A stretch of DNA of 64,000 nucleotides. Origin: a virus. Positions 1 to 64,000 of this stretch are shown one piece after another. A program made the translations under genes and the position numbers. Location: the IMG/VR virus record IMGVR_UViG_3300037119_005846, positions 32,031-96,030 of that record, one strand, 5' to 3'. Numbering within the stretch: the stretch's first letter is position 1; each line of letters begins with the position of its first letter. The notes beneath the pieces were generated by a model that was not told the DNA's origin, did no database searches, and worked only from the letters and a program-made list of their open reading frames with translations.

Positions 1-14
1 AGAAGGCGCCGACA

Positions 15-1040
15 ATGATGGTAGTCCGCCCTGAGACAGACGGCTTCGGACTGATGTATGACGACGCCGTGGCTAACCTGATCGGCGACAAAGCAACAGG
101 TAAGAGCTGGATGCTGATGCAGGTAGCAATCGACGAGATGAATCGTGGTCGACCTGTTGTCTGGCTCGACTGGGAGATGACAGAGAACCGCGTCGGTCTG
201 CGACTCGTTCAAATGCGAGCTGATCCAACTGTCGTAATGAGTCGGTTCAGATACCTCGAGATGGGCGGCAAGACACTCGCCGCAGCAGTGGGTGCAGCCG
301 AGAGCTCGTTCGGTCGGGGGAGCGGCGCGCTGGTCATTCTTGACTCAGTCAGCCGCGCGCTCGGCAGCGAAGCCGGCGCCGGCGACGAGCGAGACGAGAA
401 CTCCGCGGGCCTGTATGCCGCGTTTATCGAGCGCGTGTCGCGTCTTCGCCAGGTAGTCGGCGGGCCCGTGGCGATGGTGGAGCATACCGGCCACAGCTCG
501 AAATGGCGAGCTCGCGGGACGTCGGCGAAGGGACAGCAGGTCGACACAGAGCTGTCAGTCACGGTCGTCAAGAGGTGGTCGCGATCAGAGTCAGGCTGGG
601 CTGCTCTGACTGCTCGGAAGGATCGCGGTGGCTGGCTCGAGGAAGATCAGCCGCTGTGGGGTGCGTTCTTTCAGCCGCTTGGCGGGGCCGGCGAGCTGTC
701 CGTGAAGTTCCGCGAGCTGGATGACTGGGAGCGCGGTGAAGCCGGCATCGCCGGCCTCGACGAGTCAGAGCGATCACGGCACGAGCGGGACAGCGCGCGT
801 GAGCGACGGACCGTCGAGAAAGAAGAGGAGAACGTTGAGCGAATCATGAAGGTGCTCGCCGACGACAAGGAGCACTCGAACAGCGAGCTTGAGCGGATCA
901 CGAAGATCCCACGGAAGACCGTTGGAGAGATCGTCGATCAGCTCCTCGCGGACGGCGAGGTCGTCTGGAACGGCAAGTCTGGGCGGTTCAACGGAGTCCG
1001 GCTCGCGGGTGCCGAGGGATCTGATCCCATTGAGTCTTGA
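15..1040 (+). CDS. RecA-fold (AAA_25/RepA-like) replicative helicase, probably the C-terminal part of a primase-helicase
   Basis: Walker A GDKATGKS, Walker B LVILDS, HTGH..RARGTSA motif and a C-terminal winged-helix-like segment. The frame is open to the window edge, so it is likely 5'-truncated. Confidence 0.8.
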   Translation: MMVVRPETDGFGLMYDDAVANLIGDKATGKSWMLMQVAIDEMNRGRPVVWLDWEMTENRVGLRLVQMRADPTVVMSRFRYLEMGGKTLAAAVGAAESSFGRGSGALVILDSVSRALGSEAGAGDERDENSAGLYAAFIERVSRLRQVVGGPVAMVEHTGHSSKWRARGTSAKGQQVDTELSVTVVKRWSRSESGWAALTARKDRGGWLEEDQPLWGAFFQPLGGAGELSVKFRELDDWERGEAGIAGLDESERSRHERDSARERRTVEKEEENVERIMKVLADDKEHSNSELERITKIPRKTVGEIVDQLLADGEVVWNGKSGRFNGVRLAGAEGSDPIES

Positions 1041-1250
1041 CCAATGGTATCAGATGAGCCAATGGAGCCATATGCTGACGAAATCCCATCGGAAACCGGC
1101 CATCGTGGAGTATACATTGAAGTGTACCCCCATTGGCCCCACTGATCACCGCCCGGAGGGCGGTGCCTGGCCTCAGGTGCCTGGCCCAGGTGCCAGTGAC
1201 CAGTGGGATCAGTGGGACAATTCGCCGACCACGAACCCGGACTTCCCACT
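1021..1250. repeat. Cluster of short direct and inverted repeats (core CARTGG), candidate replication origin
   Basis: GACCAATGG, GAGCCAATGG, GACCAGTGGGATCAGTGGGAC on +, and CTGATCCCATTG, CCCCATTGGCCCCACTGATC inverted, right at the helicase stop. Confidence 0.5.
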
Positions 1251-1283
1251 GAATTTTGAACTGACGAGACGAGAGGACAGACC

Positions 1284-1391
1284 GTGACCACAGATGATGA
1301 CCTGACAACGCTCGGCAAGGAGCTGACCGTGACGACAATTGCCGGATTCAGACTCGGCGGCCAGCTAATCGAGTGGGGACGTTGGGTGTGA
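1284..1391 (+). CDS. Small hypothetical protein (possibly the N-half of a split ORF)
   Basis: GAGG RBS, GTG start, 35 aa. Its stop overlaps the next GTG (GTGA). Confidence 0.45.
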   Translation: MTTDDDLTTLGKELTVTTIAGFRLGGQLIEWGRWV

Positions 1392-1549
1392 CCGTCCGCA
1401 CCAGCGGTCCAGACCGCGATCGAACGTTCATTCCGTGGACGAGTGTGTCGCACGTCAACCGTCCGTGGCATCCGCGCGATGCAGAGCTGATCATGAATCA
1501 GGCCGTGGCTAACGCGCTGAAAGAGCCTGACTATGACCGCCCACACTGA
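1388..1549 (+). CDS. Small hypothetical protein (possibly the C-half of a split ORF)
   Basis: 53 aa, VTVRTSGPDRDRTFIPWTSVSHV..., 4-bp overlap with the upstream ORF. Confidence 0.45.
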   Translation: MTVRTSGPDRDRTFIPWTSVSHVNRPWHPRDAELIMNQAVANALKEPDYDRPH

Positions 1550-1735
1550 CGGCATGAGGGCCTGTGGTCACGCCTGCGGTGAGAGACGGTGAGAGCTGAA
1601 GGGATATCCATCAGGGCAGCTGAGGGCCTGAGAGGGACACAGGGAGCGAGCCAGAAGCCCGGCCGGACCACAGGTAAGCCAACCGATGTTGGCTTTAGAG
1701 ATCCTGTCCCGCGACGACGCACGTGCGCGTGCGTC

Positions 1736-2135
1736 TGAGATCCATGCCCATATCACATTCCCGTCGGCGAGGCGCCGCTGACAGGGACGTCAGCGCGCTG
1801 ACTGCGACCGCGACCGCATCGCTGCCGGAGATGCCTGCCCATATGCTTTTTGAAGTATAAGCACGCGACGTTCGGCGCTGATCGCTGACAGCTCGCTCTC
1901 GCAGAAAAGTGCTGCCCATATGCTTTTCAGACCGGCCTGGGACATCGACGACGACGCGCAGGTTATTCGCTGACAGCTGACAGCTCTGCACAGGTGTCAT
2001 TCTCGTGAAAGTGCCGACCATATCATATTTCTCGGGTCCCCTGATTGTCACGCGCTTTCGGCGTGCATGAGTAGATTCTTAGATGCGCGCAGGGTGCACA
2101 CACATTCTAGATAATGCTGCCCATATCATTTTCTA
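1736..2135. repeat. Five spaced copies of a ~22-25 bp imperfect-palindrome motif (core TGCCCATAT)
   Basis: Cores start at 1745, 1836, 1913, 2015 (variant CGACCATAT) and 2118, in non-coding DNA. Confidence 0.8.
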
Positions 2136-2287
2136 ATAATCGGCGAGTCTTTGACGCGTGCATTCTCTTCCCGAGATTCCCGCCGGCGAATGCCGGCGCG
2201 CGGGCACGCGAGCGTGCCGGTGCACCGCAACCACAGCCATGTCACTTTGGCACGTGTCGCTCGGCGCGCTCTCTCGCGCACAGGTGA

Positions 2288-2330
2288 ATGCACGCGCGTG
2301 CACGCACGCATGCGCGTGTATGCGCACGCG
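2288..2330. other. 43-bp perfectly alternating purine-pyrimidine tract (Z-DNA-prone)
   Basis: ATGCACGCGCGTGCACGCACGCATGCGCGTGTATGCGCACGCG, containing the 14-bp palindrome TGCACGCGCGTGCA. Confidence 0.75.
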
Positions 2331-2717
2331 AGAGAGCGAGCAGTCGTCTCGTCGCTCAGCGCTCAGCGCGCATGAGCGAGAGCGCAGGCACGGGCAGCGG
2401 CAGGGGGGCACGTGCAGGCACGTGCAGGCGCGCGAGTCTCTTGACTCGTCGGCGCTCGGCCCGGCGACGTTGCTCCGGCGTCGGCGCCCGGGGGCGAGAG
2501 CTCGAGCTCGTGCTTGTGGCCATGGGCCGGCTCCCGCAGAGCACCGAGCTACGCGGAGTGGAGTTGTGCGTGCACTACGCGCCCTTCACCTCCAGATCCC
2601 CCCGTGTTAGGCACAAACATGTATACGCCCTCAGCATGAGCGAGAGCTCAGGGCTGTTTCACCGCCCTCACCACGGGGAACTATGACCGCGAGTCAGCAC
2701 ACTCAAAGGAGACAACA

Positions 2718-2909
2718 ATGGCCCAGTCACAGAAGTCAGCGCCCAAGTCCAAGGCAGACGACCTGTCCGCCGAGGAGCAGAACTGGATGAACGAGCCGGA
2801 CAAGCCCGGCTACGACCCCACGCTCCCCCAGAACACCCCCAAGGCCGGCGCTCGCCCGACGTCCCCCGACGAGACGGTCGCCCTCGAGGTCGACGACAAG
2901 GAGAAGTAG
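2718..2909 (+). CDS. Small hypothetical protein
   Basis: AAAGGAG RBS, high-GC3 codon usage, 63 aa. Confidence 0.75.
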   Translation: MAQSQKSAPKSKADDLSAEEQNWMNEPDKPGYDPTLPQNTPKAGARPTSPDETVALEVDDKEK

Positions 2910-3056
2910 ATAAGGTGTCTCTTGCTCGCCGCGTGACGCGGCAGGCCGGGAGGGATCGCACGTAAACGACCGTCCCGAGGCCCGGACGGCTGCCGGCGCC
3001 CACATCCCGCCGGCGGCCCCGGGTACCGGGCACGAACGCTGATAGCGTAGCAGTCG

Positions 3057-3368
3057 ATGGCGACGTCGAACAGTCCCTGGGTCATCAGCGGCGCGCTCGT
3101 AACGGCGACCTGCGCCTGGAACTGGCCGGCAGACGAGAGGGACCCGGACCCGGACCCGGACGCGGACGCGGACGCGGACGAACCCGTCTACCCGCCGGAC
3201 CCGATGTACGACGACCCGCCCCCGACGCCGACCCCGCCCGCTCCCCCGCCTCAGTCCCAGGTGCCCCTGATGCACGAGTGTCGTCTGACCCCCGGGCACG
3301 CTGACAGCCACTACTGCGCCTGCGGCGTCGTCGGACCGGAGTCTTCGACGCCGAGCCCTCCGGCCTGA
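3057..3368 (+). CDS. Hypothetical Pro/Asp-rich protein with a C-terminal Cys/His cluster
   Basis: 103 aa, (DP)n(DA)n hexamer repeats, HECR..H..H.C.C segment. Confidence 0.55.
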   Translation: MATSNSPWVISGALVTATCAWNWPADERDPDPDPDADADADEPVYPPDPMYDDPPPTPTPPAPPPQSQVPLMHECRLTPGHADSHYCACGVVGPESSTPSPPA

Positions 3369-3399
3369 CACGAGAGCGCCCGGCCACAAGCCGGCCGGG

Positions 3400-3428
3400 T
3401 GGTCATTTACAACACATTGGTGTATAAT
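3400..3428 (+). promoter_or_regulatory. Class I sigma-A-like promoter, leaderless
   Basis: TGGTCA-17bp-TATAAT, with ATG 7 nt after the -10 hexamer (3435). Confidence 0.85.
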
Positions 3429-3434
3429 GACGCC

Positions 3435-3665
3435 ATGACACAGACAGAGAAGCCCGATCCCTACCCGATGGAGATCAGCCCCGAGCTCAAGGCCTTCCTC
3501 TACGGCGACGTGCTCGTCCGACGCGAGCTGGACGCCGACGGCGACCCGGCTCCCGACGACGAGCCCGAGCTCAAGGCCGGCGAGCTGTACGACGACGACG
3601 CCCTCCACGACCGCTTCAACGCCTACCGCCCCTACGAGCGCGACGACTGGAACGAGCGTGACTGA
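3435..3665 (+). CDS. Acidic hypothetical protein (leaderless, starts MTQT)
   Basis: Start reassigned from 3399 to the ATG at the predicted transcription start. Confidence 0.75.
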   Translation: MTQTEKPDPYPMEISPELKAFLYGDVLVRRELDADGDPAPDDEPELKAGELYDDDALHDRFNAYRPYERDDWNERD

Positions 3666-3789
3666 CAAGACCCAGACCCAGACCCGCGAGCCGATCCGCC
3701 CGCCGGCCACTCCCACCGCGACGCGGTACGCTAGCAACCACAACTGGTCGCGCCGCGGTGACAACACCAAGTACAAGACCAAGAAGTGA
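3658..3789 (+). CDS. Small basic hypothetical protein
   Basis: 43-aa ORF filling the gap and overlapping the upstream stop. Confidence 0.45.
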   Translation: MTDKTQTQTREPIRPPATPTATRYASNHNWSRRGDNTKYKTKK

Positions 3790-3803
3790 AGTAAGGACCC
3801 GAC

Positions 3804-4097
3804 ATGACGACCAACGCATCCCACTCAGCATGCGGCGCACACCCGAACCATCACCACCCCTGGAAGCTCGCCCAGTACGTCTCGCCCGGCGACGTCGTCA
3901 GCGACGAAGATCACCTGTACTGGACGGTGACGGCGACCGCCCATGCGCACTACCCGTCGTCCGGCATCGTCCTCGAGCTCGCGGGCGCCGAGGACGGCGT
4001 CAACGCCGACCGCCGAACCTCCGTCTTCTACGGCGCCCACGAGCGAGTGACGCTGGTCGCCGACCTCGACCCCGGCACCCCCGAGGCGACGCCGTGA
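3804..4097 (+). CDS. Hypothetical protein (small beta-barrel-like)
   Basis: AAGGA RBS, 97 aa, phage-like codon usage. Confidence 0.7.
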   Translation: MTTNASHSACGAHPNHHHPWKLAQYVSPGDVVSDEDHLYWTVTATAHAHYPSSGIVLELAGAEDGVNADRRTSVFYGAHERVTLVADLDPGTPEATP

Positions 4098-4201
4098 GCG
4101 GCTCTCACATCGGCACCCGCGGTATGTGCGTATGGGAGGAGGACACGCCCATCCCAGACGTGGTGGCCGTGTTGGCCCGGTATCGGGAGGCGAGGAAGTG
4201 A
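4094..4201 (+). CDS. Small hypothetical protein, paralogue of 5003-5101
   Basis: WEEDTPIPDVVAVLARYREARK, translationally coupled at both ends. Confidence 0.6.
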   Translation: MSGSHIGTRGMCVWEEDTPIPDVVAVLARYREARK

Positions 4202-4482
4202 TGGACGCCGTAGACGTACTCAACGGGATCATCGCCACGAAGGACGCCGAGATCAAACAGCTACGGGACGACCTGGCCCGCATGTACCGGCTGCGCCGCG
4301 AGCAGCCACCAATCACCCCGGAACAGCGGGCCGTCCTCGACGCCGCGATCGGACTGCACGAATGCTCCGGGGCGGACGACACCGACGAGGCCGACGATCC
4401 GCGTCTCGCCGAATGGACCGACCGTCTCTACGCAGCTATCGACGCCCTCCGGGCCGCCACCCCGAAACACGACGACCGATGA
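4201..4482 (+). CDS. Hypothetical coiled-coil protein, N-terminus paralogous to 5101-5346
   Basis: MDAVDVLNGIIATKDAEI, TGATG coupling, GAGG RBS. Confidence 0.75.
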   Translation: MDAVDVLNGIIATKDAEIKQLRDDLARMYRLRREQPPITPEQRAVLDAAIGLHECSGADDTDEADDPRLAEWTDRLYAAIDALRAATPKHDDR

Positions 4483-4667
4483 GCCTGTTCTTCGGGGACT
4501 TCCCCACCGAGGACACGCTTGCGCCGACCGTGAGTGGCAGCAGTGCCGGGATGAACTCGGCGATGTTCTTCACCTGCCCCGCCTGCGGAGCGTGCGTCGT
4601 GGACACGCACTACGAGACCACGAACCGCCACCTACACGACCAGTGGCACGCCGCCGGAGAGCTCTGA
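4479..4667 (+). CDS. Small zinc-finger protein
   Basis: CPACG...HDQWH, ATGA overlap. Confidence 0.65.
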   Translation: MSLFFGDFPTEDTLAPTVSGSSAGMNSAMFFTCPACGACVVDTHYETTNRHLHDQWHAAGEL

Positions 4668-4687
4668 CACCGCCCGCACCACGACCC

Positions 4688-4712
4688 TGTATAATCGACT
4701 CAGACACAGACA
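4688..4712 (+). promoter_or_regulatory. GTATAAT promoter followed by a CAGACACAGACA leader
   Basis: TATAAT at 4690-4695, -35 poor, GACACAGAC at 4703. Confidence 0.65.
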
Positions 4713-4731
4713 AGAAAGGTAGGTCGACATC

Positions 4732-4962
4732 ATGACCGACGGCCCATCCGACCTCGTCACCGAGGGTCCGGACGCGTGGTGGCGCTTCCACGACAACGTC
4801 GTCCAGCTCGCGCACCACCTCGCCGACACCGGCTGGGAGGCGAAGAACGTCGCCCACGCGGTGGAGAAGCCGTGGAAGTTCGAGGACGAGTACCGCGAGG
4901 CGCTGATCGCTCAAGCCGAGAGCGAGGCCAGCGAGGCCGGCGAGGCCGGCGATGCCGACTAA
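4732..4962 (+). CDS. Hypothetical protein
   Basis: 76 aa, downstream of a promoter and AAAGG RBS. Confidence 0.7.
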   Translation: MTDGPSDLVTEGPDAWWRFHDNVVQLAHHLADTGWEAKNVAHAVEKPWKFEDEYREALIAQAESEASEAGEAGDAD

Positions 4963-5002
4963 GCGAGCATCCCGCTCCCGCCTCCCGCCCTGCGACGTGC
5001 TC

Positions 5003-5101
5003 ATGGAGAACTTCAGTAGCGAGGGCGTGTTCATCTGGGAGGAAGACACTCCTCTGCCAGATGTGGTGGCGTTGGCCCGTTGGCGAGAAGTGAGGAAGTG
5101 A
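5003..5101 (+). CDS. Small hypothetical protein, paralogue of 4094-4201
   Basis: WEEDTPLPDVVALARWREVRK. Confidence 0.55.
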   Translation: MENFSSEGVFIWEEDTPLPDVVALARWREVRK

Positions 5102-5346
5102 TGGATGCCGTGGACGTGCTCAACGGCGTCATCGCCGTCAAGGACGCCGAGATCCAGCGGCTGGGCGACGACCTAGAGAACGCCTACCGGCTGATACGAG
5201 AGCGCCACGACATCATCGGTTACGAGAGGGCGCTGGCCGACGACTTGGCCGCTGTGCTCTCCACGGTCCTCGATCAGTACGGCACCTTCCACGCCGAAGA
5301 CGAGGTTGAACGGGTGCTGGACCGCTGGCGGGAGGCGAGGAAGTGA
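5101..5346 (+). CDS. Hypothetical coiled-coil protein, paralogue of 4201-4482
   Basis: MDAVDVLNGVIAVKDAEI, ends VLDRWREARK. Confidence 0.75.
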   Translation: MDAVDVLNGVIAVKDAEIQRLGDDLENAYRLIRERHDIIGYERALADDLAAVLSTVLDQYGTFHAEDEVERVLDRWREARK

Positions 5347-5438
5347 CTGTCGCCAGGTGGATCTCGGTGGTGGTGATGGCCGTCCTGCTCGGCCTCACCG
5401 TGTTGCTGATCATCGACGTGCAACGGAGGAAACGATGA
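5343..5438 (+). CDS. Small membrane peptide
   Basis: 31 aa, one hydrophobic stretch, 4-bp overlaps at both ends. Confidence 0.6.
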   Translation: MTVARWISVVVMAVLLGLTVLLIIDVQRRKR

Positions 5439-5677
5439 ACGAGCGCCCGAAGTGGGTCAGGGCGGTCAGTGACTTCGTCACTGACGAGGTGATCGATGAG
5501 AAGTACGACTACCCCGAGGACGGCAGCGACGACTGGCTGCACAGCCTGGTCGAGGACGCTGTCAACGCCATCTTCTGCAACCACTACGGCCATGAGATCG
5601 TGGACGACCAGTGCATGATCCCCGCCCACAGGTACTGCGTATGGTGCGGAAGGAGCGCCAGTGCCATCGCCGGATGA
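5435..5677 (+). CDS. Hypothetical Cys/His-rich protein
   Basis: C..YGH...C...HRYCVWC, GGAGG RBS. Confidence 0.7.
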   Translation: MNERPKWVRAVSDFVTDEVIDEKYDYPEDGSDDWLHSLVEDAVNAIFCNHYGHEIVDDQCMIPAHRYCVWCGRSASAIAG

Positions 5678-5807
5678 CAAGCACTACGTCGTGCGAGTGA
5701 CGGACATGCCGCCGACCGAACTGGAGTGCAAGTGCGGGATGCGTACCGAGGGACCGGATTGTCTCGACCGAATGGTCGTTCACGTCAGGGAGGGCAATCG
5801 TGAGTGA
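5661..5807 (+). CDS. Small hypothetical protein
   Basis: AAGGAG RBS, 48 aa, CxC motif. Confidence 0.55.
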   Translation: MPSPDDKHYVVRVTDMPPTELECKCGMRTEGPDCLDRMVVHVREGNRE

Positions 5808-6207
5808 AGAGAAGCTGACACCGGAGCGGGCCGTCAGGCTGTTGAGGGCCAAGGGCGCCGAGTTGGAGAACAAGGCCGCCGTGCTGTTCGAGGACGACAC
5901 CGACGTACTCAACGACGAGTTCGGCTTCATCGCCGCCGACATCGCTCTCGTCGCCCAACTGCTGGCCGACCACATCGAGCGCACCGCCTACACGCTCACC
6001 ACGTCGGCGTCGAGCGGCTCGTTCACCGCCACGACCCATCAGCGGGTGAGCCGTGGCTACCTCAAGTCGATCCTGAACGTGACCGAGTTCGAGGTCGGCT
6101 CCAAGGAGGAGGCCGACTACGTGGCGGCGTTGAAGGCCGAGTGTGACGCCTACCTCGGCCGTCGCTGGGGGCCGGATCACCACGACTACGACGAGATGGG
6201 CCAGTGA
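5800..6207 (+). CDS. Hypothetical protein
   Basis: 135 aa, GGAGG RBS. Confidence 0.7.
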   Translation: MSEEKLTPERAVRLLRAKGAELENKAAVLFEDDTDVLNDEFGFIAADIALVAQLLADHIERTAYTLTTSASSGSFTATTHQRVSRGYLKSILNVTEFEVGSKEEADYVAALKAECDAYLGRRWGPDHHDYDEMGQ

Positions 6208-6296
6208 TGAGCGACGGCTTCGCCTGGACGATCGTGGTCGAGTTGGCCGTCATCATCGGCCTGCTCGTCGGCCTCGTGTTCGGACCGCGGAAGTGA
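6207..6296 (+). CDS. Small membrane peptide
   Basis: 29 aa, hydrophobic, coupled at both ends. Confidence 0.55.
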   Translation: MSDGFAWTIVVELAVIIGLLVGLVFGPRK

Positions 6297-6526
6297 GTGA
6301 AGAGCGCATCGCTCGCCTGGAGACGGCGATGACCGAGATGGCCGAGGCGATGACCGAGACTCGCGTGGACATCCGTCGCCTGTACGAGGCGTGGCCGGGC
6401 CAGTTCAAGCAGGTCACCGCAGCGGCCGATCACGTCCGTCAGCGGATCTCCACGGCCGAGGTCGCCGTCGTCAGTGAGATACGGCGCATTCATGACCGAC
6501 TCGATGCACTGGAGAAGAAGTTGTGA
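6293..6526 (+). CDS. Hypothetical coiled-coil protein
   Basis: GTGA overlap, SEERIARLETAM... Confidence 0.65.
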   Translation: MSEERIARLETAMTEMAEAMTETRVDIRRLYEAWPGQFKQVTAAADHVRQRISTAEVAVVSEIRRIHDRLDALEKKL

Positions 6527-6547
6527 TCGACAACAGAGGGGGAACCT

Positions 6548-6958
6548 ATGAAGAGACTGATCATGGCGTTTGCGGCAGCGATCTGCCTGACCTTGACAGT
6601 GGCCAGTCCGGCCGAGGCGATACTGCCGACGTGCGACATCTGGTTCACGATGTCATCGACACCGAAGGCGTACAGCCCGTGCAACAACACGGTGATCGGG
6701 CCGTGGACGAGTCCAGCGGGCGGCTGCCTGCAATGGGTGTCGTGGCATCGGACCCAGCGCCGGGTGCAGAGAGGGGCGGTGACCCGCTGGCAGTACCGGG
6801 AGCTTCTGGAGAACGAGGTACGGGCCAAGTTCACGGTGACGGTGGGGCCGGTCGTCTACCACAAGACGCAGACGATGCCGGGGTCGCACACGACGACGAC
6901 ATTGCGATCGTGGCTGGTATGGCCGGGTCCGGGCGGTTGCGTACCGCTGCACATATGA
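6548..6958 (+). CDS. Secreted hypothetical protein
   Basis: Sec signal peptide MKRLIMAFAAAICLTLTVASPAEA, with four Cys in the mature part. Confidence 0.75.
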   Translation: MKRLIMAFAAAICLTLTVASPAEAILPTCDIWFTMSSTPKAYSPCNNTVIGPWTSPAGGCLQWVSWHRTQRRVQRGAVTRWQYRELLENEVRAKFTVTVGPVVYHKTQTMPGSHTTTTLRSWLVWPGPGGCVPLHI

Positions 6959-7152
6959 ACCGCTGGACGGTGCTCACTGTGGTGGCCATGTTGTGGCTGA
7001 TCGCCGCCGCCGTCAACGCCATCTGGTTCCCGTCATGGGGCGCCCTGGCCGGAATGCTCCTGGTCATCCTGGCGGCGTGGTGGGTAGTCGGCGGCTGCGC
7101 CCGCCGCGGTGACCCACTGGCTCGACGCCTGACACACATCCACTCGTCGTGA
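6955..7152 (+). CDS. Two-TM membrane protein
   Basis: ATGA overlap, two hydrophobic helices. Confidence 0.65.
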   Translation: MNRWTVLTVVAMLWLIAAAVNAIWFPSWGALAGMLLVILAAWWVVGGCARRGDPLARRLTHIHSS

Positions 7153-7244
7153 TCATCATCGCTCTCGCCGCCCTCGCCTTGATCGGCCTGCTCGCCGTTG
7201 CGGCGACGATGCTGAGCAGCATCATCAGCCGGGAGGAAGAGTGA
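7149..7244 (+). CDS. Small membrane peptide
   Basis: 31 aa, hydrophobic, GTGA overlaps. Confidence 0.55.
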   Translation: MIIIALAALALIGLLAVAATMLSSIISREEE

Positions 7245-7327
7245 CCACCAAGCACCACGTCATGCTCTGGCTGGCGATGATCACGATCATCTTCGACGTC
7301 ACGCTTCTCGCCGGTCACTATCACTAA
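7241..7327 (+). CDS. Small membrane peptide
   Basis: 28 aa, GGAGG RBS, GTGA overlap. Confidence 0.55.
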   Translation: MTTKHHVMLWLAMITIIFDVTLLAGHYH

Positions 7328-7354
7328 CAACACAGACATGAAGGAGACACAGTC

Positions 7355-7723
7355 ATGAGTAGGAAGGACAAGCGCGCTGCCGAGCGTGCCGCGTACCTCG
7401 CGTACTACCAGGCACAGGTCGCGCCGACGCAGTTCGTGCCGCCGGTCATAGCGCAGGCTCAGCTCGCGCCGCCGCGGTCGAAGAAGATCAAGGTCAAGCG
7501 CGGCCAGCGACTCTGCGCGGTCTGCGGCGACATCAACAAGCCCAAGGTCAAGACCGAGACGTTCCGCGGCCGGCCGCGCAAGAAGGTCAGCGGCTGGGGC
7601 GCGCTGGCGACCGGCGGGCTGTCGGTGATCGGCGACCTGGCTGCCCCGCGACGTCAGGGCCCGGTCACCGGCAGGCAGCGCACCGCCTACTGCCGCAGCT
7701 GCGGGGCGGCGAGCCCCGGCTGA
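7355..7723 (+). CDS. Basic zinc-ribbon protein
   Basis: CAVC...CRSC pairs, AAGGAG RBS. Confidence 0.75.
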   Translation: MSRKDKRAAERAAYLAYYQAQVAPTQFVPPVIAQAQLAPPRSKKIKVKRGQRLCAVCGDINKPKVKTETFRGRPRKKVSGWGALATGGLSVIGDLAAPRRQGPVTGRQRTAYCRSCGAASPG

Positions 7724-7748
7724 CAGACCCGCGCCATTTACAGCGGAG

Positions 7749-7777
7749 TGGACAAACACAACACAATGCTGTATAAT
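7749..7777 (+). promoter_or_regulatory. Class I promoter, leaderless
   Basis: TGGACA-17bp-TATAAT, ATG at +7 (7784). Confidence 0.85.
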
Positions 7778-7783
7778 GGCGCT

Positions 7784-7810
7784 ATGACAACAGACTTGAC
7801 AATCCGATGA
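7784..7810 (+). CDS. 8-aa leaderless minigene (MTTDLTIR)
   Basis: ATG at the predicted TSS, stop overlaps the next ATG (ATGA). Confidence 0.5.
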   Translation: MTTDLTIR

Positions 7811-7881
7811 GCGCCGCCATGCCGGGAATCCTCGCGATGCTGTTCATCACCGCCGCGTTCGTGTGGCTGGTGCGGCGATGA
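7807..7881 (+). CDS. Small membrane peptide
   Basis: 24 aa, hydrophobic, ATGA overlaps at both ends. Confidence 0.55.
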   Translation: MSAAMPGILAMLFITAAFVWLVRR

Positions 7882-8048
7882 CCGGTATCAGCCAGAATTG
7901 CGTCATATGCGGCCAGAACGGCGATGTCGCCGAGCTGGTCTGGCACGAGACCTTTCCGCACGGCGAGCCGAAGCTGGCCCATCCGGGCTGCGTCGGAGCG
8001 CTCGGCTACGAAGTCGGGGCCGAGCAAGCCCGCAGAGAACAGCGTTGA
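7878..8048 (+). CDS. Small zinc-binding protein
   Basis: CVIC...HPGC. Confidence 0.6.
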   Translation: MTGISQNCVICGQNGDVAELVWHETFPHGEPKLAHPGCVGALGYEVGAEQARREQR

Positions 8049-8332
8049 CCGGCATCACCAGCGCCGAGGCGATGGTCGAGCTCGCGGCCCGCGCGCTGGA
8101 CGACATGTACCGATCGTACGAGGAGGACGGCGGCGTCTCGCCCGACACGTACGACGAGCACCTCGCCGTCGCTGACACTCTCGGCGCGCCGCCGTTCGAC
8201 CGCGACAACGAGCTCGAGCGCCTGCTTCTCGACGCCATCTACGATCAGGCCCAGGGCGGCATCGCCATCGACGAGATCGCGCGCCTCCACGTCGAGGCGC
8301 TCGGCGACTGGCTCGACTATGACGCCAGCTGA
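8045..8332 (+). CDS. Acidic hypothetical protein
   Basis: TTGA overlap, ~95 aa. Confidence 0.65.
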   Translation: MTGITSAEAMVELAARALDDMYRSYEEDGGVSPDTYDEHLAVADTLGAPPFDRDNELERLLLDAIYDQAQGGIAIDEIARLHVEALGDWLDYDAS

Positions 8333-8350
8333 ACACCAAGTACAGCCAGG

Positions 8351-8379
8351 TGGACAATTACAACATGATGTTGTATAAT
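8351..8379 (+). promoter_or_regulatory. Class I promoter followed by a CAGAC-rich leader
   Basis: TGGACA-17bp-TATAAT, then CAGACCTCAGACACAGACCACAGACC. Confidence 0.85.
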
Positions 8380-8426
8380 AAACGCAGACCTCAGACACAG
8401 ACCACAGACCCAGGGAGAGAGAAATC

Positions 8427-8462
8427 ATGACGATCAACGCCAACACCGAAGGCGACGACTGA
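8427..8462 (+). CDS. 11-aa minigene (MTINANTEGDD)
   Basis: Follows a GGGAG RBS, and its stop overlaps the next ATG (TGATG). Confidence 0.45.
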   Translation: MTINANTEGDD

Positions 8463-9295
8463 TGGCCGCCGTCGATCACGTGCCGGACGAGAGCTTGCTC
8501 GAGCCTGACCCACGGAAGATGCTGCACATCTCGGTCACCAAGCTGGTCATCGACAGCGAGCCTCAGCGGGCCATGAACATGGACGTCGTAGAGCGCATCG
8601 CCAACGAGTGGGACTGGCTGCGGGCAGAAGCCGCAACCGTCGTCCCCATCGGCGGCGGGAAGTTCCGGGTGGTCGAAGGCCAGCACCGAGTCCGGGCCTT
8701 GCAGCTCCTCGACCTCACGGTCTCGATGTGGTGCCTGGTGCTCCCGAACGAGGAGCTGGGCGTGACCAACGAGGCCAAGCTCGGACGGCAGATCGCCACC
8801 GGACGTCGTGGCTACTCGACGCTCGCCAAGTGGGTGAGCTGCGCGGCCAGCAATGAGCCTCATGAGGTCCAGGCCAACAAGGTGCTCGCCAAGCACGGCC
8901 TCCGGGTCGGGCAGGCGCAGTCCACCCGCACCATTGCCGCGGTCGGGGCGGTCTCTAAGATCGTCCACGGGCAGAAGAACACTCCGGCCTCGGGAGCTGA
9001 TCAGCTCGACAAGGTGATCATGATCATTCTGAACACCTGGCCGGATCATGACCCCAGCTCCAGCACATCGCGATTCGACGGCCGCCTCATCGAGGCTCTC
9101 GGCCTGATCGTGGCTCGCAACCCCGACCTGGACGTCAAGCGCATGGTCACCAAGCTCGCCTCCAAGCGAGCGATGCGCTGGATCGACGACGTGCTCAACA
9201 CCACCTCGGGGAGGTCCATCCGCGACCTGGTCGCCGGCTCGATCATCACGAGCTACAACGCACAGCTCCGCACGGGATCGAGACTAAAGTTGTGA
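8462..9295 (+). CDS. ParB/Srx-fold (DGQHR-type, DUF6551-like) protein
   Basis: LVID..PQR ... FRVVEGQHRVRAL. Confidence 0.7.
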   Translation: MAAVDHVPDESLLEPDPRKMLHISVTKLVIDSEPQRAMNMDVVERIANEWDWLRAEAATVVPIGGGKFRVVEGQHRVRALQLLDLTVSMWCLVLPNEELGVTNEAKLGRQIATGRRGYSTLAKWVSCAASNEPHEVQANKVLAKHGLRVGQAQSTRTIAAVGAVSKIVHGQKNTPASGADQLDKVIMIILNTWPDHDPSSSTSRFDGRLIEALGLIVARNPDLDVKRMVTKLASKRAMRWIDDVLNTTSGRSIRDLVAGSIITSYNAQLRTGSRLKL

Positions 9296-9924
9296 GCGGC
9301 GAGAAGAGGTTCGACAGCACAGGGCGCCCGCAGTATGTTCGCAAGTCCACGCAGGCCGAGATCGACCGGCGCACGGGGCTGATTGCCAAGCTCTACCGGC
9401 GCGGACACAACACGCAGGAGATTGCGACGGGAATGAACGTCAGCGAGGACGTGGTGCGAAAGACTCTGCGGGCCATCTCATCAAACAGAGGGAAGCGGTA
9501 CAGGGGGCGGGGCCCGGTGACCGAGGCGTGCCCCTGGCGCGACGAGGACCTGCCTGTCGTGGAGCGCCACGTCACGACCGAGGTCGAGGAGTCTCGGTGG
9601 CGGCGGTCCAAGATCATCGGGATGGCTCAGATGCTCAACGACGAGTATCGAGAATCCAACTTCACCAATATCCTCGCCAACCAGGTGACCGATGCCGAGG
9701 CAGCCGGCGACAAGGACTGGCTGATCGAGGCGCTGGCGCATGTCACGTCGGCCATCGAGAAGTTGGAGCGGGCCCGACGCGTCCTTGTCGACGACCACTA
9801 CCGAGTGCTCTGCCGAGACACCCTCGAAGGCGTCGAGCAGATGCGGCACAAGGTCAGCGTGCCACTCCTGCGGGTGATCTCGTCCGGCTCCCCCGAGAGG
9901 AGCGCGCGTTGTGAAGAGTCATGA
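9292..9924 (+). CDS. HTH DNA-binding protein
   Basis: LYRRGHNTQEIATGMNVSEDVVRKTL. Confidence 0.7.
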   Translation: MSGEKRFDSTGRPQYVRKSTQAEIDRRTGLIAKLYRRGHNTQEIATGMNVSEDVVRKTLRAISSNRGKRYRGRGPVTEACPWRDEDLPVVERHVTTEVEESRWRRSKIIGMAQMLNDEYRESNFTNILANQVTDAEAAGDKDWLIEALAHVTSAIEKLERARRVLVDDHYRVLCRDTLEGVEQMRHKVSVPLLRVISSGSPERSARCEES

Positions 9925-10162
9925 CGAGGAGATCGCCGTGATCTGCCTTACCACCGACACCCACTCCTCCAACGTGCCCGGCTCGACGCGAGAGTACTGC
10001 TCGATCTGCGCCGCCGAGGTGTGGTGTTCGCCCGCCAGCAGGCTTCTGGCCGACGTCATCATCTGCATGGACTGCGCCCCCGGAGCGATGGAGGCGACCG
10101 GCGGCGAGCTGAGCAAGCCAACGCCCGAGCAGCTGCGCGAGGTCATGGAGAACTGGCCGTGA
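9911..10162 (+). CDS. Small zinc-binding protein
   Basis: CSIC...CMDC. Confidence 0.65.
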   Translation: MKSHDEEIAVICLTTDTHSSNVPGSTREYCSICAAEVWCSPASRLLADVIICMDCAPGAMEATGGELSKPTPEQLREVMENWP

Positions 10163-10542
10163 CCAACCCCGGAGTCTGGATGCTCTGGCCACAGCGTCTT
10201 ACGGCCAGAGACCCCGGCTCCCGCATCGTTCGGGCATTTGATGATCACATCCCCGAGTCCGGGATCATCCTCGCCGCGGCTCCGAACAACGACCTCCGAC
10301 CGCGCGTCCCGCTGGCCGAGGCCGACGTCAAGACGACGATCGGCCAAGGCCAGGCCATAAGTCGCGACCGCCGTCGGCCGGACCATCGCCCGGACTACCT
10401 CCTGTCACTGTGCTGGTGCGGCGCCACCAGAGTCTGGGTGTCCTCGGCAGAGGTCAGGGCCGGTCGCACGCGGCCGTGCCGCAATCTGAGGTGCGGCCCG
10501 ACGAACCAGCTGACGAGGGTCAGAAGCAACAGCTCATGGTAG
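10159..10542 (+). CDS. Hypothetical protein
   Basis: GTGA overlap, CWC...C....C. Confidence 0.55.
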   Translation: MTNPGVWMLWPQRLTARDPGSRIVRAFDDHIPESGIILAAAPNNDLRPRVPLAEADVKTTIGQGQAISRDRRRPDHRPDYLLSLCWCGATRVWVSSAEVRAGRTRPCRNLRCGPTNQLTRVRSNSSW

Positions 10543-10551
10543 AGTCGCGGC

Positions 10552-12051
10552 GTGCCCGTGTCATCGCTGCAGCCTGTCTACCCGCCGCCGGCCGGCCGCG
10601 CCGTCGAGGCTCCGTGGGGCGTCGCCGTCGCCGAGAGCGTCGTCCAGCACTTCGCCAGCACGACTACTCGTGATACAAACTGGACGACGCCGCCTGTCGG
10701 CGCGCTCTGCGCGACTCAGAGCGACAAGTTTCTGTGGTACTTCGCCGGCGGCACCGTCCCGACCGGCTGGAAGAAGATCGCGCAGGTAGCTCTCGACGTT
10801 ACCCCGGTCGCAGCCGCCGCGGTACAGACCATCGGCGACACCATGACCGGCCCGCTGATCATTAATGCTACACCGGGTCTCAAGATACGCCGCAGCAACA
10901 ACTTGCCGTACTTGCAGTTCGAAGACGTCACTGGCGTTACTCGATACGGCTACGTCCAGGGCACGGCAGCGGACATGGTCTATTACGTCGATGCGGCGAC
11001 AGCCGATCACAGTTTCTGGGTCAATAACGCGCGGAAGCTGGAGATCAACAGCACTAACACTGACGTCTGGACAACGCTCACCGCACACCAGAGTATCGAC
11101 GTTACGAGTGGTATTGATGTGAACGGCGGCGGCGTGCGCATCGGCGGCAACGGCGCCCAGCTCAAACTGATTGACACGTCGACGTCCGCGTCTGACTTCC
11201 ACGACACCTACATCGAGTTCTTCGGCGACGGCGTGTCGATGGCGTCGCCTGGCACCCGGTCCGGCTACGTCGGGTTCCCCGGTAGCACGACGATGTACAT
11301 GAACAACGAAGTCCTCAACGGAGGGATACGACTTCAAGGCAATGGGTCGGGCACGGTCACCCTCGCGACCGGCACCAGCGGCGACATCAACATGTTGTGT
11401 GGGTCGGCCGGCAACATCTTGCTGAACGCGGCCACCTGGGGCGTGATGTCTTCGGGAGGTGCCGAGCGCGGCCGTTGGGGTTCGACGTTCATGTGGGGCA
11501 AGACGAGCAGTGGTCACGGCAACGTTGGTTGCGAGTTGTTCGAGTCCGGGGTGATCTACGCGACGACGGCGACCGCATCGTCGTGTCTGGTGCTGCGTCA
11601 CAACACTGACACCGATGGCGGCTCATTCATCCTGTTCCTCAACTCGGCCGGCGGTTCCCTGTCGACGCTCAGTCAAGATGACGTCGCCCCCACCGGCATC
11701 AAGATCAACAACTGCACGACGACCACCCCATCCGACTACCGGTTGAAGGACGACCTCGGCCCGATGGTCGGCGCCCTCGACCGGGTCCTCCAGCTGCAAC
11801 CAAAGCATCTGGCGTGGAAGGAGACCGGCGTCGAGTTCGACGGGTTCATCGCCCACGAACTGGCGACGGTGGTGCCGGACGCCGTAGACGGCGACAAGGA
11901 CGCCGTCTACGACGAAACCGAAGCCGAAATGATGGGCGTCCAACCGGGCGACATCAAAGCGCAGCAGCTCGACCAGACGCCGCTGATCCCGTTGCTGGTC
12001 GCCGCCGTTCAGGAACTCGCCGAGCGCCTCGCCGCGCTCGAAGATGCATGA
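10552..12051 (+). CDS. Tail fibre/spike with C-terminal intramolecular chaperone (peptidase S74)
   Basis: Gly/Thr-rich beta body, S-D cleavage motif PSDYRLKD, GFIAHEL, terminal LVAAVQEL coiled coil. Confidence 0.9.
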   Translation: MPVSSLQPVYPPPAGRAVEAPWGVAVAESVVQHFASTTTRDTNWTTPPVGALCATQSDKFLWYFAGGTVPTGWKKIAQVALDVTPVAAAAVQTIGDTMTGPLIINATPGLKIRRSNNLPYLQFEDVTGVTRYGYVQGTAADMVYYVDAATADHSFWVNNARKLEINSTNTDVWTTLTAHQSIDVTSGIDVNGGGVRIGGNGAQLKLIDTSTSASDFHDTYIEFFGDGVSMASPGTRSGYVGFPGSTTMYMNNEVLNGGIRLQGNGSGTVTLATGTSGDINMLCGSAGNILLNAATWGVMSSGGAERGRWGSTFMWGKTSSGHGNVGCELFESGVIYATTATASSCLVLRHNTDTDGGSFILFLNSAGGSLSTLSQDDVAPTGIKINNCTTTTPSDYRLKDDLGPMVGALDRVLQLQPKHLAWKETGVEFDGFIAHELATVVPDAVDGDKDAVYDETEAEMMGVQPGDIKAQQLDQTPLIPLLVAAVQELAERLAALEDA

Positions 12052-12065
12052 CATCGGAGGAACAG

Positions 12066-12401
12066 ATGACCACGACCATCGAGCCGCCGCCTCCGGGCAC
12101 CGTCTTCACGAGAGACCCGGTGCAGATCACGACAGGCATCTTCACGCTGCTGCTCGGAGTCACCGCCGTGCTGACGATGACCGGTGTGCTCGAGGAGGTG
12201 ATCAGCGGCGTCATTACCGGAGTGCTCACGGCCGCCTGGGCCGCCGTCAACCAGCTGCTCGTGCGCCCGGCCACGGTGCCCCGTCAGCCGCTGGCTGAGC
12301 TCGCATACGAAATGGCTCAGCCGGCGAGCACAGTCGCTCCGGCGTCCACTCTCGTGGTCGAGGTCGAGTCGGATCAGAAGAAGTCACCGCCGAAGAAGTA
12401 A
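12066..12401 (+). CDS. Holin (2 TM)
   Basis: Two hydrophobic helices with RDPV and VRPATVP flanks, directly upstream of the lysins. Alternative start 12048. Confidence 0.65.
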   Translation: MTTTIEPPPPGTVFTRDPVQITTGIFTLLLGVTAVLTMTGVLEEVISGVITGVLTAAWAAVNQLLVRPATVPRQPLAELAYEMAQPASTVAPASTLVVEVESDQKKSPPKK

Positions 12402-13189
12402 TGGCTGATACCTCTAACGGCATCGTCTACACGACGAAAGAGTGGGCCTACGTTTGCGCCCACGTCGGCTGGCGGCAGCCTGATCTGTCACGGTTCGTCG
12501 CCACCTGCATCGGTGAGTCACAGCTTCACTCGGCCGCGTACCGGCCGGCGACGCAGAACCCGGGCATCCCCACCACCGTGCCGAAGAACCGGGCAGGCCA
12601 TGACTGGTCGATCTGCATGATCAACGACTACTTCTTCCCGGTCGATGACCCGTTCACCCGGCTCGATCCGATGACAGCTGCTCGTGATGCCCTGGAGATC
12701 TACAAGGCGAATGGGTTGAAGCCGTGGGGCTGGTACGACAAGCGCAACGACGTCAACATGCACGTTGCTGCGATCACCGAGGAGATCGGGCCCAACCCGT
12801 ACGACATCCACCATTCGCCGTACTGGCGGATGAAGAGTGCGCTGATTAACACGTGGGACTTGCCGGTCCCGCCGGCGGATGACTACGTGCCGATCCTGCC
12901 GCCGGCGCCGCTGCGGTACAACACCGGCGGCTATCCGCCCGATCCGACTGGCGTCAGCGTCAACAAGCTCCAGCGGATTCTACAGTCGATGGGTCGCTTC
13001 ACCGGCGCGCTCGACTACTGGTACGGCAGTCGGGTGCGAGATGGCGTGGCGTCGATCCAGCGCGATCTCACGGCGGCAATGCTGTGGACCGGACCGAGCG
13101 ACGGTAAGCTGTTCAGCGTCGAACTCGCGCAGGTATGGGAGGGTGTGCTCGAGGCTCAGTTCGCATTCAACAGAGGGACACTGACATGA
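12401..13189 (+). CDS. Endolysin 1: lysozyme-fold lytic transglycosylase with a degenerate PG-binding domain
   Basis: IGES catalytic Glu motif, CMIN, LDP..AA..A..IY..G.KPW, and a C-terminal V.KLQ..L segment. Confidence 0.65.
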   Translation: MADTSNGIVYTTKEWAYVCAHVGWRQPDLSRFVATCIGESQLHSAAYRPATQNPGIPTTVPKNRAGHDWSICMINDYFFPVDDPFTRLDPMTAARDALEIYKANGLKPWGWYDKRNDVNMHVAAITEEIGPNPYDIHHSPYWRMKSALINTWDLPVPPADDYVPILPPAPLRYNTGGYPPDPTGVSVNKLQRILQSMGRFTGALDYWYGSRVRDGVASIQRDLTAAMLWTGPSDGKLFSVELAQVWEGVLEAQFAFNRGTLT

Positions 13190-13371
13190 GTGATGAACCA
13201 GAAGTAGTCGAAGATGACTCCGAAGAGGTCGACTTCGAGATCGACTTGGACGCCGTGCCCGAGATGACGGGAGGGCGCTTTCCCGAGGAACTCGAGGAGC
13301 ATCTCTCCGATCCCGTCGAGGAAGGCGAAGTGCCCGAGGTCGATGGGTCAGAAGAAGATGAGGTCGACTGA
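13186..13371 (+). CDS. Very acidic small protein
   Basis: 61 aa, D/E-rich, coupled to both lysin genes. Confidence 0.7.
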   Translation: MSDEPEVVEDDSEEVDFEIDLDAVPEMTGGRFPEELEEHLSDPVEEGEVPEVDGSEEDEVD

Positions 13372-14231
13372 TGGCGATCCTGTATCCATTCGGCTACGGC
13401 GACTGGGCGGCTCGGGTCACACTCGACACGCTGTTCGAGAAGGAGACGGTCCGCAAGCTGCACCCCGAGTACCGGCGACGACTCAAGTCCTTGCTCGTCA
13501 AGGGTGGCGGTCGCTTCGGCATCGGCACCGGATGGCGCTCGTCGGACGTGCAGAAGTCGATCTTCCTCGCTCGTCACTACAAGGTCGCCTCGGGCGGGTG
13601 CTGCCGCTACGGCAACGCCCGCTACCAACTCAAGAAGGGCGTCGCCCACGCAGCTCCGCCTGGATCGAGCTTCCACGAAGCGGTCGTGCACGGCTGGGCC
13701 AGTGCCATTGATGCGATCGGTGACATCAACTGGTTGGCGCAGAACTGCGAGGCGTACGGCCTTGAGCAGGCGACGTGGGGGAACGAGGACTGGCACTACC
13801 AGTTCACCGAGTTCCCGCACTCGGTAACGCAGTGGCGTGCAGCTGGTCAGCCCGCTCCGAAGACGTGGTCAATCCCGGGCGTGCAGCCGCCGGTCGGCCC
13901 GCCGACTACCGGCTGGGCTGCCGCGGGAGCGAAGATGAGCACGCCGCCGGGCACGCCGACGCTGCGTCGCACGGTCCAGCACAGCAACGTGCCGTGGCTT
14001 CAGGCGGTGATGTGCTCGATGCCGAAGCCGCCGGCAGACGGTGGCAAGCCGATCTATCCGCCGACCCGCGTCACGTCCGACCGGATCGGCGCTGGTCCCG
14101 TCGACGGCGACTTGTTCGGTGATCTGACGTACGAGGCCGTGCGCTACTGGCAGTCGAAGAACGCGCTCACCGCGGATGGCATCTACGGGCCGCAAACGGC
14201 GGCGAAGCTGACCACAGTTCGCGGCAAGTAA
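13371..14231 (+). CDS. Endolysin 2: M15-family zinc peptidase with PG_binding_1 domain
   Basis: GWRS..Q, APPGSSFHE, AID, EDWH, and C-terminal T..AVRYWQ....LTADGIYGPQT. Confidence 0.85.
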   Translation: MAILYPFGYGDWAARVTLDTLFEKETVRKLHPEYRRRLKSLLVKGGGRFGIGTGWRSSDVQKSIFLARHYKVASGGCCRYGNARYQLKKGVAHAAPPGSSFHEAVVHGWASAIDAIGDINWLAQNCEAYGLEQATWGNEDWHYQFTEFPHSVTQWRAAGQPAPKTWSIPGVQPPVGPPTTGWAAAGAKMSTPPGTPTLRRTVQHSNVPWLQAVMCSMPKPPADGGKPIYPPTRVTSDRIGAGPVDGDLFGDLTYEAVRYWQSKNALTADGIYGPQTAAKLTTVRGK

Positions 14232-14677
14232 TGTTCACACGACCGCCGCAGCAGACAATCAAGGTAGCGGCCGCCGTCTATGGCCAGCTGACCGTGAACA
14301 TCCGTGAGGGTGACGCACTCCACGGTGAGAACTACAGGCAGGCGAGAATCTGGATCGTCATCGACGAAGATGAAGACGGCAGCGACGAGCCAGTGGGGCA
14401 TCTCATCTACGCGTTCAACGACTCGAGCAGAGGCGGGCAGCCGACGTGGGTCGAGGCTGGTTCAGTGCAGCGCGCGATGGTGCGCGCGGTCGGCGGCACA
14501 CAGTCGTGGGACGTCGTCCTCGTCGACCCGATCGACGATGGCCCAATGTCATTGAGGATAGTCGCAGCTCCGTGCGTCTGCGGCGCTGGCGCAGTCGGCA
14601 GCGCCGGTCCGTCCGGCGAAGCACACTACGTCGACTACGTCCGCGCCGACCAGTACGCGTTCATTCAGCGCTCGTGA
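14231..14677 (+). CDS. Hypothetical protein
   Basis: TAATG coupling, 148 aa, CVCG motif. Confidence 0.7.
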   Translation: MFTRPPQQTIKVAAAVYGQLTVNIREGDALHGENYRQARIWIVIDEDEDGSDEPVGHLIYAFNDSSRGGQPTWVEAGSVQRAMVRAVGGTQSWDVVLVDPIDDGPMSLRIVAAPCVCGAGAVGSAGPSGEAHYVDYVRADQYAFIQRS

Positions 14678-14762
14678 GCTGTACGGTCTACTCTGGAGCA
14701 GGAGAGGATCGCCGCCGAGTTTCTCTCTTGCTCCATAGCGGTCGCGAGTATAGTTCAGTTTC

Positions 14763-14969
14763 ATGAACCTCGCGGTCGTGGTCATGGGCGTCTGCGTCAC
14801 CTTCTGTTTCGCCGCGGCCGTGGCATTGTTCTTCATTGATCAGTCGGCTGCAGCGTGGGCAACTCTCGTCATCGCGCTGCTGTCTACGCTCTCGCTTCTC
14901 GCCATGGTCGTGTCGACCGGTCGCGCTGAGACGAGCGTCGCTGACATCAACTCGAGGCGGCGGCTGTGA
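14763..14969 (+). CDS. Two-TM membrane protein
   Basis: 68 aa, hydrophobic, TATAGT upstream. Confidence 0.65.
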   Translation: MNLAVVVMGVCVTFCFAAAVALFFIDQSAAAWATLVIALLSTLSLLAMVVSTGRAETSVADINSRRRL

Positions 14970-17218
14970 ATACTCTCACCGCGGCCGTCGCGTACGACGT
15001 CACCGATTCCGCGGTCAAGGCGGTCGAGAGCGCGTCACGCGTCGCCGACGAGAAGACCGCGAGCACTGCCGCGCTAGCGCTGGCGATCGCGATGGACTCC
15101 GAGAACGAAGAGTCTGCGAGAGTGGCGGTCCTTAAAGATCCGCGCATCGCTCGCCTCAGTCTCGAGGCGGCGCAGGCGATCAACGACGCCGCCGAGCTCG
15201 CGGCCTGGCATCCGTCGCCGGATACGGATGCCGCGGTCAGCGGCAGTGTCAAAGATGCACTGCGAACACGTCGAACCGATGCCGAGCTCGCTGACACGAT
15301 CCGGAGCACGGTCGCTGACGCAGCAGCGGCTAGACGCTCGACGGTTGAGACCGATGATGAGACGCCCGACGCCGAGTCACGCCGTCACTGGAGTGATGCC
15401 GCCGGGCGCACTGCCGCGACACGGCTGGCAGCTGAGCGAGTCGTTGAGTCCATGCCGGTCGTGGAAGAAGCCGCCGGTGTCTCGCTTCACAAGCTCTGGC
15501 TGACTCAGGCAGACAGCCGCGTCCGGTCAAGTCATCGTCATCTCCAGGGTAAGACCGTCGAAGCTGACAAGCCGTTCTGGCGCGAGCTCGGCACCGACAA
15601 GCAGCTGCGCTTCCCGGGCGACCCAGAGGCGCCGCTGGATCAGACCGTGAACTGCCGGTGCTTCTTGTGGCTCGTCCCCGCGGACCAGGCGGCGGCCGCC
15701 GAGGAAACGTTCCAGATCAGTGACGATGACTACGCACTCGCTGCGTCTGTTAGTCGCCATCCGTCATGCGGGCTGCTACACGGAAATGCCGCGCTGATGA
15801 CAGTCGATGAATTCGACGGTGCGGCCGACATCCTGTACGGTCTGACAGCAGCGACCGAGCGCAAGTACGACGAGAGCAAGCACAAGCGCGACAAGGGCGG
15901 CAAGTTCTCGAAGCATGCCGGCCAGCAGGGCGGCACAGTTCACGAGCACAAGCGCTTCGATCGCAAGAAGTGGCTCGCCGAGGGTGGCTGGGACAGGGTC
16001 AGAGCCAAGTACGGTCTCGGCAAGGGCAAGGGCAAGGGCAAGGGCTCTGGCTCCGGCTCTGGCTCCGGCTCCGGCGGCGGAGACAGCGGCAGTGGAGACG
16101 ACGTCGACGCGGGCAAGGCCTTTGACGACGCCGCCGAGCGTGCTCGCAAGCGCTTCGAGACAATACAGAAGGCTCTTCAAGATCGCAGAGATGAGATCGA
16201 GAACACTCGAGCATCGAACGAGGCTGATAGAAGGCAGCTTCAGGCGCAGGCCGACCTCGAGCAGATCACGCGGCGCGAGGGCGAGGACGCCGCGATGAGG
16301 AAGCGGGAGCAGATGGTCCGAGACGTTGAGCAAGATCTGCGCAAGCACCAGAGTGACGTCGAGCGGTCGCAGAACTTGATCCTCGGCATGCGCCTCCGCG
16401 GCGAGCTGCCGGACGTGATCGAGGCCGAGCGTCAGAAGCTCCTCCGGCTCAAGGGTGAGACGACCGAGCTGGTCAATCTCAGTCGCTCGCTCGGCACTCC
16501 CGACCAGGTGCGCGACCTGCGCGATCGCGTCCGCTCGAGTCGCCGCATTCAGGACGTCGGCACGCGGAACAATCGCGCGGACCTGGATCGTCGGATCAGA
16601 CTCGCGCAGCGCCGGCAAGATCAGGGCCTGCGAAACACTGAGCGCTCCGCGTCGCAGGACTACCAGAATCAGGTACGTGACTTGCGCGCTCGAGCGAACG
16701 AGGCGAGGAAGCAGGCGGCGGAGGCGAAGAGGGGTCGCCGCGCCTCGCTGGTTGGCGGCGGACACGCGGACTCACCGCAGTCATGTGTCATCGCGCTCAT
16801 TCCGAAGGGCCACAAGGAGATCGAGTACGAGTCCGGCGAGAAGGCTCCGGCACATCTGACGCTGGCATACCTCAGTGACGGCAGCGACAACATCGAGGAT
16901 GACTTTGACGCGATCGACGCGGCCGTTGCGCGCTTCGCTGCGAGTCGTCAGCCGTTCACCGTGACTGTCGCCGGTCGAGCTAACCTTGGCGAAGATGGAG
17001 ATGACGTCATCATCGTTGAGGCGTCGGAGCTCGCTGAGGCGCGGGCCTGGGCGGAAAGTGAGCCGGGCATCAGCGAACGCTGCGCTGCCAGTGATCACCC
17101 GCACTGGATTCCGCACATGACTGGCGTCGACGGTGACTACGGCGACGAGGTCGAGTTCGATCGCATCGGCGCGTGGTACGGCGACGACAAGCGAGAGTAC
17201 CCGCTCGGCGGCGGGTAA
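14966..17218 (+). CDS. MuF-like minor head protein fused to an HPR-like tag, coiled coil and C-terminal 2H phosphoesterase
   Basis: K.W....D.RVR.SH, L.FPGDP, VNCRC (MuF), then YDESKHKRDKGGKF, then two HxT motifs (AHLTLAYL, PHMT). Confidence 0.85.
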   Translation: MNTLTAAVAYDVTDSAVKAVESASRVADEKTASTAALALAIAMDSENEESARVAVLKDPRIARLSLEAAQAINDAAELAAWHPSPDTDAAVSGSVKDALRTRRTDAELADTIRSTVADAAAARRSTVETDDETPDAESRRHWSDAAGRTAATRLAAERVVESMPVVEEAAGVSLHKLWLTQADSRVRSSHRHLQGKTVEADKPFWRELGTDKQLRFPGDPEAPLDQTVNCRCFLWLVPADQAAAAEETFQISDDDYALAASVSRHPSCGLLHGNAALMTVDEFDGAADILYGLTAATERKYDESKHKRDKGGKFSKHAGQQGGTVHEHKRFDRKKWLAEGGWDRVRAKYGLGKGKGKGKGSGSGSGSGSGGGDSGSGDDVDAGKAFDDAAERARKRFETIQKALQDRRDEIENTRASNEADRRQLQAQADLEQITRREGEDAAMRKREQMVRDVEQDLRKHQSDVERSQNLILGMRLRGELPDVIEAERQKLLRLKGETTELVNLSRSLGTPDQVRDLRDRVRSSRRIQDVGTRNNRADLDRRIRLAQRRQDQGLRNTERSASQDYQNQVRDLRARANEARKQAAEAKRGRRASLVGGGHADSPQSCVIALIPKGHKEIEYESGEKAPAHLTLAYLSDGSDNIEDDFDAIDAAVARFAASRQPFTVTVAGRANLGEDGDDVIIVEASELAEARAWAESEPGISERCAASDHPHWIPHMTGVDGDYGDEVEFDRIGAWYGDDKREYPLGGG

Positions 17219-17227
17219 GATCGAAGC

Positions 17228-18025
17228 ATGAGCGCCGTCGAGAGCGAGCAGACCACGCCGCCGGCAGAAGACAAGCGAGTCAGCGCCGACGGCGACGACC
17301 GCCGTGATCGCGCCGTCAGCTCGTCCGGCTTCTACGCGTGGCTCGCCAAGTACGCCGACGATCGGTACAGCCCCCTGAAGGAGAAGCTCGACCGCAAGGC
17401 GCAGAGAGCTGTGCTCGGTGCGACGTTCAGTCGCGAGAAGATCGCCGCCTATCTCGAGTACGACGAAGACCTCATGACTCTGCTGACCAACGCGGAGATG
17501 GAGTGGCGCGCCGACATGGTCGCGAAGGACGGCCTCAAGGCGCACATGGAGGTCGACACCAGTCCACGCTATGACTTCCGCGATCCGACGATGAGACGCG
17601 CCCAGACATGTCGGTATCGCGGTGCGAGTGGCGTGTGCGGGAAGGGCGCCGTTCCGGGCACGGTTCGATGCGGCGAGCACGGCGGCGAGCTGGTCGATGA
17701 GGTGACGCGGCGAGCGATCCTCATGACGAGTTACTTGCAGATTGTCGAGGCCAGCGGTGTCGCCGTCGAGGCGCTGGTCGATGTCGCGCAGCACAGTCGC
17801 AACGACATCGCTCGAGTTGCCGCCGCGAAGGAGATTCTCGACCGCGCCGGCCTCACGGCAGATCTTCAGGTCACGGTGCACATCGAGGGAGACGAGCGCA
17901 ACGAGCGCATCTCGCGACTGCGGGACCGGCTCGACTCGATGCAGAAGGGACTTCAGAGCCGAGCGATCGACGCTGTCGCTCGCGAGGAGAACATCGTCGA
18001 CGCGGAGGTCGTCGCCGCGGGGTAA
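17228..18025 (+). CDS. Probable terminase small subunit
   Basis: C..C...RC..HGG zinc motif, AVEALVD...RVAAAKEILDRAG, located near the portal. Confidence 0.55.
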   Translation: MSAVESEQTTPPAEDKRVSADGDDRRDRAVSSSGFYAWLAKYADDRYSPLKEKLDRKAQRAVLGATFSREKIAAYLEYDEDLMTLLTNAEMEWRADMVAKDGLKAHMEVDTSPRYDFRDPTMRRAQTCRYRGASGVCGKGAVPGTVRCGEHGGELVDEVTRRAILMTSYLQIVEASGVAVEALVDVAQHSRNDIARVAAAKEILDRAGLTADLQVTVHIEGDERNERISRLRDRLDSMQKGLQSRAIDAVAREENIVDAEVVAAG

Positions 18026-18064
18026 GATAGGCAAGTCACATCAGACTCAGACAGGAGACAAGTC

Positions 18065-18406
18065 ATGGCACTCGCAGAGGTTCCACCTCCTCACGACGAC
18101 AAGTACATCACGTTCAAGCTCGACGACTTTATGACATGGGTGAGTCACGGCGTCGCAGACGACGAGGAAAAGTTCAAGCTCGCGTTCAACGACGCGGTCT
18201 TGCTCTCGCTTGATGACGCTGTCGTCATCCGCCGCCAGGACTACTTCGCCTCGCCGGCGCTGGCGACGTACGCGGCGATGATCGCGATCACGATCAAGCT
18301 GATCGACGACCCGGATCGCCGCGCTCAGCTTCTCGCGATCGCCGACTACTTTACAAGACAATCAGAGCTCGCGGCGGATGAGGGATGGAAGTACCCCGAC
18401 CTGTAG
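18065..18406 (+). CDS. Hypothetical protein
   Basis: AGGAG RBS, 113 aa. Confidence 0.75.
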   Translation: MALAEVPPPHDDKYITFKLDDFMTWVSHGVADDEEKFKLAFNDAVLLSLDDAVVIRRQDYFASPALATYAAMIAITIKLIDDPDRRAQLLAIADYFTRQSELAADEGWKYPDL

Positions 18407-18419
18407 TAGCTTGGATGTC

Positions 18420-18761
18420 GTGTTCGACATCCTGATTGTCATCGTCATCGCGGCGCTAATCGGGTTCCGTCTCGCTCGAGCTATCGCTATGGATGATGTT
18501 GGCAGGCCGATTCGTGACTGGACTGTCAAGTTCAAGGGTCGAAAGCCGCGCAGCCGGCCGCGGACGTGGCTCGTCGGCCTGATGCAGTGTCCGCACTGCA
18601 TAGGTGTCTACGTAACGATCGTGGTCGGGCTCGCCGTTAGCGCGATCTTGCTCGATGTTGACTGGATCGTCGACCTGATCATCGCCGCCGCGGCGGTTGG
18701 TGCTCAGAGCCTGATGGCGACGTACGCTCAGGAGGAACAGGTCCACGTAGACCTTGAGTGA
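18420..18761 (+). CDS. DUF1360-like membrane protein
   Basis: RLAR...DD...P.R and L..CPHC.GV motifs, TM helices, upstream of the portal. Confidence 0.7.
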   Translation: MFDILIVIVIAALIGFRLARAIAMDDVGRPIRDWTVKFKGRKPRSRPRTWLVGLMQCPHCIGVYVTIVVGLAVSAILLDVDWIVDLIIAAAAVGAQSLMATYAQEEQVHVDLE

Positions 18762-18773
18762 TACGGTTGGCCG

Positions 18774-20489
18774 GTGGCAGCACGACGGTTCTTCGATGAC
18801 TCGACTAATCTCGCGAGACAACCGTACGCGACACCGCGTCCGATCGTTGGCTCCGTCGAGCGACTGAATCTGAGCAAGGGCAGCGAGCGAGTCGAGAAGC
18901 GTGCCGTCAGCGCATGGCAGACGAGCGCGTGGCAGATGTTCGACGCCATCGGCGAAGTCCACTTCGCCTTCAGTCTGATCGCTCAGATCCTCAGTCGGGT
19001 CCGGATCTTCGCCGCGATCGTGCAGCATCAGGACGAGGCACCTGTCGACGTCAACGACTTTGTCAAGTCTCTTCAGGGCGACGCAGAAGTCGACGCTCCG
19101 AACACGCGCGAGGCCTGCGAAGAGGCGACCAAGATCCTTAACCAGCTCGTCCTCAACGCGCACGGCGGCATCAGCACGCTGCTCAGACTGATGGGGTTGA
19201 ACCTCTGCGTTCCCGGCGAGATGTACCTTCTCTACTTCAAGGATGAGTGGCACATCGCCAGCGTTGACGAGCTGACGCAGAGCGGCCAGACGCTGTACTA
19301 CCGGACGATGCGGACCTCTCCTAACACCGGCACCAAGGCAACAGCTGGTCGCGGCGAACCGCTGCCGAAGGACGCGTTCGTCGCGCGCATCTGGCGACCG
19401 CACCCACGGTACTCCGGCGAGCCGGACAGCTCGATGCTCGGAGTCCTTGATGACTGCGAACTGCTCGTCCTGCTCGAGCAGTCGATGAGGACGATCACGC
19501 GGAGCCGGATGAACGCCGGCGTGATGTTCATCCCCGAGGGACTCGCGTCGTTCGTTGCCGGCGACGAGGCAATGAGTGTCGAGGATGCGATCAGTCGAGC
19601 TAGCATCGAGAGTGTTGAGAACGAGACGGCTCAGGCGACCGTGGTGCCGCAGATTCTGAAGGGCCCGCCCGAGCTCGGCGACAAGATCAAGTGGATCCCG
19701 TATGGTCGGCAGATCGACCAGCAGTTCGTCGAACTCGTCGACAGGACGTTGCAACGCGTCCTTCAAGGGATCGACATTCCGAAGGAAGTCGTCTCCGGCC
19801 TCGCTGACGCGAAGTTCGCTAACGCGATCGTGATCACAGATGAGCTGTTCAAGGCGCATGTCGAGCCGCTCGTGCTCTTGTGTGTCGATGCACTGACGCA
19901 GGTCTATCTGAGGCCGCTGCTCAAGCGAGCACTCGGGATTGCTCCGGGCTCGGACGCGGACAGTGATGGCTCGAACATCGCTAACCGGATCATCATCTGG
20001 GCCGACACCGCCGGTATCGCTACGCGACCCGACAAGAGCCAGGCGGCGAACGACGGCTTCGACCGGAAGGTCCTCAGCGCCAAGGCGTGGCGTGACACGC
20101 GAGGGTTCACGGACTCCGACGCGCCAGAAGAAGAGGAGCTGCTGTTCCGCGTGGCGCTTCAGAGCGCGGTCATCCCGCCGGAGATCGTCGAGGCGGTGCT
20201 CAAGCGGATCGACCCGGCGTTCTTCGCAGCAGCTCGCGCGGCTAACTCGGAGATCCCACCGGAGATCGAGCAACTGCTCGAGCCGGTGCTCGGGCCACCA
20301 CCCGGCGAGGCACCATCAGCCGCCGGCGGGGCGGGCACTCGGCCGTCGTCTGGCACCACGGCGCCGCCGGTGAATCCAGCGCCGCCGGGGGCCGCGCCGC
20401 CGTCCGCGCTGACGACGCAGCTGAATGGCGCGGACATCAACACGAATGGCTCGAAGCCACCGCGAGCCGGCGAAGCGGCACTCCGCTAG
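18774..20489 (+). CDS. Portal protein
   Basis: WQ..AW..FD.IGEV, SR.R, RIWRPHP...EPDS, GIDIPKEV motifs typical of actinophage portals. Confidence 0.85.
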   Translation: MAARRFFDDSTNLARQPYATPRPIVGSVERLNLSKGSERVEKRAVSAWQTSAWQMFDAIGEVHFAFSLIAQILSRVRIFAAIVQHQDEAPVDVNDFVKSLQGDAEVDAPNTREACEEATKILNQLVLNAHGGISTLLRLMGLNLCVPGEMYLLYFKDEWHIASVDELTQSGQTLYYRTMRTSPNTGTKATAGRGEPLPKDAFVARIWRPHPRYSGEPDSSMLGVLDDCELLVLLEQSMRTITRSRMNAGVMFIPEGLASFVAGDEAMSVEDAISRASIESVENETAQATVVPQILKGPPELGDKIKWIPYGRQIDQQFVELVDRTLQRVLQGIDIPKEVVSGLADAKFANAIVITDELFKAHVEPLVLLCVDALTQVYLRPLLKRALGIAPGSDADSDGSNIANRIIIWADTAGIATRPDKSQAANDGFDRKVLSAKAWRDTRGFTDSDAPEEEELLFRVALQSAVIPPEIVEAVLKRIDPAFFAAARAANSEIPPEIEQLLEPVLGPPPGEAPSAAGGAGTRPSSGTTAPPVNPAPPGAAPPSALTTQLNGADINTNGSKPPRAGEAALR

Positions 20490-20511
20490 CCGACCGGCCA
20501 CGAGGCCCGAG

Positions 20512-20540
20512 TGGCATTTCTATACATCACGTGGTATAAT
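20512..20540 (+). promoter_or_regulatory. Class I promoter, leaderless
   Basis: TGGCAT-17bp-TATAAT, ATG at +7 (20547). Confidence 0.85.
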
Positions 20541-20546
20541 GGCCAC

Positions 20547-20843
20547 ATGACACAGACTTCAGACAAGGCGCTGGCGCCAGACCAGGTGGTCACGATCGCC
20601 GGCACCGTCGGATTCTTCAAGGTCAAGGAGATCCCGGACCACGGCCGGTTCGTCGTACTGTACGGTGGCAACGTCCAGAGGCGCGGCGGTATCAAGGCGT
20701 CGAGTCGTACGGTGCCGCCGGCGAAGGTCGAGCCGATCACTAGCTCGGCGACTCTGAAGCGAGCGAACGCCACACTGCATGCCATCGCCGAGGCGATGGA
20801 AGCCGCACCGCACCCGCACTACAAGAAGGCCGGCGCCAAGTAG
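20547..20843 (+). CDS. Hypothetical protein (leaderless, starts MTQT)
   Basis: Start reassigned to the ATG at the predicted TSS. Confidence 0.75.
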   Translation: MTQTSDKALAPDQVVTIAGTVGFFKVKEIPDHGRFVVLYGGNVQRRGGIKASSRTVPPAKVEPITSSATLKRANATLHAIAEAMEAAPHPHYKKAGAK

Positions 20844-20874
20844 CTCGGCCGCAACCCGAGAGGCAAGACGAGAC

Positions 20875-21087
20875 ATGAACGACCTGCGCAAGAGCAAGTT
20901 CGAGACCAAGGTAGCAGCGGCTGAGGCCGCCGTTGCCGCCGGCGCCAAGCTGTACGTCGGTGGACGACGTACCGTCGCCACTGCAGAGGAAGAAGGCGAG
21001 ACACGGGTGTATAACCTCGGCGGCGGTGAGGGCGCCTACCAGTGGCGCTGGCTGACCGCGCTGGATGATCCGAGTGGCATTCGGTAA
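20875..21087 (+). CDS. Hypothetical protein
   Basis: 70 aa. Confidence 0.6.
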   Translation: MNDLRKSKFETKVAAAEAAVAAGAKLYVGGRRTVATAEEEGETRVYNLGGGEGAYQWRWLTALDDPSGIR

Positions 21088-21155
21088 CATCACAATGTAT
21101 AATGACATCAGCCAGCCGGCGAACCCGGCTGGCACCAGGACTTCAGACACAGACA
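21075..21155 (+). promoter_or_regulatory. Class I promoter with a 5' hairpin and GACACAGAC leader
   Basis: TGGCAT-17bp-TATAAT (21098), 9-bp stem GCCAGCCGG/CCGGCTGGC at 21111-21133, motif at 21146. Confidence 0.8.
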
Positions 21156-21169
21156 AAGGAACCAACCCA

Positions 21170-21979
21170 ATGCACGCAACAGCCCCAGTGCCGAACCGAT
21201 CGACGTCATCGTTTGTCGTCTCCTTCGGCCTGATCAACATCCCGGTCAGCGTCTACACGACGGTGGCCGAGACCAAGGTCGCCCGCAAGGAGTTCACCGC
21301 GGACGGCCACGCCGTCGGCCGTAAGCCGTACGACAAGGAAACGGGCGCTGACGTCAACTTCGGTGACGTCGTCAAGATGGTCGAGGTCGGCGGCGCCACA
21401 GTGCCGCTGTCCGACGAGGAGATCGCTGGCGCGACCGGCCACGTCGCCGGTGTCGCGCCGATCGTCGGCCGCGTCTCGATGACCGAGCTCAACTCGGACT
21501 TCATTGCCGAGCGCGTCTACCAGCTTCGCCCGAAGAGCGACAAGAAGGTTCAGAAGGCGAGTGATCGCGCATTTGCGCTGCTGATCGCCACGCTGAAGGA
21601 GACAGACGAGGCCGCGCTGGTGCGAGTCAGCATCCGCGGCACTGTCGCCAAGTGGGGCGCGATCACACCGGACGGGTACCTCCGCATCATCCACAGCGCA
21701 GACCAGGTGAAGGCGGCGCTGCCAATGCCCGACGCGGTCGTCACCGAGAAGGAGACGGAGCTCGCCAAGGCACTCCTTGGCGCGATCCCGACACTGGCCG
21801 TGGAGGACCTCCGTGACGATTCCAGTGAGCGGATTGCCGCATACGTCGACGAGAAGCTGGCTGCTCTGGCTGGCACTGGCACACTGCTGACCGAGCCGAT
21901 GGCTCTGACGCCGGCCGCGGTCGATGACATGTTCGCAGCGCTTCAGGCAAGCATGGACGCCCTCGTGGCGAAAGGATGA
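21170..21979 (+). CDS. ku: Ku-like DNA end-binding protein
   Basis: SFGLINIPVSVY, D.VK..E, LSDEEI, E.ELAKAL motifs, AAAGGA RBS. Confidence 0.85.
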   Translation: MHATAPVPNRSTSSFVVSFGLINIPVSVYTTVAETKVARKEFTADGHAVGRKPYDKETGADVNFGDVVKMVEVGGATVPLSDEEIAGATGHVAGVAPIVGRVSMTELNSDFIAERVYQLRPKSDKKVQKASDRAFALLIATLKETDEAALVRVSIRGTVAKWGAITPDGYLRIIHSADQVKAALPMPDAVVTEKETELAKALLGAIPTLAVEDLRDDSSERIAAYVDEKLAALAGTGTLLTEPMALTPAAVDDMFAALQASMDALVAKG

Positions 21980-21985
21980 AATGAA

Positions 21986-22177
21986 ATGATCACACCACAA
22001 CAGCGGCTGGCTGCCAGCAACAAAGCGAACGCCAAGCGTCGAGCACTGTCAGCCGAGACGAAGGGTCTGGCCGACTGCGGTCGGGCCTCGTCTGGTCGGT
22101 ATAGCACTGGCTGCCGATGTGACGCGTGTCGCACGGCAAAGCGCGAGTACGACGCAGCGAGAATTGCCACCGCGTGA
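21986..22177 (+). CDS. Small zinc-binding protein
   Basis: Y..GCRCDACR motif. Confidence 0.65.
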   Translation: MITPQQRLAASNKANAKRRALSAETKGLADCGRASSGRYSTGCRCDACRTAKREYDAARIATA

Positions 22178-22191
22178 TAGTGTCCCGTGTC

Positions 22192-23763
22192 ATGAGGGCA
22201 CGGGTGGCGGCACTGTTGGTGGCGAGTGCGGCGGTGATCGGGATACCGGCTGTTGCTCTCACGGAATCGGGTGGTGTGGTGCAGGGCGGCGGGTCCTACA
22301 CCACGACCTCCCATCCGTCGTACACAACGACGACGACGACGATCACTCCACCCACCAGCACCTCCTCCCCGTCCACCACGACTACGACGGCGGGTTCGAC
22401 CACTACGTCCTCTACTCCGACCTCTACTTCGACTACGAGCGTGGTGACTTCTACGAGTACGACGACTACGACCTTGACAACTACGTCCACGACCGCAGCG
22501 TCGACCACCACGACGACTGAGGTCATCAAGAAGGTCTTTGTCTGTAAGTTCGTGGGGACGCCGGGAGTTGATGAGAGACTTCAGACTGGTCAGAACCCGA
22601 TCTCGGTCAGCGTCAACGCCATCCCCAACTGGGACGGCGTGATCGGCTCCTTCTTCGCTGACGCCCAGGGCCGCAGTCGGGTGATCGCCTTCGACGTCGG
22701 CCAGCCCGAACCTGACGTGTCTCAATGCCTCCCTGGTGGTGGTACAACAACTACATCGTCAAGCACCACGACAAGTTCGACCACCGCGCCAAGCACGACG
22801 ACCTCCACCGTCGTGCCTACGAGCACGTCTACGACGACTTCCACCCCATCTTCTACGACGACGACTTCCTCGACTTCTACTTCCCTCCCCCAGATCACAC
22901 CGTTCGCGATCGAGGTCGCCCCGCTGTGCCCGGACGGGACGACACCGCAGATCGAGATCACGTTCGGGGTACGCCCTGATCTGAACGGTCAGACCGGCAC
23001 CCTGAGCTTCTCCACCGGAGGGTCGGTCCCGTTGGTGTTCAACTCGGGTGGGACGACCGACATCGCGTATCCGGCGTCGGCCGGGACCGGGCCGGTGACG
23101 ATGACCTACACGTTGGGGGCCGAAAGTGTGGAGCGCTCGACGACCTTCCCCGAAGCTTGTGAGGTGACGACATCAACGACCACGACGACCTTGATTGGCA
23201 CGACGACGTCTACAGCGGCTCCGACGACGACGACCGCTCCGTCGACATCTACAACGAGCACCAGCAGCACGTCCGTGCCATCCTCGACGACTACTTCGTC
23301 GACCACCTCAACGACCCTGCCTGACACGTTCACGTTCGGCGCGGCCGGCACGGTGTGCGTGCGTGAGGTGCCGACGATCCGCATCACCTTCCAGAACCTG
23401 TTCCCGTCCCTCGCCGGGCAGACGGGCACTCTGACCATGACGGCGGCGGCAACGGGCGAAGTCGTTGGCGTCCAGTCCCTCGTCTATGAACCCGGGACGA
23501 CAGTCGACATCCTCTACCCGGGGACGCATGTCAATCCCGACGGCTCCGTGGCCGACGTCCCCGGGTGGATTCTCAACGAGGACGGCTTCTGGATTCAGGA
23601 CCCGTCCGATGCCTTCCTCCGCGACGGCATTTTCCTCACTTACGAGGTGAACCCGACGGCAGGCCCGGTGCTGGTGCTTTACCCACCCGAGTCGAGCGCC
23701 TGCGCCAACCCGGACGGCCCGTTCCCGCCGTTGAATCCGAACCAGCTGCCGCCTACCGCGTAG
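22192..23763 (+). CDS. Secreted Thr/Ser-rich (mucin-like) multidomain protein
   Basis: Signal peptide MRARVAALLVASAAVIGIPAVA, three T/S tracts separating Cys-bracketed domains, ends LPPTA. Confidence 0.8.
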   Translation: MRARVAALLVASAAVIGIPAVALTESGGVVQGGGSYTTTSHPSYTTTTTTITPPTSTSSPSTTTTTAGSTTTSSTPTSTSTTSVVTSTSTTTTTLTTTSTTAASTTTTTEVIKKVFVCKFVGTPGVDERLQTGQNPISVSVNAIPNWDGVIGSFFADAQGRSRVIAFDVGQPEPDVSQCLPGGGTTTTSSSTTTSSTTAPSTTTSTVVPTSTSTTTSTPSSTTTTSSTSTSLPQITPFAIEVAPLCPDGTTPQIEITFGVRPDLNGQTGTLSFSTGGSVPLVFNSGGTTDIAYPASAGTGPVTMTYTLGAESVERSTTFPEACEVTTSTTTTTLIGTTTSTAAPTTTTAPSTSTTSTSSTSVPSSTTTSSTTSTTLPDTFTFGAAGTVCVREVPTIRITFQNLFPSLAGQTGTLTMTAAATGEVVGVQSLVYEPGTTVDILYPGTHVNPDGSVADVPGWILNEDGFWIQDPSDAFLRDGIFLTYEVNPTAGPVLVLYPPESSACANPDGPFPPLNPNQLPPTA

Positions 23764-23772
23764 GCTGATACC

Positions 23773-23814
23773 GCGAGCCGGCCCTCTCAACTGTGGGGGG
23801 AGGGGGCGGCTCGC
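23773..23814 (+). terminator. GC-rich hairpin after the secreted-protein gene
   Basis: GCGAGCCG...CGGCTCGC inverted repeat with only a weak U tail. Confidence 0.5.
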
Positions 23815-23842
23815 TTGACCGCAGACACAGACAGGAACACAG

Positions 23843-24418
23843 ATGACACTGAGTATGGATGAACACGCACGGCTGGATGAGACGCGAGGAGGAGCATGGC
23901 TGACACCGTCAGAGGCGAGGCGTCATGACTTTCTGACGACGACGAGCGGCGGCCTGATCGACAAGGTCGACGCTGCCGCAGTGTTCGGCGCTGGCGGTGG
24001 CGGCGTCGCCGCGTACCTCCGGCACGTCAGTCATGTCGCGAGCTTGACGCTCGTCGAGGATGACGCGTCCGGACTGATCGCGCTGCGGAACACGTACACC
24101 GGCGCTCGCGGCGTGACGATCGTCGAGGCCGATCCGGTCGAGGCACTGGACGATGTCATCCGGCAGCGCCAGCCGTCCGTGGTGATCCTTGACCTACGTG
24201 GCCGCGAGGTGGAGCCGCCCGTGGTCCGGGTATTGGCACAGCCGCTTGATCGCGTCGAGGTCCTGTGGGTCATCTACGGGCCTGAGACGGACTCCGAGCG
24301 GGCCGCGGGCCTCGACGAGATGATCCGGACCTGGCACTCGGACGAGCTGCGTTGGTACCTGCAGTCGGTGAAGCACAACGACGAGATCGGCTCGCTGCTC
24401 GTGTATGCCAGAGAGTGA
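23843..24418 (+). CDS. Class I SAM-dependent methyltransferase-fold protein (spermidine-synthase-like)
   Basis: VFGAGGGGVA, LTLVEDD, IVEAD, VVILD. Confidence 0.55.
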   Translation: MTLSMDEHARLDETRGGAWLTPSEARRHDFLTTTSGGLIDKVDAAAVFGAGGGGVAAYLRHVSHVASLTLVEDDASGLIALRNTYTGARGVTIVEADPVEALDDVIRQRQPSVVILDLRGREVEPPVVRVLAQPLDRVEVLWVIYGPETDSERAAGLDEMIRTWHSDELRWYLQSVKHNDEIGSLLVYARE

Positions 24419-24471
24419 CCGCGAAGTTCATAGTATAGTATAGTAAGTGACACAGACAGGAAGGATGACGG

Positions 24472-24810
24472 ATGACGTTGCGACTAGAGGACATGACGAC
24501 GGTCGACCACGAGACGTTGGTGGGCGCGCTGCGATGCGCCACGATCGGTCACGCGTGGTTCGACGTCGACTCGACGTGGAAGCCGAACATGGGTGTGCCA
24601 CTGACAGTCCGCTGCGAGCGCTGCGGCCGCGAGCGGCGTGACACACTGGACGTTCACGGTGAGGTGCTCAACCGGGACTACTGGCCGCGCAAGTCGTGGC
24701 TCCGCTACCCGAAGCATCAGCGACCATCTCGCGCTGAGTTTCGTCAGCTGCTGCTGAAGCAGCGGATGCTCGAGGCTCGTGAGGCTCGGAAGATGGCGGT
24801 GAGCGCATGA
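24472..24810 (+). CDS. Hypothetical zinc-binding protein
   Basis: C...GHAW...RCERCG.ER.D. Confidence 0.7.
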   Translation: MTLRLEDMTTVDHETLVGALRCATIGHAWFDVDSTWKPNMGVPLTVRCERCGRERRDTLDVHGEVLNRDYWPRKSWLRYPKHQRPSRAEFRQLLLKQRMLEAREARKMAVSA

Positions 24811-25142
24811 CTCGTGAGAAGGTGCCGTGCCCGGAGTGCGGCGTCGAGTACTACCGCGGTCCCGGCATCACGATGCATCGCAAGAGCGCGCACGGCGTTC
24901 AGCCGGCCGGCAACGCGGCCTTGCGGAAGCGTGATCGTGAGCGAAAGCGTCGCTCTCGCGCGAAGGCAAAGTCTTTGACGCCGACGACGGCGCAAGTCGA
25001 CGCTGGCTCGGAGTTGACGGCCGACGACATTCTCGTCTCATTCGTCTCCATGCGATGGCCGGAGCGAATGCCGACATCCGTGATGGCACCACTGCTTGAC
25101 TGGCGTGAGGCGACCAGTCGGATGCTCGAGCGAACTCAGTGA
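24807..25142 (+). CDS. C2H2 zinc-finger protein
   Basis: CPEC...MHRKSAH plus a basic tract. Confidence 0.7.
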   Translation: MTREKVPCPECGVEYYRGPGITMHRKSAHGVQPAGNAALRKRDRERKRRSRAKAKSLTPTTAQVDAGSELTADDILVSFVSMRWPERMPTSVMAPLLDWREATSRMLERTQ

Positions 25143-25630
25143 CCTACTCGTACTCGTCTCGTGTCGTCCTCGGGCAGTGTCCCGGCGAGGGTGGCCCGCT
25201 GCCGTTCTTCGGCGACGTGCCATCGGACTCCGCCGGGCGCATGGACAAGTTGATGGCGAACTGGCGCGATCATGCGCGGGGCGTGAACCTCTGGTGGAAC
25301 GCGCACGACTGGCAGTGGGGCAATCCGCATCACCTCGACGACATCGTCGCGGAGACTCAGTGTGAGCTGATCGTTGGCCTTGGCACGTTCGTCTGCACAG
25401 AGCTCGGCATGAACAAGCGCGGTGACATCTTCGAAGCTGAGGTCGTGCCATTGCTCACTCGCGAAGTTCTCGCAGTTCGCTTTCCACACCCGTCCGGGCG
25501 CAATCACTTCTGGAACATGGAGCGCAACCGTGAGTGGGCGGCACACGCGCTCCAGTACTCTCTGACAGCGCCGATCAGCGAGATCCGTGAACTGACGAAG
25601 CATGACAGGCGCTGGGTAGCAGCACGATGA
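25139..25630 (+). CDS. Uracil-DNA glycosylase superfamily protein
   Basis: VLGQCPG (motif A), IVGLG, FPHPSGRNHFWN (motif B). Confidence 0.65.
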   Translation: MTYSYSSRVVLGQCPGEGGPLPFFGDVPSDSAGRMDKLMANWRDHARGVNLWWNAHDWQWGNPHHLDDIVAETQCELIVGLGTFVCTELGMNKRGDIFEAEVVPLLTREVLAVRFPHPSGRNHFWNMERNREWAAHALQYSLTAPISEIRELTKHDRRWVAAR

Positions 25631-26547
25631 GTGAAGCCATAAGAGTCAGTCACAGCGACATCGCGTCGTTCCTTCGCTGCCGGCGCCAGTTCGCGTGGTC
25701 ATACATCGACGATTTCCGCGAGCCGGAGCGACTCTGGGGGCCGATGGCCACGGGCAGCCGCGTCCACAGCGCGATCGAGCAGGCGCGCAAGACGGCGACG
25801 CCGATTGTGGAGACCCACAAGGCACTGGCCGCTCGTGATGAAGAAGTCTTGATCGCGACTCGCGCTCCCGGCTGGGCCCTGGACGATTTCTACGAGAACG
25901 TGATCATGGGCCGCAACTGCTGCATCGCCTATGAGCGCTGGGTCGAGACCGAGGGACCGTACGATGGCTACGACGTCGAGTCAGAGGTGCTCCTCGAGGC
26001 ACCGATCCTGGACGGCCGCGCGATTCTCATCGGCAAGGCCGACCTGCTGCTGACTCGGCGCGACGACGGCTGGATCTTCACGGACGACATCAAGACGTCG
26101 TCGACGCACGTCCGGACGACGCTGCCGGTGATCCTCGAGAAGAGTTATCAGCATATCTGCTATCAGGGCCTCGCTCAGCGGATGAACCCGGAGGCGCACA
26201 TCGGCGAGGCGTGGTACACGATCCTGTTCAAGGCGAAGAATCCGGCGAGGATGACTCACCCGATGGTGGAACGGTTCCGGGTGCCCGGCCATATCAGCGC
26301 GCTGCCGAATCGCATGCGACAGGTCGAGACGATCGTCGCCGACATGCTGGCGCTGATGGAGCGCCGCGAGAGTGAGGGTGCACACGTCGCCTACCCGACT
26401 CCCGGAGACAGCTGCCGGTGGTGTCCCATGAGATTACCGTGTGGGTTGGTAGATGAAAATCCTTTGGGCGCTCGAGCACTGCTCGATGTTGAGTTCGTGC
26501 GCGGCGGCCGCCATGCACGGTACGACAATGAAGGAAACAGGAGATGA
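25627..26547 (+). CDS. Cas4/RecB-like PD-(D/E)XK exonuclease
   Basis: SHS.I..F..C, G..VH..IE, GKAD, D.KT, Q...Y, C.WC....PC. Confidence 0.85.
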   Translation: MSEAIRVSHSDIASFLRCRRQFAWSYIDDFREPERLWGPMATGSRVHSAIEQARKTATPIVETHKALAARDEEVLIATRAPGWALDDFYENVIMGRNCCIAYERWVETEGPYDGYDVESEVLLEAPILDGRAILIGKADLLLTRRDDGWIFTDDIKTSSTHVRTTLPVILEKSYQHICYQGLAQRMNPEAHIGEAWYTILFKAKNPARMTHPMVERFRVPGHISALPNRMRQVETIVADMLALMERRESEGAHVAYPTPGDSCRWCPMRLPCGLVDENPLGARALLDVEFVRGGRHARYDNEGNRR

Positions 26548-26548
26548 C

Positions 26549-26881
26549 ATGACGAACACTATGACTACTGACACGACCGTAGAGCTGATGTCGCCATCGC
26601 CGGACGTAGCGAAGATGCGTGATCAGCTCGACATAATCGGCATGCTCGCGCTGCTGCCGTATCCGTTCACGCCAGATCAGGCGATGAAGGTATTCCGCCT
26701 CATCGACCACATCGTGCTTGACTTGAGCGCTCCGCTGATCGACATCTGGCCGCGTGAGGAATCGAAGAATCGCTACATCGCGCTGAAGTTCAAGGGCTTC
26801 TCCAAGGCGATGTACGTGCACTCGAACACGCGCACCGATAGCTACGTCGACATGCCGGACGGTCGGCGAGTGACTCTTTGA
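26549..26881 (+). CDS. Hypothetical protein
   Basis: AGGAG RBS. Confidence 0.65.
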   Translation: MTNTMTTDTTVELMSPSPDVAKMRDQLDIIGMLALLPYPFTPDQAMKVFRLIDHIVLDLSAPLIDIWPREESKNRYIALKFKGFSKAMYVHSNTRTDSYVDMPDGRRVTL

Positions 26882-26906
26882 TCATGATCAACGACAGGAG
26901 AATGAC

Positions 26907-27257
26907 ATGACCACGAAGATGCCCAAGCTGATGGGCACGCAGGAGATGGTGGCGCGCATCCGCGTGCACTCGCTCGACGAGGCCGATGACTTCCTCGAGG
27001 CGTTCGCGCCAGGCGCTCGCAAGAAGGGAACGGTTCAGATCCTTCGAGCGACGCGCACGAAGGGCGTGGACTCGTATCTGCTGACGATCAAGTTCACGCA
27101 CACCGCCCAGAACATGACGCAGACGGTCGACGGCTACCCGTCGGGCAACGGCGACGGCGACTACAACACGCGTCGCTTTATCCAGGAGGCGTCTGACCGC
27201 AGCAAGATCGATCCGATGAAGGTCGAGATCGAGCTCGGGCGCTGGGTGCGTGCGTGA
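26907..27257 (+). CDS. Hypothetical protein
   Basis: AGGAG RBS, 116 aa. Confidence 0.7.
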   Translation: MTTKMPKLMGTQEMVARIRVHSLDEADDFLEAFAPGARKKGTVQILRATRTKGVDSYLLTIKFTHTAQNMTQTVDGYPSGNGDGDYNTRRFIQEASDRSKIDPMKVEIELGRWVRA

Positions 27258-27412
27258 GCGACCGCCCGTACGACTTCAGCGTGCCGATCGACGAGGCTCA
27301 CCGGATCTCGCTCGAGCTCACGGGTCTCATCAACGAGGCGTACGAGCAAGCACGCAGGCGGGCGGCTGCATGGCAGCCCGCGCCCTGTCCACCGCGCTGT
27401 ACTCGCAGCTGA
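27254..27412 (+). CDS. Small hypothetical protein
   Basis: GTGA overlap, 52 aa. Confidence 0.45.
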   Translation: MSDRPYDFSVPIDEAHRISLELTGLINEAYEQARRRAAAWQPAPCPPRCTRS

Positions 27413-27459
27413 GTACACGGTAGTGTAGACGATATCGACACAGACAGGAAGATGATGAA

Positions 27460-28263
27460 GTGAATCGGTCACTGACGATCCTCGTTCACGGGGCTAGTAA
27501 GAGTGGCAAGAGCTCGTTCAGTGTCACGTGTCCGACGCCGCGTCTGTATCTCGATGTCGAGTCGGCCGGCCGATTCCTCGCGATCAAGGCAGTTTCATGG
27601 GACCCTGCCCGTGAAGCACCGCCAGTAGAGGATGGCACGTGGGACACGGCCGTGGTCGCGACGCGTGACTGGGGTACGGTTGAGCGAGCGTATCAGTGGC
27701 TTGCCTCAGGTCAGCATCCGTTCAAGAGCGTCATCATCGACTCTGTCAGCGAGCTCCAGCAGCGCTTCATCGAGAGCAAGTCAGGCCGCAATCAGCCGAC
27801 GATGCAGGATTGGGGCGCGGTGTTCCGCGTGGTCTCCGGTCTCGTCCGCGACATTCGCGACTTGACGATGCATCAGACCAAGCCGCTCGAGTGCGTCGTC
27901 ATGACGGCGATGACTCGACAGCAGGAGGGGATGTGGCGCCCGTGGGTCAGTGGGCAGCTCCAGACCGTCTTGCCGTACCTGCTCGACGTAGTGGCGTACT
28001 TGTGGACCGAGCAGGCGGTCGACGAGACGACCGGAGAAGTGAAGGAGGTTCGTAAGATCCTGACGCGCCGGACGACACAGTTCGAGGCCGGCGAACGCGT
28101 CGACGGCAAGATCCCGATCGTGGTGGAGGTGACGGCACGCGCTCCTGGTGAGCCGGGCACAGACATCGACCGCCTGATCGACATGGTCTTTCCGCCGACG
28201 GCGACAACTGAGACTGAGACAACACCAATCACCACAACAACGGAGACTACAGATGACCATTGA
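27460..28263 (+). CDS. Sak4/AAA_24-like RecA-fold recombinase
   Basis: HGASKSGKS, LDVES, VIIDSVSELQ, QDWG. Confidence 0.85.
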   Translation: MNRSLTILVHGASKSGKSSFSVTCPTPRLYLDVESAGRFLAIKAVSWDPAREAPPVEDGTWDTAVVATRDWGTVERAYQWLASGQHPFKSVIIDSVSELQQRFIESKSGRNQPTMQDWGAVFRVVSGLVRDIRDLTMHQTKPLECVVMTAMTRQQEGMWRPWVSGQLQTVLPYLLDVVAYLWTEQAVDETTGEVKEVRKILTRRTTQFEAGERVDGKIPIVVEVTARAPGEPGTDIDRLIDMVFPPTATTETETTPITTTTETTDDH

Positions 28264-28801
28264 CTGGGGCGCGGAACTCGACCGCGTCGAACAGGCCACC
28301 AAGCCCATGGCTGAGGGGCCGCACACCTTCCGGATCGTCGACGCGAAGCCCGTGACAGCGAGCACCGGCAACAAGATGATCAAGCTCACGTGCAAGGTCG
28401 AGGGCGGCCCTGACGACGGCAAGCTCGGCTACAACAACATCGTGTTCACGTTCGACAACCCGCGGGCACTGAAGATGACACTGCGGCGCCTGCGTGCCCT
28501 CGGCATCGACGCTGACTTGCTGCGCGGCGAGAAGCCGTCGATCGAGCAGATCGCCGGCAAGCTGATGGGTCGCAGCGCGGAAGGCAACGTGACGCATCGC
28601 CAGTGGAACGGCGAGACGCAGGACGACATCGACTTCGGCGCGGCCGGCTCTGGCACGCCGGTCATCCCGGCGGCGCCCGTCGTCGGTGGCCCCGCTCCAG
28701 TTGTCGCTCCCGCGCCGACCAAGGAGGCGGCGGCCCCGCCGGCGCCGGTCATCCCGACCGAGCCGACGACGCCGGTCGCGCAGAGCGAGGAATCGTTCTG
28801 A
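28253..28801 (+). CDS. DUF669-like single-stranded DNA-binding protein
   Basis: PMAEG.H.F.I, STGNKMIKL, Pro-rich tail ending in F, next to Sak4. Confidence 0.75.
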   Translation: MTIDWGAELDRVEQATKPMAEGPHTFRIVDAKPVTASTGNKMIKLTCKVEGGPDDGKLGYNNIVFTFDNPRALKMTLRRLRALGIDADLLRGEKPSIEQIAGKLMGRSAEGNVTHRQWNGETQDDIDFGAAGSGTPVIPAAPVVGGPAPVVAPAPTKEAAAPPAPVIPTEPTTPVAQSEESF

Positions 28802-28802
28802 C

Positions 28803-29228
28803 ATGACCGATCGCCTCGACGAGATCTTCGCCCGGCAGCAGCAGCTCCAGCTGGAGTCGTTCCACATCGACGTCACCGCCCTCGAGGGCCTGCCTCGCGA
28901 GAGGTACGTCGTCCAGAACGCGTTCGCTGTCGTCGCGGAGCTCGTCGAGGCGCTCGACAACATCGACTGGAAGATGTGGACGACCGGCAGCCCGGCGCGG
29001 TTTAAGGACCGGGACAGCTTCGTCCGCGAGATGGTCGACGTCCTGCATTTCATGGTGAACCTCCTTCTGATCGCCGACTGCGATGCCACAGAGCTGTATA
29101 GTCGTTATCTCAGGAAGGCCGAAGTCAACGCGCAGCGTCAGCTGGACGGGTACGACGGCGTCAGCACAAAGAAGGATGGGCGAGCGATGGACGAGCCCGA
29201 GTGGCGTCGAGAGGAGGTGGAACCATGA
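28803..29228 (+). CDS. All-alpha dimeric dUTPase/dCTPase
   Basis: F.RQ..LQ, ELVEA....WK.W, EMVDVLHF, Y..K..VN..RQ..GY. Confidence 0.85.
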   Translation: MTDRLDEIFARQQQLQLESFHIDVTALEGLPRERYVVQNAFAVVAELVEALDNIDWKMWTTGSPARFKDRDSFVREMVDVLHFMVNLLLIADCDATELYSRYLRKAEVNAQRQLDGYDGVSTKKDGRAMDEPEWRREEVEP

Positions 29229-29464
29229 ACGTGCTTGACGAGCTGAGGCAGACGACGAAGGCGCTCGAGGACGCGGAGTTCGTCGTCTTCAGGCTCAAGC
29301 AGCAGCGCGACGCGCAGGTGTCTGCGGCTCGCGACGAGCGCATCGGCTACGCCGAGATCAAGGACGCGACCGGCATGTCGATCAGCTGGATCAACGCGTC
29401 GCTCGTGCGCACCGACGGCTATCGGCCGCGCGCCGGCCGGCCGCGGAGGCGCGAGGTCGCGTAG
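29225..29464 (+). CDS. Small HTH protein
   Basis: YAEIKDATGMSISWI, GGAGG RBS. Confidence 0.65.
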   Translation: MNVLDELRQTTKALEDAEFVVFRLKQQRDAQVSAARDERIGYAEIKDATGMSISWINASLVRTDGYRPRAGRPRRREVA

Positions 29465-29562
29465 GTAGCGGCGGCCACCTATGCCAGCGACCAGCCGGCG
29501 CCGTGATCACAGAGCCACGACGCCGCTGGTCGCTTCTGCGTTCTGCCCGCGTGCGGCCCGTG

Positions 29563-29614
29563 TGGCTTTTGCTTACATCGCGTTGTATAATGGTTCCAGA
29601 CACAGACCCAGACC
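29563..29614 (+). promoter_or_regulatory. Class I promoter followed by a CAGAC leader
   Basis: TGGCTT-17bp-TATAAT (29586), then CAGACACAGACCCAGACC. Confidence 0.8.
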
Positions 29615-29629
29615 AACTTCGAGGAGACC

Positions 29630-30619
29630 ATGTCCACCACAGTCAAGTTCGACCCGACGGCGCCTGACGCCGGACGGGCCATTCTGGCGGCGGCCTTGGA
29701 CCGGACCAGCGCGATGCGGGACCTCAGCCGCATCAAGTCGATGCCGTCCACGACGACCGCCTCAACCTCTACACCGGCCGAGCCCGCCAAGATGCGGACC
29801 GTGTTCGACGGCATCGAGGTCAGCTCCAGCTACGTCAGGCCGAACGGCTCGGAGTACAAGCCCCGCGCCATGACGGTCGACGGCGTCGTCGTCCACGACG
29901 TCACCTTCGTCCGGTCGGCCGCCAAGGTCAACAAGCCCGTACTGCTGTACGGCCCGCCAGGAACCGGCAAGACCTCGCTGATCGAGGCCGCCTTCCCCGA
30001 CGTCGTCACCGTCCAGGGCACCATCGAGACCGAGATGACCGACTTCGTCGGCAGCTGGGTCCAGGACAGTGACGGCACGTACCGCTGGATCGACGGCCCC
30101 TTGCTGGTCGCCGCCGATGAGGGCAAGAAACTGCTGATCGACGAGATCGCTCTTATCGACCCGCGGAGCCTGGCCGGCGTCTACGGCGTCATGGACGGTC
30201 GCGACGAAATCGTCGTGACTCAGAACCCGAAGCGTGGCGTTGTCAAGGTGCAGCCCGGGTTCATGGTGCTCGGAGCGTTCAACCCGAACGTCCCCGGCGC
30301 CGTGACATCGGACGCGCTGATGAGTCGCTTCCCGGTTCAGATCGAGGTCGGCACCGACTGGTCACTCGCCTCGGCGCTCAAAGTGCCGGCAAAGATCATC
30401 CAGGTCGTTCGCAACCTCAACCACAAGGCCGAGACCGGAGAGATCACCGCGGCCCCCCAGCTTCGCGAGCTGCTCGGCTTTCGCGACCTCACCGAGGTCT
30501 ACGGCGAGGAGTTCGCCCTCAGGAACTTCATCAGCCAGATCCGTCCGGAGAACCGGGCGGTCGCGCTGGCAGCTATCAAGGCGGTCATGGGCGCAGAGCC
30601 CACCGCACTCACCATCTGA
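29630..30619 (+). CDS. MoxR-family (CbbQ/NorQ/CobS-like) AAA+ ATPase
   Basis: LLYGPPGTGKT, WIDGPL, LLIDEI, AFNP, DALMSRF. Confidence 0.9.
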   Translation: MSTTVKFDPTAPDAGRAILAAALDRTSAMRDLSRIKSMPSTTTASTSTPAEPAKMRTVFDGIEVSSSYVRPNGSEYKPRAMTVDGVVVHDVTFVRSAAKVNKPVLLYGPPGTGKTSLIEAAFPDVVTVQGTIETEMTDFVGSWVQDSDGTYRWIDGPLLVAADEGKKLLIDEIALIDPRSLAGVYGVMDGRDEIVVTQNPKRGVVKVQPGFMVLGAFNPNVPGAVTSDALMSRFPVQIEVGTDWSLASALKVPAKIIQVVRNLNHKAETGEITAAPQLRELLGFRDLTEVYGEEFALRNFISQIRPENRAVALAAIKAVMGAEPTALTI

Positions 30620-30636
30620 CACAGACAGGACACATC

Positions 30637-31284
30637 ATGACCACCACAGCAGCGAGCTTCCTCGGCTCCAACCCCCACGTCGCGCCGTCACCCCATGGCG
30701 TGGACGCCTATGGCCTCTACATCGAGACCGTCGAGGTTAACAGCCTCAACCAGGTCCAGTGGTACAACCGGATCTTCCTGGCCGGCAACGCAATCAGCTT
30801 CTATCACCGAGCAGCTCACGCCTCTCGAACCACGTGGAAACTGTACCGCTACGCTGACACCGCCACCGCCGAGAAGGCGCTGACCAAGTTCACCACGGGC
30901 GGCCGCGGCACGATGCTCCTCCGCGGGGCGCCGATTCTCGTCCAGTTGGACGCGGTCGACGTCACCGCGATTGATGAGATGAAGATGCCGATCGCTCGGT
31001 ATCGCGGCAACAACCGCCACGAGAGCTTGTTCGGCAAGTTCAACCTAGACGACACGCCCCAGATCGCACCGCAAGCGCTCAACGCCAAGGGCTTCGACTC
31101 CGCGAATGCCGCGATCGTCGCGGCCGCAGCCTCGGCCGCAGCCGCCGCCAAGGTGGCGACCGACTTGACGTCAACCATGACCCCACCCTTGCCGACAGTT
31201 GGCGGGATGACGAGTGGCACGACGACGAGTGGCACGACGACTGCCACGATCATCACCACCAGCTCGGGCACCGAGCCGTACTGA
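30637..31284 (+). CDS. Hypothetical protein
   Basis: GACACAGACAGGA leader, 215 aa. Confidence 0.75.
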   Translation: MTTTAASFLGSNPHVAPSPHGVDAYGLYIETVEVNSLNQVQWYNRIFLAGNAISFYHRAAHASRTTWKLYRYADTATAEKALTKFTTGGRGTMLLRGAPILVQLDAVDVTAIDEMKMPIARYRGNNRHESLFGKFNLDDTPQIAPQALNAKGFDSANAAIVAAAASAAAAAKVATDLTSTMTPPLPTVGGMTSGTTTSGTTTATIITTSSGTEPY

Positions 31285-31326
31285 CCGACAGCGCCCGGTC
31301 CGGGAGTCAGACGGGTTCCCGGCCGG

Positions 31327-31355
31327 TGGCCATTGTGTTCACAATGGTGTATAAT
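31327..31355 (+). promoter_or_regulatory. Class I promoter, leaderless
   Basis: TGGCCA-17bp-TATAAT, ATG at +7 (31362). Confidence 0.85.
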
Positions 31356-31361
31356 GAGGAC

Positions 31362-33233
31362 ATGACAGACATGAAGACGACAAGGACGGTGAACCCGCAG
31401 CGTGACGCTCTGCAGGTCGCCCTGAACGCGGAGATCCGGTACTCCCCGCTGCGGGTGCCCAGCGCGGTCGTCCACATCGAGGACGACGAGTCGCAGCCGA
31501 ACCCGCCGGCGGTGGCGTGGTACGAGCCGAAGACCGGGGACATCCACATCCACATCGACCGCGCCAAGATCAACCCCACCGACGCCAACTCGCGCGGCCG
31601 CAAGGACTACGCCGTCACCCGCGGCCTACTGGTCCACGAGGCCTCGCACGCCAAGAACAGCGCCTGGCTGACCACCCTCTGGCACACCGGCATCAAGCCG
31701 TCGGTGATGCGGACTCTGACGATGTTCGAGGAGATGCGGGTCGAGGCACGGGCGGTCAACGCCGACCCGGACGAGTCCCGCATCAACCTCCGGGCGTCGC
31801 TGCCGCTGGCGATGGGTGACATCCGCGACAACCCGCCGGTGACCCGCTACGACGCGGCCAACAGCTGGGGCCTCATCTACGGCCGCTCGCTGACGACGGT
31901 CGTCAGCCACATCGAGCTCCAGTGGCTCGATGACGCGGCTCGCACCATCCTCGGCGACGACGACGTCGATCAGCTCGGCGACATCCTTCAGGAGGCGATC
32001 GGCGCGAGCCACCGCGACGCTGCCCGACTCATCCAGCTCGCCGAGGAGTGGATCGACTTGGTCGGCGCTCCGCCGGAGGGCGAGGGTGGCGGCGGCTGCG
32101 GTCATGGCGAGCCGACCGAGACCGAGCCGGAGGGCGAGAAGATCGAGAAGGGTGAGCCCTCCAAGGATGCCGCGAAGGGTGAAGAGGACGAGGACGACGG
32201 TGACGCCAAGGCGACAGCCGACGGCGCGGCCGCCGAGGACGAGTCCGACGGCAAGCCATCGCGTGGCAAGTTCAACAGCGAGGACGATGATGAGGACGAA
32301 GAGTCCGCGGAATCCGAGAGCGCGCCGATCAGCAAGGACGCCGGCGAGCTGATCAAGGAGATGCTCGACCAGCTCCTCGATGACGTCGAGATCAACTGGT
32401 CGAAGGTCAGGGTCGACATGGCCGACCCGATGGACATGGCCAAGCGCGTGTTCGGCATCCACCGCAGCGACAAGGACATCACGAAGTCGGCACCGACCGC
32501 GGTCCACCACGCCGCAGTTGCCAAGACGGCGAAGGCGCTGGAGGAGCTGGTCGTCCCCGCGATCAGCAAGGTCAGCGTCGCCGCTGAGCTTCCGCCGGGA
32601 CGGCTGCGGACCCGCGAGGCGGTCCGTGCTTCTGCTGAGCGTGCGCAGGGTCGGATGGTGACGGCTCGTCCCTGGGAGGCGACGAAGCGCCGCCACACGA
32701 CCTCACGCCCGATCGTGGTCGGCATCGCCACCGACGTCAGCGGCTCGATGGGATGGGCCGAGCAGATGGTCGCGGACTTCGCCTACACCTGGACCAACGC
32801 CGGTCGCCGGATCGGAGCCCGGACCGCGGCAGTCACGTTCGGTGATACCGCTCAGGCGATCGCCGGTCCCGGTGAGGTCCTGTCCGAGGTCCCGCGCCGC
32901 AGCGCCAACGGTGGCAAGGAGCGGGCCGACCACGCGCTGGCCGCCTTGGACGGGGTGCTCAAGCTGAGCCACAATAACGGCGCCGCCAAGTTGCTCGTCA
33001 TCGTCAGTGATGGTGTCCTCGTGATCTCCAACGAGATGGACCGAGTCCGCCAGCGGCTAGCCGACTTCAAGCTCGGTGGGACGACCGTCATCTGGGTGAC
33101 GCCGGAGCGGTCGTACGTCAAGGGTCTCGTCAAGCTCGGCCTCGTCGAGATCGTTGAGGTCTCGATGGGACGCGGCTCCTTCGACCAGGTCCAGGAGGAG
33201 GTGCTGAAGAAGATCAGCCAGCTCAGCCACTGA
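31362..33233 (+). CDS. CobT-like metallopeptidase-vWA protein (MoxR partner)
   Basis: HEASH..., EEMRVE, acidic linker, MIDAS motif DVSGSM, VIVSDG. Confidence 0.85.
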   Translation: MTDMKTTRTVNPQRDALQVALNAEIRYSPLRVPSAVVHIEDDESQPNPPAVAWYEPKTGDIHIHIDRAKINPTDANSRGRKDYAVTRGLLVHEASHAKNSAWLTTLWHTGIKPSVMRTLTMFEEMRVEARAVNADPDESRINLRASLPLAMGDIRDNPPVTRYDAANSWGLIYGRSLTTVVSHIELQWLDDAARTILGDDDVDQLGDILQEAIGASHRDAARLIQLAEEWIDLVGAPPEGEGGGGCGHGEPTETEPEGEKIEKGEPSKDAAKGEEDEDDGDAKATADGAAAEDESDGKPSRGKFNSEDDDEDEESAESESAPISKDAGELIKEMLDQLLDDVEINWSKVRVDMADPMDMAKRVFGIHRSDKDITKSAPTAVHHAAVAKTAKALEELVVPAISKVSVAAELPPGRLRTREAVRASAERAQGRMVTARPWEATKRRHTTSRPIVVGIATDVSGSMGWAEQMVADFAYTWTNAGRRIGARTAAVTFGDTAQAIAGPGEVLSEVPRRSANGGKERADHALAALDGVLKLSHNNGAAKLLVIVSDGVLVISNEMDRVRQRLADFKLGGTTVIWVTPERSYVKGLVKLGLVEIVEVSMGRGSFDQVQEEVLKKISQLSH

Positions 33234-33284
33234 GCAACCACACAGACCAAGACCCCCTCAGACACAGACAACAAGGAGGATCCC

Positions 33285-33611
33285 ATGTGGATCATCAGCA
33301 AGACCGGCTTTGTGTCGGTCGTCCAGCATCAGCAAGACCCCAGCCTCATGCGAGCGAGGGCTCGCCGACGCGACCATCTCGTCAATACGTTCGGCCTCGG
33401 CGACGAGGAGGTAATCGACCTCGGCCCCGGCGCCAACGACTACCGCTGGCATGCTGACGTCACTCGCGAGCACGTCAAGCTCGCGCTGGCCTCAGCCGTC
33501 AACGACGTCGACTACGACAGCCACGTCAAAGAGGCGGTCACCGGCGGTGACGAGGTGTTCTACACCGCGATGATCAAGAGCTGGGGCGCTCTGCGGAAGC
33601 TGCAGTCATGA
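33285..33611 (+). CDS. Phage hypothetical protein
   Basis: MW...GF.SVV...RAR...DYRW, AAGGAGG RBS. Confidence 0.75.
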   Translation: MWIISKTGFVSVVQHQQDPSLMRARARRRDHLVNTFGLGDEEVIDLGPGANDYRWHADVTREHVKLALASAVNDVDYDSHVKEAVTGGDEVFYTAMIKSWGALRKLQS

Positions 33612-33772
33612 TCGGCGAGGTCGATCACAGCGGCGCCGTTCCACTGCTGGAGTTCTTGGTCGTCGTCGCGTCTGGCCTCCTGATCCTCGACGTCGTGGCG
33701 GAGGTATACCGCTGGAACATCCGTCGGCGTGAAGAGCGTGACCAGGAGAGGCCATGGCGTGGCATCGAGTGA
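33608..33772 (+). CDS. Small membrane protein
   Basis: ATGA overlap, one TM helix. Confidence 0.5.
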   Translation: MIGEVDHSGAVPLLEFLVVVASGLLILDVVAEVYRWNIRRREERDQERPWRGIE

Positions 33773-33990
33773 CTGGTCTGACAGCCGAGGACATGGTCAA
33801 GGCCGCGTCCAAGCGACGCTTCGTCGTCCTCGCTGACGGCCGCCCGGTGGAGCTCGTTCGCTGGCCGGCCACCGGCACGGGCCGCGCCCGCGTCCAGACA
33901 CCGCGGGGCAAGCCGTTCAGCGTCGCCGTCGCAGCGGTAGTCGAGATCGATCTCCCGCCAGGTGGCAATGTCATACAACACGATGTATAA
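33754..33990 (+). CDS. Hypothetical protein
   Basis: 78 aa, start uncertain. Confidence 0.5.
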   Translation: MAWHRVTGLTAEDMVKAASKRRFVVLADGRPVELVRWPATGTGRARVQTPRGKPFSVAVAAVVEIDLPPGGNVIQHDV

Positions 33991-33991
33991 T
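33963..33991 (+). promoter_or_regulatory. Class I promoter, leaderless
   Basis: TGGCAA-17bp-TATAAT, ATG at +7 (33998). Confidence 0.85.
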
Positions 33992-33997
33992 GACGCC

Positions 33998-34612
33998 ATG
34001 ACAGAGACACAGACCACCACGCCGGCGGCGGCGAACCCTCTGACCGCCGCGCAGGCCGACTTCATCGGCGGCCTCCTCGACGAGCGCGAGGGCTTCACCC
34101 CCGGATTCGAAGTTCGAGTCCGCGAGGGCATCGCCACCTGGGCGATCGACAAGACCAAGGCGAGCGAGATCATCGGCTGGCTGCTCGAGCGCCCAAAGAG
34201 GGCGAAGGCGACCGGCCCCACCTACACCGCGATCCTCGCCGATGACAAGCTCGACATCCCCGCCGGCCACTACGCCGCGACCGTTCCCGGCTCGCACGAG
34301 CCGCTCTCGTTCTTCCGGGTCGACCGGCCGACCGAGGGCAAGTGGGCGGGCGCGACGTTTGTCAAGCACATCGTCGGTGGACACCCGGACTACCCCGTCA
34401 AGGGCGCGGCTGCGCAGGAGGCGTTGAAGGCGATCAACGACGCCGGCATCGTCGCCAGCGCCGTCAGGTACGCCGCTGAGTTCCGTCGCTGCCTTCACTG
34501 TAACTTGCAACTGACCGACCCGATCAGCCGCGCGATCGGTATCGGCCCTCACTGCCGCAAGGCTTACGCCGGCACCGCACTGATCGCCGCCGTCCTGGCG
34601 GTCGGTCGGTGA
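33998..34612 (+). CDS. DUF6011-domain protein
   Basis: C..C...LTDP.SRA.GIGP.C. Confidence 0.8.
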   Translation: MTETQTTTPAAANPLTAAQADFIGGLLDEREGFTPGFEVRVREGIATWAIDKTKASEIIGWLLERPKRAKATGPTYTAILADDKLDIPAGHYAATVPGSHEPLSFFRVDRPTEGKWAGATFVKHIVGGHPDYPVKGAAAQEALKAINDAGIVASAVRYAAEFRRCLHCNLQLTDPISRAIGIGPHCRKAYAGTALIAAVLAVGR

Positions 34613-35484
34613 GCGTCGACATCGTCTGGGCGGCGCTGGAGAACCGGCGCCGCTCGGTCAACCTCCTTCGTGCCGTCGACTGCCTGCAGCCGGCGGCACT
34701 CGAGCGCGCGGCCACTGTCGCCCTCACCGGTGCCGCGGTCAGCGTGCTTGACGCAGTCGGCGACGGCATGCCCGACGACACCGTCGTCTGGCCGATCGTC
34801 GAGTCGGCATGGCCGTACGAGCACGTCCCCGCGCTGTTCGTGGCGACCGACCCGATCACAACCGAGTACATCATCACGTCCAACGACTACGGCATCCTAG
34901 ATGAGCCGTACGTCGACGTCAAGGAGCTGACGGCGCAGCTGATCGTTCCGCCCGGGTTCTACAGCCGCCAGCCGATGCCGGTCTACATGCGCGTCGAGGA
35001 CGGTCACCTCGAGAAGATCAACATCGATGCCGCGGACTACAGCCTCGCCGTGGACATCCATCCGGACGGCGACTCCACCATGAGCTGGATCCCGTGGGGC
35101 GAGAAGATGCGGACGCGCGGCACTGACTGGCGGATCAGCAAGTCGACGCGGCGACAGCGAGCACTGGTCCATGCGATCGCGACCGGCAAGATCATGCTCG
35201 CTGATCCCGACGGTATGACCAAGACTCAGCGACGGCGGCTGGAGCAGGCGAAGACGACACTGAAGATCCTTCGACCGGTCCGCATCGGTGACGCGCTTAA
35301 CAGTCCAACCGCACCTGTCATCCACCACCGCTCGCACTGGACGGCAGACGGCCTCGAGAAGCGAGCGATGTCGCTGTCATGGGCGAAGCAAATATGTGAC
35401 CGTGACCCGGTGATGACTTCATACAAGTGCCACGTCTGTGGCAAGATCCACGTCGGTCACACCGTTGAGACGATCGACCTCTAG
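34609..35484 (+). CDS. Hypothetical protein with a C-terminal zinc knuckle
   Basis: Y.CHVCG..HVGH. Confidence 0.7.
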   Translation: MSVDIVWAALENRRRSVNLLRAVDCLQPAALERAATVALTGAAVSVLDAVGDGMPDDTVVWPIVESAWPYEHVPALFVATDPITTEYIITSNDYGILDEPYVDVKELTAQLIVPPGFYSRQPMPVYMRVEDGHLEKINIDAADYSLAVDIHPDGDSTMSWIPWGEKMRTRGTDWRISKSTRRQRALVHAIATGKIMLADPDGMTKTQRRRLEQAKTTLKILRPVRIGDALNSPTAPVIHHRSHWTADGLEKRAMSLSWAKQICDRDPVMTSYKCHVCGKIHVGHTVETIDL

Positions 35485-35493
35485 GGAGATGAC

Positions 35494-36564
35494 ATGAAGA
35501 TACTCTGCACTGCGTTCAACAGCGCGGCGCTGACCGAGGCGACGCACCGGTGGCATATTCGTAATGCCGTCGGCGCCTACGTCGCCGCGCTGAGAGACCT
35601 CGGGCACGACGTCGACTGGCGACGCTCGACGATGGATGACGCCGATCTCGTGCAGACACGCCGTGATCAGTACGACGTCATTATCGCTAACGTCGTTCCG
35701 CCGCTCAGTCTCGTCGCGATCGACTGGATTCCAGTCGTCAGACTGATGAACGCGGCGACCGAGCGTGGCATCCCCGTGATCATGTCCATCGACGACTGGA
35801 ATACAGACAACGTGACCCGCCGCGTCGAGCGCAACGGCGAGAATCCGAGTCTCGTTCTCGGCAAGGACTTCCACGCGAAGCGCGCCGGCTACGAGTGGGC
35901 GATGGCCGATCACGACCGGTACGTCAGGATGTGCTTCGACTTCGCCGCGACCAAGTTCCCGACGCTCGTCTGCGCCTACGAGTTCGGTACTGCCGAGGGC
36001 TTCGCAAGGCTCGCGAGCCGGCTGCCGGGACGAGTGTACCAGTTGGACCCGACGCCGTACGTTCACCACAACTACTACCCGCAGATGCCCGCGAAGCGTG
36101 ACCGCGTGTGGGTCATGTCATCGCTCGCGTGTCATAACAAGTGGCTATCTGAGCACGAGTGGAAGTGGCCGGGCGAGTATTACCTGACGGTTGGAGAGAA
36201 ATGGCCGCCGCCACCCGGCTGGGAGATCCATCCGCCGATCAAGCAGCACGACATTATCGAGCGCTACGGCCAGGTCTGGGGCGTGCTCCTTCAGCCGTAC
36301 AAGAGAATGCTCAGCTCGGGCTGGTGGCGTGACCGGTGGGTGACTGCGACGAGATCAGGCACGGTACTGTATGTCGATCCGGCCGACGCCGGCCGATTGA
36401 CTGACCACAACTTCAGACGTGAGATTGGTGACATCGAGAACATGTCGACAGAGGACCTAGCGCGGCTGGCGAATCGTCAGCGTGAGGAGATCGAAGACTG
36501 GCTCTGGACTAAGGAGCGACTCCAGCGCGAGCTGTCACTCGTGCTCGAGCTGGAGTGCCGATGA
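35494..36564 (+). CDS. Putative GT-B glycosyltransferase (DNA beta-glucosyltransferase-like)
   Basis: MKIL, ALRDLGHDVD, YDVII, IDDW, Y...WGVL..PY, GWWR.R. Size and N-terminal pattern resemble T4 BGT. Confidence 0.55.
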   Translation: MKILCTAFNSAALTEATHRWHIRNAVGAYVAALRDLGHDVDWRRSTMDDADLVQTRRDQYDVIIANVVPPLSLVAIDWIPVVRLMNAATERGIPVIMSIDDWNTDNVTRRVERNGENPSLVLGKDFHAKRAGYEWAMADHDRYVRMCFDFAATKFPTLVCAYEFGTAEGFARLASRLPGRVYQLDPTPYVHHNYYPQMPAKRDRVWVMSSLACHNKWLSEHEWKWPGEYYLTVGEKWPPPPGWEIHPPIKQHDIIERYGQVWGVLLQPYKRMLSSGWWRDRWVTATRSGTVLYVDPADAGRLTDHNFRREIGDIENMSTEDLARLANRQREEIEDWLWTKERLQRELSLVLELECR

Positions 36565-36950
36565 CCGATCCGACGCCACCGTGGGAGTACGACGAAGTTG
36601 ATCGTGGCTACGAGACGGCATGTTGGATCGTTCGCGCGAAGAACAAGACTGGGATTCATCCTCGTGCTGGACTCACGAACTGGTTCTCGCGATTCCTTCT
36701 TCGTGGTGAGAAGGGTGTCTTCCAGCATCTCTGTGAGCAGTGGGGTGAGGTCAATTGCTGCGCTCGCTTGTCCCACATCGTGGTTGGCACGCAGTCATCG
36801 AATGCTAAGCACTGGCATCAGCTTCGTCGCGAAGCCGGTGTTGGCTTCTATCACATGCGCGGGCAGCGAAGAGTTCTCAAGACACGTCAATGCGAGGTCT
36901 GTAAAAGAGTCATTAGCCTCGTCAACTTTGAAAGGCACAAGTGTAAGTAA
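36561..36950 (+). CDS. HNH-like homing endonuclease (divergent)
   Basis: CWI, HLC....CC...SH...GT.S.N, lower GC than its neighbours. Confidence 0.6.
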   Translation: MTDPTPPWEYDEVDRGYETACWIVRAKNKTGIHPRAGLTNWFSRFLLRGEKGVFQHLCEQWGEVNCCARLSHIVVGTQSSNAKHWHQLRREAGVGFYHMRGQRRVLKTRQCEVCKRVISLVNFERHKCK

Positions 36951-38317
36951 TGACTTTCTCGGTCGTGGATGTCAACGGGCTCAATGGAAGTCTCAGCTGG
37001 GGAATGAACCAAGCTGGTGGTCGTCTGTTGTACCGAACGGGATACCTCGATCTCGGTCGAGCGATTGTCAGAGCGAACGCGCCACTGTGGGGCAATGATT
37101 GGCACGACTACATCGAACCGGGTGTCAAGGACTGGGAGGCGTGGTACCTAGGTGACCAGATGGCTGATGTCGTCGTAGCAGTCCCACCATGTAGTGGATT
37201 CTCCTTGCTAACTGGCAAGGGCTTGTCGCGCGGGACTGGGAACGCAGTTAACGCTGGTGCAGCTCATCCAATGAACTCGTGCATGTGGGAGTCTGCACGC
37301 TACGCCGCTCGTCACGCGCCGCAAGTGTACGTCTTCGAGTCGGTCACGGGCGCGTACCGTCGCGGCCATGACGTCATGCTCGGTCTCAGATCCGAGATCG
37401 AGCGGATCACCGGCAGGCACTACACGCTCACGCACTGGCTCCACGACTGCGCCGTGCTTGGATCGCCGACGTCTCGTCAGCGGTACATGTTCGTTGCCGT
37501 CCAGGGCGACACGCCGTTCTGCGTGACGCCGGTCGAAGAGTACGCGGTGAAGGAGCTGACTACGACGCGTGACGCGATCGGCGACCTCAGCAGCATGGAC
37601 ACAGGCGTTGGCTTGCGCCCCATCCCGTATCCGACGCTCGCCGGCGTGTTTGGTCGTCGTCTTCATCGCAAAGACAAGATGGTCGACGGTCACTACAACA
37701 ACACCGACCTTCGTCGTGATCGCGGGCTGGCGCCGCCGAAGTGGCATCACCAGGTCGATCAGATCGCCAAGACGCTGCAGGCTCACGGTAGCAATTGGCG
37801 TCAGGGCCAGAGCGAGCCGGACGCGCTGCGATGTCTCTACCAGGCGGCTGGCCTCGACCCGCTGGTCGCGATCGAGGGCGAGAAGCGCGCCGGCAAGTTT
37901 GTGCAGAACGACTTCAACCTCGGTGCGTACTTCGCGTGTCGTCTGATCTGGGACGCGCCGTGCGGCGTCATCTCCGGCTCCGGCGGCGACAGCTTTGTGC
38001 ACCCGGAGCATGACCGCCTGCTGACACACCGCGAGTGCGCCCGAATCCAGGGCTGGCCGGACGAGCTCGTGATCGAGTTCGACTCGAAGAAGTTCGGCAA
38101 GGAGCACCTCGGCGCGGTCTGGGGCAAGGCTGTGACACCGGTCGTGGCACGTCATGCTGCGCAGGAGATCGCAGCATGGCTCGAGCAGCCGGCCATGATC
38201 GGCAAGAACGCGGGCACGCTGATCGGTGATCGCGAGTACTTGATCGATGACCTCGAGCCGTCGCGCTTTCTGCGACGGATGTCGTCAGACCTGCGACGCA
38301 GGACTCTCGCTGCCTGA
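36950..38317 (+). CDS. Divergent DNA (cytosine-C5)-methyltransferase-like protein
   Basis: PPCSGFS (IV), FESV (VI), R.RYMFVA (VIII), RLLT.RECARIQGWP (IX), GKAV (X). Motif I is degenerate. Confidence 0.8.
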   Translation: MTFSVVDVNGLNGSLSWGMNQAGGRLLYRTGYLDLGRAIVRANAPLWGNDWHDYIEPGVKDWEAWYLGDQMADVVVAVPPCSGFSLLTGKGLSRGTGNAVNAGAAHPMNSCMWESARYAARHAPQVYVFESVTGAYRRGHDVMLGLRSEIERITGRHYTLTHWLHDCAVLGSPTSRQRYMFVAVQGDTPFCVTPVEEYAVKELTTTRDAIGDLSSMDTGVGLRPIPYPTLAGVFGRRLHRKDKMVDGHYNNTDLRRDRGLAPPKWHHQVDQIAKTLQAHGSNWRQGQSEPDALRCLYQAAGLDPLVAIEGEKRAGKFVQNDFNLGAYFACRLIWDAPCGVISGSGGDSFVHPEHDRLLTHRECARIQGWPDELVIEFDSKKFGKEHLGAVWGKAVTPVVARHAAQEIAAWLEQPAMIGKNAGTLIGDREYLIDDLEPSRFLRRMSSDLRRRTLAA

Positions 38318-38436
38318 CGAGGTATAGTCTCGGCAGACAGCCAGACGCTAGACGCAGACGAGGACGACAGACCGACCATCTACTGATCGCACAGGTCGTC
38401 CATGTCCAATCATGACGAGAAAGAGAGTCAGACGCG

Positions 38437-38787
38437 ATGCCACGCACCTTTAAGGGATATGTTCCCATCGAGGCTCCGAGTTTCGAGCTCGAGTCTCCCG
38501 ACGGCGCCCGCAAGATCACAGTCAACTGCATCGGCATGCTACCAGGATCAAGATTCCTTGACTTCCTCGCCAAGACCGGCGAGGACGACCCCAAGGCAAT
38601 GGTTGGCGCGGTGGACGAGCTGCTCCGAGCAGCCGTCCGACCCGAGTCGTGGGACGAGTTTAAGGCCTTCATCGATCTACCCGATAACGGAATCGGCATG
38701 GACATGCTCGGCGAGATCACCGGGTACATCGGCGAGCTGTACGCGCGACGCCCTACGGCGCCCTCGGAGCCGTCCTTGGCTACCTGA
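38437..38787 (+). CDS. Tail assembly chaperone (short form)
   Basis: Directly upstream of the tape measure gene, ends ...ELYARRPT. Confidence 0.8.
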   Translation: MPRTFKGYVPIEAPSFELESPDGARKITVNCIGMLPGSRFLDFLAKTGEDDPKAMVGAVDELLRAAVRPESWDEFKAFIDLPDNGIGMDMLGEITGYIGELYARRPTAPSEPSLAT

Positions 38788-39035
38788 GGGAGAACTGGTC
38801 GCCCCTAGCGGGCGAGTACTTCTGGCAGACCGGGCAGGATCTTCGCGACGAGCCGCTGCACTTGATCTTCGACTTCGGCTATGCCGCGCTACGACGGCAC
38901 GTTCTTCGCACGGAGGAAGAGGACAAGCAACTGGGCAAGCTCGACAGGCTGCTGCGCGACTCCGGCCCCCTGGACGTCGAAGTGATACCCGACTGGATGA
39001 GCCAGTACGAGATCAAGAAGAGCGTGCCGCGCTGA
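38751..39035 (+). CDS. Tail assembly chaperone -1 frameshift extension
   Basis: Open -1 frame of 94 codons from CGC-CCT-ACG to TGA 39035, with no RBS-supported start of its own. Confidence 0.7.
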   Translation, partial: PYGALGAVLGYLRENWSPLAGEYFWQTGQDLRDEPLHLIFDFGYAALRRHVLRTEEEDKQLGKLDRLLRDSGPLDVEVIPDWMSQYEIKKSVPR

Positions 39036-39050
39036 GGGTGGTGACATAGC

Positions 39051-42000
39051 ATGGCTGCCGAGGCTATCGGCACGGCATTTATTGTCATCAGAGCAGTCAC
39101 GACTCGTCTCGCCAAGGACATCCAGGACGGCATCGAGAAGGGCGCCAAGGACGCTGACGTCGAGAGCTCCGGTCGCGACATGGGCGACCGGATGGGCACG
39201 GCCGGCGGTGAGTCGTTCGGGGACTCGTTCGACGAGACGTCATCCAAGAGAGTAGAAGAATCCGCTGACTCTCCTGAGATGAAGAAGTCTCAGAAGAAGT
39301 TCAGCGACAGGTTCTTCGGCCGCTGGGGCGCGCACTTCAGTCAGGGCGCTGATGATGTAAGTGACACGTTCCGTGAGCGACTCAGTGTTGGTATGGAGCG
39401 GTCGGCCACGGACATCGACGTCGATCGCGCTGCCGGCACGTTCGGTAGTGACCTCGGCGACGAGGTGGGCAACGACTTTGACGCGTCGTTCTCCCGCAAC
39501 ATGCAGCACAACTTCAAGAACCGGTCGAACGATGACACGTTCGGCACGGGCTTCAGTGGGTTCGCGCAACGTGCTGGCAAGAGCTTGGCCGACGGCGTGG
39601 GCACCACGTTCCTCGACAGCTTCGTTGGCTTTGGTGACACGGTCGCCGGCGCACTGAACAGCATCAAGATTCCGGGCGGCTCGATTGCCATTCTGGCTCA
39701 GCTCGCGATTCCTGCTCTTGGCGGGGCACTGCAGTCGATCGGTGCGCTCGCTGGCTCGGCCACGGCCGCGCTTGGCTTCCTCGGCACGGCGGCGGCAGGA
39801 GCAGGCATTGGGTTCCTTGGCCTGGGAGCGGCGATCGCGCCAGCGTTCCTTCTGATCAAGGGAGCGTTCGGCGTTGAGTCGGACGAGCTCGACGCGTTCA
39901 ACGGGCAGCTTGATGACTTCAAGGAGAAGTGGGAGTCAGTAGGCCTAGCAACGCAGGAGACTCTGCTTCCAGCGCTGTCAGCGTCACTCGAGATGTTCGA
40001 GGCGCTCATCCCGACCTTTGAAAGCTATGGCTCGGTGATCGGCCAGGTCGTCGGCGACATCGCCTTCGGCGCCGCAGGTATTCTGACGAGCACAGAGAGT
40101 CAGCTGAAGCTCAGCAGTATCCTCGCCAATGGTTCGCAAGTCATACGGACACTTGGTGACGCCGGGGTCGACTTGATCGCGCCAGTGCTGACGATCCTCG
40201 AGGCGGCGATGCCGATCGCTCAGCAGCTCGCGGATGCGATTCACCGCGTCGTTCAGAGCTTCGCCGAGTGGATCGACATGAAGTCGAAGTCGGGCGAGCT
40301 TACGGCTTTGTTCCAGAAGTGGTACGACCGCTTCAAGCTGATCATGTCGATCCTCGGCAACCTCGGCAGCGCGCTGGCTGATGTCTTCGGAATCGGCGCT
40401 GACTCTGCCGACGGCATGTTCAAGACTCTTGATGCAATCACCGAGAAGTGGGCTGAGTGGACGAACTCCGACGAGGGTCAAGCGAAGCTGACGACCTTCT
40501 TCGAGAACGCGAGAAAGATCTCGGGTGAGATCTTCGGAATTATTGGCGACATCGGCAAGCGCTTGTTTGGTGGGATGTTTGACCCAAAGGGCACGGATGG
40601 TCTTTTGGGCTTCTTCAAGACCATCCGCGAGGTATGGATTCCCGCACTGTTCGATTTCGGCGGCATGATCAAAGACCAGCTCGGTCCAGTTGTCGGTCAG
40701 GTCTTTGGCGTCATCACTGATCTGGTCAAGACTCTCACGGAAAACCCCGAGCTCGCAGGCGGCATTATAGGAGTCCTCGCCTCGAATTTCGTCTTGCTCG
40801 TCGCTGCGCTCAAGGGTCTCAACGCCGTGCTTAACACGGAGTTCGTCAAGAAGTGGGGCCCTCTGATCCTGAAGATCCTCCTGTTCGCGAAGATCGGCGC
40901 GACGCTCTGGCCTATCGTCAAGAAGATCATTAAGGTGTTCCAGGGCCTCGAAGCGGTTCTGGGTGCGATCTTCTCGCCGATCGGCCTGGTCGTCGCCGCG
41001 GTTGCTGCGCTCATCGCCGGCATCGTTCTTCTGTACTTCCACTTCCAGCCGTTCAGAGACTTCGTCGACCGCAACATCATCGACCCACTGCAGCGACTAT
41101 GGGACAGAATCGGTGGGTTCAGAGGGATCATTGACTTCTTCAAGGAGTTGCGTGAAGCCTTCAAGACAGGTGGGTTCGGTGGGGCGGTAGACTTCCTCAG
41201 CGAGCAGCTAGGAAATCTGCTCGATGACATCAAGGAGTTCTTCGCCGGCCTTCACATCGACTGGGGTGGGGTCTGGGACACTCTCTTCGAGGGCGCTGGA
41301 GACATCGGTGAGCAGCTCAGTGAGTGGCTGCAGACTGGTATTGACTGGCTCTCCAAGAACTTCCCCAAGATCGCCAGGACGATTGGGAAGATCGCCGGCA
41401 AGGTGCTTCTCGCTATCGTGGGGGTACTCACCCTGATCGTGCGAGCGATCGGGCCAGCGATGCTGACACTTCTCAAGAGTCTGCCGAGGATTCTCCAGAC
41501 TTTGGTCGAGGGAGCATTCCAGTTCCTGATTGGGATCCTGGAGGGTCTGGGTCTTCCCGAGGGAATTGTCAACTTCTTCGAGGGAGCCTTCGGCTTCATC
41601 ACCGATGCGTTCCAGATCATCACGGACTACGTCACTCGTCACATCGAGCGTGGCATCCGGATCGTCACAGACATCATCGGCTTCTTCAAGGCACTCTTCA
41701 GCGGCAACTTCGGCGAAGCCTTCGGCAAGATCGTCGACATTGTCAAGACAGTCATCGAAGATGTCATTGACCAGCTCTTGACGTTCGGCAAATTGATCTG
41801 GTTCGCACTCAAGAACAGTTTCAGCATACTGAAGGATGTGGGCTCACTCCTGCTGGGTTTCGGGCATGATCTCATCAACGGGCTGTGGCAAGGCATCCAG
41901 CGCATCTGGGACTCCACTATCCTGCCATTCTTTAAGAATCTTCCCGGCAACATTCTTAGCGCGATAGTGAGCGTCGGAAACTGGCTCCTGGAGACTGGCA

Positions 42001-44297
42001 AGACCATCCTCAACACGCTCTGGCTCGGCATCCAGATCGTCTGGCCGATCATCACCGACTTCTTCAAGAATCTGCCGGGAAACATTGTCGATCTCGTAGT
42101 CAGCGTCGGCGGATGGCTGCTTGAGACCGGCAAGACCATCCTCAATACGCTCTGGCTGGGAATTCAGATCATCTGGCCGATCATCACAGGCTTCTTCAAG
42201 GACCTTCCCGGAAACATTGTTGACCTGGTCGTGGACGCCGGTGGATGGCTGCTCGAGACCGGTAAGACGATTCTCAACACGCTATGGCTCGGGCTCCAGC
42301 TCATCTGGCCGACGATCAGAGACTTCTTCACGAATCTTCCTGGCGCGATTCTTGGACTCGTAGTCGATGTCGGAGGATGGCTGCTCAACACGGGCAAGAA
42401 CATTCTCAACACGCTGTGGCTTGGAATCCAGGCGATCTGGCCGACCATCACAAACTTCTTCACGGGTCTTCCCGGAGCGATCTTCAGTCTCATCTCCGCG
42501 GCCGCAGGTCTGTACGTAGACGCACTCATCGGCATCGGTTCGAACTTCATCAACTTGATCTGGTTCGGCGTTCAGATGATCTGGCCGACAATCCGAGACT
42601 TCTTCACTGGCCTGCCCGGCAAGATCTTGGATGCCCTGGGGCAGGTCGCGGACTTTAGCGGTGACTTGCTCTCATGGGGCGCTGACTTGATCAGCACGAT
42701 CATCCGCGGCATCACTGACTGGATTCGAGACAACGTTCCAGGCGCTGGATGGCTTCTTGATCTCATGGGCATCGGCGACCTCATGTCTGAGGAGGATAAG
42801 CAGTCAGAGGCTATTCGGTCGACATGGGAGCATGTCGCTGCGGGCTACGTTCTCGCCGGTCAGCAGGCGATGGCAGGCGCGCGCCAGGATCTCGTCGACC
42901 AGGCTGGCGAGGGCAGCGACACGGTAATGAATGCGTTCATCCTGGGTCTTCAGGATGCTGGCACGCAGGCGAACTTTGGGGGCATCGTCCCTTCGACGAT
43001 GATCAACGACATCGTCGGTCAGCTGGGTGACATCGGTGGCCCCGCCGCCGACGCACTGACACTGGAGATCGAAGAGGCACTGAAGGGAGGACTCACCGAC
43101 GCCGAATTCACTGACATCATCACCTCGGCGGAGAAGATCCTTACTGACGCAGGGACGACCGCTGCACATGGGTTTGGGGCTGGACTTTCCAATCCTGACG
43201 CTATCAAGGCTCTGACGCCAGCAATGGAGGCGATGGTCGATACTGCATGGGTGCAGACGCTTGATGGCAGTAGCTTCAAGAAGACTAGCAAGAACACCGC
43301 GACTACCGTCTCTAAGGGGTTAGCCGGCGAGATCACCAAGACCAAGCCGAGTACTTTCCAAAGCTCGGCTGATGCGATGATGACGAACTTGTCAACCGGG
43401 CTGAAGAAGGCTCAAATTTTGCTCAAGGCGTTCGCCGTAGGCCTGATACTCACGATTGTCTCGTGGATCAACCCGACGGTCAAGCTGATGCAGACACTTG
43501 GTCTGAGCATGATGAACGGCTTGCTCCAGGGACTACTCCTGGGCCTGGTCATTGTCCTCGTCGCGGTGAGGACGATCCCGACGAAGATCGTCGCAGCGAT
43601 TGGCAGTGTCGCGACGACACTGCTCGCGTCCGGTCTCAGTCTCATGCGCGGCTTCCTCGCCGGCGTCAACCTCGGCGCGGCTATCGTCGTCAGCGCGCTC
43701 AATGGCATGAGGGCGCGGTTCGTCTCGGCGGTCGGCAATCTGAGCGGCGCGCTCACGAGTGCCGGCTTGGGACTTATGAGCGGCCTGATCTCTGGTGTCC
43801 GCACCGGGATCATCGCGCTTGTCATTCTTCTCGGCAGTCTGCGTCAGACCGTTCTCAACATGTTCGCGGGCTGGGGCAAACTGCTCTATCCAACCGGTGT
43901 GAGCCTCATTCAGGGTCTGATCGCCGGCATCCGGTCGCAGTTCTGGGCGCTGCAACAAGCGGCGAACGAGGCGAGAAGGATCGCTACGATCCCGGCGGTC
44001 ACTGGCGGTCAGCAATTCGCACTAGGTGGCATCGTCACCGGGCCGGTATTTGCGACGATCGGCGAGGCCGGTGCCGAGGCGGTGATCCCGCTGACCAGGC
44101 CACTGCGTGCGCTGTCCTTGCTGCACGCATCGGGTCTCGATGAGCTCGTTCGCCAGGGCTCGCCGACCGGCGGTGACGTCACACTGCTCAACATCGAGCA
44201 CGCCGAGATCAACGACAAGGTAGACGTCGACATGGTCGCGGCTAGACTGACTAGTGCTTATCGCGCAATGATCACAGCTAACGGAGCAGTAGCATGA
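39051..44297 (+). CDS. Tape measure protein
   Basis: 1748 aa, amphipathic helical repeats, C-terminal FALGGIV.GP....GEAG.EAVIPL. Confidence 0.95.
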   Translation: MAAEAIGTAFIVIRAVTTRLAKDIQDGIEKGAKDADVESSGRDMGDRMGTAGGESFGDSFDETSSKRVEESADSPEMKKSQKKFSDRFFGRWGAHFSQGADDVSDTFRERLSVGMERSATDIDVDRAAGTFGSDLGDEVGNDFDASFSRNMQHNFKNRSNDDTFGTGFSGFAQRAGKSLADGVGTTFLDSFVGFGDTVAGALNSIKIPGGSIAILAQLAIPALGGALQSIGALAGSATAALGFLGTAAAGAGIGFLGLGAAIAPAFLLIKGAFGVESDELDAFNGQLDDFKEKWESVGLATQETLLPALSASLEMFEALIPTFESYGSVIGQVVGDIAFGAAGILTSTESQLKLSSILANGSQVIRTLGDAGVDLIAPVLTILEAAMPIAQQLADAIHRVVQSFAEWIDMKSKSGELTALFQKWYDRFKLIMSILGNLGSALADVFGIGADSADGMFKTLDAITEKWAEWTNSDEGQAKLTTFFENARKISGEIFGIIGDIGKRLFGGMFDPKGTDGLLGFFKTIREVWIPALFDFGGMIKDQLGPVVGQVFGVITDLVKTLTENPELAGGIIGVLASNFVLLVAALKGLNAVLNTEFVKKWGPLILKILLFAKIGATLWPIVKKIIKVFQGLEAVLGAIFSPIGLVVAAVAALIAGIVLLYFHFQPFRDFVDRNIIDPLQRLWDRIGGFRGIIDFFKELREAFKTGGFGGAVDFLSEQLGNLLDDIKEFFAGLHIDWGGVWDTLFEGAGDIGEQLSEWLQTGIDWLSKNFPKIARTIGKIAGKVLLAIVGVLTLIVRAIGPAMLTLLKSLPRILQTLVEGAFQFLIGILEGLGLPEGIVNFFEGAFGFITDAFQIITDYVTRHIERGIRIVTDIIGFFKALFSGNFGEAFGKIVDIVKTVIEDVIDQLLTFGKLIWFALKNSFSILKDVGSLLLGFGHDLINGLWQGIQRIWDSTILPFFKNLPGNILSAIVSVGNWLLETGKTILNTLWLGIQIVWPIITDFFKNLPGNIVDLVVSVGGWLLETGKTILNTLWLGIQIIWPIITGFFKDLPGNIVDLVVDAGGWLLETGKTILNTLWLGLQLIWPTIRDFFTNLPGAILGLVVDVGGWLLNTGKNILNTLWLGIQAIWPTITNFFTGLPGAIFSLISAAAGLYVDALIGIGSNFINLIWFGVQMIWPTIRDFFTGLPGKILDALGQVADFSGDLLSWGADLISTIIRGITDWIRDNVPGAGWLLDLMGIGDLMSEEDKQSEAIRSTWEHVAAGYVLAGQQAMAGARQDLVDQAGEGSDTVMNAFILGLQDAGTQANFGGIVPSTMINDIVGQLGDIGGPAADALTLEIEEALKGGLTDAEFTDIITSAEKILTDAGTTAAHGFGAGLSNPDAIKALTPAMEAMVDTAWVQTLDGSSFKKTSKNTATTVSKGLAGEITKTKPSTFQSSADAMMTNLSTGLKKAQILLKAFAVGLILTIVSWINPTVKLMQTLGLSMMNGLLQGLLLGLVIVLVAVRTIPTKIVAAIGSVATTLLASGLSLMRGFLAGVNLGAAIVVSALNGMRARFVSAVGNLSGALTSAGLGLMSGLISGVRTGIIALVILLGSLRQTVLNMFAGWGKLLYPTGVSLIQGLIAGIRSQFWALQQAANEARRIATIPAVTGGQQFALGGIVTGPVFATIGEAGAEAVIPLTRPLRALSLLHASGLDELVRQGSPTGGDVTLLNIEHAEINDKVDVDMVAARLTSAYRAMITANGAVA
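41860..42700 (+). repeat. 132-bp (44-aa) tandem repeats inside the tape measure gene
   Basis: FFxxLPG units start at 41928, 42060, 42192, 42324, 42456 and 42600. Confidence 0.9.
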
Positions 44298-45583
44298 GTA
44301 GCACCTACGGTGAAGGACCGTATGGCGTTGAGCCATACGGCGGTACCGACGAAGATGGTGATGGCTTCGTTGACACATTTGAGGATGTGATCCTCAGTGG
44401 TCGACCAGAGGACTGGCCCGCGCCAGGTGAAATGCACTTTCGCTTGTCAGACGCGACACTAGGCAATCTTGATCTGTCGTGTGACACGGGTTACATCGTG
44501 CGCAGCTATGACTTGGGATTCCCAGAGGTGCGCGAGGTCAGCTATGCCGCGACTCTGGACGACGGCACATTTGATGTCACTGCATTCGTCGGCGCTCGAT
44601 CAGTGTCGCTCGACATCGTTCTTCGTGCCACGGACGTCAGCGGTCACCCTCTTCCATCCGGGCCAAGTGAGACACGAATGCGAGATGACCTGCTGAAGTA
44701 TCTCAGTCCCGCTCTTCGCCCCGTCCTCATGTTCTCGGAGCATGGTGACGATCGCGTCCGCGCTATTGTGCTGCGCGGGTCAGATGCGCCGATCAGCGTG
44801 TCGCAGCCGCAGTTCAACAGTGTCAGCGTGTCGTGGCGTGCTCCCCGAGGGATGATCGAGAACACGGATGTGCACCGCGCGTACTTCACCTTCGATGAGC
44901 TGCTGAGTGCGGAATACACAATTTTGACCGAGAACAAGGGAACAGTCCCCGCCCACTGGCAGCTTCAGATCTCTGGCGATCTCGAGAGCCCCCACATCAG
45001 CATTGGTGATCTGCACCTCTGGCTCAACTATCACATCGAGCCAGCCGGCGTTATCACGATCGACTCGCGCACGAGGACAGTTCGCATCGGCAACGTTCCT
45101 GTGGGCTATCGATACCTAGACGACAAGAGTGACTGGTTCCGTATCCCGCCGGGCTTTCAAGAGATTCACTTCTCTCATGACGCCGTGCCACGACTTGGTC
45201 TTCCCTACGCCTACTGGCAGCCTGATGCTTCGTCTGTGTCAGCGTCACACACCGCATGGGCCGCGATCGCGATAAGCAACGTGACCGCGACGCACTTGCC
45301 GAGCGCGTCGTCGTTTGGGAGTCTCGCCGCGCTCAAGGCGAACCCAACATCTGGCGATGGTCACTACGGCGGTCCGGCGTTTGGGCCTGGCAATTATGTC
45401 GTTCTTGGCGACACTTCGCAGGCGTGGTACAACAGTGCGATCTGGATAGCCGGCTACATGCCGTACGACAATCCTTCACCGATCGGCGCGCCGCCGTGGA
45501 TCTGGACGCCCTCGGTCGATGACGGTACCGGCGAGCCGGTCGTTGGCGAAGTGACACTTACTTATCGCGAGCTCTACTTGTGA
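44294..45583 (+). CDS. Distal tail (Dit-like) protein with a C-terminal insertion
   Basis: Follows the TMP, with DLGFPEVREV, GAR.V, N.G.VP, W..IPPG motifs. Confidence 0.75.
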   Translation: MSSTYGEGPYGVEPYGGTDEDGDGFVDTFEDVILSGRPEDWPAPGEMHFRLSDATLGNLDLSCDTGYIVRSYDLGFPEVREVSYAATLDDGTFDVTAFVGARSVSLDIVLRATDVSGHPLPSGPSETRMRDDLLKYLSPALRPVLMFSEHGDDRVRAIVLRGSDAPISVSQPQFNSVSVSWRAPRGMIENTDVHRAYFTFDELLSAEYTILTENKGTVPAHWQLQISGDLESPHISIGDLHLWLNYHIEPAGVITIDSRTRTVRIGNVPVGYRYLDDKSDWFRIPPGFQEIHFSHDAVPRLGLPYAYWQPDASSVSASHTAWAAIAISNVTATHLPSASSFGSLAALKANPTSGDGHYGGPAFGPGNYVVLGDTSQAWYNSAIWIAGYMPYDNPSPIGAPPWIWTPSVDDGTGEPVVGEVTLTYRELYL

Positions 45584-46815
45584 CACAGTGGGGGATAAGG
45601 CTCTTCGATCCACCAAGTGGCGAAGAACTGGCACTCAACTGGAACAGCATCTCTATCACCGACAACTTCGAGGGCACGAGTGCGACGATAGAGATAGCGG
45701 GTGAACGACCAGAGATCAGCTTCATCACCGAGCTTCGCACGGATGTGCTTCTCTTCAGTGACAAGGTGCTCGCGTATAGACTTCGCGTCATGGATGCCGA
45801 GGACACGTTCACGGCGGACGCGCACACGGTCAGTCTGACATGCCAGTCGTACGAGGCGATACTTGCGCGTCGAGTCCTGTTCGCGGACTACGAGACGAAA
45901 GCTGGAGCACCGCCTGTTGCAGCCGCGATCGGTCAGCATGAGATCGCCTGGCAGTTGATTAGCTACACGCAGCAGTATGACAACTTGTACATTCAGAAGT
46001 CGACCGACTGGACGTCGTCCACGGTCACGCAGAACCGCGTTATCAAGCGCGGCCCCACTATTGCCGAGGCGATTAACAGTGTCGCGACGACGAGTGACGG
46101 CTTCGATTGGTGGATCGACCAGAACTTGAAACTGCATGCTCAGACACCGCGACTCGTATTTAACACCGGTCTTGATCTGATCTGGGGAGCTCGCGTCGCA
46201 TCGTTCACGCGGTCTAGCGCATCTGACTTGTACGACAGTGTGGTCATGGTCGTCGGTGCCGAGACCGACACTCAGATTGGCTCGACGACATACCCACCGC
46301 CGCCGCCGGCTATTCGCCAGCTGCCATCGCGGCCATTCGGACGATGGGAGCGGTTCTACACGTACAGTGATCTGGTCACGACCGCTAGTGTCACCAAGAA
46401 GGCGGACTGGCACTTGGCTGACTCATCGAAACGTCGCGCGACATACAGTGTCGTCCTGACTCCCGGCGTCTGGAATCAGGCGATAAGGCCCGGTGGACTC
46501 GTGTCTCTTCGCGCGCGATCACTGCCGCGCATCGACTTTCGAGTGCCGTGCCGCATCGAGGAGCTCGGCATCAGTGCTACTCCCGATGGCGCTGAAGACG
46601 TGACGCTAGGCATGCGCGCTGAAGCCGCCGAAACACAGATCACGATGACACCGAACGAGACACCTGAAGTTCCGATCATCACTACCAGTCCACCCGGCGT
46701 CGTTGACTCTGACGTCACGCAGCCTGCTGGCCGGACTATCACGAACGCGCGGTCGTCGAGCACGCGAACGTTCGTCGCTATCATCCGCGCAATCTCGCGA
46801 AGAGTCCCGCGATGA
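45580..46815 (+). CDS. Minor tail / baseplate hub protein
   Basis: Position after Dit, Y..IL.RR and GFDW.ID motifs. Confidence 0.7.
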   Translation: MTQWGIRLFDPPSGEELALNWNSISITDNFEGTSATIEIAGERPEISFITELRTDVLLFSDKVLAYRLRVMDAEDTFTADAHTVSLTCQSYEAILARRVLFADYETKAGAPPVAAAIGQHEIAWQLISYTQQYDNLYIQKSTDWTSSTVTQNRVIKRGPTIAEAINSVATTSDGFDWWIDQNLKLHAQTPRLVFNTGLDLIWGARVASFTRSSASDLYDSVVMVVGAETDTQIGSTTYPPPPPAIRQLPSRPFGRWERFYTYSDLVTTASVTKKADWHLADSSKRRATYSVVLTPGVWNQAIRPGGLVSLRARSLPRIDFRVPCRIEELGISATPDGAEDVTLGMRAEAAETQITMTPNETPEVPIITTSPPGVVDSDVTQPAGRTITNARSSSTRTFVAIIRAISRRVPR

Positions 46816-46843
46816 TTTCAAGTGTTGAGGTAGTATCCGCGCC

Positions 46844-47701
46844 ATGAGAGCAATTGTCTCCGCTCCGGCACTTCGAACGCACGAGCATGGTCTTGTCAGT
46901 GTCGGCAACGTCATCCAGCCGGGCGACGACCGGTGGTACGACGGTATCAACTTCACCTCACGCGGCTGCGACGTGATCTTTGGTCACGACACAGGCTGCT
47001 GGTCGCCGCGCGGCAACAAGAGCAGTCAGGACTGCAAGGCCCTCGGAGTGTTCACGCCGTATGTCATCGAGACCTCGCTCAGTTGGATGACTGGCGATCT
47101 GGCCGCCGATCCGAAGGCGATGGTCAGCGAGACACTGGAGGTGGGAACGTCTGCCATTCTCGAGCGAATGATCGAGATGAACCTCGTCGATGTCGCCGAT
47201 GCGACGCCGCTGACGAGCCCGACAGTCGTCGGTGCGGTCAGCGCGACCGGCATTCGCGGGCGCGTCGGCGTCGGCGGCGACGTCAGTGTCAAGCTCGAAG
47301 ACTCAGTCAGCATGGGAGTCGCGAGCACGCCGGCGCGAGCGGCGCTCGGCTACATCGAGGCAAAGCTGCTCGACGCGAGCGATCACACCGGCGGCGCCGG
47401 TGTCATCTACGTCAGCCCGCTGTACGTGCCCTTCCTGCGTGACGCGCTCACGTACGCGGACGGCCAGCTGTACACGACGGCCACGGGTAGCAAGGTCGTC
47501 GTCGGCAACTTCGCCGCCAACGCGATCTACGGTCACGTCGGCGACGTCGACGTCTACCTCGGCGACATCATCATCAACGAGTTCGTGCAGAGAGGGGCAA
47601 ACGAATACTTCGTCCAGGCCGAGCGGGTGGTCGCGGCCGTATGGAACCCGTGCGGCGCGTTCCGACAGACCATCGACAACACGCTGACGTTCGCCTCGTA
47701 G
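46844..47701 (+). CDS. Probable capsid pentamer / minor capsid protein
   Basis: P....HGL.SV, RW..GI, paired Cys, F.P..I, G..V.VG, AER pattern as in actinophage pentamer proteins. Confidence 0.55.
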   Translation: MRAIVSAPALRTHEHGLVSVGNVIQPGDDRWYDGINFTSRGCDVIFGHDTGCWSPRGNKSSQDCKALGVFTPYVIETSLSWMTGDLAADPKAMVSETLEVGTSAILERMIEMNLVDVADATPLTSPTVVGAVSATGIRGRVGVGGDVSVKLEDSVSMGVASTPARAALGYIEAKLLDASDHTGGAGVIYVSPLYVPFLRDALTYADGQLYTTATGSKVVVGNFAANAIYGHVGDVDVYLGDIIINEFVQRGANEYFVQAERVVAAVWNPCGAFRQTIDNTLTFAS

Positions 47702-47774
47702 CGGGCGTCTGGGCGGCTCGTCTGACAGCCGCGGTGGTAAAGTAGAACTACAGACGAATGAAGGAGACAGAGAC

Positions 47775-48260
47775 GTGGCTGAGTTCATCGTGGTCCAGGA
47801 CGGGTCACGCAAGATCACTTTCGAGGGCGATCTCATCGCCTCGGTGTCGAGCGTAGGACCGTCCAAGCCGAGGTGGTCGGAGTACCGCCTGTACAAGACG
47901 ATCTCGGGAACGTACGTCCTCGAGAAGGTGGGGCGGTCGATCGTCGTCCACACCCCCGGATGCCCGGAGATCATCGACACCCTCGATCGGTTCCAGGATA
48001 AGAACCCGGGTAAGGACCCGTCTGACGGCTTCTGGCTGTGCGAGAGCTGTATGACTAGTCGCTACGACATCACGGCGCTTCTCGTCGAGCACGACAGGCA
48101 CTGGGTCACGATCACCGAGGAGCCAGCCCACGTCGTTGACGCGCTCTACCGCAAGCGGGACGGCGCTCGCCACCTGCCGCGGCTCAGCCTGGAGCTGCTC
48201 GACCAGGCGGCCCGCGTCGATGACAATCTGGCCGATGCCTTCCGCGTCGAACGGATCTGA
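47775..48260 (+). CDS. Hypothetical protein
   Basis: AAGGAG RBS, RW.E..LYKT..G.YVL..VG.S.V.H. Confidence 0.75.
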   Translation: MAEFIVVQDGSRKITFEGDLIASVSSVGPSKPRWSEYRLYKTISGTYVLEKVGRSIVVHTPGCPEIIDTLDRFQDKNPGKDPSDGFWLCESCMTSRYDITALLVEHDRHWVTITEEPAHVVDALYRKRDGARHLPRLSLELLDQAARVDDNLADAFRVERI

Positions 48261-48262
48261 TC

Positions 48263-49129
48263 ATGTGGATCATTCTCGAGGGAGTGGACGGCAGTGGCAA
48301 ATCTACACTCTGCGACATCATTGCCGAGTCGATCCCCGACATCCCTGACGTCATACGCACGCACCTGGGTGCGCCCAAGTCTGCCGCCAGCGCACTGATC
48401 GAGTGCACTGACGACGAGCCGTTCGGCACGTACCGACCTGGCGGCGGTGCTCACATCATCAGCGACCGTCACCACTGGGGCTGCCCGGTGTACGGACCTG
48501 TCCTGCGGCCGGAGCGTGACACGGACGGCTACGGCGACTTCAACAAGGCCGGCTGGCGATACTGTGAGCTGTTCATCGCGTCCCGGGGTGGTCGGACGAT
48601 CTACGTCGACGTCAGCGCCGAGACCGCGCAGGAGCGCATACGGCATCGAGGCGACGCGAACTACGACGTTGAGACGCTGATCGCCATCACGCCGGAGCTG
48701 CTCGACCGCTACCACTGGTTGCTGACCGAGGCGCCGACGCTGGGGCTCCACATCGTCGAGCCGAGCATGGCTGAGCTGACGGTCCTTGCGCGCGACATCA
48801 TCGAGCTCGGCTCGATCCACGAGGACGAGGCCGCGCCGCTGGCGCACTACCCGGACTACATCGGTAAGCCGCAGCCCAAGAAGCTGCTCGTCTGTGAGCC
48901 GACCAAGGATGCGCGGCTAGACATTCTTGCTAGCTTCAGTGACGATGAGTGGGCCGATGTCGGCTTTTGCTCGAGCGCGCACACGCGTGACTCGCTGCAC
49001 GAGCTAGCGTCGACGCTGGATTACCCGCAGATCGTCGGTGTTGGTCGTCTGCCGAGCGACGCGGACGCATTTGTGTTCGACATGGCTGGTAGGGTTGAGT
49101 CAGCCCGCGACGGCGCAGTGGCTATCTGA
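48263..49129 (+). CDS. Thymidylate-kinase-like dNMP kinase with a C-terminal extension
   Basis: IILEGVDGSGKST, DRHH, R.RGD. Confidence 0.85.
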   Translation: MWIILEGVDGSGKSTLCDIIAESIPDIPDVIRTHLGAPKSAASALIECTDDEPFGTYRPGGGAHIISDRHHWGCPVYGPVLRPERDTDGYGDFNKAGWRYCELFIASRGGRTIYVDVSAETAQERIRHRGDANYDVETLIAITPELLDRYHWLLTEAPTLGLHIVEPSMAELTVLARDIIELGSIHEDEAAPLAHYPDYIGKPQPKKLLVCEPTKDARLDILASFSDDEWADVGFCSSAHTRDSLHELASTLDYPQIVGVGRLPSDADAFVFDMAGRVESARDGAVAI

Positions 49130-49147
49130 CACAGACAGGAGACATAG

Positions 49148-50041
49148 ATGCATCACCGCAAGGTGAAGGATCTTCGACGCGAGTACGCGGACATCGTGTA
49201 CGAGGTGCTCACGCTCGGCGACAAGACCGCTCCGCGTGGCATTCCGACGCACGAGATCCTCAACTACGTGATGACGTTCGACGACGCGCGCAACTGCACG
49301 TTCCCGTCCGGCATCGGCCGGCTGGTCAGCCCGCGAGTACTGGCTGCCGAGGGGATGCAGTGGCTTGGCGGGGTCAGCGACCTGGCGCAGCTGGAGTCGG
49401 TCAGCGCCAAGTTCCTCGAGTACTCGGACGACGGCACGCGGCTGTACGGCGCCTACGGGCCGCGATCACACAAGGGTCTCTGGCGCGCGATCAGGCTTCT
49501 GTACAATGACCCGGACACTCGTCAGGCCGTCGTGTCAATCTGGAGCCATGACGAGCTCCATTCGACGCGTGACCTCCCGTGCACAGTCAGCTGGTCGTTC
49601 ATCATCCGCCGCGGTCGGCTGCACATGACGACGTTCATGCGCTCGAATGACGTCTGGACCGGCCTCGCGTACGACGTCCCGATCATGGCACGCATCCAGA
49701 CGGCGATGGCATGGGCGCTTGGCGTCGACGTCGGCTCGTACACGCATCACGCTCAGTCGATGCACATCTACGAGAGTGACCTCGCCGGGCTGGACTCGCT
49801 GCAGTCGGTGATCCTGGAAGTCGATGAGCCGCCATTCTTCGACGACATCGGCAATGTGCACCATCTGCCGTCGCAGCGCTGGAAGTACGTTGTTGAGTGG
49901 GCCATCGACGCCGCTCAGGGCGCGTCGCATCTGCCGCCGGCGTTCGACTGGTACTCACGTCAACTTGCGGCGACCGAGCACCACCCGTACTTCTGCGACC
50001 GCTGCCGGTACTACACACCTGCCGTCTGCGAGTGCGAGTGA
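49148..50041 (+). CDS. Thymidylate-synthase-family enzyme, Asp-type (dCMP-modifying)
   Basis: YGPR, TRQAV, DLPC(145)T, MRSND...G..YD(176), SMHIYE. Confidence 0.85.
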   Translation: MHHRKVKDLRREYADIVYEVLTLGDKTAPRGIPTHEILNYVMTFDDARNCTFPSGIGRLVSPRVLAAEGMQWLGGVSDLAQLESVSAKFLEYSDDGTRLYGAYGPRSHKGLWRAIRLLYNDPDTRQAVVSIWSHDELHSTRDLPCTVSWSFIIRRGRLHMTTFMRSNDVWTGLAYDVPIMARIQTAMAWALGVDVGSYTHHAQSMHIYESDLAGLDSLQSVILEVDEPPFFDDIGNVHHLPSQRWKYVVEWAIDAAQGASHLPPAFDWYSRQLAATEHHPYFCDRCRYYTPAVCECE

Positions 50042-50496
50042 GGCCGACGTGGGACGCGACGTGGATGGCGATGGCCGACAGCGTCGGGCAACGAAGCCTC
50101 TGCAGCCGCGCTAAGATCGGTTGTGTCATCGTCACTCGCGACAATCGCGTCGAGTCGGCGACATATAACGGCCCCGCACCGGCGTTCGATCACCACGAGC
50201 TCGAGTGCGACCACTGGTGCGAGCGGATGATGACCGGCGAGAAGGGCGTCAACTATGACACATGCCCGTCGACGCATGCGGAAGCTTCCGCGATCGCGCG
50301 AAGCGACTGGTCTCGACTTCAAGGCGCGACGTTGTACGTCAACGGATCATGCTGCCAGAATTGTTCGAAGCTGATCGCTCAGACAGGCATCAAGCGAGTA
50401 GTGCATCGCGTCACCGAGAGCATGGCGTATCGCCATCCCGAGCTGGTCGAGCAGTACTTGCGGAGCATGCTCATCGAGGTGAGACGTGCCACTTGA
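50038..50496 (+). CDS. dCMP deaminase
   Basis: RPTWD, RS.C, YNG.., HAE, C..C.K.I.Q.GI, GTGA-coupled to the TS homologue. Confidence 0.9.
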   Translation: MRPTWDATWMAMADSVGQRSLCSRAKIGCVIVTRDNRVESATYNGPAPAFDHHELECDHWCERMMTGEKGVNYDTCPSTHAEASAIARSDWSRLQGATLYVNGSCCQNCSKLIAQTGIKRVVHRVTESMAYRHPELVEQYLRSMLIEVRRAT

Positions 50497-52261
50497 CCCG
50501 ATGCAGGCGGTCAACTTCGTCGAGTCTGCCGACGACGTCGAGCGACTGTGGCGCTGGATGTCCGCTGAACCGCTGATCGCGACCGACACCGAGACGACCG
50601 GCTTCGGCCTGTACGACGATGACTTCAGCGTTCGGCTGATCCAGTTCGGCTCGCCCACTGAAGCGTGGGTGGTCGACTTCCAGCGCTGGCGCGGCCTGGT
50701 CGAGGACATCTTCATCCGCTACCAGGGTGACTGGGTGATGCACAACGCTCGCTTCGACGTTACGGGTCTGGCCCAGGAAGGGATCGCGGTCCCATGGCAT
50801 CGCCTTCACGACACCATGGTCCAGATGCGCCTGGCCCGCCCGACCGAGTCGGCGGCACTGAAGAACGCCGCCGACAAATACATCAGCCCGATCAGCAGCG
50901 ACGCTCAGAAGGTTCTTCGCGAGGCGTTCCGCCGCCAGGGATGGAACTGGGCGACAGTGCCGATCGACTTCCCGCCGTACCGCTTCTATGCAGCCCTGGA
51001 CCCGATCTTGACAGCCCGGCTGTATCACACCCCGGTCTGCCGCGAGGGCCGCGAGAGTGACGTCTACGCCCTCGAGATGCAAACCAAGGCGGTGTGCTCA
51101 CGCATGGAGCAGAACGGGCTCCGGATCGACCGCGACTTCTGCCGCCGCAATGCCGAGCGCCTGCGCGAGCACGCCGACGCGCTGAAGGCCGAGATGGACA
51201 GTCGTCACGGCATCAGCATCACCAGCGCCATGCAGCTGAGTCACTGGTTCGCCAGTCGGCCGGACGCGCTCGAGTGGATGACCAAGGAGACTCACAAGGG
51301 CAAGCTCAGCGTCGACAAGGAAGTGCTCCACGTGCTGGTCGGCCTCGGCGGCGAGGTCGGCGAGATGGCGTCTGCCGTGCTCGCGGTCCGCCGCGACGAG
51401 AAGATCGCCGGCTCGTACCTGGAGAACTTCTTGCGGATGTCCGACGGTGATGACTTGCTCCACCCGCAGATCGAGACGGTCGCCGCGCGCACCGGTCGCA
51501 TGTCGGTGAAAGAGCCCGGTCTTCAGACGCTGCCGAAGCCGACGGTTGAGAGTGATTACAGAATCGTCCGTGAGGGGATCGTGCCGTTCACCGACGACGA
51601 GGTGATCATCAGCTGCGACCTCGACCAAGTGGAGTTGCGCCTGGCCGCGATCATCTCCAAGGACCAGGGCCTGATCGACGCGTTCGCCGCGGCAGATGCC
51701 GGCGAAGACGACTTCTTCACACTCCTGGCTCAGGGTGTCTACCGCGACCCAACGATCACCAAGGATAACAAGCGTCGAGCCCGGATAAAGACATTTTCTT
51801 ACGCGTCACTTTACGGCGCGTCGGTGCGCAAGATGGCGATCAGCGCCGGCGTCCCTGTCGCGGAGATGCGCGACATCCGTGACGACATGGCGGCGCGGTT
51901 CCCGGGTTTCTTCAGCATGGGGCTCGAGGCGCAGCACCAGCTTCGTGAGAACGGCGGCTACATCAAGACACTGTTCGGCCGCAAGTTGCCGGTCGACGAG
52001 TCGAAAGAGTATGTGTCGACAAATTATTTGATACAGGGCAGCGCTGCCGACCTGCTCAAGCGGTCACTCGTCCTGATGGCGCAGGCCGGCCTCGAGGAGT
52101 ACATGCTCGTGCCCGTCCACGACGAGATCGTGCTGTCCGTGCCGCACGCCGACGCCGACGAGGTCGGCCGCGAGGTCGAGCGCGCGATGACGTCGACGGA
52201 GTTCAGCGTGCCGATCACCGCGTCGTCGTCGACCGGCGACAACTGGGCAGCGGCGAAATAG
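50486..52261 (+). CDS. polA: Family A DNA polymerase with 3'-5' exonuclease
   Basis: DTETTG, HNARFD, YAALD, RTGRMS, D..QVELR, K...YA.LYGA, IQGSAAD, VHDE. Confidence 0.95.
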   Translation: MPLDPMQAVNFVESADDVERLWRWMSAEPLIATDTETTGFGLYDDDFSVRLIQFGSPTEAWVVDFQRWRGLVEDIFIRYQGDWVMHNARFDVTGLAQEGIAVPWHRLHDTMVQMRLARPTESAALKNAADKYISPISSDAQKVLREAFRRQGWNWATVPIDFPPYRFYAALDPILTARLYHTPVCREGRESDVYALEMQTKAVCSRMEQNGLRIDRDFCRRNAERLREHADALKAEMDSRHGISITSAMQLSHWFASRPDALEWMTKETHKGKLSVDKEVLHVLVGLGGEVGEMASAVLAVRRDEKIAGSYLENFLRMSDGDDLLHPQIETVAARTGRMSVKEPGLQTLPKPTVESDYRIVREGIVPFTDDEVIISCDLDQVELRLAAIISKDQGLIDAFAAADAGEDDFFTLLAQGVYRDPTITKDNKRRARIKTFSYASLYGASVRKMAISAGVPVAEMRDIRDDMAARFPGFFSMGLEAQHQLRENGGYIKTLFGRKLPVDESKEYVSTNYLIQGSAADLLKRSLVLMAQAGLEEYMLVPVHDEIVLSVPHADADEVGREVERAMTSTEFSVPITASSSTGDNWAAAK

Positions 52262-52677
52262 TGATCATCCTCGGCGTCGACCCCGGCATGCACACCGGCG
52301 CGGTGATGCTCGACCTGCCGAGGATGCTGGTCACGTTCAGCGTCGAGATGAGCGTCGAGGACTTCTTCGACTCGGCCCGGCTGCTGGTCGGTCAGGCTAA
52401 CATCGTCGCGGTCGAGCAGTTCACGATCAGCATGCGGACCCTTCAGATGACTCGGCAGCCGGACGCGCTGCACATCATCGGCATCCTTCGGTTCCTCTGC
52501 CACGAGCGGTCGACGCCGATGCTGACGCAGCTGGTCGCAGACGCCAAGGCGTCGTTCAGCGACGAGACCCTGCGTGACCTCCACGTCTGGAGCTCGTCCA
52601 ACCATATTCGGGACGCGACGCGGCACGCGCTCCTGGCCGCGCGTAGGAGTGGTCATGACGTGCACGTCGATGTATAA
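52261..52677 (+). CDS. RuvC-like resolvase
   Basis: ILGVDPG..TG, VAVE.F, H.RDA.RH. Confidence 0.8.
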   Translation: MIILGVDPGMHTGAVMLDLPRMLVTFSVEMSVEDFFDSARLLVGQANIVAVEQFTISMRTLQMTRQPDALHIIGILRFLCHERSTPMLTQLVADAKASFSDETLRDLHVWSSSNHIRDATRHALLAARRSGHDVHVDV

Positions 52678-52678
52678 T
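52650..52678 (+). promoter_or_regulatory. Class I promoter, leaderless
   Basis: TGGTCA-17bp-TATAAT, ATG at +7 (52685). The RuvC stop TAA lies inside the -10 element. Confidence 0.85.
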
Positions 52679-52684
52679 GGCCTC

Positions 52685-52885
52685 ATGACACAGACAACGA
52701 CAGACACGCTCAACCGCGAGGCCAGCGAGCTCGGCCTTCTTCCCGGCAACTGGCCCGTGGAACTGACCATCGACGGCACCCGGTTCTACCGCGTCGCCGT
52801 CAAGCGTGACGCTGACTTCGACGTCGTCTACGTCCGCTACGAGGACAACAACGACACCCGCCAGCTGAGGGTCTGGAACGACTGA
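52685..52885 (+). CDS. Small hypothetical protein (leaderless, starts MTQT)
   Basis: EASELGL.PG.WP, coupled to the helicase gene. Confidence 0.75.
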   Translation: MTQTTTDTLNREASELGLLPGNWPVELTIDGTRFYRVAVKRDADFDVVYVRYEDNNDTRQLRVWND

Positions 52886-54693
52886 TGACCGCCACCATCG
52901 CCCCGGCCAGCGCCGCCTCGTGCGATCTGAGCCCGTACCACGCCGACCGGATCGCCGTCTGGAGCGACTACCGCCTCAAGGACAGCGTCAAGCGCGTCCC
53001 CGGCGCCCGCTGGGACGGCGACAACCGATGCTGGACCGTGCCCCTGACATGGCCCAGCTGCCTCGCGCTGCGCGCCGAGCTCGGCCGCAGCCTGACCATC
53101 GGCGGCGGCCTCAACGCATGGGCCAAGGAGCAGCGCGAGGCCAAGGAAGCTGTCAAGGCCCTCTGCGGCGCGCACGTCCTCGACGAACTCGACGTCGGCG
53201 ACGCCGAGTGCTACGTCACGATGTACCCACACCAGCGCACCGGCGCGCGGGTGATCGCGGACACGCAGGCGTTCGCGCTGTTCGATGAGATGGGCGCCGG
53301 CAAGGGTCGGACGACTCTGGCTGGCCTCCGCCTCGCGAAGGAGGACGGCGAAGAAGTCTTCCCGGCGCTGATCGTGGCGCCGAAGTCGATGCTGATCACC
53401 TGGGCGCGTGACGAGATCCCGCGGTACTTCCCCGAGACGACCATCAGCGTGGTCGCTGGCACGCCGACCAAGGTGCGCGAGGCACTCAAGCCCGGCTTCG
53501 ACGTCTACGTCTGCTCGTACGACACGGCTCGCCGCTACTCGCGCCACGCCGGCTACCCAACTGTGACGCTGACGCCCGACGAGGCCAAGGACAAGGAGCT
53601 GAACGCTATTCCCTTCAAGTCCGTGGTCGCCGACGAGGCACAGCGGATCAAGAACCCGTCAGCCAAGCAGACTCGCGCGCTCTGGCAGCTCGGCCGTCAC
53701 GCCGACTACCGCGTGGCGCTGAGCGGCACGCCGATCCAGGACACGCCAGAGGACCTCTGGTCGATCCTCCATTTCATCTCGCCTGATGAGTATCCGGGCA
53801 AGACGGCCTTTGTCGACCGGTTCCTCCGTGTCAGCTACAACCCATGGGGCGGTCGCGAGATCAAGGGCCTCAATCCGCTGAACGAGATCGAGTTCCGCGC
53901 CAACGCGGAGACGCGGTTCCGCCGAGTGACCAAGGCGATGGCACTGACGTTCCTCCCGCCGAAGGTGTTCGAGACCCGCTGGGTCGAGCTGCCGCCGCGG
54001 ATGCGCAAGGCATACGAGTCGATGGTGGACGTCCTCGTCGCTGAGCTGGAGGGCGGCGACAAGCTCGTCGCTCAGTCCGTCCTCGAGCGGGCCGGCCGGT
54101 TGATCCAGATCGCCAACGCGTCTGGGACAGTTACTGACGTCGAGGAGACTGACGCCGACGGCGTGACCAAGATCAAGCACGTCTTCAAGATGGAGCTGCC
54201 GAGCCCGAAGATCGAGGCGTTCTTAGAAGACGTCGCCGAGGGTGACTTCGACGACCAGCAGGTGGTCGTGTTCTCGGACAGCCGCCAGCTGATCGACTTG
54301 CTCAGCGCGGAGATGACGCGGAAGAAGCTTCCTCACGTCACGGTCACTGGAGCGGTCACGGGCGACGACCGTCAGGAGGCAGTTGACGCGTTCCAGCGAG
54401 GGGACGTCCAATTCATCCTCATCACGCGCGCCGGCGGCGAAGGCCTTACCCTTACTGCCGCGTCGGTGATGGTCCGCCTGGTCAGAAGCTGGAGCTACAT
54501 CGTCCACACCCAGTCCGAGGATCGGGTGCACCGGATCGGCAGCGAGGTCCACGACTCGATTCTGTACGTGGATTACATCACAGATGATACTGTAGAGTTG
54601 TCTCAACTGGCACGTTTGAACAGCAAGCGTGAACGAGCAACAGAGGTACTTCGTGATGATGAGCTACTCGACATGCTGAAGCCGAAGAAATGA
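52885..54693 (+). CDS. SNF2-family helicase
   Basis: DEMGAGKG, DEAQ, LSGTP, AGGEGLTL, QSEDRVHRIG. Confidence 0.9.
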   Translation: MTATIAPASAASCDLSPYHADRIAVWSDYRLKDSVKRVPGARWDGDNRCWTVPLTWPSCLALRAELGRSLTIGGGLNAWAKEQREAKEAVKALCGAHVLDELDVGDAECYVTMYPHQRTGARVIADTQAFALFDEMGAGKGRTTLAGLRLAKEDGEEVFPALIVAPKSMLITWARDEIPRYFPETTISVVAGTPTKVREALKPGFDVYVCSYDTARRYSRHAGYPTVTLTPDEAKDKELNAIPFKSVVADEAQRIKNPSAKQTRALWQLGRHADYRVALSGTPIQDTPEDLWSILHFISPDEYPGKTAFVDRFLRVSYNPWGGREIKGLNPLNEIEFRANAETRFRRVTKAMALTFLPPKVFETRWVELPPRMRKAYESMVDVLVAELEGGDKLVAQSVLERAGRLIQIANASGTVTDVEETDADGVTKIKHVFKMELPSPKIEAFLEDVAEGDFDDQQVVVFSDSRQLIDLLSAEMTRKKLPHVTVTGAVTGDDRQEAVDAFQRGDVQFILITRAGGEGLTLTAASVMVRLVRSWSYIVHTQSEDRVHRIGSEVHDSILYVDYITDDTVELSQLARLNSKRERATEVLRDDELLDMLKPKK

Positions 54694-55304
54694 CGCAGCT
54701 ACATCACATTCACTACGTTCATGTAGCACTCGAAGCATATGGACCACTACCTCATCCATGCCACTTCTGCGAGCTTCCAGTCGTCCACTTGACGACGCGG
54801 CACCCACTAGGTGGTGTTGTTCATCATCTTGACGCGAACCGGGCTAATGACGATCCGTCGAATCTCGTGTTCGCGCACACCGCCTGTCACTCACGTCATC
54901 ATCAGACCGGGCGCAAATTGACCAAGGCGGCGAAAGCCAAGATCGGCGAGGCAGTCCGTGAGTGGAACAGCAAGCTCGAGAATCAGGAACGAAAGTCTCG
55001 TGGCATGAAGACAGCGCACGCAGACGGTAAGTTCACCACGATGTATGAGAAGGTTCGTCTGCGGTGGGCGGATCCAGAGATGCGACAGGCACAGTCAGAC
55101 CGACTTCGAATCTACGAGCCACGGGAGCTACTCACGAAGGAGCAGCGCGCTGAGATCTACCGAGACAATGGTGCACGCTACAGCGCGCATCTTCGATCTG
55201 GCATGTATGACGTTGACTGTCCGAACGGCTGCGGCAAGCGATGCGCTCCTGGTCCGATGGCCATACACGTCCGCGGCGGCCGGTGTCCTCTGAAGGCGAA
55301 ATGA
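54690..55304 (+). CDS. HNH endonuclease with NUMOD3-like helices
   Basis: C..C...VHHLD.NR.N....NL...H..CH. Confidence 0.8.
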   Translation: MTQLHHIHYVHVALEAYGPLPHPCHFCELPVVHLTTRHPLGGVVHHLDANRANDDPSNLVFAHTACHSRHHQTGRKLTKAAKAKIGEAVREWNSKLENQERKSRGMKTAHADGKFTTMYEKVRLRWADPEMRQAQSDRLRIYEPRELLTKEQRAEIYRDNGARYSAHLRSGMYDVDCPNGCGKRCAPGPMAIHVRGGRCPLKAK

Positions 55305-55327
55305 GCGACGAAGGTAGTATCCCGCCC

Positions 55328-58300
55328 ATGACTGACGTTGACGTCAATGCCGTCTCCGAACTGTACGCTACTTGGGAAAGAGAGCTAGCCCAGCTCGACC
55401 ACGAGCCTGATCCCGCGCTGATCGCGTCACTGGAGAGCCAGGCGCTCGACATGGGCGTCGACCTGTTCGACGTCTTCACGACGCTGACCGCGGCGTTCGA
55501 TCCGAGCCTCCATCCGCGCGGCAAGGACGGCAAGTTCATCGAGGTCGGCGGACTGATCCGCTTGTTCAATTTCTCGATCCAGGGCAAAGACGGCAAGCAG
55601 CACGACTTCAGCGGCCGTCGCGGCAAGGTCCTCGGCATCGACAAGGACCCGAAGAGCGACAAGCTGCCGCCGAACATCCGCGTCGGGCTGTACGACACGG
55701 ATGACATGAGCGGCCCGCCGAAGGCTGTCGTCACTGTCAAGCCGAACCACATCGAGAAGGCACCGGAGAAGGGTCGTCTGCCCAACGCGGAGTCGTATAA
55801 GGCGCCTGACGTCAAGATGCCGGGCGGCACGAACGATGTCATTCCGATGACGCCGACACCGCCGAAGTCCGAGAACCAGAAGCTGAACGACTCCGGCATG
55901 AAGTGGAACAGCAACCTTCAGCTCTACGAAACGCCGAATGGGACGAGCGGGTCGCAGATGAGCATCGACAATGTTGACAACAAGCCTCGCTACAGTGTGT
56001 TCCCGCCCGGTATATCTCGCTGGTCGACAGATCAGAGCGGCGTGCGACGGTACGACAACATCGATGACGCGTTAGCGAGCATCAACGAGCCGGCTACACC
56101 AGGTGCGAGTGCGCCGCCCCTGACGCCAGATGACCTCAACACGGTACCGGCGCCCGCGAGCTTCACACCGTCATCGAACATCACCAATGACTTCGTCGAG
56201 TACCCGGTCGGCTCCGGTGACGTGTACATGCTGACGCCGTTCAACGGCGGCGAGCGCTACCAGCTGACGCCGCAGAATCCCACGGCCGGCGAGCCGATCC
56301 AGAACCCGTACCTTGACGAGCTTAATCCGGACGAAGTCGCGAAGATCGACACTAGCGGTAGCGGTGGTGGCGGCGTTCCCAAGAACACGCCACCCTCTGG
56401 CTCGCAGTACGAGGAAGCTTCAGTACGCGCCGAGGGACTTCGCAACACCGGCATCTTCGATGACTGGTACGGCCGCGAGGCCGAGCTCGCCGACGGCAAG
56501 CTGTGGCTGTCGAAGGAGAAGTTCAACGCCGACGTCGACAAGGGCAAGTATGGCTCGGTCTCGGACGGTCAGCGCGAGGCACTTCGCCAGGCTTTGATGA
56601 ACCAGGCGGCTCAGGTCAATGCCGTGAATGAGGCCGACCTGAGCACTCAGAGCGCCGACTTCATGAACACTCAGCGCGCCAAGGCCGTGCCGTTCGACCA
56701 GGCCAAGAAGAACTCGATCGTGATGATCAACGAGAACGGCGTCGAGACTCCGTTCAAGGTTGAGGGCAAGCGCAACGGCAAGCTGTACGGCCATACGATG
56801 ACTCCTGATACCGCCGGCGAGGTGTATTACGACGACGGCCTGTCACCGAACGAGGCGTGGGGCGCGAGCGACATCGGCTTCGGTAGCGATGAAGAGACAG
56901 CCGACGACCTCAAGGATTACGGTCCGTACGCATTCAAGGATGGTGGCGGAAACGTTCTTCCGCCGATATCGCCCGAGATGCAAGCTAAGGCCGACAAGTT
57001 GATGGGTCCCAAGCCTGCCGCTGCGCCGAGCGCACCTGGTGGCGGCGGCGGCGGCCGTGAATGGCCGCCTCTTCCGTCCAGCCCCGACGATGACGATGCT
57101 ATCGCTTTGATGGACGAGGCGATTGATGCATTTATCACCGATTGGGCGCGTGAGCACAACGGTGAAGAAGTCGACAATATGGGCGCATCTGATATCGAGG
57201 ATGCGTTATTTGACGGTGCTATCGAATCCGGGCTCGACGCTGAGGCTCTTGACAGCATGACGGCATGGGACCCGCATGAGTACTACGACCGCTGGCGAAA
57301 CATCACAAATGACGGCACAGAAGTTCCTGGTGAAGGTCATGTCCCCGTAAGTGAACGTGAGCCTCTTGCGCCTGTACCTTCTGCTCCCGTCGGCGTGTCG
57401 ACGCCGTCCGCCAAGAGCGGCCCGGCGCAGCCGGGCGGCGGCAAGAGAACACCTGATGAGGTGCAGAAGATCGCAGACTTCATCGGAGCATCACCTGCCA
57501 CGACCGCGGATCTGCAAGAGTTCTACGGCACGAACGACCCTCAACGTCGTGCACAGCTTGGCAATAAGCTCAGCAAGCAAGTTGGCCCAGGAGCATGGGC
57601 CGACATCAACGATCCTGAGTATGTCGACAGCGTCGTTCTCAAGAACAAGCCCATCAAGTTCGTCGGGACGCCAGATGCCGCATCTGATCCCGTCGAGTCG
57701 CGCGGCGGCTTCGACCTCTGGGACAACGGCGCTGAAGGCTGGGCCGTCTACAGCTCTGACGGCGACCTCGTCGTCGCCGACACGACCGAGGCCAACGCTC
57801 GCTCCGTGTTCAACACGTCCGCGGGCAAGGATGGTGGCGGCACGCCGGCGTACGCACCGCTCGACAAGGCTCGTGTCGACGCGATCATTGATCACATCGG
57901 TGCTAAGGGAAAGATCGCGGCAGATCTCAGAGAGTTCTTCAGTACGACTGATCCGAAGCGCAAGGCGGCACTCGGTACCAGCCTCGACCAGCGAGTCGGT
58001 CCGGGAATCTGGAGCGATATCAATGATCCGGACTACGTCGACAACACCATCTTGAAAGGCAAGGGCACATCATTCGCCGACGTCGGCAATGCCGTCGCGA
58101 AGGGCGGGACCGGCGGAACGTTCAAGCCCGAGAACTACAACAAGATGAAGGCCGGCGACGCGGACACGTATCTGGCCGGCCTTACTCCCGAGAACCGCGC
58201 GGCGGCGATGGACTTCACCAAGAAGGACGTCCCGGCTCGCGCGAAGAAGTTCGACGACGCGAGCCTGCGAGCGACGTATGAAGCCGCGACCGATCCCGAC

Positions 58301-58945
58301 GTCAAGCGCGACCTGAAGATCGAGCTCGCGAGACGTGGCCTGCTTACCGAGGTGGACACGGTCGGGGGAGGTGAGGGCGCGGCACCGGCGGCGGAGGCGC
58401 CGGCCGTCCCTTTATCTGAGGCGCCGGCCGCGCCGGCGCCAGCGGCTCCTGCAGCCCCCGCGATGCGCAGCAGGGCGGCGATCCAGACCGAGCTCGACGA
58501 CGTCACGGCTCAGCTCGACAAGAAGTGGGGCGATCAGTTCGGCAACATGGGTCCAGGCGCGCAGAACATGCGCAACAATCTCATGAACAGGCGCAAGGCA
58601 CTCTACGCCGAACGCGACGCTGTCGACGCCAAGGAGACCGACGACCTTCGAACGTCACTGAAGACAGTGCAGCCGCACACCTATATCAAGCCACAGCACG
58701 ACTACGTTCGTCAGCAGTGGGAGATGTACTTCGCCGAGGAAGACAGCATGTACTCGCCCACTGACACGACGATCACGGCGCTTCTGCGTGACGCGATCAA
58801 GAAGCATCCGAACGATCCATACGTGACGATCGGTCCGCCGTCCGAGGCCGAGGTCCAGTTCCCGATGGCCGACGCTCGCATCCTCGCGTACACCAACCCG
58901 ACGATGGAGTACAGCCCACCGCCGGGACTGCCGGCGATAGTGTGA
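55328..58945 (+). CDS. Large multidomain protein with N-terminal HPR tag (putative head cargo)
   Basis: LTAAFDPSLHPRGKDGKFIE and an internal duplicated domain. Start moved to the ATG 8 nt after GGTAGTAT. Confidence 0.8.
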   Translation: MTDVDVNAVSELYATWERELAQLDHEPDPALIASLESQALDMGVDLFDVFTTLTAAFDPSLHPRGKDGKFIEVGGLIRLFNFSIQGKDGKQHDFSGRRGKVLGIDKDPKSDKLPPNIRVGLYDTDDMSGPPKAVVTVKPNHIEKAPEKGRLPNAESYKAPDVKMPGGTNDVIPMTPTPPKSENQKLNDSGMKWNSNLQLYETPNGTSGSQMSIDNVDNKPRYSVFPPGISRWSTDQSGVRRYDNIDDALASINEPATPGASAPPLTPDDLNTVPAPASFTPSSNITNDFVEYPVGSGDVYMLTPFNGGERYQLTPQNPTAGEPIQNPYLDELNPDEVAKIDTSGSGGGGVPKNTPPSGSQYEEASVRAEGLRNTGIFDDWYGREAELADGKLWLSKEKFNADVDKGKYGSVSDGQREALRQALMNQAAQVNAVNEADLSTQSADFMNTQRAKAVPFDQAKKNSIVMINENGVETPFKVEGKRNGKLYGHTMTPDTAGEVYYDDGLSPNEAWGASDIGFGSDEETADDLKDYGPYAFKDGGGNVLPPISPEMQAKADKLMGPKPAAAPSAPGGGGGGREWPPLPSSPDDDDAIALMDEAIDAFITDWAREHNGEEVDNMGASDIEDALFDGAIESGLDAEALDSMTAWDPHEYYDRWRNITNDGTEVPGEGHVPVSEREPLAPVPSAPVGVSTPSAKSGPAQPGGGKRTPDEVQKIADFIGASPATTADLQEFYGTNDPQRRAQLGNKLSKQVGPGAWADINDPEYVDSVVLKNKPIKFVGTPDAASDPVESRGGFDLWDNGAEGWAVYSSDGDLVVADTTEANARSVFNTSAGKDGGGTPAYAPLDKARVDAIIDHIGAKGKIAADLREFFSTTDPKRKAALGTSLDQRVGPGIWSDINDPDYVDNTILKGKGTSFADVGNAVAKGGTGGTFKPENYNKMKAGDADTYLAGLTPENRAAAMDFTKKDVPARAKKFDDASLRATYEAATDPDVKRDLKIELARRGLLTEVDTVGGGEGAAPAAEAPAVPLSEAPAAPAPAAPAAPAMRSRAAIQTELDDVTAQLDKKWGDQFGNMGPGAQNMRNNLMNRRKALYAERDAVDAKETDDLRTSLKTVQPHTYIKPQHDYVRQQWEMYFAEEDSMYSPTDTTITALLRDAIKKHPNDPYVTIGPPSEAEVQFPMADARILAYTNPTMEYSPPPGLPAIV

Positions 58946-58949
58946 GGTC

Positions 58950-60413
58950 ATGAGCGACAGCTTCGTCGTAGTACGACGCACTCGAGAGTACAAGCCGCTG
59001 GTTGCGGCCTTCAATCCGGACCTACATCCTCGCGGGCACGACGGCAAGTTCATCGAGAAGTTCGGTTTCATCAAGATCGTTGGTGGCTACGACAAGGGTA
59101 ACCATGGCCAGGTTGTAGACATCACTCCGGACAAGAGCAACCCCGGTCGGCCGGTCATCCACTACCGCCAGACTGATAATCGCGGCAACCAGATCGGCCC
59201 TCGTCTCGGAGCTACGCCGGATCAAGTCGAGTCGATTGACGAGAAGGCGCGTCTCAGCGGTCCACCCAGCGCGCGCCGTACTGAGATGGACGTAGACTTA
59301 GGGCCGGACACGAACCAGTCACCGTATGGGCAGCTGAACTTCGAAGCACCAGGGCAGGTGCCGAGATTCCCGGTGCCGCAGCCGCAGACGACGAGTCATG
59401 ACGCCGAGATTCCCGGCATTGGTAGCGTCGACGAGTACCTAGCCGCGAACCCGCAGCAGCCTGATGAGCCATTCTTCGAGTGGCAGTCTAGACTATGCGA
59501 TGGCCTTCCGCAGAAGTCGAGGCACGCGCTGACGTTCGAGACGAGAGAGCGCTACCCCAAGGTCGACTACATCGCCGAGGGCTCCGCGCGCTGGCGGGCC
59601 GAGCACGATCTTCCCGAGCCGAAAGTCGACCTGACCGAGGTGCCGGCGCCGCTGGAGAAGGCTGACGCCGTCGCTCGAGCGTTCGAAACCGCGGCTGATC
59701 AGAGCGACGACCCGCGAGTGCAGGCGGCATTCGCCGAGTTCAAGCGGCAGAACGACGAGATGTGGGACTTCGCGACTAGGCCCGAGTCAGAGGGCGGCCT
59801 CGGGATCAAGGTCGACTTCTGGACCAACCTGGACGAGACACAGTTCGGCGTAGGTCCGTATGCGGACGCGACCGCGCAGGCTGAAGACTTGCGCGCCAAC
59901 CATCACATCTACCTCGAGCACGGACTCGGCGGCGATCACGGCGCGACGATGACCGACGACGAGTACGACAGGTTCCGCGCGGTTCACGATATCTTCGGCC
60001 ATGCCGGCATCGGCGGCGGGTTCGACCGTCACGGCGAGTACCAGGCGTACCTCGCTCACTCGTCGATGTACGAGGGCGACGGCCGTCGTGCGATGGCGAG
60101 CGAGTACCACGGCGTCAACACCGCGGTCTGGGCGGGAGCGCCCGGCAGCCCGGGCACGGGCAAGTCGATCTTGCTTCCGGAGGAGCTGATCCCGAACCCG
60201 TTCGGGCCGACCGGCGACATCATCGCGGCGTCCGCGGTCCAGGTCCCGACGCCGGCGCAGCAGAAGGCGCTCGGCATCGACGCCGCTCACGCGGAATCGC
60301 TGGTCTACCTCGCGATGCAAGCGAACATCGAGCCGCCGTTCGCTCAGTGGTATGACGACCTGCCGCGACACCACTCGACGCCGCCAGAGGGAACAGAGCC
60401 CTACGCGGCCTAG
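58950..60413 (+). CDS. HPR-tag protein with an FRAVHDxxGH metallo-domain
   Basis: LVAAFNPDLHPRGHDGKFIE, FRAVHDIFGH...GE..A...H..MY. Confidence 0.8.
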   Translation: MSDSFVVVRRTREYKPLVAAFNPDLHPRGHDGKFIEKFGFIKIVGGYDKGNHGQVVDITPDKSNPGRPVIHYRQTDNRGNQIGPRLGATPDQVESIDEKARLSGPPSARRTEMDVDLGPDTNQSPYGQLNFEAPGQVPRFPVPQPQTTSHDAEIPGIGSVDEYLAANPQQPDEPFFEWQSRLCDGLPQKSRHALTFETRERYPKVDYIAEGSARWRAEHDLPEPKVDLTEVPAPLEKADAVARAFETAADQSDDPRVQAAFAEFKRQNDEMWDFATRPESEGGLGIKVDFWTNLDETQFGVGPYADATAQAEDLRANHHIYLEHGLGGDHGATMTDDEYDRFRAVHDIFGHAGIGGGFDRHGEYQAYLAHSSMYEGDGRRAMASEYHGVNTAVWAGAPGSPGTGKSILLPEELIPNPFGPTGDIIAASAVQVPTPAQQKALGIDAAHAESLVYLAMQANIEPPFAQWYDDLPRHHSTPPEGTEPYAA

Positions 60414-60429
60414 GCGGTAGTATCCGACT

Positions 60430-63400
60430 GTGATCACGGCAGACGATGACGTCCTCCTTGACATCGACGTCGTAGAGCTGTCACCAGCGGGCCTGCGTCA
60501 GCTTGAGGCAGCCCCCGTGAGCGTCCAGACTGCGTGGTACCAGAGGCGTCGTCGGGAGGCTCTAGCAGCCGCGGGGCTGGTCGGCGCATTCAATCCACTC
60601 CAGCCTCGAGGCAAGGATGGCAAGTGGATCGAGAAGTGGGGCTGGGTCCGCTGGCTGGAGAATGGCCAGTGGAAGCGCGGCCGTGTCACAGACATCGACA
60701 AGGACGGTAACTCAACAGTCACGGAGACGGCGACTAAGCAGCAGCGCAGCTTCGATCGGTTCGAGGCGCGCCGTCGCCTGTTCACGACGGCGAAGACGAA
60801 GGCGACGCTCGAGCTGCCGAGCCCCGGCGCGCACAAGGGCGCCGACGGCTTCACGCAGATCGGCGGGCAGGGCGGCTCCAACCCTGGCGCGCTGTACCAG
60901 GTGACCGACCAGGACGCGGTCAAGGGCAACCTCGCGCTGACGCCAAGCATGATGCGCGAGTCACTCAAGCTCAACAATGTCTCGCCGCACGACGTCAGCT
61001 TCAACGAGACGGACAGCGTCACAAGTGTTCAGTCGAAGATCGGTCAGCCGTCGATCTTCATTGACAAGTCGAACAACAAGGCGTATCTGAATCTCTCGGG
61101 CGGCGTCTTGTGGGATCTCGACACCGGCGACATAGCCGAGGTCGAGGAAGTGTTCGGACTGCCCGACACGCCGCGTCGCCACGACGTCCTCGGTCAGCTC
61201 GAGGTCTACGACCCCGGCGACGTCACCACGCAGACGAAGATCCTTCAGACGGCGCGGTCACTTGGCGTCGGCAGGCCGACAGTCGACACGAAGTTCTACG
61301 TCAAGACGTCGAAGTCGCCGGAGCACGCCCGCAACGAGGCGCTGGCCAACGACCTGTACGAGCTCGCCGGTGTCTCTGTCCCGAACGTCGCCGTCGGCAA
61401 GGACGGGAACACGATCTCGAGCGAGATCGTCACGGGCGACAGCGTCCAGCCGCTCTCGAACGTTCTCAGCGACCCTGACATCATGAAGCGAGTCCGCGAG
61501 GACTTCGTCATCGATGCGTGGCTCGCTAACTGGGACGTCGCCGGCCTCGGCCTCGACAACATGGTGATCGTCGACGGCCAGCCGTATCGGATCGACGCCG
61601 GCGGTGCGCTTCTGTATCGCGCTCAGGGCAACCCGAAGGGTAACAAGTTCGGGAATGAAGTCACCGAGCTCGACTCGCTGACGAATCCGAGCGTCAACCC
61701 GCAGGCGGCGAAAGTGTTCGGCAAGGTCACACCTGGTGAGATGGCCGATGGCGCTCAGCGCCTCGCGGCGATCAGCCCGCAGCAGATCATCAACGCGGTC
61801 GAGGCTCAGAACCTCGACAAGAGCCTCGCTGACAAGCTGATCGCGCGGCGCAAGTACATCCTCGACAAGACCGGCATCATCGAGCCCAAGGTCGACGACA
61901 TCCTTGAAGAGTTGCTCGACGAGGAGCCGCCGTCGACGCCGGTATTGCCGATTACGCCCGGTAACACTCTTGACGTCGGCACCGGCACTACGGTCTACGA
62001 CCCCAAGACGAAGTCACTCGTTCCTGGTACGGCACTGTCAGTCAGCGCGCAGAATGATCATGACGCCTTCATCACGAGTCACGTCGGGCCGCTCAAGGGA
62101 GATGGCATCGTCGGCGGCTACATAAACGGCGACAAGCTCGTTGTCTCGACTGACGGCAGCCTCTGGGAGGTCACGGGAGTAGAGCCAACATCGGGTACCG
62201 GCGGCTCGTACAATCTTAACATTCGTCACCTCGGCACGGGCGAGGTAAGCACGATGAACGTTTACGACGACACGACGTACTACGCGACGACTGATACGGA
62301 TGGCTCACTCGCAGCTGACTACGCTCCGGTCTATGATGACTTCCAGACGTATGCCGTGAACTCGTACACGAGCGTCAGCGACATGCTCAATGACGGATGG
62401 CGTCCTGAGCTGAAGACCGCGCCGACTCACAGTGGCGTGACGCTCAAGCCGGGTGACTGGATCATTCGCGGTTCAATCGCGTCTACCAAGCCGGGGGCGT
62501 ACAGGGTCGACAGTGTCGCGGACAACGGCTATGTGTACGCGACGAGCATGAGTGGTGAGAAGCTCGCGACCAAGCCCGGCTTCGACTGGCGTCAGGCCGG
62601 TCCCGGAACGATGGTGAATCAGACGCTGGACGCAATCAAGGCTCGCAACGACGCGGCGGCGCACGCTGACATTCTAGCTGGATATAGCGATGGAATAAAG
62701 ACCGCGTACACGCCGAGCGACCAGACGCTAGCGAAACTGAACGCGTCGACGCCCACGCCGCCGAATCCTGCCGTGACGCCGGTAGTCGTAGACCCGGACA
62801 CGCTCGAGACTCACTTCGACCCGGAGACCGGGATCAACGAGAGCCTGAAGGTGCTCGGCGATCCCGTCCCTGTAACTGAACTCAAGAACCAGAACCCGGA
62901 CGACTGGGTCGGCAAGTGGGTCTACGTCCGCAAGTCGATCGAGCCAAAAGCCGACTGGAAGGGCTACAAGGCGTCGGGCGATCAGGGGATGTTCAAGATC
63001 GCGGGTGACGACTGGTCCGGCGGTTACGGTGTCTGGGCTTACGACTCGACTGGACTGAAGCAGAAGATCGACCCGTATGGCAACGAGGTCATGTTGATTG
63101 ACGGTGAGATTCCGCCGGTCGTCAACCTCCAGTTCAAGAAGGATCACACGATCGCGGTCAACGGTCATCGCGTTGGCTCGTGGAGCGGCAGCGGTGATCA
63201 CTGGTATCACGACTACAAGGTTCAGCTCGATCCTGACTACACGGTCAGTGGCCAGGTGTTCCGCGCGAAGGTCGGCCAGAAGGCGGCGATGCGCACGATC
63301 ATCGTGCCAATGCTCATGCCGCACAGCGTCGGCGGCAGCAAGGACAAGTCGACCGCCTCGATCGAGCTCGAGCACGCGGTCCGCGCCGACGTCGAGTTCG

Positions 63401-64000
63401 GCGCTGGCAGTGCCGAGGTCACCGAAACGGGCACGGCCGACACATTGCTCGACGGCTCCAAGGCTACGCTCGGCATGTGGGTCATCTCCAAGACCGACGG
63501 CAAGGTCGGCAAGATCTCGACGATCGAGAAGGGGACCGGCTACGTCAAGGTGACGATGGACGACGGCACGATCAAGGGTCGTGCCGCGTCGACTCTCAGT
63601 GCAGCAGCCGATCCGTCGTCTGGCGCGATCCCGCCCTACTCGCCGCTGTACAAGGACGTCAAGCTCGCCGACGGCAGTGGCGCGTTCCCGTCTCAGGGCG
63701 TGCTCGTCGGCGACAGCAGCGCGACGATCGTGATGATCAAGCCGGATGGCAACGTCCGCATCGTTGACTCGTCGGGCAAGTTCACCTGGACGAAGGCGAC
63801 GAAGCTGTCGCCGGCCAAGACGTTCTCGGTGAAGACTCAGGCGGACGTCCATAACAGTCCGGCTGTCGGCATCGCGCTGAGCACTGACGCATGGAAGACA
63901 GTCGGCAAGCCGGGCAAGGTCCAGTACGCCGCGCCCGGCGACGTCACTATCCCGCAGACGTCCAATGCGGTCGAGATCTATCGCGAGTTCGCGCACACTC
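60430..64000 (+). CDS. Very large HPR-tag protein with a HipA/PI3K-like kinase domain (3'-truncated by the window)
   Basis: Translated by hand: LVGAFNPLQPRGKDGKWIE, GGQGGSNPG, FYVK, NE.LA..LY, DAWLANWD..G...DN, RIDAGG. I saw no stop before the window end, and the ORF is absent from the track. Confidence 0.85.
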   Translation, partial: MITADDDVLLDIDVVELSPAGLRQLEAAPVSVQTAWYQRRRREALAAAGLVGAFNPLQPRGKDGKWIEKWGWVRWLENGQWKRGRVTDIDKDGNSTVTETATKQQRSFDRFEARRRLFTTAKTKATLELPSPGAHKGADGFTQIGGQGGSNPGALYQVTDQDAVKGNLALTPSMMRESLKLNNVSPHDVSFNETDSVTSVQSKIGQPSIFIDKSNNKAYLNLSGGVLWDLDTGDIAEVEEVFGLPDTPRRHDVLGQLEVYDPGDVTTQTKILQTARSLGVGRPTVDTKFYVKTSKSPEHARNEALANDLYELAGVSVPNVAVGKDGNTISSEIVTGDSVQPLSNVLSDPDIMKRVREDFVIDAWLANWDVAGLGLDNMVIVDGQPYRIDAGGALLYRAQGNPKGNKFGNEVTELDSLTNPSVNPQAAKVFGKVTPGEMADGAQRLAAISPQQIINAVEAQNLDKSLADKLIARRKYILDKTGIIEPKVDDILEELLDEEPPSTPVLPITPGNTLDVGTGTTVYDPKTKSLVPGTALSVSAQNDHDAFITSHVGPLKGDGIVGGYINGDKLVVSTDGSLWEVTGVEPTSGTGGSYNLNIRHLGTGEVSTMNVYDDTTYYATTDTDGSLAADYAPVYDDFQTYAVNSYTSVSDMLNDGWRPELKTAPTHSGVTLKPGDWIIRGSIASTKPGAYRVDSVADNGYVYATSMSGEKLATKPGFDWRQAGPGTMVNQTLDAIKARNDAAAHADILAGYSDGIKTAYTPSDQTLAKLNASTPTPPNPAVTPVVVDPDTLETHFDPETGINESLKVLGDPVPVTELKNQNPDDWVGKWVYVRKSIEPKADWKGYKASGDQGMFKIAGDDWSGGYGVWAYDSTGLKQKIDPYGNEVMLIDGEIPPVVNLQFKKDHTIAVNGHRVGSWSGSGDHWYHDYKVQLDPDYTVSGQVFRAKVGQKAAMRTIIVPMLMPHSVGGSKDKSTASIELEHAVRADVEFGAGSAEVTETGTADTLLDGSKATLGMWVISKTDGKVGKISTIEKGTGYVKVTMDDGTIKGRAASTLSAAADPSSGAIPPYSPLYKDVKLADGSGAFPSQGVLVGDSSATIVMIKPDGNVRIVDSSGKFTWTKATKLSPAKTFSVKTQADVHNSPAVGIALSTDAWKTVGKPGKVQYAAPGDVTIPQTSNAVEIYREFAHT

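Follow-up and report, generated by a model that had tools for sequence, protein, structure and literature searches.

A thymidylate synthase homologue with the predicted active site of a dCMP 5-hydroxymethylase, and probable cytosine modification, in a soil-metagenome phage related to phages of Gordonia

The DNA analysed here, which we refer to as the window, is a stretch of 64,000 nucleotides from an IMG/VR virus record (IMGVR_UViG_3300037119_005846, positions 32,031 to 96,030). The phage sequence is represented by soil metagenome assemblies only, and a search of sequencing runs found the stretch solely in soil-metagenome contigs. The GC content is 63%, and the phage encodes an SPP1-type Dit protein, a tape-measure-sized open reading frame of 1748 amino acids, and a Ku protein. 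The nearest cultured relatives are phages that grow on Gordonia, and the characterization of this genome as that of an actinobacterial siphovirus in a preliminary description is plausible on these grounds, with the host suggested by the relatives only. These relationships are distant: the closest relatives of the gene module described below share only 33–41% protein identity with it, and a megablast comparison of the 4-kb module with 50,697 phage records gave no match. Gene order was compared using IMG/VR loci and GenBank phages, and all of the features given with coordinates below are on the + strand.

The module begins with a conserved open reading frame of 161 amino acids (47775–48260), which matches no Pfam or PHROG family and has homologues at the equivalent position in the Gordonia phages GodonK and Forza, the Actinomycetia lake phage DSL-LC01, and the IMG/VR loci L006–L009. 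Directly 3′ of it is a putative dNMP kinase gene (48263–49129), whose product has a thymidylate-kinase fold (residues 1–195) followed by an extra alpha/beta domain (residues 196–288). The kinase assignment in the preliminary description is borne out by the P-loop, which matches PF02223 and phrog_761, and by the AF2 model (pLDDT 93.5), which matches the Staphylococcus aureus thymidylate kinase (TMK) by Foldseek (E 5.5e-6) and, in a VIA structure comparison, 2axp (Z 17.1) and the dTMP kinase 2plr (Z 15.2). The C-terminal domain resembles the HGTP anticodon-binding domain by fold only, and an Atlas feature search with it returned no usable match. A kinase of the T4 gp1 type (PF21448) was also considered and rejected, with a negative BLASTP comparison and no match to PF21448, a profile that T4 gp1 itself matches with an E value of 3e-107.

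The thymidylate synthase (TS) homologue (49148–50041) comes next, followed by a putative dCMP deaminase gene (50065–50496; PF00383, E 2.6e-17; phrog_174, E 2e-35). The start of the deaminase gene is uncertain, as the frame is open from 49897, with the ATG at 50065 being the likely start; in GodonK, Forza, DSL-LC01, and eight of the ten IMG/VR loci, the deaminase and TS genes are likewise adjacent or close together. The phage has its own polymerase, as had been proposed, a family A DNA polymerase I (50486–52261; PF00476, E 2.5e-61) with a 3′-5′ exonuclease domain (PF01612, E 2.1e-14), and the order kinase-TS-deaminase-polymerase recurs in GodonK, Forza, DSL-LC01, and the IMG/VR loci. At some distance, at 28803–29228, is a gene for an all-alpha NTP pyrophosphatase of the family that contains the dimeric dUTPases and the T4 gp56 dCTPase. 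This membership, also suggested earlier, is upheld by a PF08761 (dUTPase_2) score of 45.3 bits against a cut-off of 22.9, and T4 gp56 matches the same family; the two proteins have a C-terminal motif in common (36% identity over 42 amino acids, pairwise E 2e-8), and the pyrophosphatase is 39% identical to GodonK gp112. The substrate may be dCTP or dUTP.

By sequence reading, the ATG of the TS homologue is preceded by a GACACAGAC motif and then an AGGAGA ribosome-binding site (49128–49147), and the window contains 15 copies of the GACACAGAC motif, where 1.2 would be expected. The 297-residue product matches the Pfam family Thymidylat_synt (PF00303, E 1.8e-20), and the match spans only positions 2–218 of the 266 in the profile, ending short of the C-terminal tail of ThyA; compared with T4 gp42, the protein has a C-terminal extension of 80 residues containing a conserved Cys triad. 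Among the NCBIfam thymidylate synthase equivalogs, the highest score is 61.9 bits, the cut-off being 327. There is no other ThyA and no ThyX in the genome, and a search of five relatives likewise found neither a ThyX nor a second ThyA, such that none of the six genomes has a dUMP-using thymidylate synthase. The argument that a genuine thymidylate synthase is also present is therefore unavailable here.

Alignment with reference enzymes from public records confirms the catalytic Cys145 and the Asp176, 31 residues apart, that had been read from the sequence of this TS-fold protein. Cys145 aligns with Cys146 of Escherichia coli ThyA and Cys148 of T4 gp42, while Asp176, the final residue of RSNDVWTGLAYD, is in the column occupied by Asp179 in T4 gp42, Asn177 in E. 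coli ThyA, and Asn194 in SPO1 gp29; the spacing of 31 is common to all four proteins. An Asp at this position is established as setting cytosine specificity (PMC5175136, PMC6400193), and because Cys145 is invariant among 258 database homologues (262 sequences aligned) and 257 of the 258 have Asp176, we conclude that Asp176 is not a chance substitution. Asp142, three residues N-terminal of the catalytic cysteine, aligns with D145 of T4 gp42 and Leu143 of E. coli ThyA and is kept in 255 of the 262 sequences; an Asp here is a published signature of hydroxymethylases (PMC13326640) and points to a hydroxymethyl product over a methyl one. Asp168, at the position of E. coli Asp169, is invariant in the 262 sequences, and its retention points away from a 5-hydroxy product, as Asn takes its place in all of the tested 5-hydroxy-dCMP synthases (PMC13326640), including N186 in RB69 gp48. 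The diagnostic triad is thus D-D-D, the same as in T4 gp42, where RB69 gp48 has E-N-D, and it is D-D-D in all 58 of the homologues sampled for a tree. Of the hydroxymethyl, hydroxy, and methyl products left open in the preliminary description, the hydroxymethyl is favored by these residues (PMC6400193, PMC13326640).

The remainder of the predicted active site comprises R30, E68, Y103, R125, R165, S166, H206, and Y208 in addition to D142, C145, D168, and D176, and within it Ser166 and Arg125 are the residues found in deoxy-type enzymes (E. coli S167 and R126′; Ala and Lys in MilA), and suggest a deoxyribonucleotide as the substrate. Alignment with T4 gp42 is poor in the N-terminal half, and of the Ser-x-Tyr pair of that enzyme (Ser94 and Tyr96) Tyr103 aligns with Y96 and the Ser column is occupied by Gly101. 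We note that these residue rules stem from distant relatives, T4 gp42 being only 16% identical to this protein. Relative to ThyA (EC 2.1.1.45), the protein has Asp176 and Asp142 for Asn177 and Leu143, leaves the part of the profile for the sealing tail unmatched, and scores below the equivalog threshold.

Comparison with characterized enzymes places the protein among several relatives that differ from it in informative ways. SPO1 gp29 is the nearest characterized phage relative by sequence (30–33% identity, with at most 96% query coverage, in SPO1-like phages), and it has an Asp at the Leu143 position as well as Asp169; however, its specificity residue is Asn, and because Asp176 takes that place here, dCMP and not dUMP is the expected substrate of the protein. 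The best match among solved structures is MilA, the CMP 5-hydroxymethylase of Streptomyces rimofaciens (PDB 5b6d, E 3.7e-18), which has an Asp at both diagnostic positions but whose Ala176 and Lys133 favor a ribonucleotide, unlike Ser166 and Arg125. The 5-hydroxy-dCMP synthases RB69 gp48 and DLP3 gp80 resemble it in their TS fold, cytosine-specifying Asp, and acidic residue at the Leu143 position, and in being encoded together with a kinase and DNA glycosyltransferases, and differ in using flavin and O2 and in the Asn described above (PMC13326640). Also related are the proteins annotated as ordinary thymidylate synthases in GodonK (gp192), Phendrix, Forza (gp179), and DSL-LC01, which are 33–38% identical; those that we aligned, from GodonK, Forza, and DSL-LC01, have the D-D-D triad, and these three phages also share the gene order, the pyrophosphatase, and homologues of the glycosyltransferase-like protein described next.

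The gene at 35494–36564, previously described as encoding a BGT-like glycosyltransferase, specifies a glycosyltransferase-like protein of predicted GT-B fold, a candidate DNA glycosyltransferase. The AF2 model is of low confidence (pLDDT 60, residues 211–299 being poor), and its structural matches are nearly all to GT-B enzymes (Foldseek E ~1e-3; VIA Z 10–12; Atlas TM 0.70); language-model features give a score of 0.97 to clusters bearing PF09198. No match was found in Pfam (even at E 10), NCBIfam, or the PDB sequences, nor by a PF09198 profile search of the genome, and membership of the T4 beta-glucosyltransferase family was rejected after negative BLASTP and hhalign comparisons with T4 BGT. 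The likeness to BGT is therefore one of predicted GT-B fold and does not extend to sequence, and for this reason DNA glycosylation is unproven. Homologues are present in GodonK, Forza, L006, and DSL-LC01, that of DSL-LC01 being annotated as a glycosyltransferase beside a UDP-galactopyranose mutase (UGM); the relatives have two such paralogues together with further glycosyltransferases or a UGM, where this genome has a single copy, and their homologues adjoin the pyrophosphatase gene within the replication module. The later glycosylation envisaged in the preliminary description is weakly suggested by fold, language-model features, and conserved module co-occurrence, and lacks a profile match.

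A little further along is a gene for a C5-cytosine DNA methyltransferase-like protein (36950–38317; PF00145, E 1.6e-17, profile positions 62–322 only), in which the PPC, ESV, RxR, and GKAV motifs are present and which is 33% identical to a methyltransferase of DSL-LC01 and 32% identical to GodonK gp110. Its motif I is GxNG, compared with GxGG in GodonK and GxAA in DSL-LC01, and we do not conclude SAM-independence from this degenerate form, as orthologues differ in this motif and GodonK has it in near-canonical form. The conservation of such a gene fits poorly with complete replacement of cytosine, because the enzyme would be without a substrate if every cytosine were 5-substituted. A TET/JBP dioxygenase, which would offer an alternative route via the C5-methyltransferase, is absent from the genome. 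No marked avoidance of palindromes is evident: the median observed/expected ratio (O/E) is 1.00 for 4-mer palindromes, with GATC at 1.01, and 0.94 for 6-mer palindromes against 1.00 for other 6-mers, and only two palindromes are low, GGATCC (0.34) and AAGCTT (0.40). We count this lack of avoidance in favor of modified DNA, and it is also expected if the hosts have few restriction systems.

Because this thymidylate synthase look-alike has the active-site residues of enzymes that form 5-hydroxymethyl-dCMP, the DNA of the phage probably contains modified cytosine. We consider it likely, with some reserve, that 49148–50041 encodes a folate-dependent dCMP 5-hydroxymethylase of a lineage separate from T4 gp42, feeding a pre-replicative pathway for which a set of helper genes is present (kinase, dCMP deaminase, gp56-family pyrophosphatase, and polymerase). 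In such a pathway the pyrophosphatase would hydrolyze dCTP to its monophosphate and may do likewise with dUTP; Cys145 would attack C6 of dCMP, with Asp176 orienting and protonating the cytosine; and a methylene group would be transferred from CH2-THF, with Asp142 admitting or activating water, as a result of which 5-hydroxymethyl-dCMP rather than 5-methyl-dCMP would be formed. The adjoining TMK-fold kinase and then host NDP kinase would raise this to the di- and triphosphate, for incorporation into DNA by the phage polymerase I, while the closely spaced deaminase would, like Cd in T4, turn some of the dCMP into dUMP, on which the host thymidylate synthase could draw. Once in DNA, the hydroxymethyl group may be glycosylated by the GT-B-fold protein.

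The T4 pathway consists of the gp42 dCMP hydroxymethylase, the gp1 kinase, the gp56 dCTPase/dUTPase, the Cd deaminase, and alpha- and beta-glucosyltransferases. The system described here resembles it in the D-D-D triad, Cys, Ser/Arg deoxy pair, and His/Tyr of the TS-fold enzyme, and in having a gp56-family pyrophosphatase, a dCMP deaminase, its own polymerase, and a candidate transferase of GT-B fold. It departs from it in the separate clade and Cys-containing extension of the hydroxymethylase candidate, in a TMK-fold kinase with an extra domain, in lacking a phage thymidylate synthase, in a transferase with no PF09198 match, in the extra methyltransferase-like gene, and in its siphovirus-type tail and high-GC genome. 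The T4-style scheme of the preliminary description is supported as regards the cytosine-directed residues and helper genes, and less well supported for the glycosylation and for the kinase, which is not of gp1 type. We count against our reading Gly101 in place of T4 Ser94, the TMK-like rather than gp1-like kinase, the prospect that the pyrophosphatase is a plain dUTPase, the distance over which the residue rules are carried, the methyltransferase-like gene, and the knowledge of the phage from metagenome assemblies.

Other fates for the TS-fold enzyme and its product deserve consideration. That the enzyme acts on dCMP and makes a different C5 product, 5-methyl-dCMP as in XP12 or 5-hydroxy-dCMP as in RB69, is in our view improbable; Asp176 alone specifies only cytosine, the Gly replaces the Ser of a water-holding pair, and the Cys triad, which is not found in T4 gp42, has no known role, but Asp142 stands where methyl-transferring enzymes have the water-excluding Leu143, Asp168 is kept, and both residues show little or no variation across the family. 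Somewhat less improbable, though still quite unlikely, is a route in which 5-hydroxymethyl-dCMP is made and then deaminated to 5-hydroxymethyl-dUMP, which the TMK-like kinase would phosphorylate, so that 5-hydroxymethyluracil (hmU), possibly glycosylated, replaces thymine. This route has no phage precedent to our knowledge. dCMP deaminases can accept 5-substituted dCMP, and the arrangement of the genes is in its favor: the deaminase gene starts 24 bases past the stop codon of the TS homologue or overlaps it, and the two overlap by 4 bases in DSL-LC01. The thymidylate-kinase fold of the kinase, the want of a dUMP-using thymidylate synthase in all six genomes, and a tree in which the TS clade is closer to the SPO1 dUMP hydroxymethylase than to T4 gp42 are also in keeping with it. 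However, the known hmU phages hydroxymethylate dUMP directly using an Asn-type enzyme such as SPO1 gp29, no dTTP-excluding enzyme was recognized, and T4 too has a dCMP deaminase beside its hydroxymethylcytosine pathway; moreover, contigs obtained by experimental enrichment for modified cytosine carry TS, dCMP deaminase, and MazG-like domains together (PMC8670742).

A further explanation is that 5-hydroxymethyl-dCMP is made but only a fraction, or none, of the virion cytosines are modified, the glycosyltransferase-like protein serving to glycosylate virion proteins or the host cell wall. The same phages have kept the methyltransferase-like gene, and the near-canonical motif I of GodonK gp110 implies unmodified cytosine targets; the glycosyltransferase matches no DNA glycosyltransferase HMM, a role in capsid glycosylation has been put forward for actinophage glycosyltransferases (PMC11256854), and the authors describing DSL-LC01 took the neighboring UGM to be an auxiliary gene for the cell wall (PMC10611076). 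We nonetheless regard this as unlikely, since the presence of a dedicated kinase with a pyrophosphatase and a polymerase alongside a hydroxymethylase would be hard to explain without incorporation, and since the position of the glycosyltransferase homologues next to the pyrophosphatase in the relatives, the PF09198-like features, and the absence of palindrome avoidance all run counter to it.

The reading in which hydroxymethylated cytosine is made and incorporated can be extended, tentatively and with less than even confidence, to a whole group of actinobacteriophages, which includes the Godonkavirus and Forzavirus phages, DSL-LC01, this phage, and many other UViGs from soil and freshwater. 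These phages would replace cytosine with glycosylated 5-hydroxymethylcytosine by means of a non-T4 hydroxymethylase lineage, a kinase derived from TMK, and DNA glycosyltransferases of a family that Pfam does not model, the sugar being galactofuranose in some members; the C5-methyltransferase-like enzyme may in that case act on the modified base and not on cytosine. We found no report of hydroxymethylcytosine in actinobacteriophages in the searchable literature, and the sole paper found that names GodonK does so without discussion of the module genes.

Cytosine modification is a known anti-restriction strategy and the chemistry is already familiar, such that the gain would be one of distribution and annotation and not of principle. 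The cultured Gordonia phages GodonK, Phendrix, and Forza make the question directly testable, and modified DNA bears on sensitivity to restriction and CRISPR, on sequencing and cloning, and on the use of such phages as tools or therapeutics. If the prediction is true, the label 'thymidylate synthase' would be wrong in GodonK, Phendrix, Forza, and DSL-LC01, and T4-style hydroxymethylcytosine DNA would extend to the siphoviruses of high-GC Gram-positive hosts.

The 297-residue product of 49148-50041 (+ strand) is a thymidylate synthase homologue that matches Pfam Thymidylat_synt (E 1.8e-20), with the match limited to profile positions 2–218 of 266; it scores far below the cut-off of the NCBIfam thymidylate synthase equivalogs (61.9 bits versus 327), and its closest solved relative is the CMP 5-hydroxymethylase MilA (E 3.7e-18). 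We aligned it with T4 gp42, SPO1 gp29, E. coli ThyA and RB69 gp48, each obtained from public records. Cys145 falls opposite E. coli C146 and T4 C148, and Asp176 opposite E. coli N177, T4 D179 and SPO1 N194; we trust the register because it recovers the published T4-to-E. coli equivalences D145/L143, V85/W83, Y96/Y94 and D171/D169. Both residues had been named in the preliminary description and the assignment holds: across the 258 database homologues Cys145 does not vary, and 257 of them have Asp176, so the aspartate is a property of the family rather than a chance substitution. The remaining catalytic residues are found as R30, E68, Y103, R165, H206 and Y208, and the Ser-x-Tyr signature of T4 is incomplete, with Gly101 at the Ser position. 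We also note a cysteine triad in the C-terminal tail (C-x-x-C-R-Y-x(6-9)-C; residues 283–297, 49994-50041), which roughly 22 of the 25 nearest homologues retain; more distant homologues and T4 gp42 lack it. The triad may be a metal-binding, redox or regulatory part.

An Asp at the position of E. coli N177 confers cytosine specificity (PMC5175136, PMC6400193), and an acidic residue at that of L143, three residues before the Cys, is associated with hydroxymethylation rather than methyl transfer, T4 D145N being inactive (PMC13326640); an Asn at that of D169 is a mark of the flavin-dependent 5-hydroxy-dCMP synthases, occurring in all tested examples (PMC13326640). In the order L143, D169, N177, these positions read L-D-N in E. 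coli ThyA (dTMP), D-D-N in SPO1 gp29 (5hmdUMP), E-N-D in RB69 gp48 (5hodCMP) and D-D-D in T4 gp42 (5hmdCMP); the query reads D-D-D (D142, D168, D176), for which 5hmdCMP is predicted. Published work further identifies Ser167 and Arg126′ as marks of deoxy substrates, in place of which MilA has Ala and Lys, and the query carries the deoxy-type residues, S166 and R125. A FastTree phylogeny of 65 sequences sets it within a large all-D-D-D clade, closer to SPO1 gp29 than to T4 gp42, with which it is only 16% identical. These residues support 5-hydroxymethyl-dCMP as the product, and the earlier proposal of a hydroxymethyl, hydroxy or methyl cytosine is thereby narrowed to the first of these.

The flanking genes include a 288-residue kinase (48263-49129, + strand) with a confident model (pLDDT 93.5), of which residues 1–195 form a thymidylate-kinase fold (Foldseek E 5.5e-6; VIA Z 17.1 and 15.2) and residues 196–288 (48848-49129) an additional, confidently modelled alpha/beta domain whose sole likeness is to the fold of the HGTP anticodon-binding domain; this domain is kept in the lake Actinomycetia phage DSL-LC01 and in IMG/VR relatives, and does not align in the cultured Gordonia phages GodonK or Forza. 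The thymidylate synthase homologue is followed by a dCMP deaminase, whose frame is open from 49897 and ends at 50496, ATG 50065 being the likely start, and by a DNA polymerase I (50486-52261); the pyrophosphatase at 28803-29228 shares PF08761 and a C-terminal motif with the T4 gp56 dCTPase/dUTPase. The dNMP kinase, dimeric dCTP/dUTPase and phage polymerase described previously are thus recognizable, the kinase falling outside the T4 gp1 family and the pyrophosphatase being confirmed as to family membership. Neither ThyX nor a second ThyA was found in the genome. In the MetaGPA study, thymidylate synthase, dCMP deaminase and MazG-like domains co-occur specifically on modified-cytosine-enriched contigs (PMC8670742).

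A copy of the motif GACACAGAC lies 12 bases 5′ of the ATG of the thymidylate synthase homologue, right before its AGGAGA ribosome-binding site. There are 15 exact sites in the window, 14 of them on the + strand and including those at 3437, 27437, 33261, 49128 and 52687, compared with 1.2 expected from shuffles; the motif probably serves as a phage promoter or as some other element associated with gene starts.

The gene order (conserved ORF, kinase, thymidylate synthase homologue, dCMP deaminase, PolA, RuvC-like, SNF2 helicase, PD-(D/E)XK, AAA_24) recurs in GodonK, Forza, DSL-LC01 and the IMG/VR loci L005–L009. The enzyme is labelled 'thymidylate synthase' in the GenBank records of the three named phages, yet all three have the D-D-D triad, and no further thymidylate synthase was found in the relatives' genomes with the block. 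A 161-residue ORF lacking a family match (47775-48260) is always immediately 5′ of the kinase in these phages and the IMG/VR relatives, and may be part of the nucleotide module.

The virus record, an IMG/VR-type metagenome assembly in a single contig (approximately 95% complete by CheckV), is 96,030 bp long, and the window takes up its final 64 kb. The window is present in soil metagenomes; nearly all of its genes are on the + strand and its GC content is about 0.63. An SPP1-type Dit domain (44294-45583), preceded by a 1748-residue ORF of tape-measure size and position, indicates a siphovirus-type tail, as previously proposed. The actinobacterial host proposed with it is compatible with the GC content, the Gordonia phage relatives and a Ku70/Ku80 beta-barrel homologue (21065-21979; PF02735, E 3.9e-19); Ku homologues are known from some mycobacteriophages. 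Three very large ORFs in a row (1234, 487 and more than 1190 residues), none with a Pfam family, occupy 55241-63999.

The protein encoded at 35494-36564 had been described as a BGT-like glycosyltransferase, but neither BLASTP nor hhalign finds similarity to T4 beta-glucosyltransferase, and searches of Pfam, NCBIfam, PHROG functions and PDB sequences give no match. Although AF2, given an alignment of five sequences, yields a poor model (pLDDT 60), the structural neighbors of this model are almost all GT-B glycosyltransferases; in the ESM Atlas the protein adjoins PF09198-carrying clusters (feature score 0.97). Homologues occur in Forza, L006, DSL-LC01 and GodonK. That of DSL-LC01 is annotated as a glycosyltransferase and precedes a UDP-galactopyranose mutase, a paralogue and a MazG-like pyrophosphatase; those of GodonK, gp118 and gp116, have two annotated glycosyltransferases as neighbors, along with a dUTPase and a methyltransferase. 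From the structural neighbors, Atlas placement and homologues, a glycosyltransferase role is likely. DNA is a tentative acceptor, suggested by context, and actinophage glycosyltransferases have also been proposed to glycosylate capsids (PMC11256854). The query genome has a single copy, and the relatives have richer sugar gene sets beside theirs, with the mutase in DSL-LC01 (L021:1724-2821) and two more annotated glycosyltransferases plus a paralogue in GodonK (L031, gp114–gp118), so the sugar, if put on DNA, may vary among phages.

In a test for palindrome avoidance, which would speak against protected DNA, 4-mer palindromes have a median observed/expected ratio of 1.00 versus 1.01 for other 4-mers (none below 0.6; GATC 1.01), and 6-mer palindromes 0.94 versus 1.00, with only GGATCC (0.34) and AAGCTT (0.40) being low; these values fit broadly protected DNA but do not prove protection. 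A C5-cytosine methyltransferase-like protein (36950-38317) with PPC, ESV, RxR and GKAV motifs is conserved in the phage group (L021:5775-7019; L032:3757-5031), being kept in DSL-LC01 (33% identity) and as GodonK gp110 (32%). If an active methyltransferase, it would need unmodified cytosines, which argues against complete replacement, or else the protein has another role. Its motif I has an invariant N-G-L followed by variable glycines, GxNG in the query genome, GxAA in DSL-LC01 and GxGG in GodonK; as the last is near-canonical, we do not accept SAM-independence for the family. No TET/JBP gene was found in the genome.

Of the T4-style scheme proposed earlier, the dCMP-directed enzyme is supported, incorporation of the modified cytosine into phage DNA is plausible, and glycosylation and complete replacement of cytosine are weakly supported. 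We found no published report of such a module in this lineage or host group in the searchable literature, and the prediction is open to direct check in the cultured relatives.

Follow-up and report, generated by a model that had tools for sequence, protein, structure and literature searches.

The DNA analyzed was a 64,000-nt window (positions 32,031 to 96,030) of IMG/VR record IMGVR_UViG_3300037119_005846, the circular contig of an uncultured 96-kb actinobacterial phage. All coordinates below are those of the window, and the features given with start and end positions lie on its plus strand. Three consecutive large genes, g1, g2, and g3, occupy the window from 55328 to its end. Gene g1 (55328..58945) encodes 1205 aa when read from M30 of the longest ORF, which starts at 55241. 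The upstream HNH gene ends at 55304, and the database copy of g1 (P0013) also has 1205 aa; M30, at window position 55328, is the most likely start. Gene g2 (58950..60413) encodes 487 aa. The first 1190 of the 2079 aa of g3 (60430..64000) are inside the window, but the gene is not cut there, as had been thought at first: it runs across the junction of the circular contig (a 126-nt assembly overlap) and ends at genome position 2798, and its full-length product corresponds to database copy P0016. The intergenic gaps are 4 nt between g1 and g2 and 16 nt between g2 and g3, and g3 overlaps the next gene (281 aa). The first reading of the genes 5' of g1 was corrected, and these proved to be replication genes (PolA, SNF2 helicase, and HNH). 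Downstream of g3 follow X281, Y320, the head maturation protease gene, and the major capsid gene, with two genes between g3 and the protease gene. Genes for TerL, portal, MuF, protease, and capsid were all identified in the phage genome. The portal gene (18774..20489; phrog_776, E = 1e-84) is far from the cluster of g1, g2, and g3 here, and the same is true of the corresponding cluster in genome G001.

The initial annotation had noticed one motif near the N-termini of all three gene products and in the MuF head protein, and the four sites were found where it had placed them, with LTAA at 55484, LVAA at 58998, LVGA at 60577, and LTAA at 15842. In g1, g2, and g3 the motif belongs to a module of about 100 aa, called the tag here. 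The tag lies at 55475..55795 in g1 (TLTAAFDPSLHPRGKDGKFIE, then a barrel, with the end EKGRL), at 58986..59264 in g2 (PLVAAFNPDLHPRGHDGKFIE, then the barrel and EKARL), and at 60565..60849 in g3 (GLVGAFNPLQPRGKDGKWIE, then the barrel and TKATL). The g2 copy is the nearest of them to the family consensus. The three tags align over about 95 aa, and pairwise BLASTP (E = 5e-13, 7e-11, and 3e-12; 37-49% identity) confirmed that the N-terminal module is common to the three proteins. The sequences beyond the tags had been described as unrelated, and the tag-masked proteins were not significantly similar to one another (best E = 0.18). DNA similarity among the tags is 74-83% and is confined to a motif core of about 60 nt, which indicates that they are old paralogues and not the product of a recent duplication. 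A three-sequence HMM run against the six-frame translation of the 96-kb genome found only these three copies (E = 1e-37 to 1e-46). The relaxed expression [HQK][PK]R[GD]..G[KRQ][FW], for which we estimate a chance expectation of about 0.01, matched exactly four sites in all six frames, namely the three tags and the MuF site.

The tag was recovered in a family of 291 clusters (50% identity) at E <= 1e-3 and 108 clusters at E <= 1e-10, in proteins of 106-3149 aa. Its layout is an [LV][TV]AA-like flank, a near-invariant HPRG-DGKF(I)E motif, a barrel, and a conserved (AP)E-KA(R)L end, from which a disordered linker runs to the payload; the residues H, P, R, G, D, G, F, and I and the C-terminal K-A are 87-100% conserved. 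The first tag starts inside the first 80 residues in 133 of 167 retrieved proteins. No match to the tag was found among Pfam, NCBIfam, and PHROG models, and the module is a distinct family by sequence. A match to a characterised domain of unrelated function was also looked for and none was obtained, the only likeness being to the generic KOW/Tudor-like barrel fold. An AF2 model of the g2 tag (mean pLDDT 84, and about 94 over residues 21-100) predicted a five-stranded KOW/SH3-like barrel against which the HPRG-DGKF(I)E motif is packed. The predicted five strands are shared with the small KOW/Tudor/SH3-like barrels (KOW of Spt5 and NusG, ribosomal L24, and S4e), whereas the N-terminal HPRG-DGKF extension and the KARL end are peculiar to the tag family.

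In g1, a helical leader (55328..55474; W..EL...PDP.L[IV]ASLE..A..G) is followed by the tag, a disordered linker, and a payload. The repeated domain reported for this payload was recovered as two 68-aa repeats (57458..58093; about residues 740-815 and 876-951 of the long ORF) with 53% identity (E = 1e-25). In g2, a short leader, the tag, and a Pro-rich linker precede a payload of family phrog_3170, in which FRAVHDIFGH and FDRHGE (59973..60038) form a putative metal site. The HDxxGH motif noted earlier in g2 held up, since HDxxGH and FDRHGE are both kept in six homologues (P0005, P0094, P0156, P0019, P0087, and gp110 of the Bxz1-like Mycobacterium phage Gizmo). In Bxz1-like mycobacteriophages, of which Gizmo was the example seen, homologues of this payload are encoded amid the head genes. 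The payload had no match in Pfam, NCBIfam, or PDB sequences, and its Atlas neighbours were viral clusters without names. A zincin-like metallopeptidase would have an HExxH-type helix and a downstream third ligand in a zincin fold; in g2 the conserved HDxxGH and FDRHGE motifs were observed.

In g3, a leader and the tag are followed by a kinase-like domain and a long conserved C-terminal region; the part beyond the kinase-like domain exceeds 1500 aa. The kinase named in the initial annotation corresponds to an atypical protein-kinase-like domain at 61267..62019 (residues 280-530), with the motifs YVK, NE..AN, DAWLANWD...DN, and RIDAGG, and these residues were modelled as a protein-kinase-like fold at a pLDDT of only 64. 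All of the top 50 structural matches of the model were kinases, including CtkA (Z = 11.4), PI4KII-alpha (10.1), CotH (10.1), and HipA (9.8), and Foldseek returned HipT and CtkA at E = 2e-4. There was no sequence-level match of this domain to Pfam. In alignment A3, K13, E24, D83...N88, D97-N98, and D110-G112-G113 are invariant, and they supply the beta3 Lys, the alphaC Glu, the catalytic D...N, and the equivalent of the metal-binding D(F)G that, with a bilobal fold, define a kinase. The model places the g3 payload in the protein-kinase-like superfamily, in the CtkA/PI4K type II/CotH/HipA branch. A HipA/CtkA-like kinase domain is kept in more than 30 clusters of giant proteins.

The MuF head protein (P0004; 14966..17218, 750 aa) consists of a MuF domain (aa 162-233), the short motif, a Gly/Ser/Lys-rich linker with a coiled coil, and a 2H phosphoesterase domain (aa 625-719). 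The 2H assignment made earlier was supported both by PF13563 (32.4 bits against a cut-off of 27) and by the two HxT motifs at the C-terminus (HLT at 630 and HMT at 717); a PF13563/PF02834 family match together with two HxT/S motifs was our definition of this family. The proposal that this protein carries a fourth, diverged copy of the tag stood in part: the short motif (15842..15907; LTAATERKYDESKHKRDKGGKF) matched the relaxed expression, but the barrel is missing and the domain HMM gave no match, and the site is described here as a remnant. A homologous MuF protein in locus L006 has a full tag at the same position.

The linkage of tagged genes to head genes across phages, which the initial annotation had made a test of its proposal, was examined in 44 IMG/VR contigs and was found. 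The tagged gene stands directly after the portal gene in 24 contigs; in 34 it adjoins a gene for portal, protease, MuF, or capsid or is fused with one. A head gene lies no more than 10 kb away in 37 contigs, and none was detected within reach in the other 7. Such synteny shows co-regulation and shared history, not physical packaging. In the complete genomes G003 and G005 a tagged giant stands between portal and protease, and capsid comes after the protease. In Streptomyces record CP109288 the portal gene precedes that of a 4897-aa giant whose N-terminus bears the motif. The fusion partners of the tag are varied. A Zeta_toxin/AAA_33 domain was present in 17 of 39 tagged matches, and tagged relatives with several domains include L007 (2740 aa), L009 (1668 aa), and P0005, the last with the order leader, tag, Zeta domain, tag, g2 payload. 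In MuF-anchored polyproteins the tag sits at module boundaries, as in MuF + tag + ART and in PG-binding + 2H + tag + kinase.

According to a published prediction (Iyer, Burroughs, Anand, de Souza, and Aravind 2017, PMC5512222), phage polyvalent proteins, which have several (2-15) effector or enzymatic domains per polypeptide, are packaged and injected as effectors, and so are fusions in which MuF or portal is joined to 2H, Zeta-like kinase, or ART domains. The tagged proteins resemble them in being large, encoded among head genes, and drawn from a shared domain pool. The phage has portal and terminase genes, its tagged genes lie amid virion (late) genes, and the pool of conflict domains is represented by MuF and 2H in P0004, by Zeta_toxin and ART in relatives, and by the kinase-like fold of g3. 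The relatives of g3 are true multi-domain fusions of the polyvalent kind. However, the cargo of the present phage is split over three genes without MuF, each headed by the module of HPRG motif and KOW-like barrel. As to the number of domains, g2 has one payload, g1 one repeat payload, and g3 the kinase-like domain and its long C-terminal region. Head-packaged modular effectors are a published concept (PMC5512222, PMC5576092) and are not new in kind; the boundary module is the undescribed part. The main text of PMC5512222 makes no mention of SH3, barrel, KOW, or HPR, and no junction motif is described in PMC5576092.

We explain g1, g2, and g3, with a confidence only a little above even, as head cargo of the polyvalent-protein kind, for which the tag would be a common handle for loading into the procapsid and which would be ejected with the DNA. 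In related phages a single giant polypeptide behind MuF or portal unites the counterparts; here, encoded by separate genes, they would be made late and together with the head proteins. The tag would take unrelated enzymes into the procapsid, or hold them there, near the portal/MuF vertex, and it probably also marks where the prohead protease cuts, to take off the leader or to part modules from one another. At infection the cargo would leave the head with the DNA and act on the host; in this phage the kinase-like enzyme of g3, the HDxxGH enzyme of g2, and the repeat protein of g1 may make up the cargo, to which MuF would add its 2H phosphoesterase. The sequences themselves show the homology of the tag, its place at the start of each module, the variety of its fusions, and its close linkage to portal, protease, MuF, and capsid genes, to which the predicted fold is added; virion location, injection, binding partner, and cleavage are what we infer. 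The interpretation given in the initial annotation, in which the tag addresses cargo to the head and provides modular injected enzymes, is partly supported, and the refuting conditions examined (a lack of linkage to head genes, a match to a characterised domain of another function) did not apply.

The functional model proposed for the tag is the capsid-targeting sequence of T4 internal proteins and the propeptides of the SPN3US/phiKZ ejection proteins, shared N-terminal elements of otherwise unrelated proteins that are packed in the head and ejected and from which the prohead protease removes the element (PMC3012670, PMC7411985). The T4 element is a cleaved peptide of about 10 residues, whereas the tag, with about 100 aa and a predicted fold of its own, also occurs internally and has no sequence relation to the T4 peptide. 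A stronger form of the proposal, that the HPRG-barrel is a universal, transferable loading handle that docks whatever protein follows it at the portal/MuF vertex of the procapsid and is clipped at [LV][TV]AA by the prohead protease, is put forward tentatively, as something possible. If it were true, a large actinobacterial phage lineage would use a genetically encoded address-plus-cleavage code to load a changeable enzyme kit, including a HipA/CtkA-like kinase, and the handle would be a folded-domain counterpart of the T4 sequence, so far undescribed.

The module could also be read without any address function. The tag would then be a junction or processing element that marks cargo boundaries for the prohead protease, at or close to the [LV][TV]AA flank or the KARL end, or that insulates folding, and incorporation into the head would be supplied by MuF, portal, or the helical leader. 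We consider this unlikely on balance, but it is the most serious alternative. Where the tag is covalently fused behind MuF or other domains an address should not be needed, which favours such a role, and tags do occur directly behind MuF domains, which are already head-anchored. Two to four tags occur within single polypeptides in 33 of the 167 retrieved proteins, always between modules, and of the 44 contigs 9 have a tagged ORF immediately behind the protease gene and 3 have one immediately in front of it. In 104 of 201 tags the sequence [LIVM][TVLSA]A[AG] precedes the motif by 5-9 residues, a 20-fold enrichment over a background of 2.6%. L[TV]AA is four-fold enriched in the proteome of this phage, an L/I/M-[TV]-A-A form is present in the capsid protein of all five genomes aligned, and a similar motif is found in the protease. 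These flank data support the favoured explanation as well; that the motif has only four residues and is rich in Ala counts against the idea of cleavage at LTAA. The real targeting propeptide could instead be the conserved leader of g1-type proteins, which recurs in many tagged proteins of the stand-alone kind. However, the leader HMM matched only g1 in this genome (E = 6e-21), and g2 and g3, which are missing this leader, have kept the tag. In addition, the capsid protein is without the HPRG motif. Conservation is highest in HPRG-DGKF and in the core of the barrel, which together make up a folded domain, and a protease site would need less than that.

The predicted fold bears on another alternative, that the tag is a KOW-like nucleic-acid-binding domain that tethers cargo to the packaged genome, and so lets it leave along with the DNA, or that guides the enzymes after entry to host DNA, RNA, or ribosomes. 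The best fold matches of the tag model were KOW domains (Z = 7.5-8.9), with 5oho_B on top (Z = 8.9, 65 residues aligned, rmsd 3.5) and 2xhc_A at Z = 8.0, and the folds of Spt5/NusG KOW, ribosomal L24, L26, and S4e matched at Z = 7-9, but these are middling, generic scores in a range also reached by unrelated small barrels. PF00467, the Pfam KOW model, matched one of the three tags (E = 0.13) but at 12.6 bits stayed below its cut-off of 22.3, and by sequence the tags passed no threshold for KOW families. The tags are mildly basic (median pI 9.2, median net charge +3), so that binding of DNA or RNA is as compatible with the data as a loading function, but a quarter of them are neutral or acidic. 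The MuF protein of SPP1, gp7, binds DNA, which can be counted in favour of this alternative. Taken as a whole, we regard it as improbable.

MuF polymorphic toxins of temperate phages join a conserved head-associated N-terminus to enzymatic or toxic domains that are exchanged at the C-terminus (Jamet et al. 2017, PMC5576092), an architecture shared by the MuF-2H protein of this phage. It is very improbable that g1, g2, and g3 are toxins of this type for interbacterial competition, with the tag as a trafficking or pre-toxin domain and with paired immunity genes, even though such toxins are on record and their domains overlap the payload pool (Zeta-toxin kinases, ART, and the HipA-like kinase fold). 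No Pfam or PHROG MuF match was found in g1, g2, or g3, the MuF domain being confined to P0004. The narrow gaps and the overlap of g3 with the next gene leave no small immunity-like ORFs between or downstream of the three genes, and no PF00589 tyrosine integrase was detected in the phage genome at E <= 1. A pattern scan of 185,579 species genomes gave no relatives, and the tag family was found in large, apparently lytic phages. An N-terminal anchor that fixes interchangeable tail fibres or spikes to the baseplate is scarcely credible: the tagged proteins are very large, and receptor-binding proteins typically combine a common N-terminal adaptor with a variable C-terminus, but here the tagged genes stand between replication genes and the genes for protease and capsid and are not flanked by tail genes, they follow portal in relatives, the payloads are of cytoplasmic type (kinase-like, Zeta kinase, ART, and 2H), and the tag module is fused to MuF.

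Head-packed, injected phage enzymes have been predicted since 2017. To our knowledge, the recognition and loading of unrelated head cargo is understood for very few phages (T4, P1, and phiKZ-like phages), and for the loading of head cargo favoured here the tag family, with hundreds of sequence clusters, is a concrete conserved candidate for the recognition step. A transferable packaging handle, if real, would be of practical use in filling phage capsids with proteins. The payloads, which may be enzymes of host takeover or anti-defence, are the HipA/CtkA-like kinase, the HDxxGH enzyme shared with Bxz1-like mycobacteriophages, Zeta-type kinases, 2H, and ART. The tag also occurs in seven Gordonia phages that are in culture and freely available (Sixama, Mareelih, Forza, BlueNGold, Boopy, Phendrix, and GodonK), where Sixama gp73 and its homologues are all annotated 'hypothetical protein', and direct experiments are possible. 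In Sixama the order is TerL, MuF, portal gp72, gp73, ART gp75, protease, capsid. Sixama gp73 has the tag (HMM E = 7e-18, residues 22-104) and then a g3-type kinase-like domain (36% identity, E = 3e-34), but it is shorter than g3 (774 aa against 2079 aa) and is the only tagged gene detected in the scanned head region. The spacing from LTAA to the motif in gp73 is longer than in g1, g2, and g3, and it matches the spacing of the MuF remnant.

Translation of the window bore out, in place, all four motifs that the initial annotation had reported, three near the N-termini of the giant genes g1 (55328-58945), g2 (58950-60413) and g3 (from 60430) and one in the 750-aa MuF protein (14966-17218). The module described as common to g1, g2 and g3 could be aligned over about 95 residues, with E values of 5e-13 to 7e-11 and 37-49% identity between pairs. 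Similarity at the DNA level was restricted to a motif core of about 60 nt, so the three tags are regarded as old paralogues. A Pro/Gly-rich disordered linker follows each tag, and after the tags were masked g1, g2 and g3 showed no mutual similarity, in agreement with the claim that the sequences beyond the tags are unrelated. An HMM of the three tags, searched against a six-frame translation of the whole genome, matched these three copies only. The MuF site, which had been taken for a fourth, diverged copy, has the short motif but not the barrel, and therefore it is not a full tag copy. A relaxed HPRG..GKF expression found this site as the sole place besides the three tags in six frames, and the MuF orthologue in a related contig contains a complete tag at the position of the motif.

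The extent of g1 and g3 was then determined. The virus contig in IMG/VR is 96,030 bp long, and the window corresponds to its positions 32031-96030. The last 126 nt of the contig (window 63875-64000) are exactly repeated at its start (C1:4-129 in genome coordinates), which showed that the assembly is circular, despite its IMG/VR entry as linear. Thus g3 is not ended by the window edge; it spans the contig junction to genome position 2798, and its 2079-aa product is present in a public collection as P0016. As judged from sequence, the true start of g1 is probably M30 (window 55328), because this position lies 3' of the stop of an HNH gene and fits a 1205-aa database copy. M30 is also supported by the overlap of the HNH gene, immediately upstream (54690-55304; weak match to PF13392, 19.7 bits, below cut-off), with the longest-ORF start of g1. 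Nearly all genes are encoded on the + strand, and the G+C content is about 63%.

A profile search against 1.84 billion cluster representatives recovered the tag family in 291 clusters at E <= 1e-3 and in 108 at E <= 1e-10, with tag-bearing proteins of 106-3149 aa. The first tag started at or before residue 80 in 133 of the 167 retrieved proteins, and 2-4 copies, always separating other segments, were present in 33; five copies of the module were confirmed in the relative G002. The family consensus runs from an Ala-rich flank through FNPDLHPRGxDGKFIE and a beta segment, RGxVxxIxPDPxxPGxPxIxV...VKP, to a terminal APE-KARL, and H, P, R, G, D, G, F, I and K-A are conserved at 87-100%. AlphaFold2, using a 32-row alignment, confidently predicted a small five-stranded barrel with the motif packed against it (mean pLDDT 84; about 94 over residues 21-100). 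The closest structural matches of this model were KOW domains (Spt5/NusG, ribosomal L24/S4e) and Tudor domains (Z = 7-9), a likeness of the predicted fold that is a generic small-barrel resemblance. The possibility that the tag is a characterised domain of unrelated function was checked, and no model in Pfam, NCBIfam or PHROG covered the module. In many stand-alone members, including g1, the tag is preceded by a helical leader (about 45 aa) that is itself conserved; g2 and g3 have no leader of this type. The 750-aa protein P0028, with a tag at residue 308, was considered as a MuF orthologue by length and rejected as unrelated. Whole-protein clustering by payload collapsed into one uninformative single-linkage component because of leaders and domains common to many proteins.

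The payloads had been described as a repeated domain, an HDxxGH metallo-domain, a kinase and a 2H phosphoesterase. Two 68-aa repeats were indeed found in g1, and the 2H domain was located at the C-terminus of the MuF protein with both HxT motifs. The g2 payload corresponds to phrog_3170, and HDxxGH and FDRHGE are kept across its homologues, including gp110 of the Bxz1-like mycobacteriophage Gizmo, whose gene has head genes as neighbours; of the metallo-domain claim, it is the conserved motif that stands. Conservation of g3 residues 280-530 extends over more than 30 clusters of tagged giants of 2000-2800 aa. The model of this region is a protein kinase-like domain whose top structural matches were all kinases, among them CtkA (Z = 11.4), PI4KII-alpha, CotH, HipA and HipT, and the region has the invariant Lys, Glu, D..N and D-G-G positions, consistent with the kinase proposed earlier. 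The Pfam models PI3_PI4_kinase and HipA_C had no match in the genome, and PDB sequence searches with g2, both g3 halves and a kinase-region profile gave nothing meaningful; the kinase assignment of g3 is one of predicted fold only.

Next, the gene context was analyzed. Genes for DNA polymerase A, an SNF2 helicase and the HNH endonuclease lie 5' of g1, and 3' of g3, across the junction, are genes of 281 and 320 aa (X281 and Y320), followed by those for the head maturation protease, the major capsid protein and a head-tail adaptor. With replication genes upstream and protease and capsid genes downstream, g1-g3 thus stand where the head-assembly block begins, a location outside the view of the initial annotation. 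Linkage across phages was examined in 49 loci from 44 contigs (two IMG/VR scans), in which an HMM built from 122 family sequences located the tags, and head genes were identified through iterative searches started with sequences from this genome. A tagged ORF lay directly after the portal gene in 24 of the 44 contigs, directly after the protease gene in 9 and directly before it in 3, and was fused to MuF in 4. It adjoined or was fused with a head gene in 34/44, which bears out the association with head genes, and a head gene was within 10 kb in 37/44. The order in two complete genomes (G003 and G005) is portal, tagged giant, protease, capsid, and in a 126-kb Streptomyces 'plasmid' the portal gene is followed by a 4897-aa giant with the motif at its start. 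Pfam domains showed MuF, a half-tag and an ADP-ribosyltransferase in a relative protein of 1668 aa, and PG-binding, 2H, tag and g3-like kinase in one of 2740 aa. Precomputed Pfam domains placed Zeta_toxin/AAA_33 in 17 of 39 tagged matches; the protein P0005 consists of leader, tag, Zeta domain, tag and g2 payload. In G002 (L016, G002:C1:32155-34583), one in-frame TGA lies inside the protease match and a 1002-aa two-tag ORF begins within that match; read-through, a frameshift or overlapping genes could link protease and cargo here.

Cultured phages, too, have the tag. In Gordonia phage Sixama, gp73, directly after the portal gp72, has a tag, detected by the family HMM (E = 7e-18) and by a BFVD fold match, and a g3-type kinase-like domain; next come the genes for an ART toxin, for a homologue of Y320, for the protease and for the capsid protein. 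A search with Sixama's own tag showed it to be common to six further Gordonia phages. A tblastn search of 50,697 cultured phage records, with the g2 tag as query, gave no match at E <= 0.01, a limit of sensitivity in view of the Gordonia phages found by the other searches. Saccharomonospora phage PIS 136, with a portal and then a MuF-protease fusion, was rejected as a carrier because it has no tag.

Multi-domain 'polyvalent' proteins linked to MuF or portal genes have been predicted to be packaged into the head and injected (PMC5512222); MuF proteins have been described as bearing polymorphic C-terminal toxins (PMC5576092). The g1-g3 proteins are similar to this framework in gene context and domain pool, but differ in that they are encoded by individual genes that lack MuF, and all three open with the common folded module. 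Systems of this kind are already known. The HPRG and barrel module appears undescribed, since no family model covers it and neither paper mentions it; later papers citing polyvalent proteins also gave no description, which is not proof of undescribed status. New here are the module's predicted fold, the head-gene linkage in numbers, the conserved leader and flank, the predicted kinase fold in a conserved giant protein, and cultured Gordonia phages with the module, in which the cargo idea is testable.

We consider the chances slightly better than even that g1-g3 are head-packaged cargo, in which the shared module would be used in incorporation and/or processing. The module itself may be the address, or it may show the prohead protease where modules meet. 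Boundary marking is favoured by modules that are internal, behind already anchored domains, by the tagged genes that often adjoin the protease gene, and by [LIVM][TVLSA]A[AG] 5-9 residues upstream of the motif in 104 of 201 tags, against a background of 2.6%. L[TV]AA is also four-fold enriched in this proteome, and a related tetrapeptide is kept in the capsid protein. The latter (C1:7672-9522; 616 aa), aligned with those of L012-L015, has a helical scaffold-like N-terminal domain and then a linker that is acidic, Pro-rich and variable in length, and each of the five aligned genomes has L/I/M-[TV]-A-A just ahead of G(W/C)C(A/S)P near residue 262. The tetrapeptide may be a site of maturation cleavage and resembles the tag flank, and a link between the two through so short an Ala-rich motif is speculative. 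A role of the module as a KOW-like nucleic-acid tether is compatible with these data as well. A tail anchor is disfavoured by the gene context of the tagged genes and the kind of payloads. A toxin-immunity system is likewise disfavoured, as neither immunity ORFs nor an integrase nor prophage copies were found, the last weakly supported because the scan of 185,579 species genomes, which found no relative, used narrow patterns.

Two further proteins near the capsid gene were compared. Y320 (C1:3633-4595), before the protease gene, has a Cys-containing C-terminal motif, YW..G.G..KIRWG..G...RC..QL, also present in PIS_022 of phage PIS 136 (L061), where it separates the MuF domain from the protease domain, and in Sixama gp77 (L062; phrog_6439), and it appears to be a conserved element of the head module. 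The 302-aa protein 3' of the capsid gene (C1:9581-10489; phrog_792, 'major tail protein') includes ALVAAGLNPVRP, a stretch loosely like the LVAAFNP..PRG start of the tags, and this likeness may be due to chance.

The MuF and portal (18774-20489) genes lie 35-40 kb from g1-g3, adjoining the tail fibre gene and the endolysin, in the unusual order tail fibre, endolysin, MuF, portal, then Ku (10552-20489 up to the portal). The gene for the Ku-like DNA-end-binding protein (21065-21979; phrog_4873, E = 1e-12) comes shortly after the portal gene, and a distance of 35-40 kb separates the portal from the protease and capsid genes. This rearranged head-gene order is common to the relative G001, and most relatives have the order TerL, MuF, portal, cargo, protease, capsid. 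A DNA methyltransferase gene directly precedes the tape-measure gene (36950-44297).
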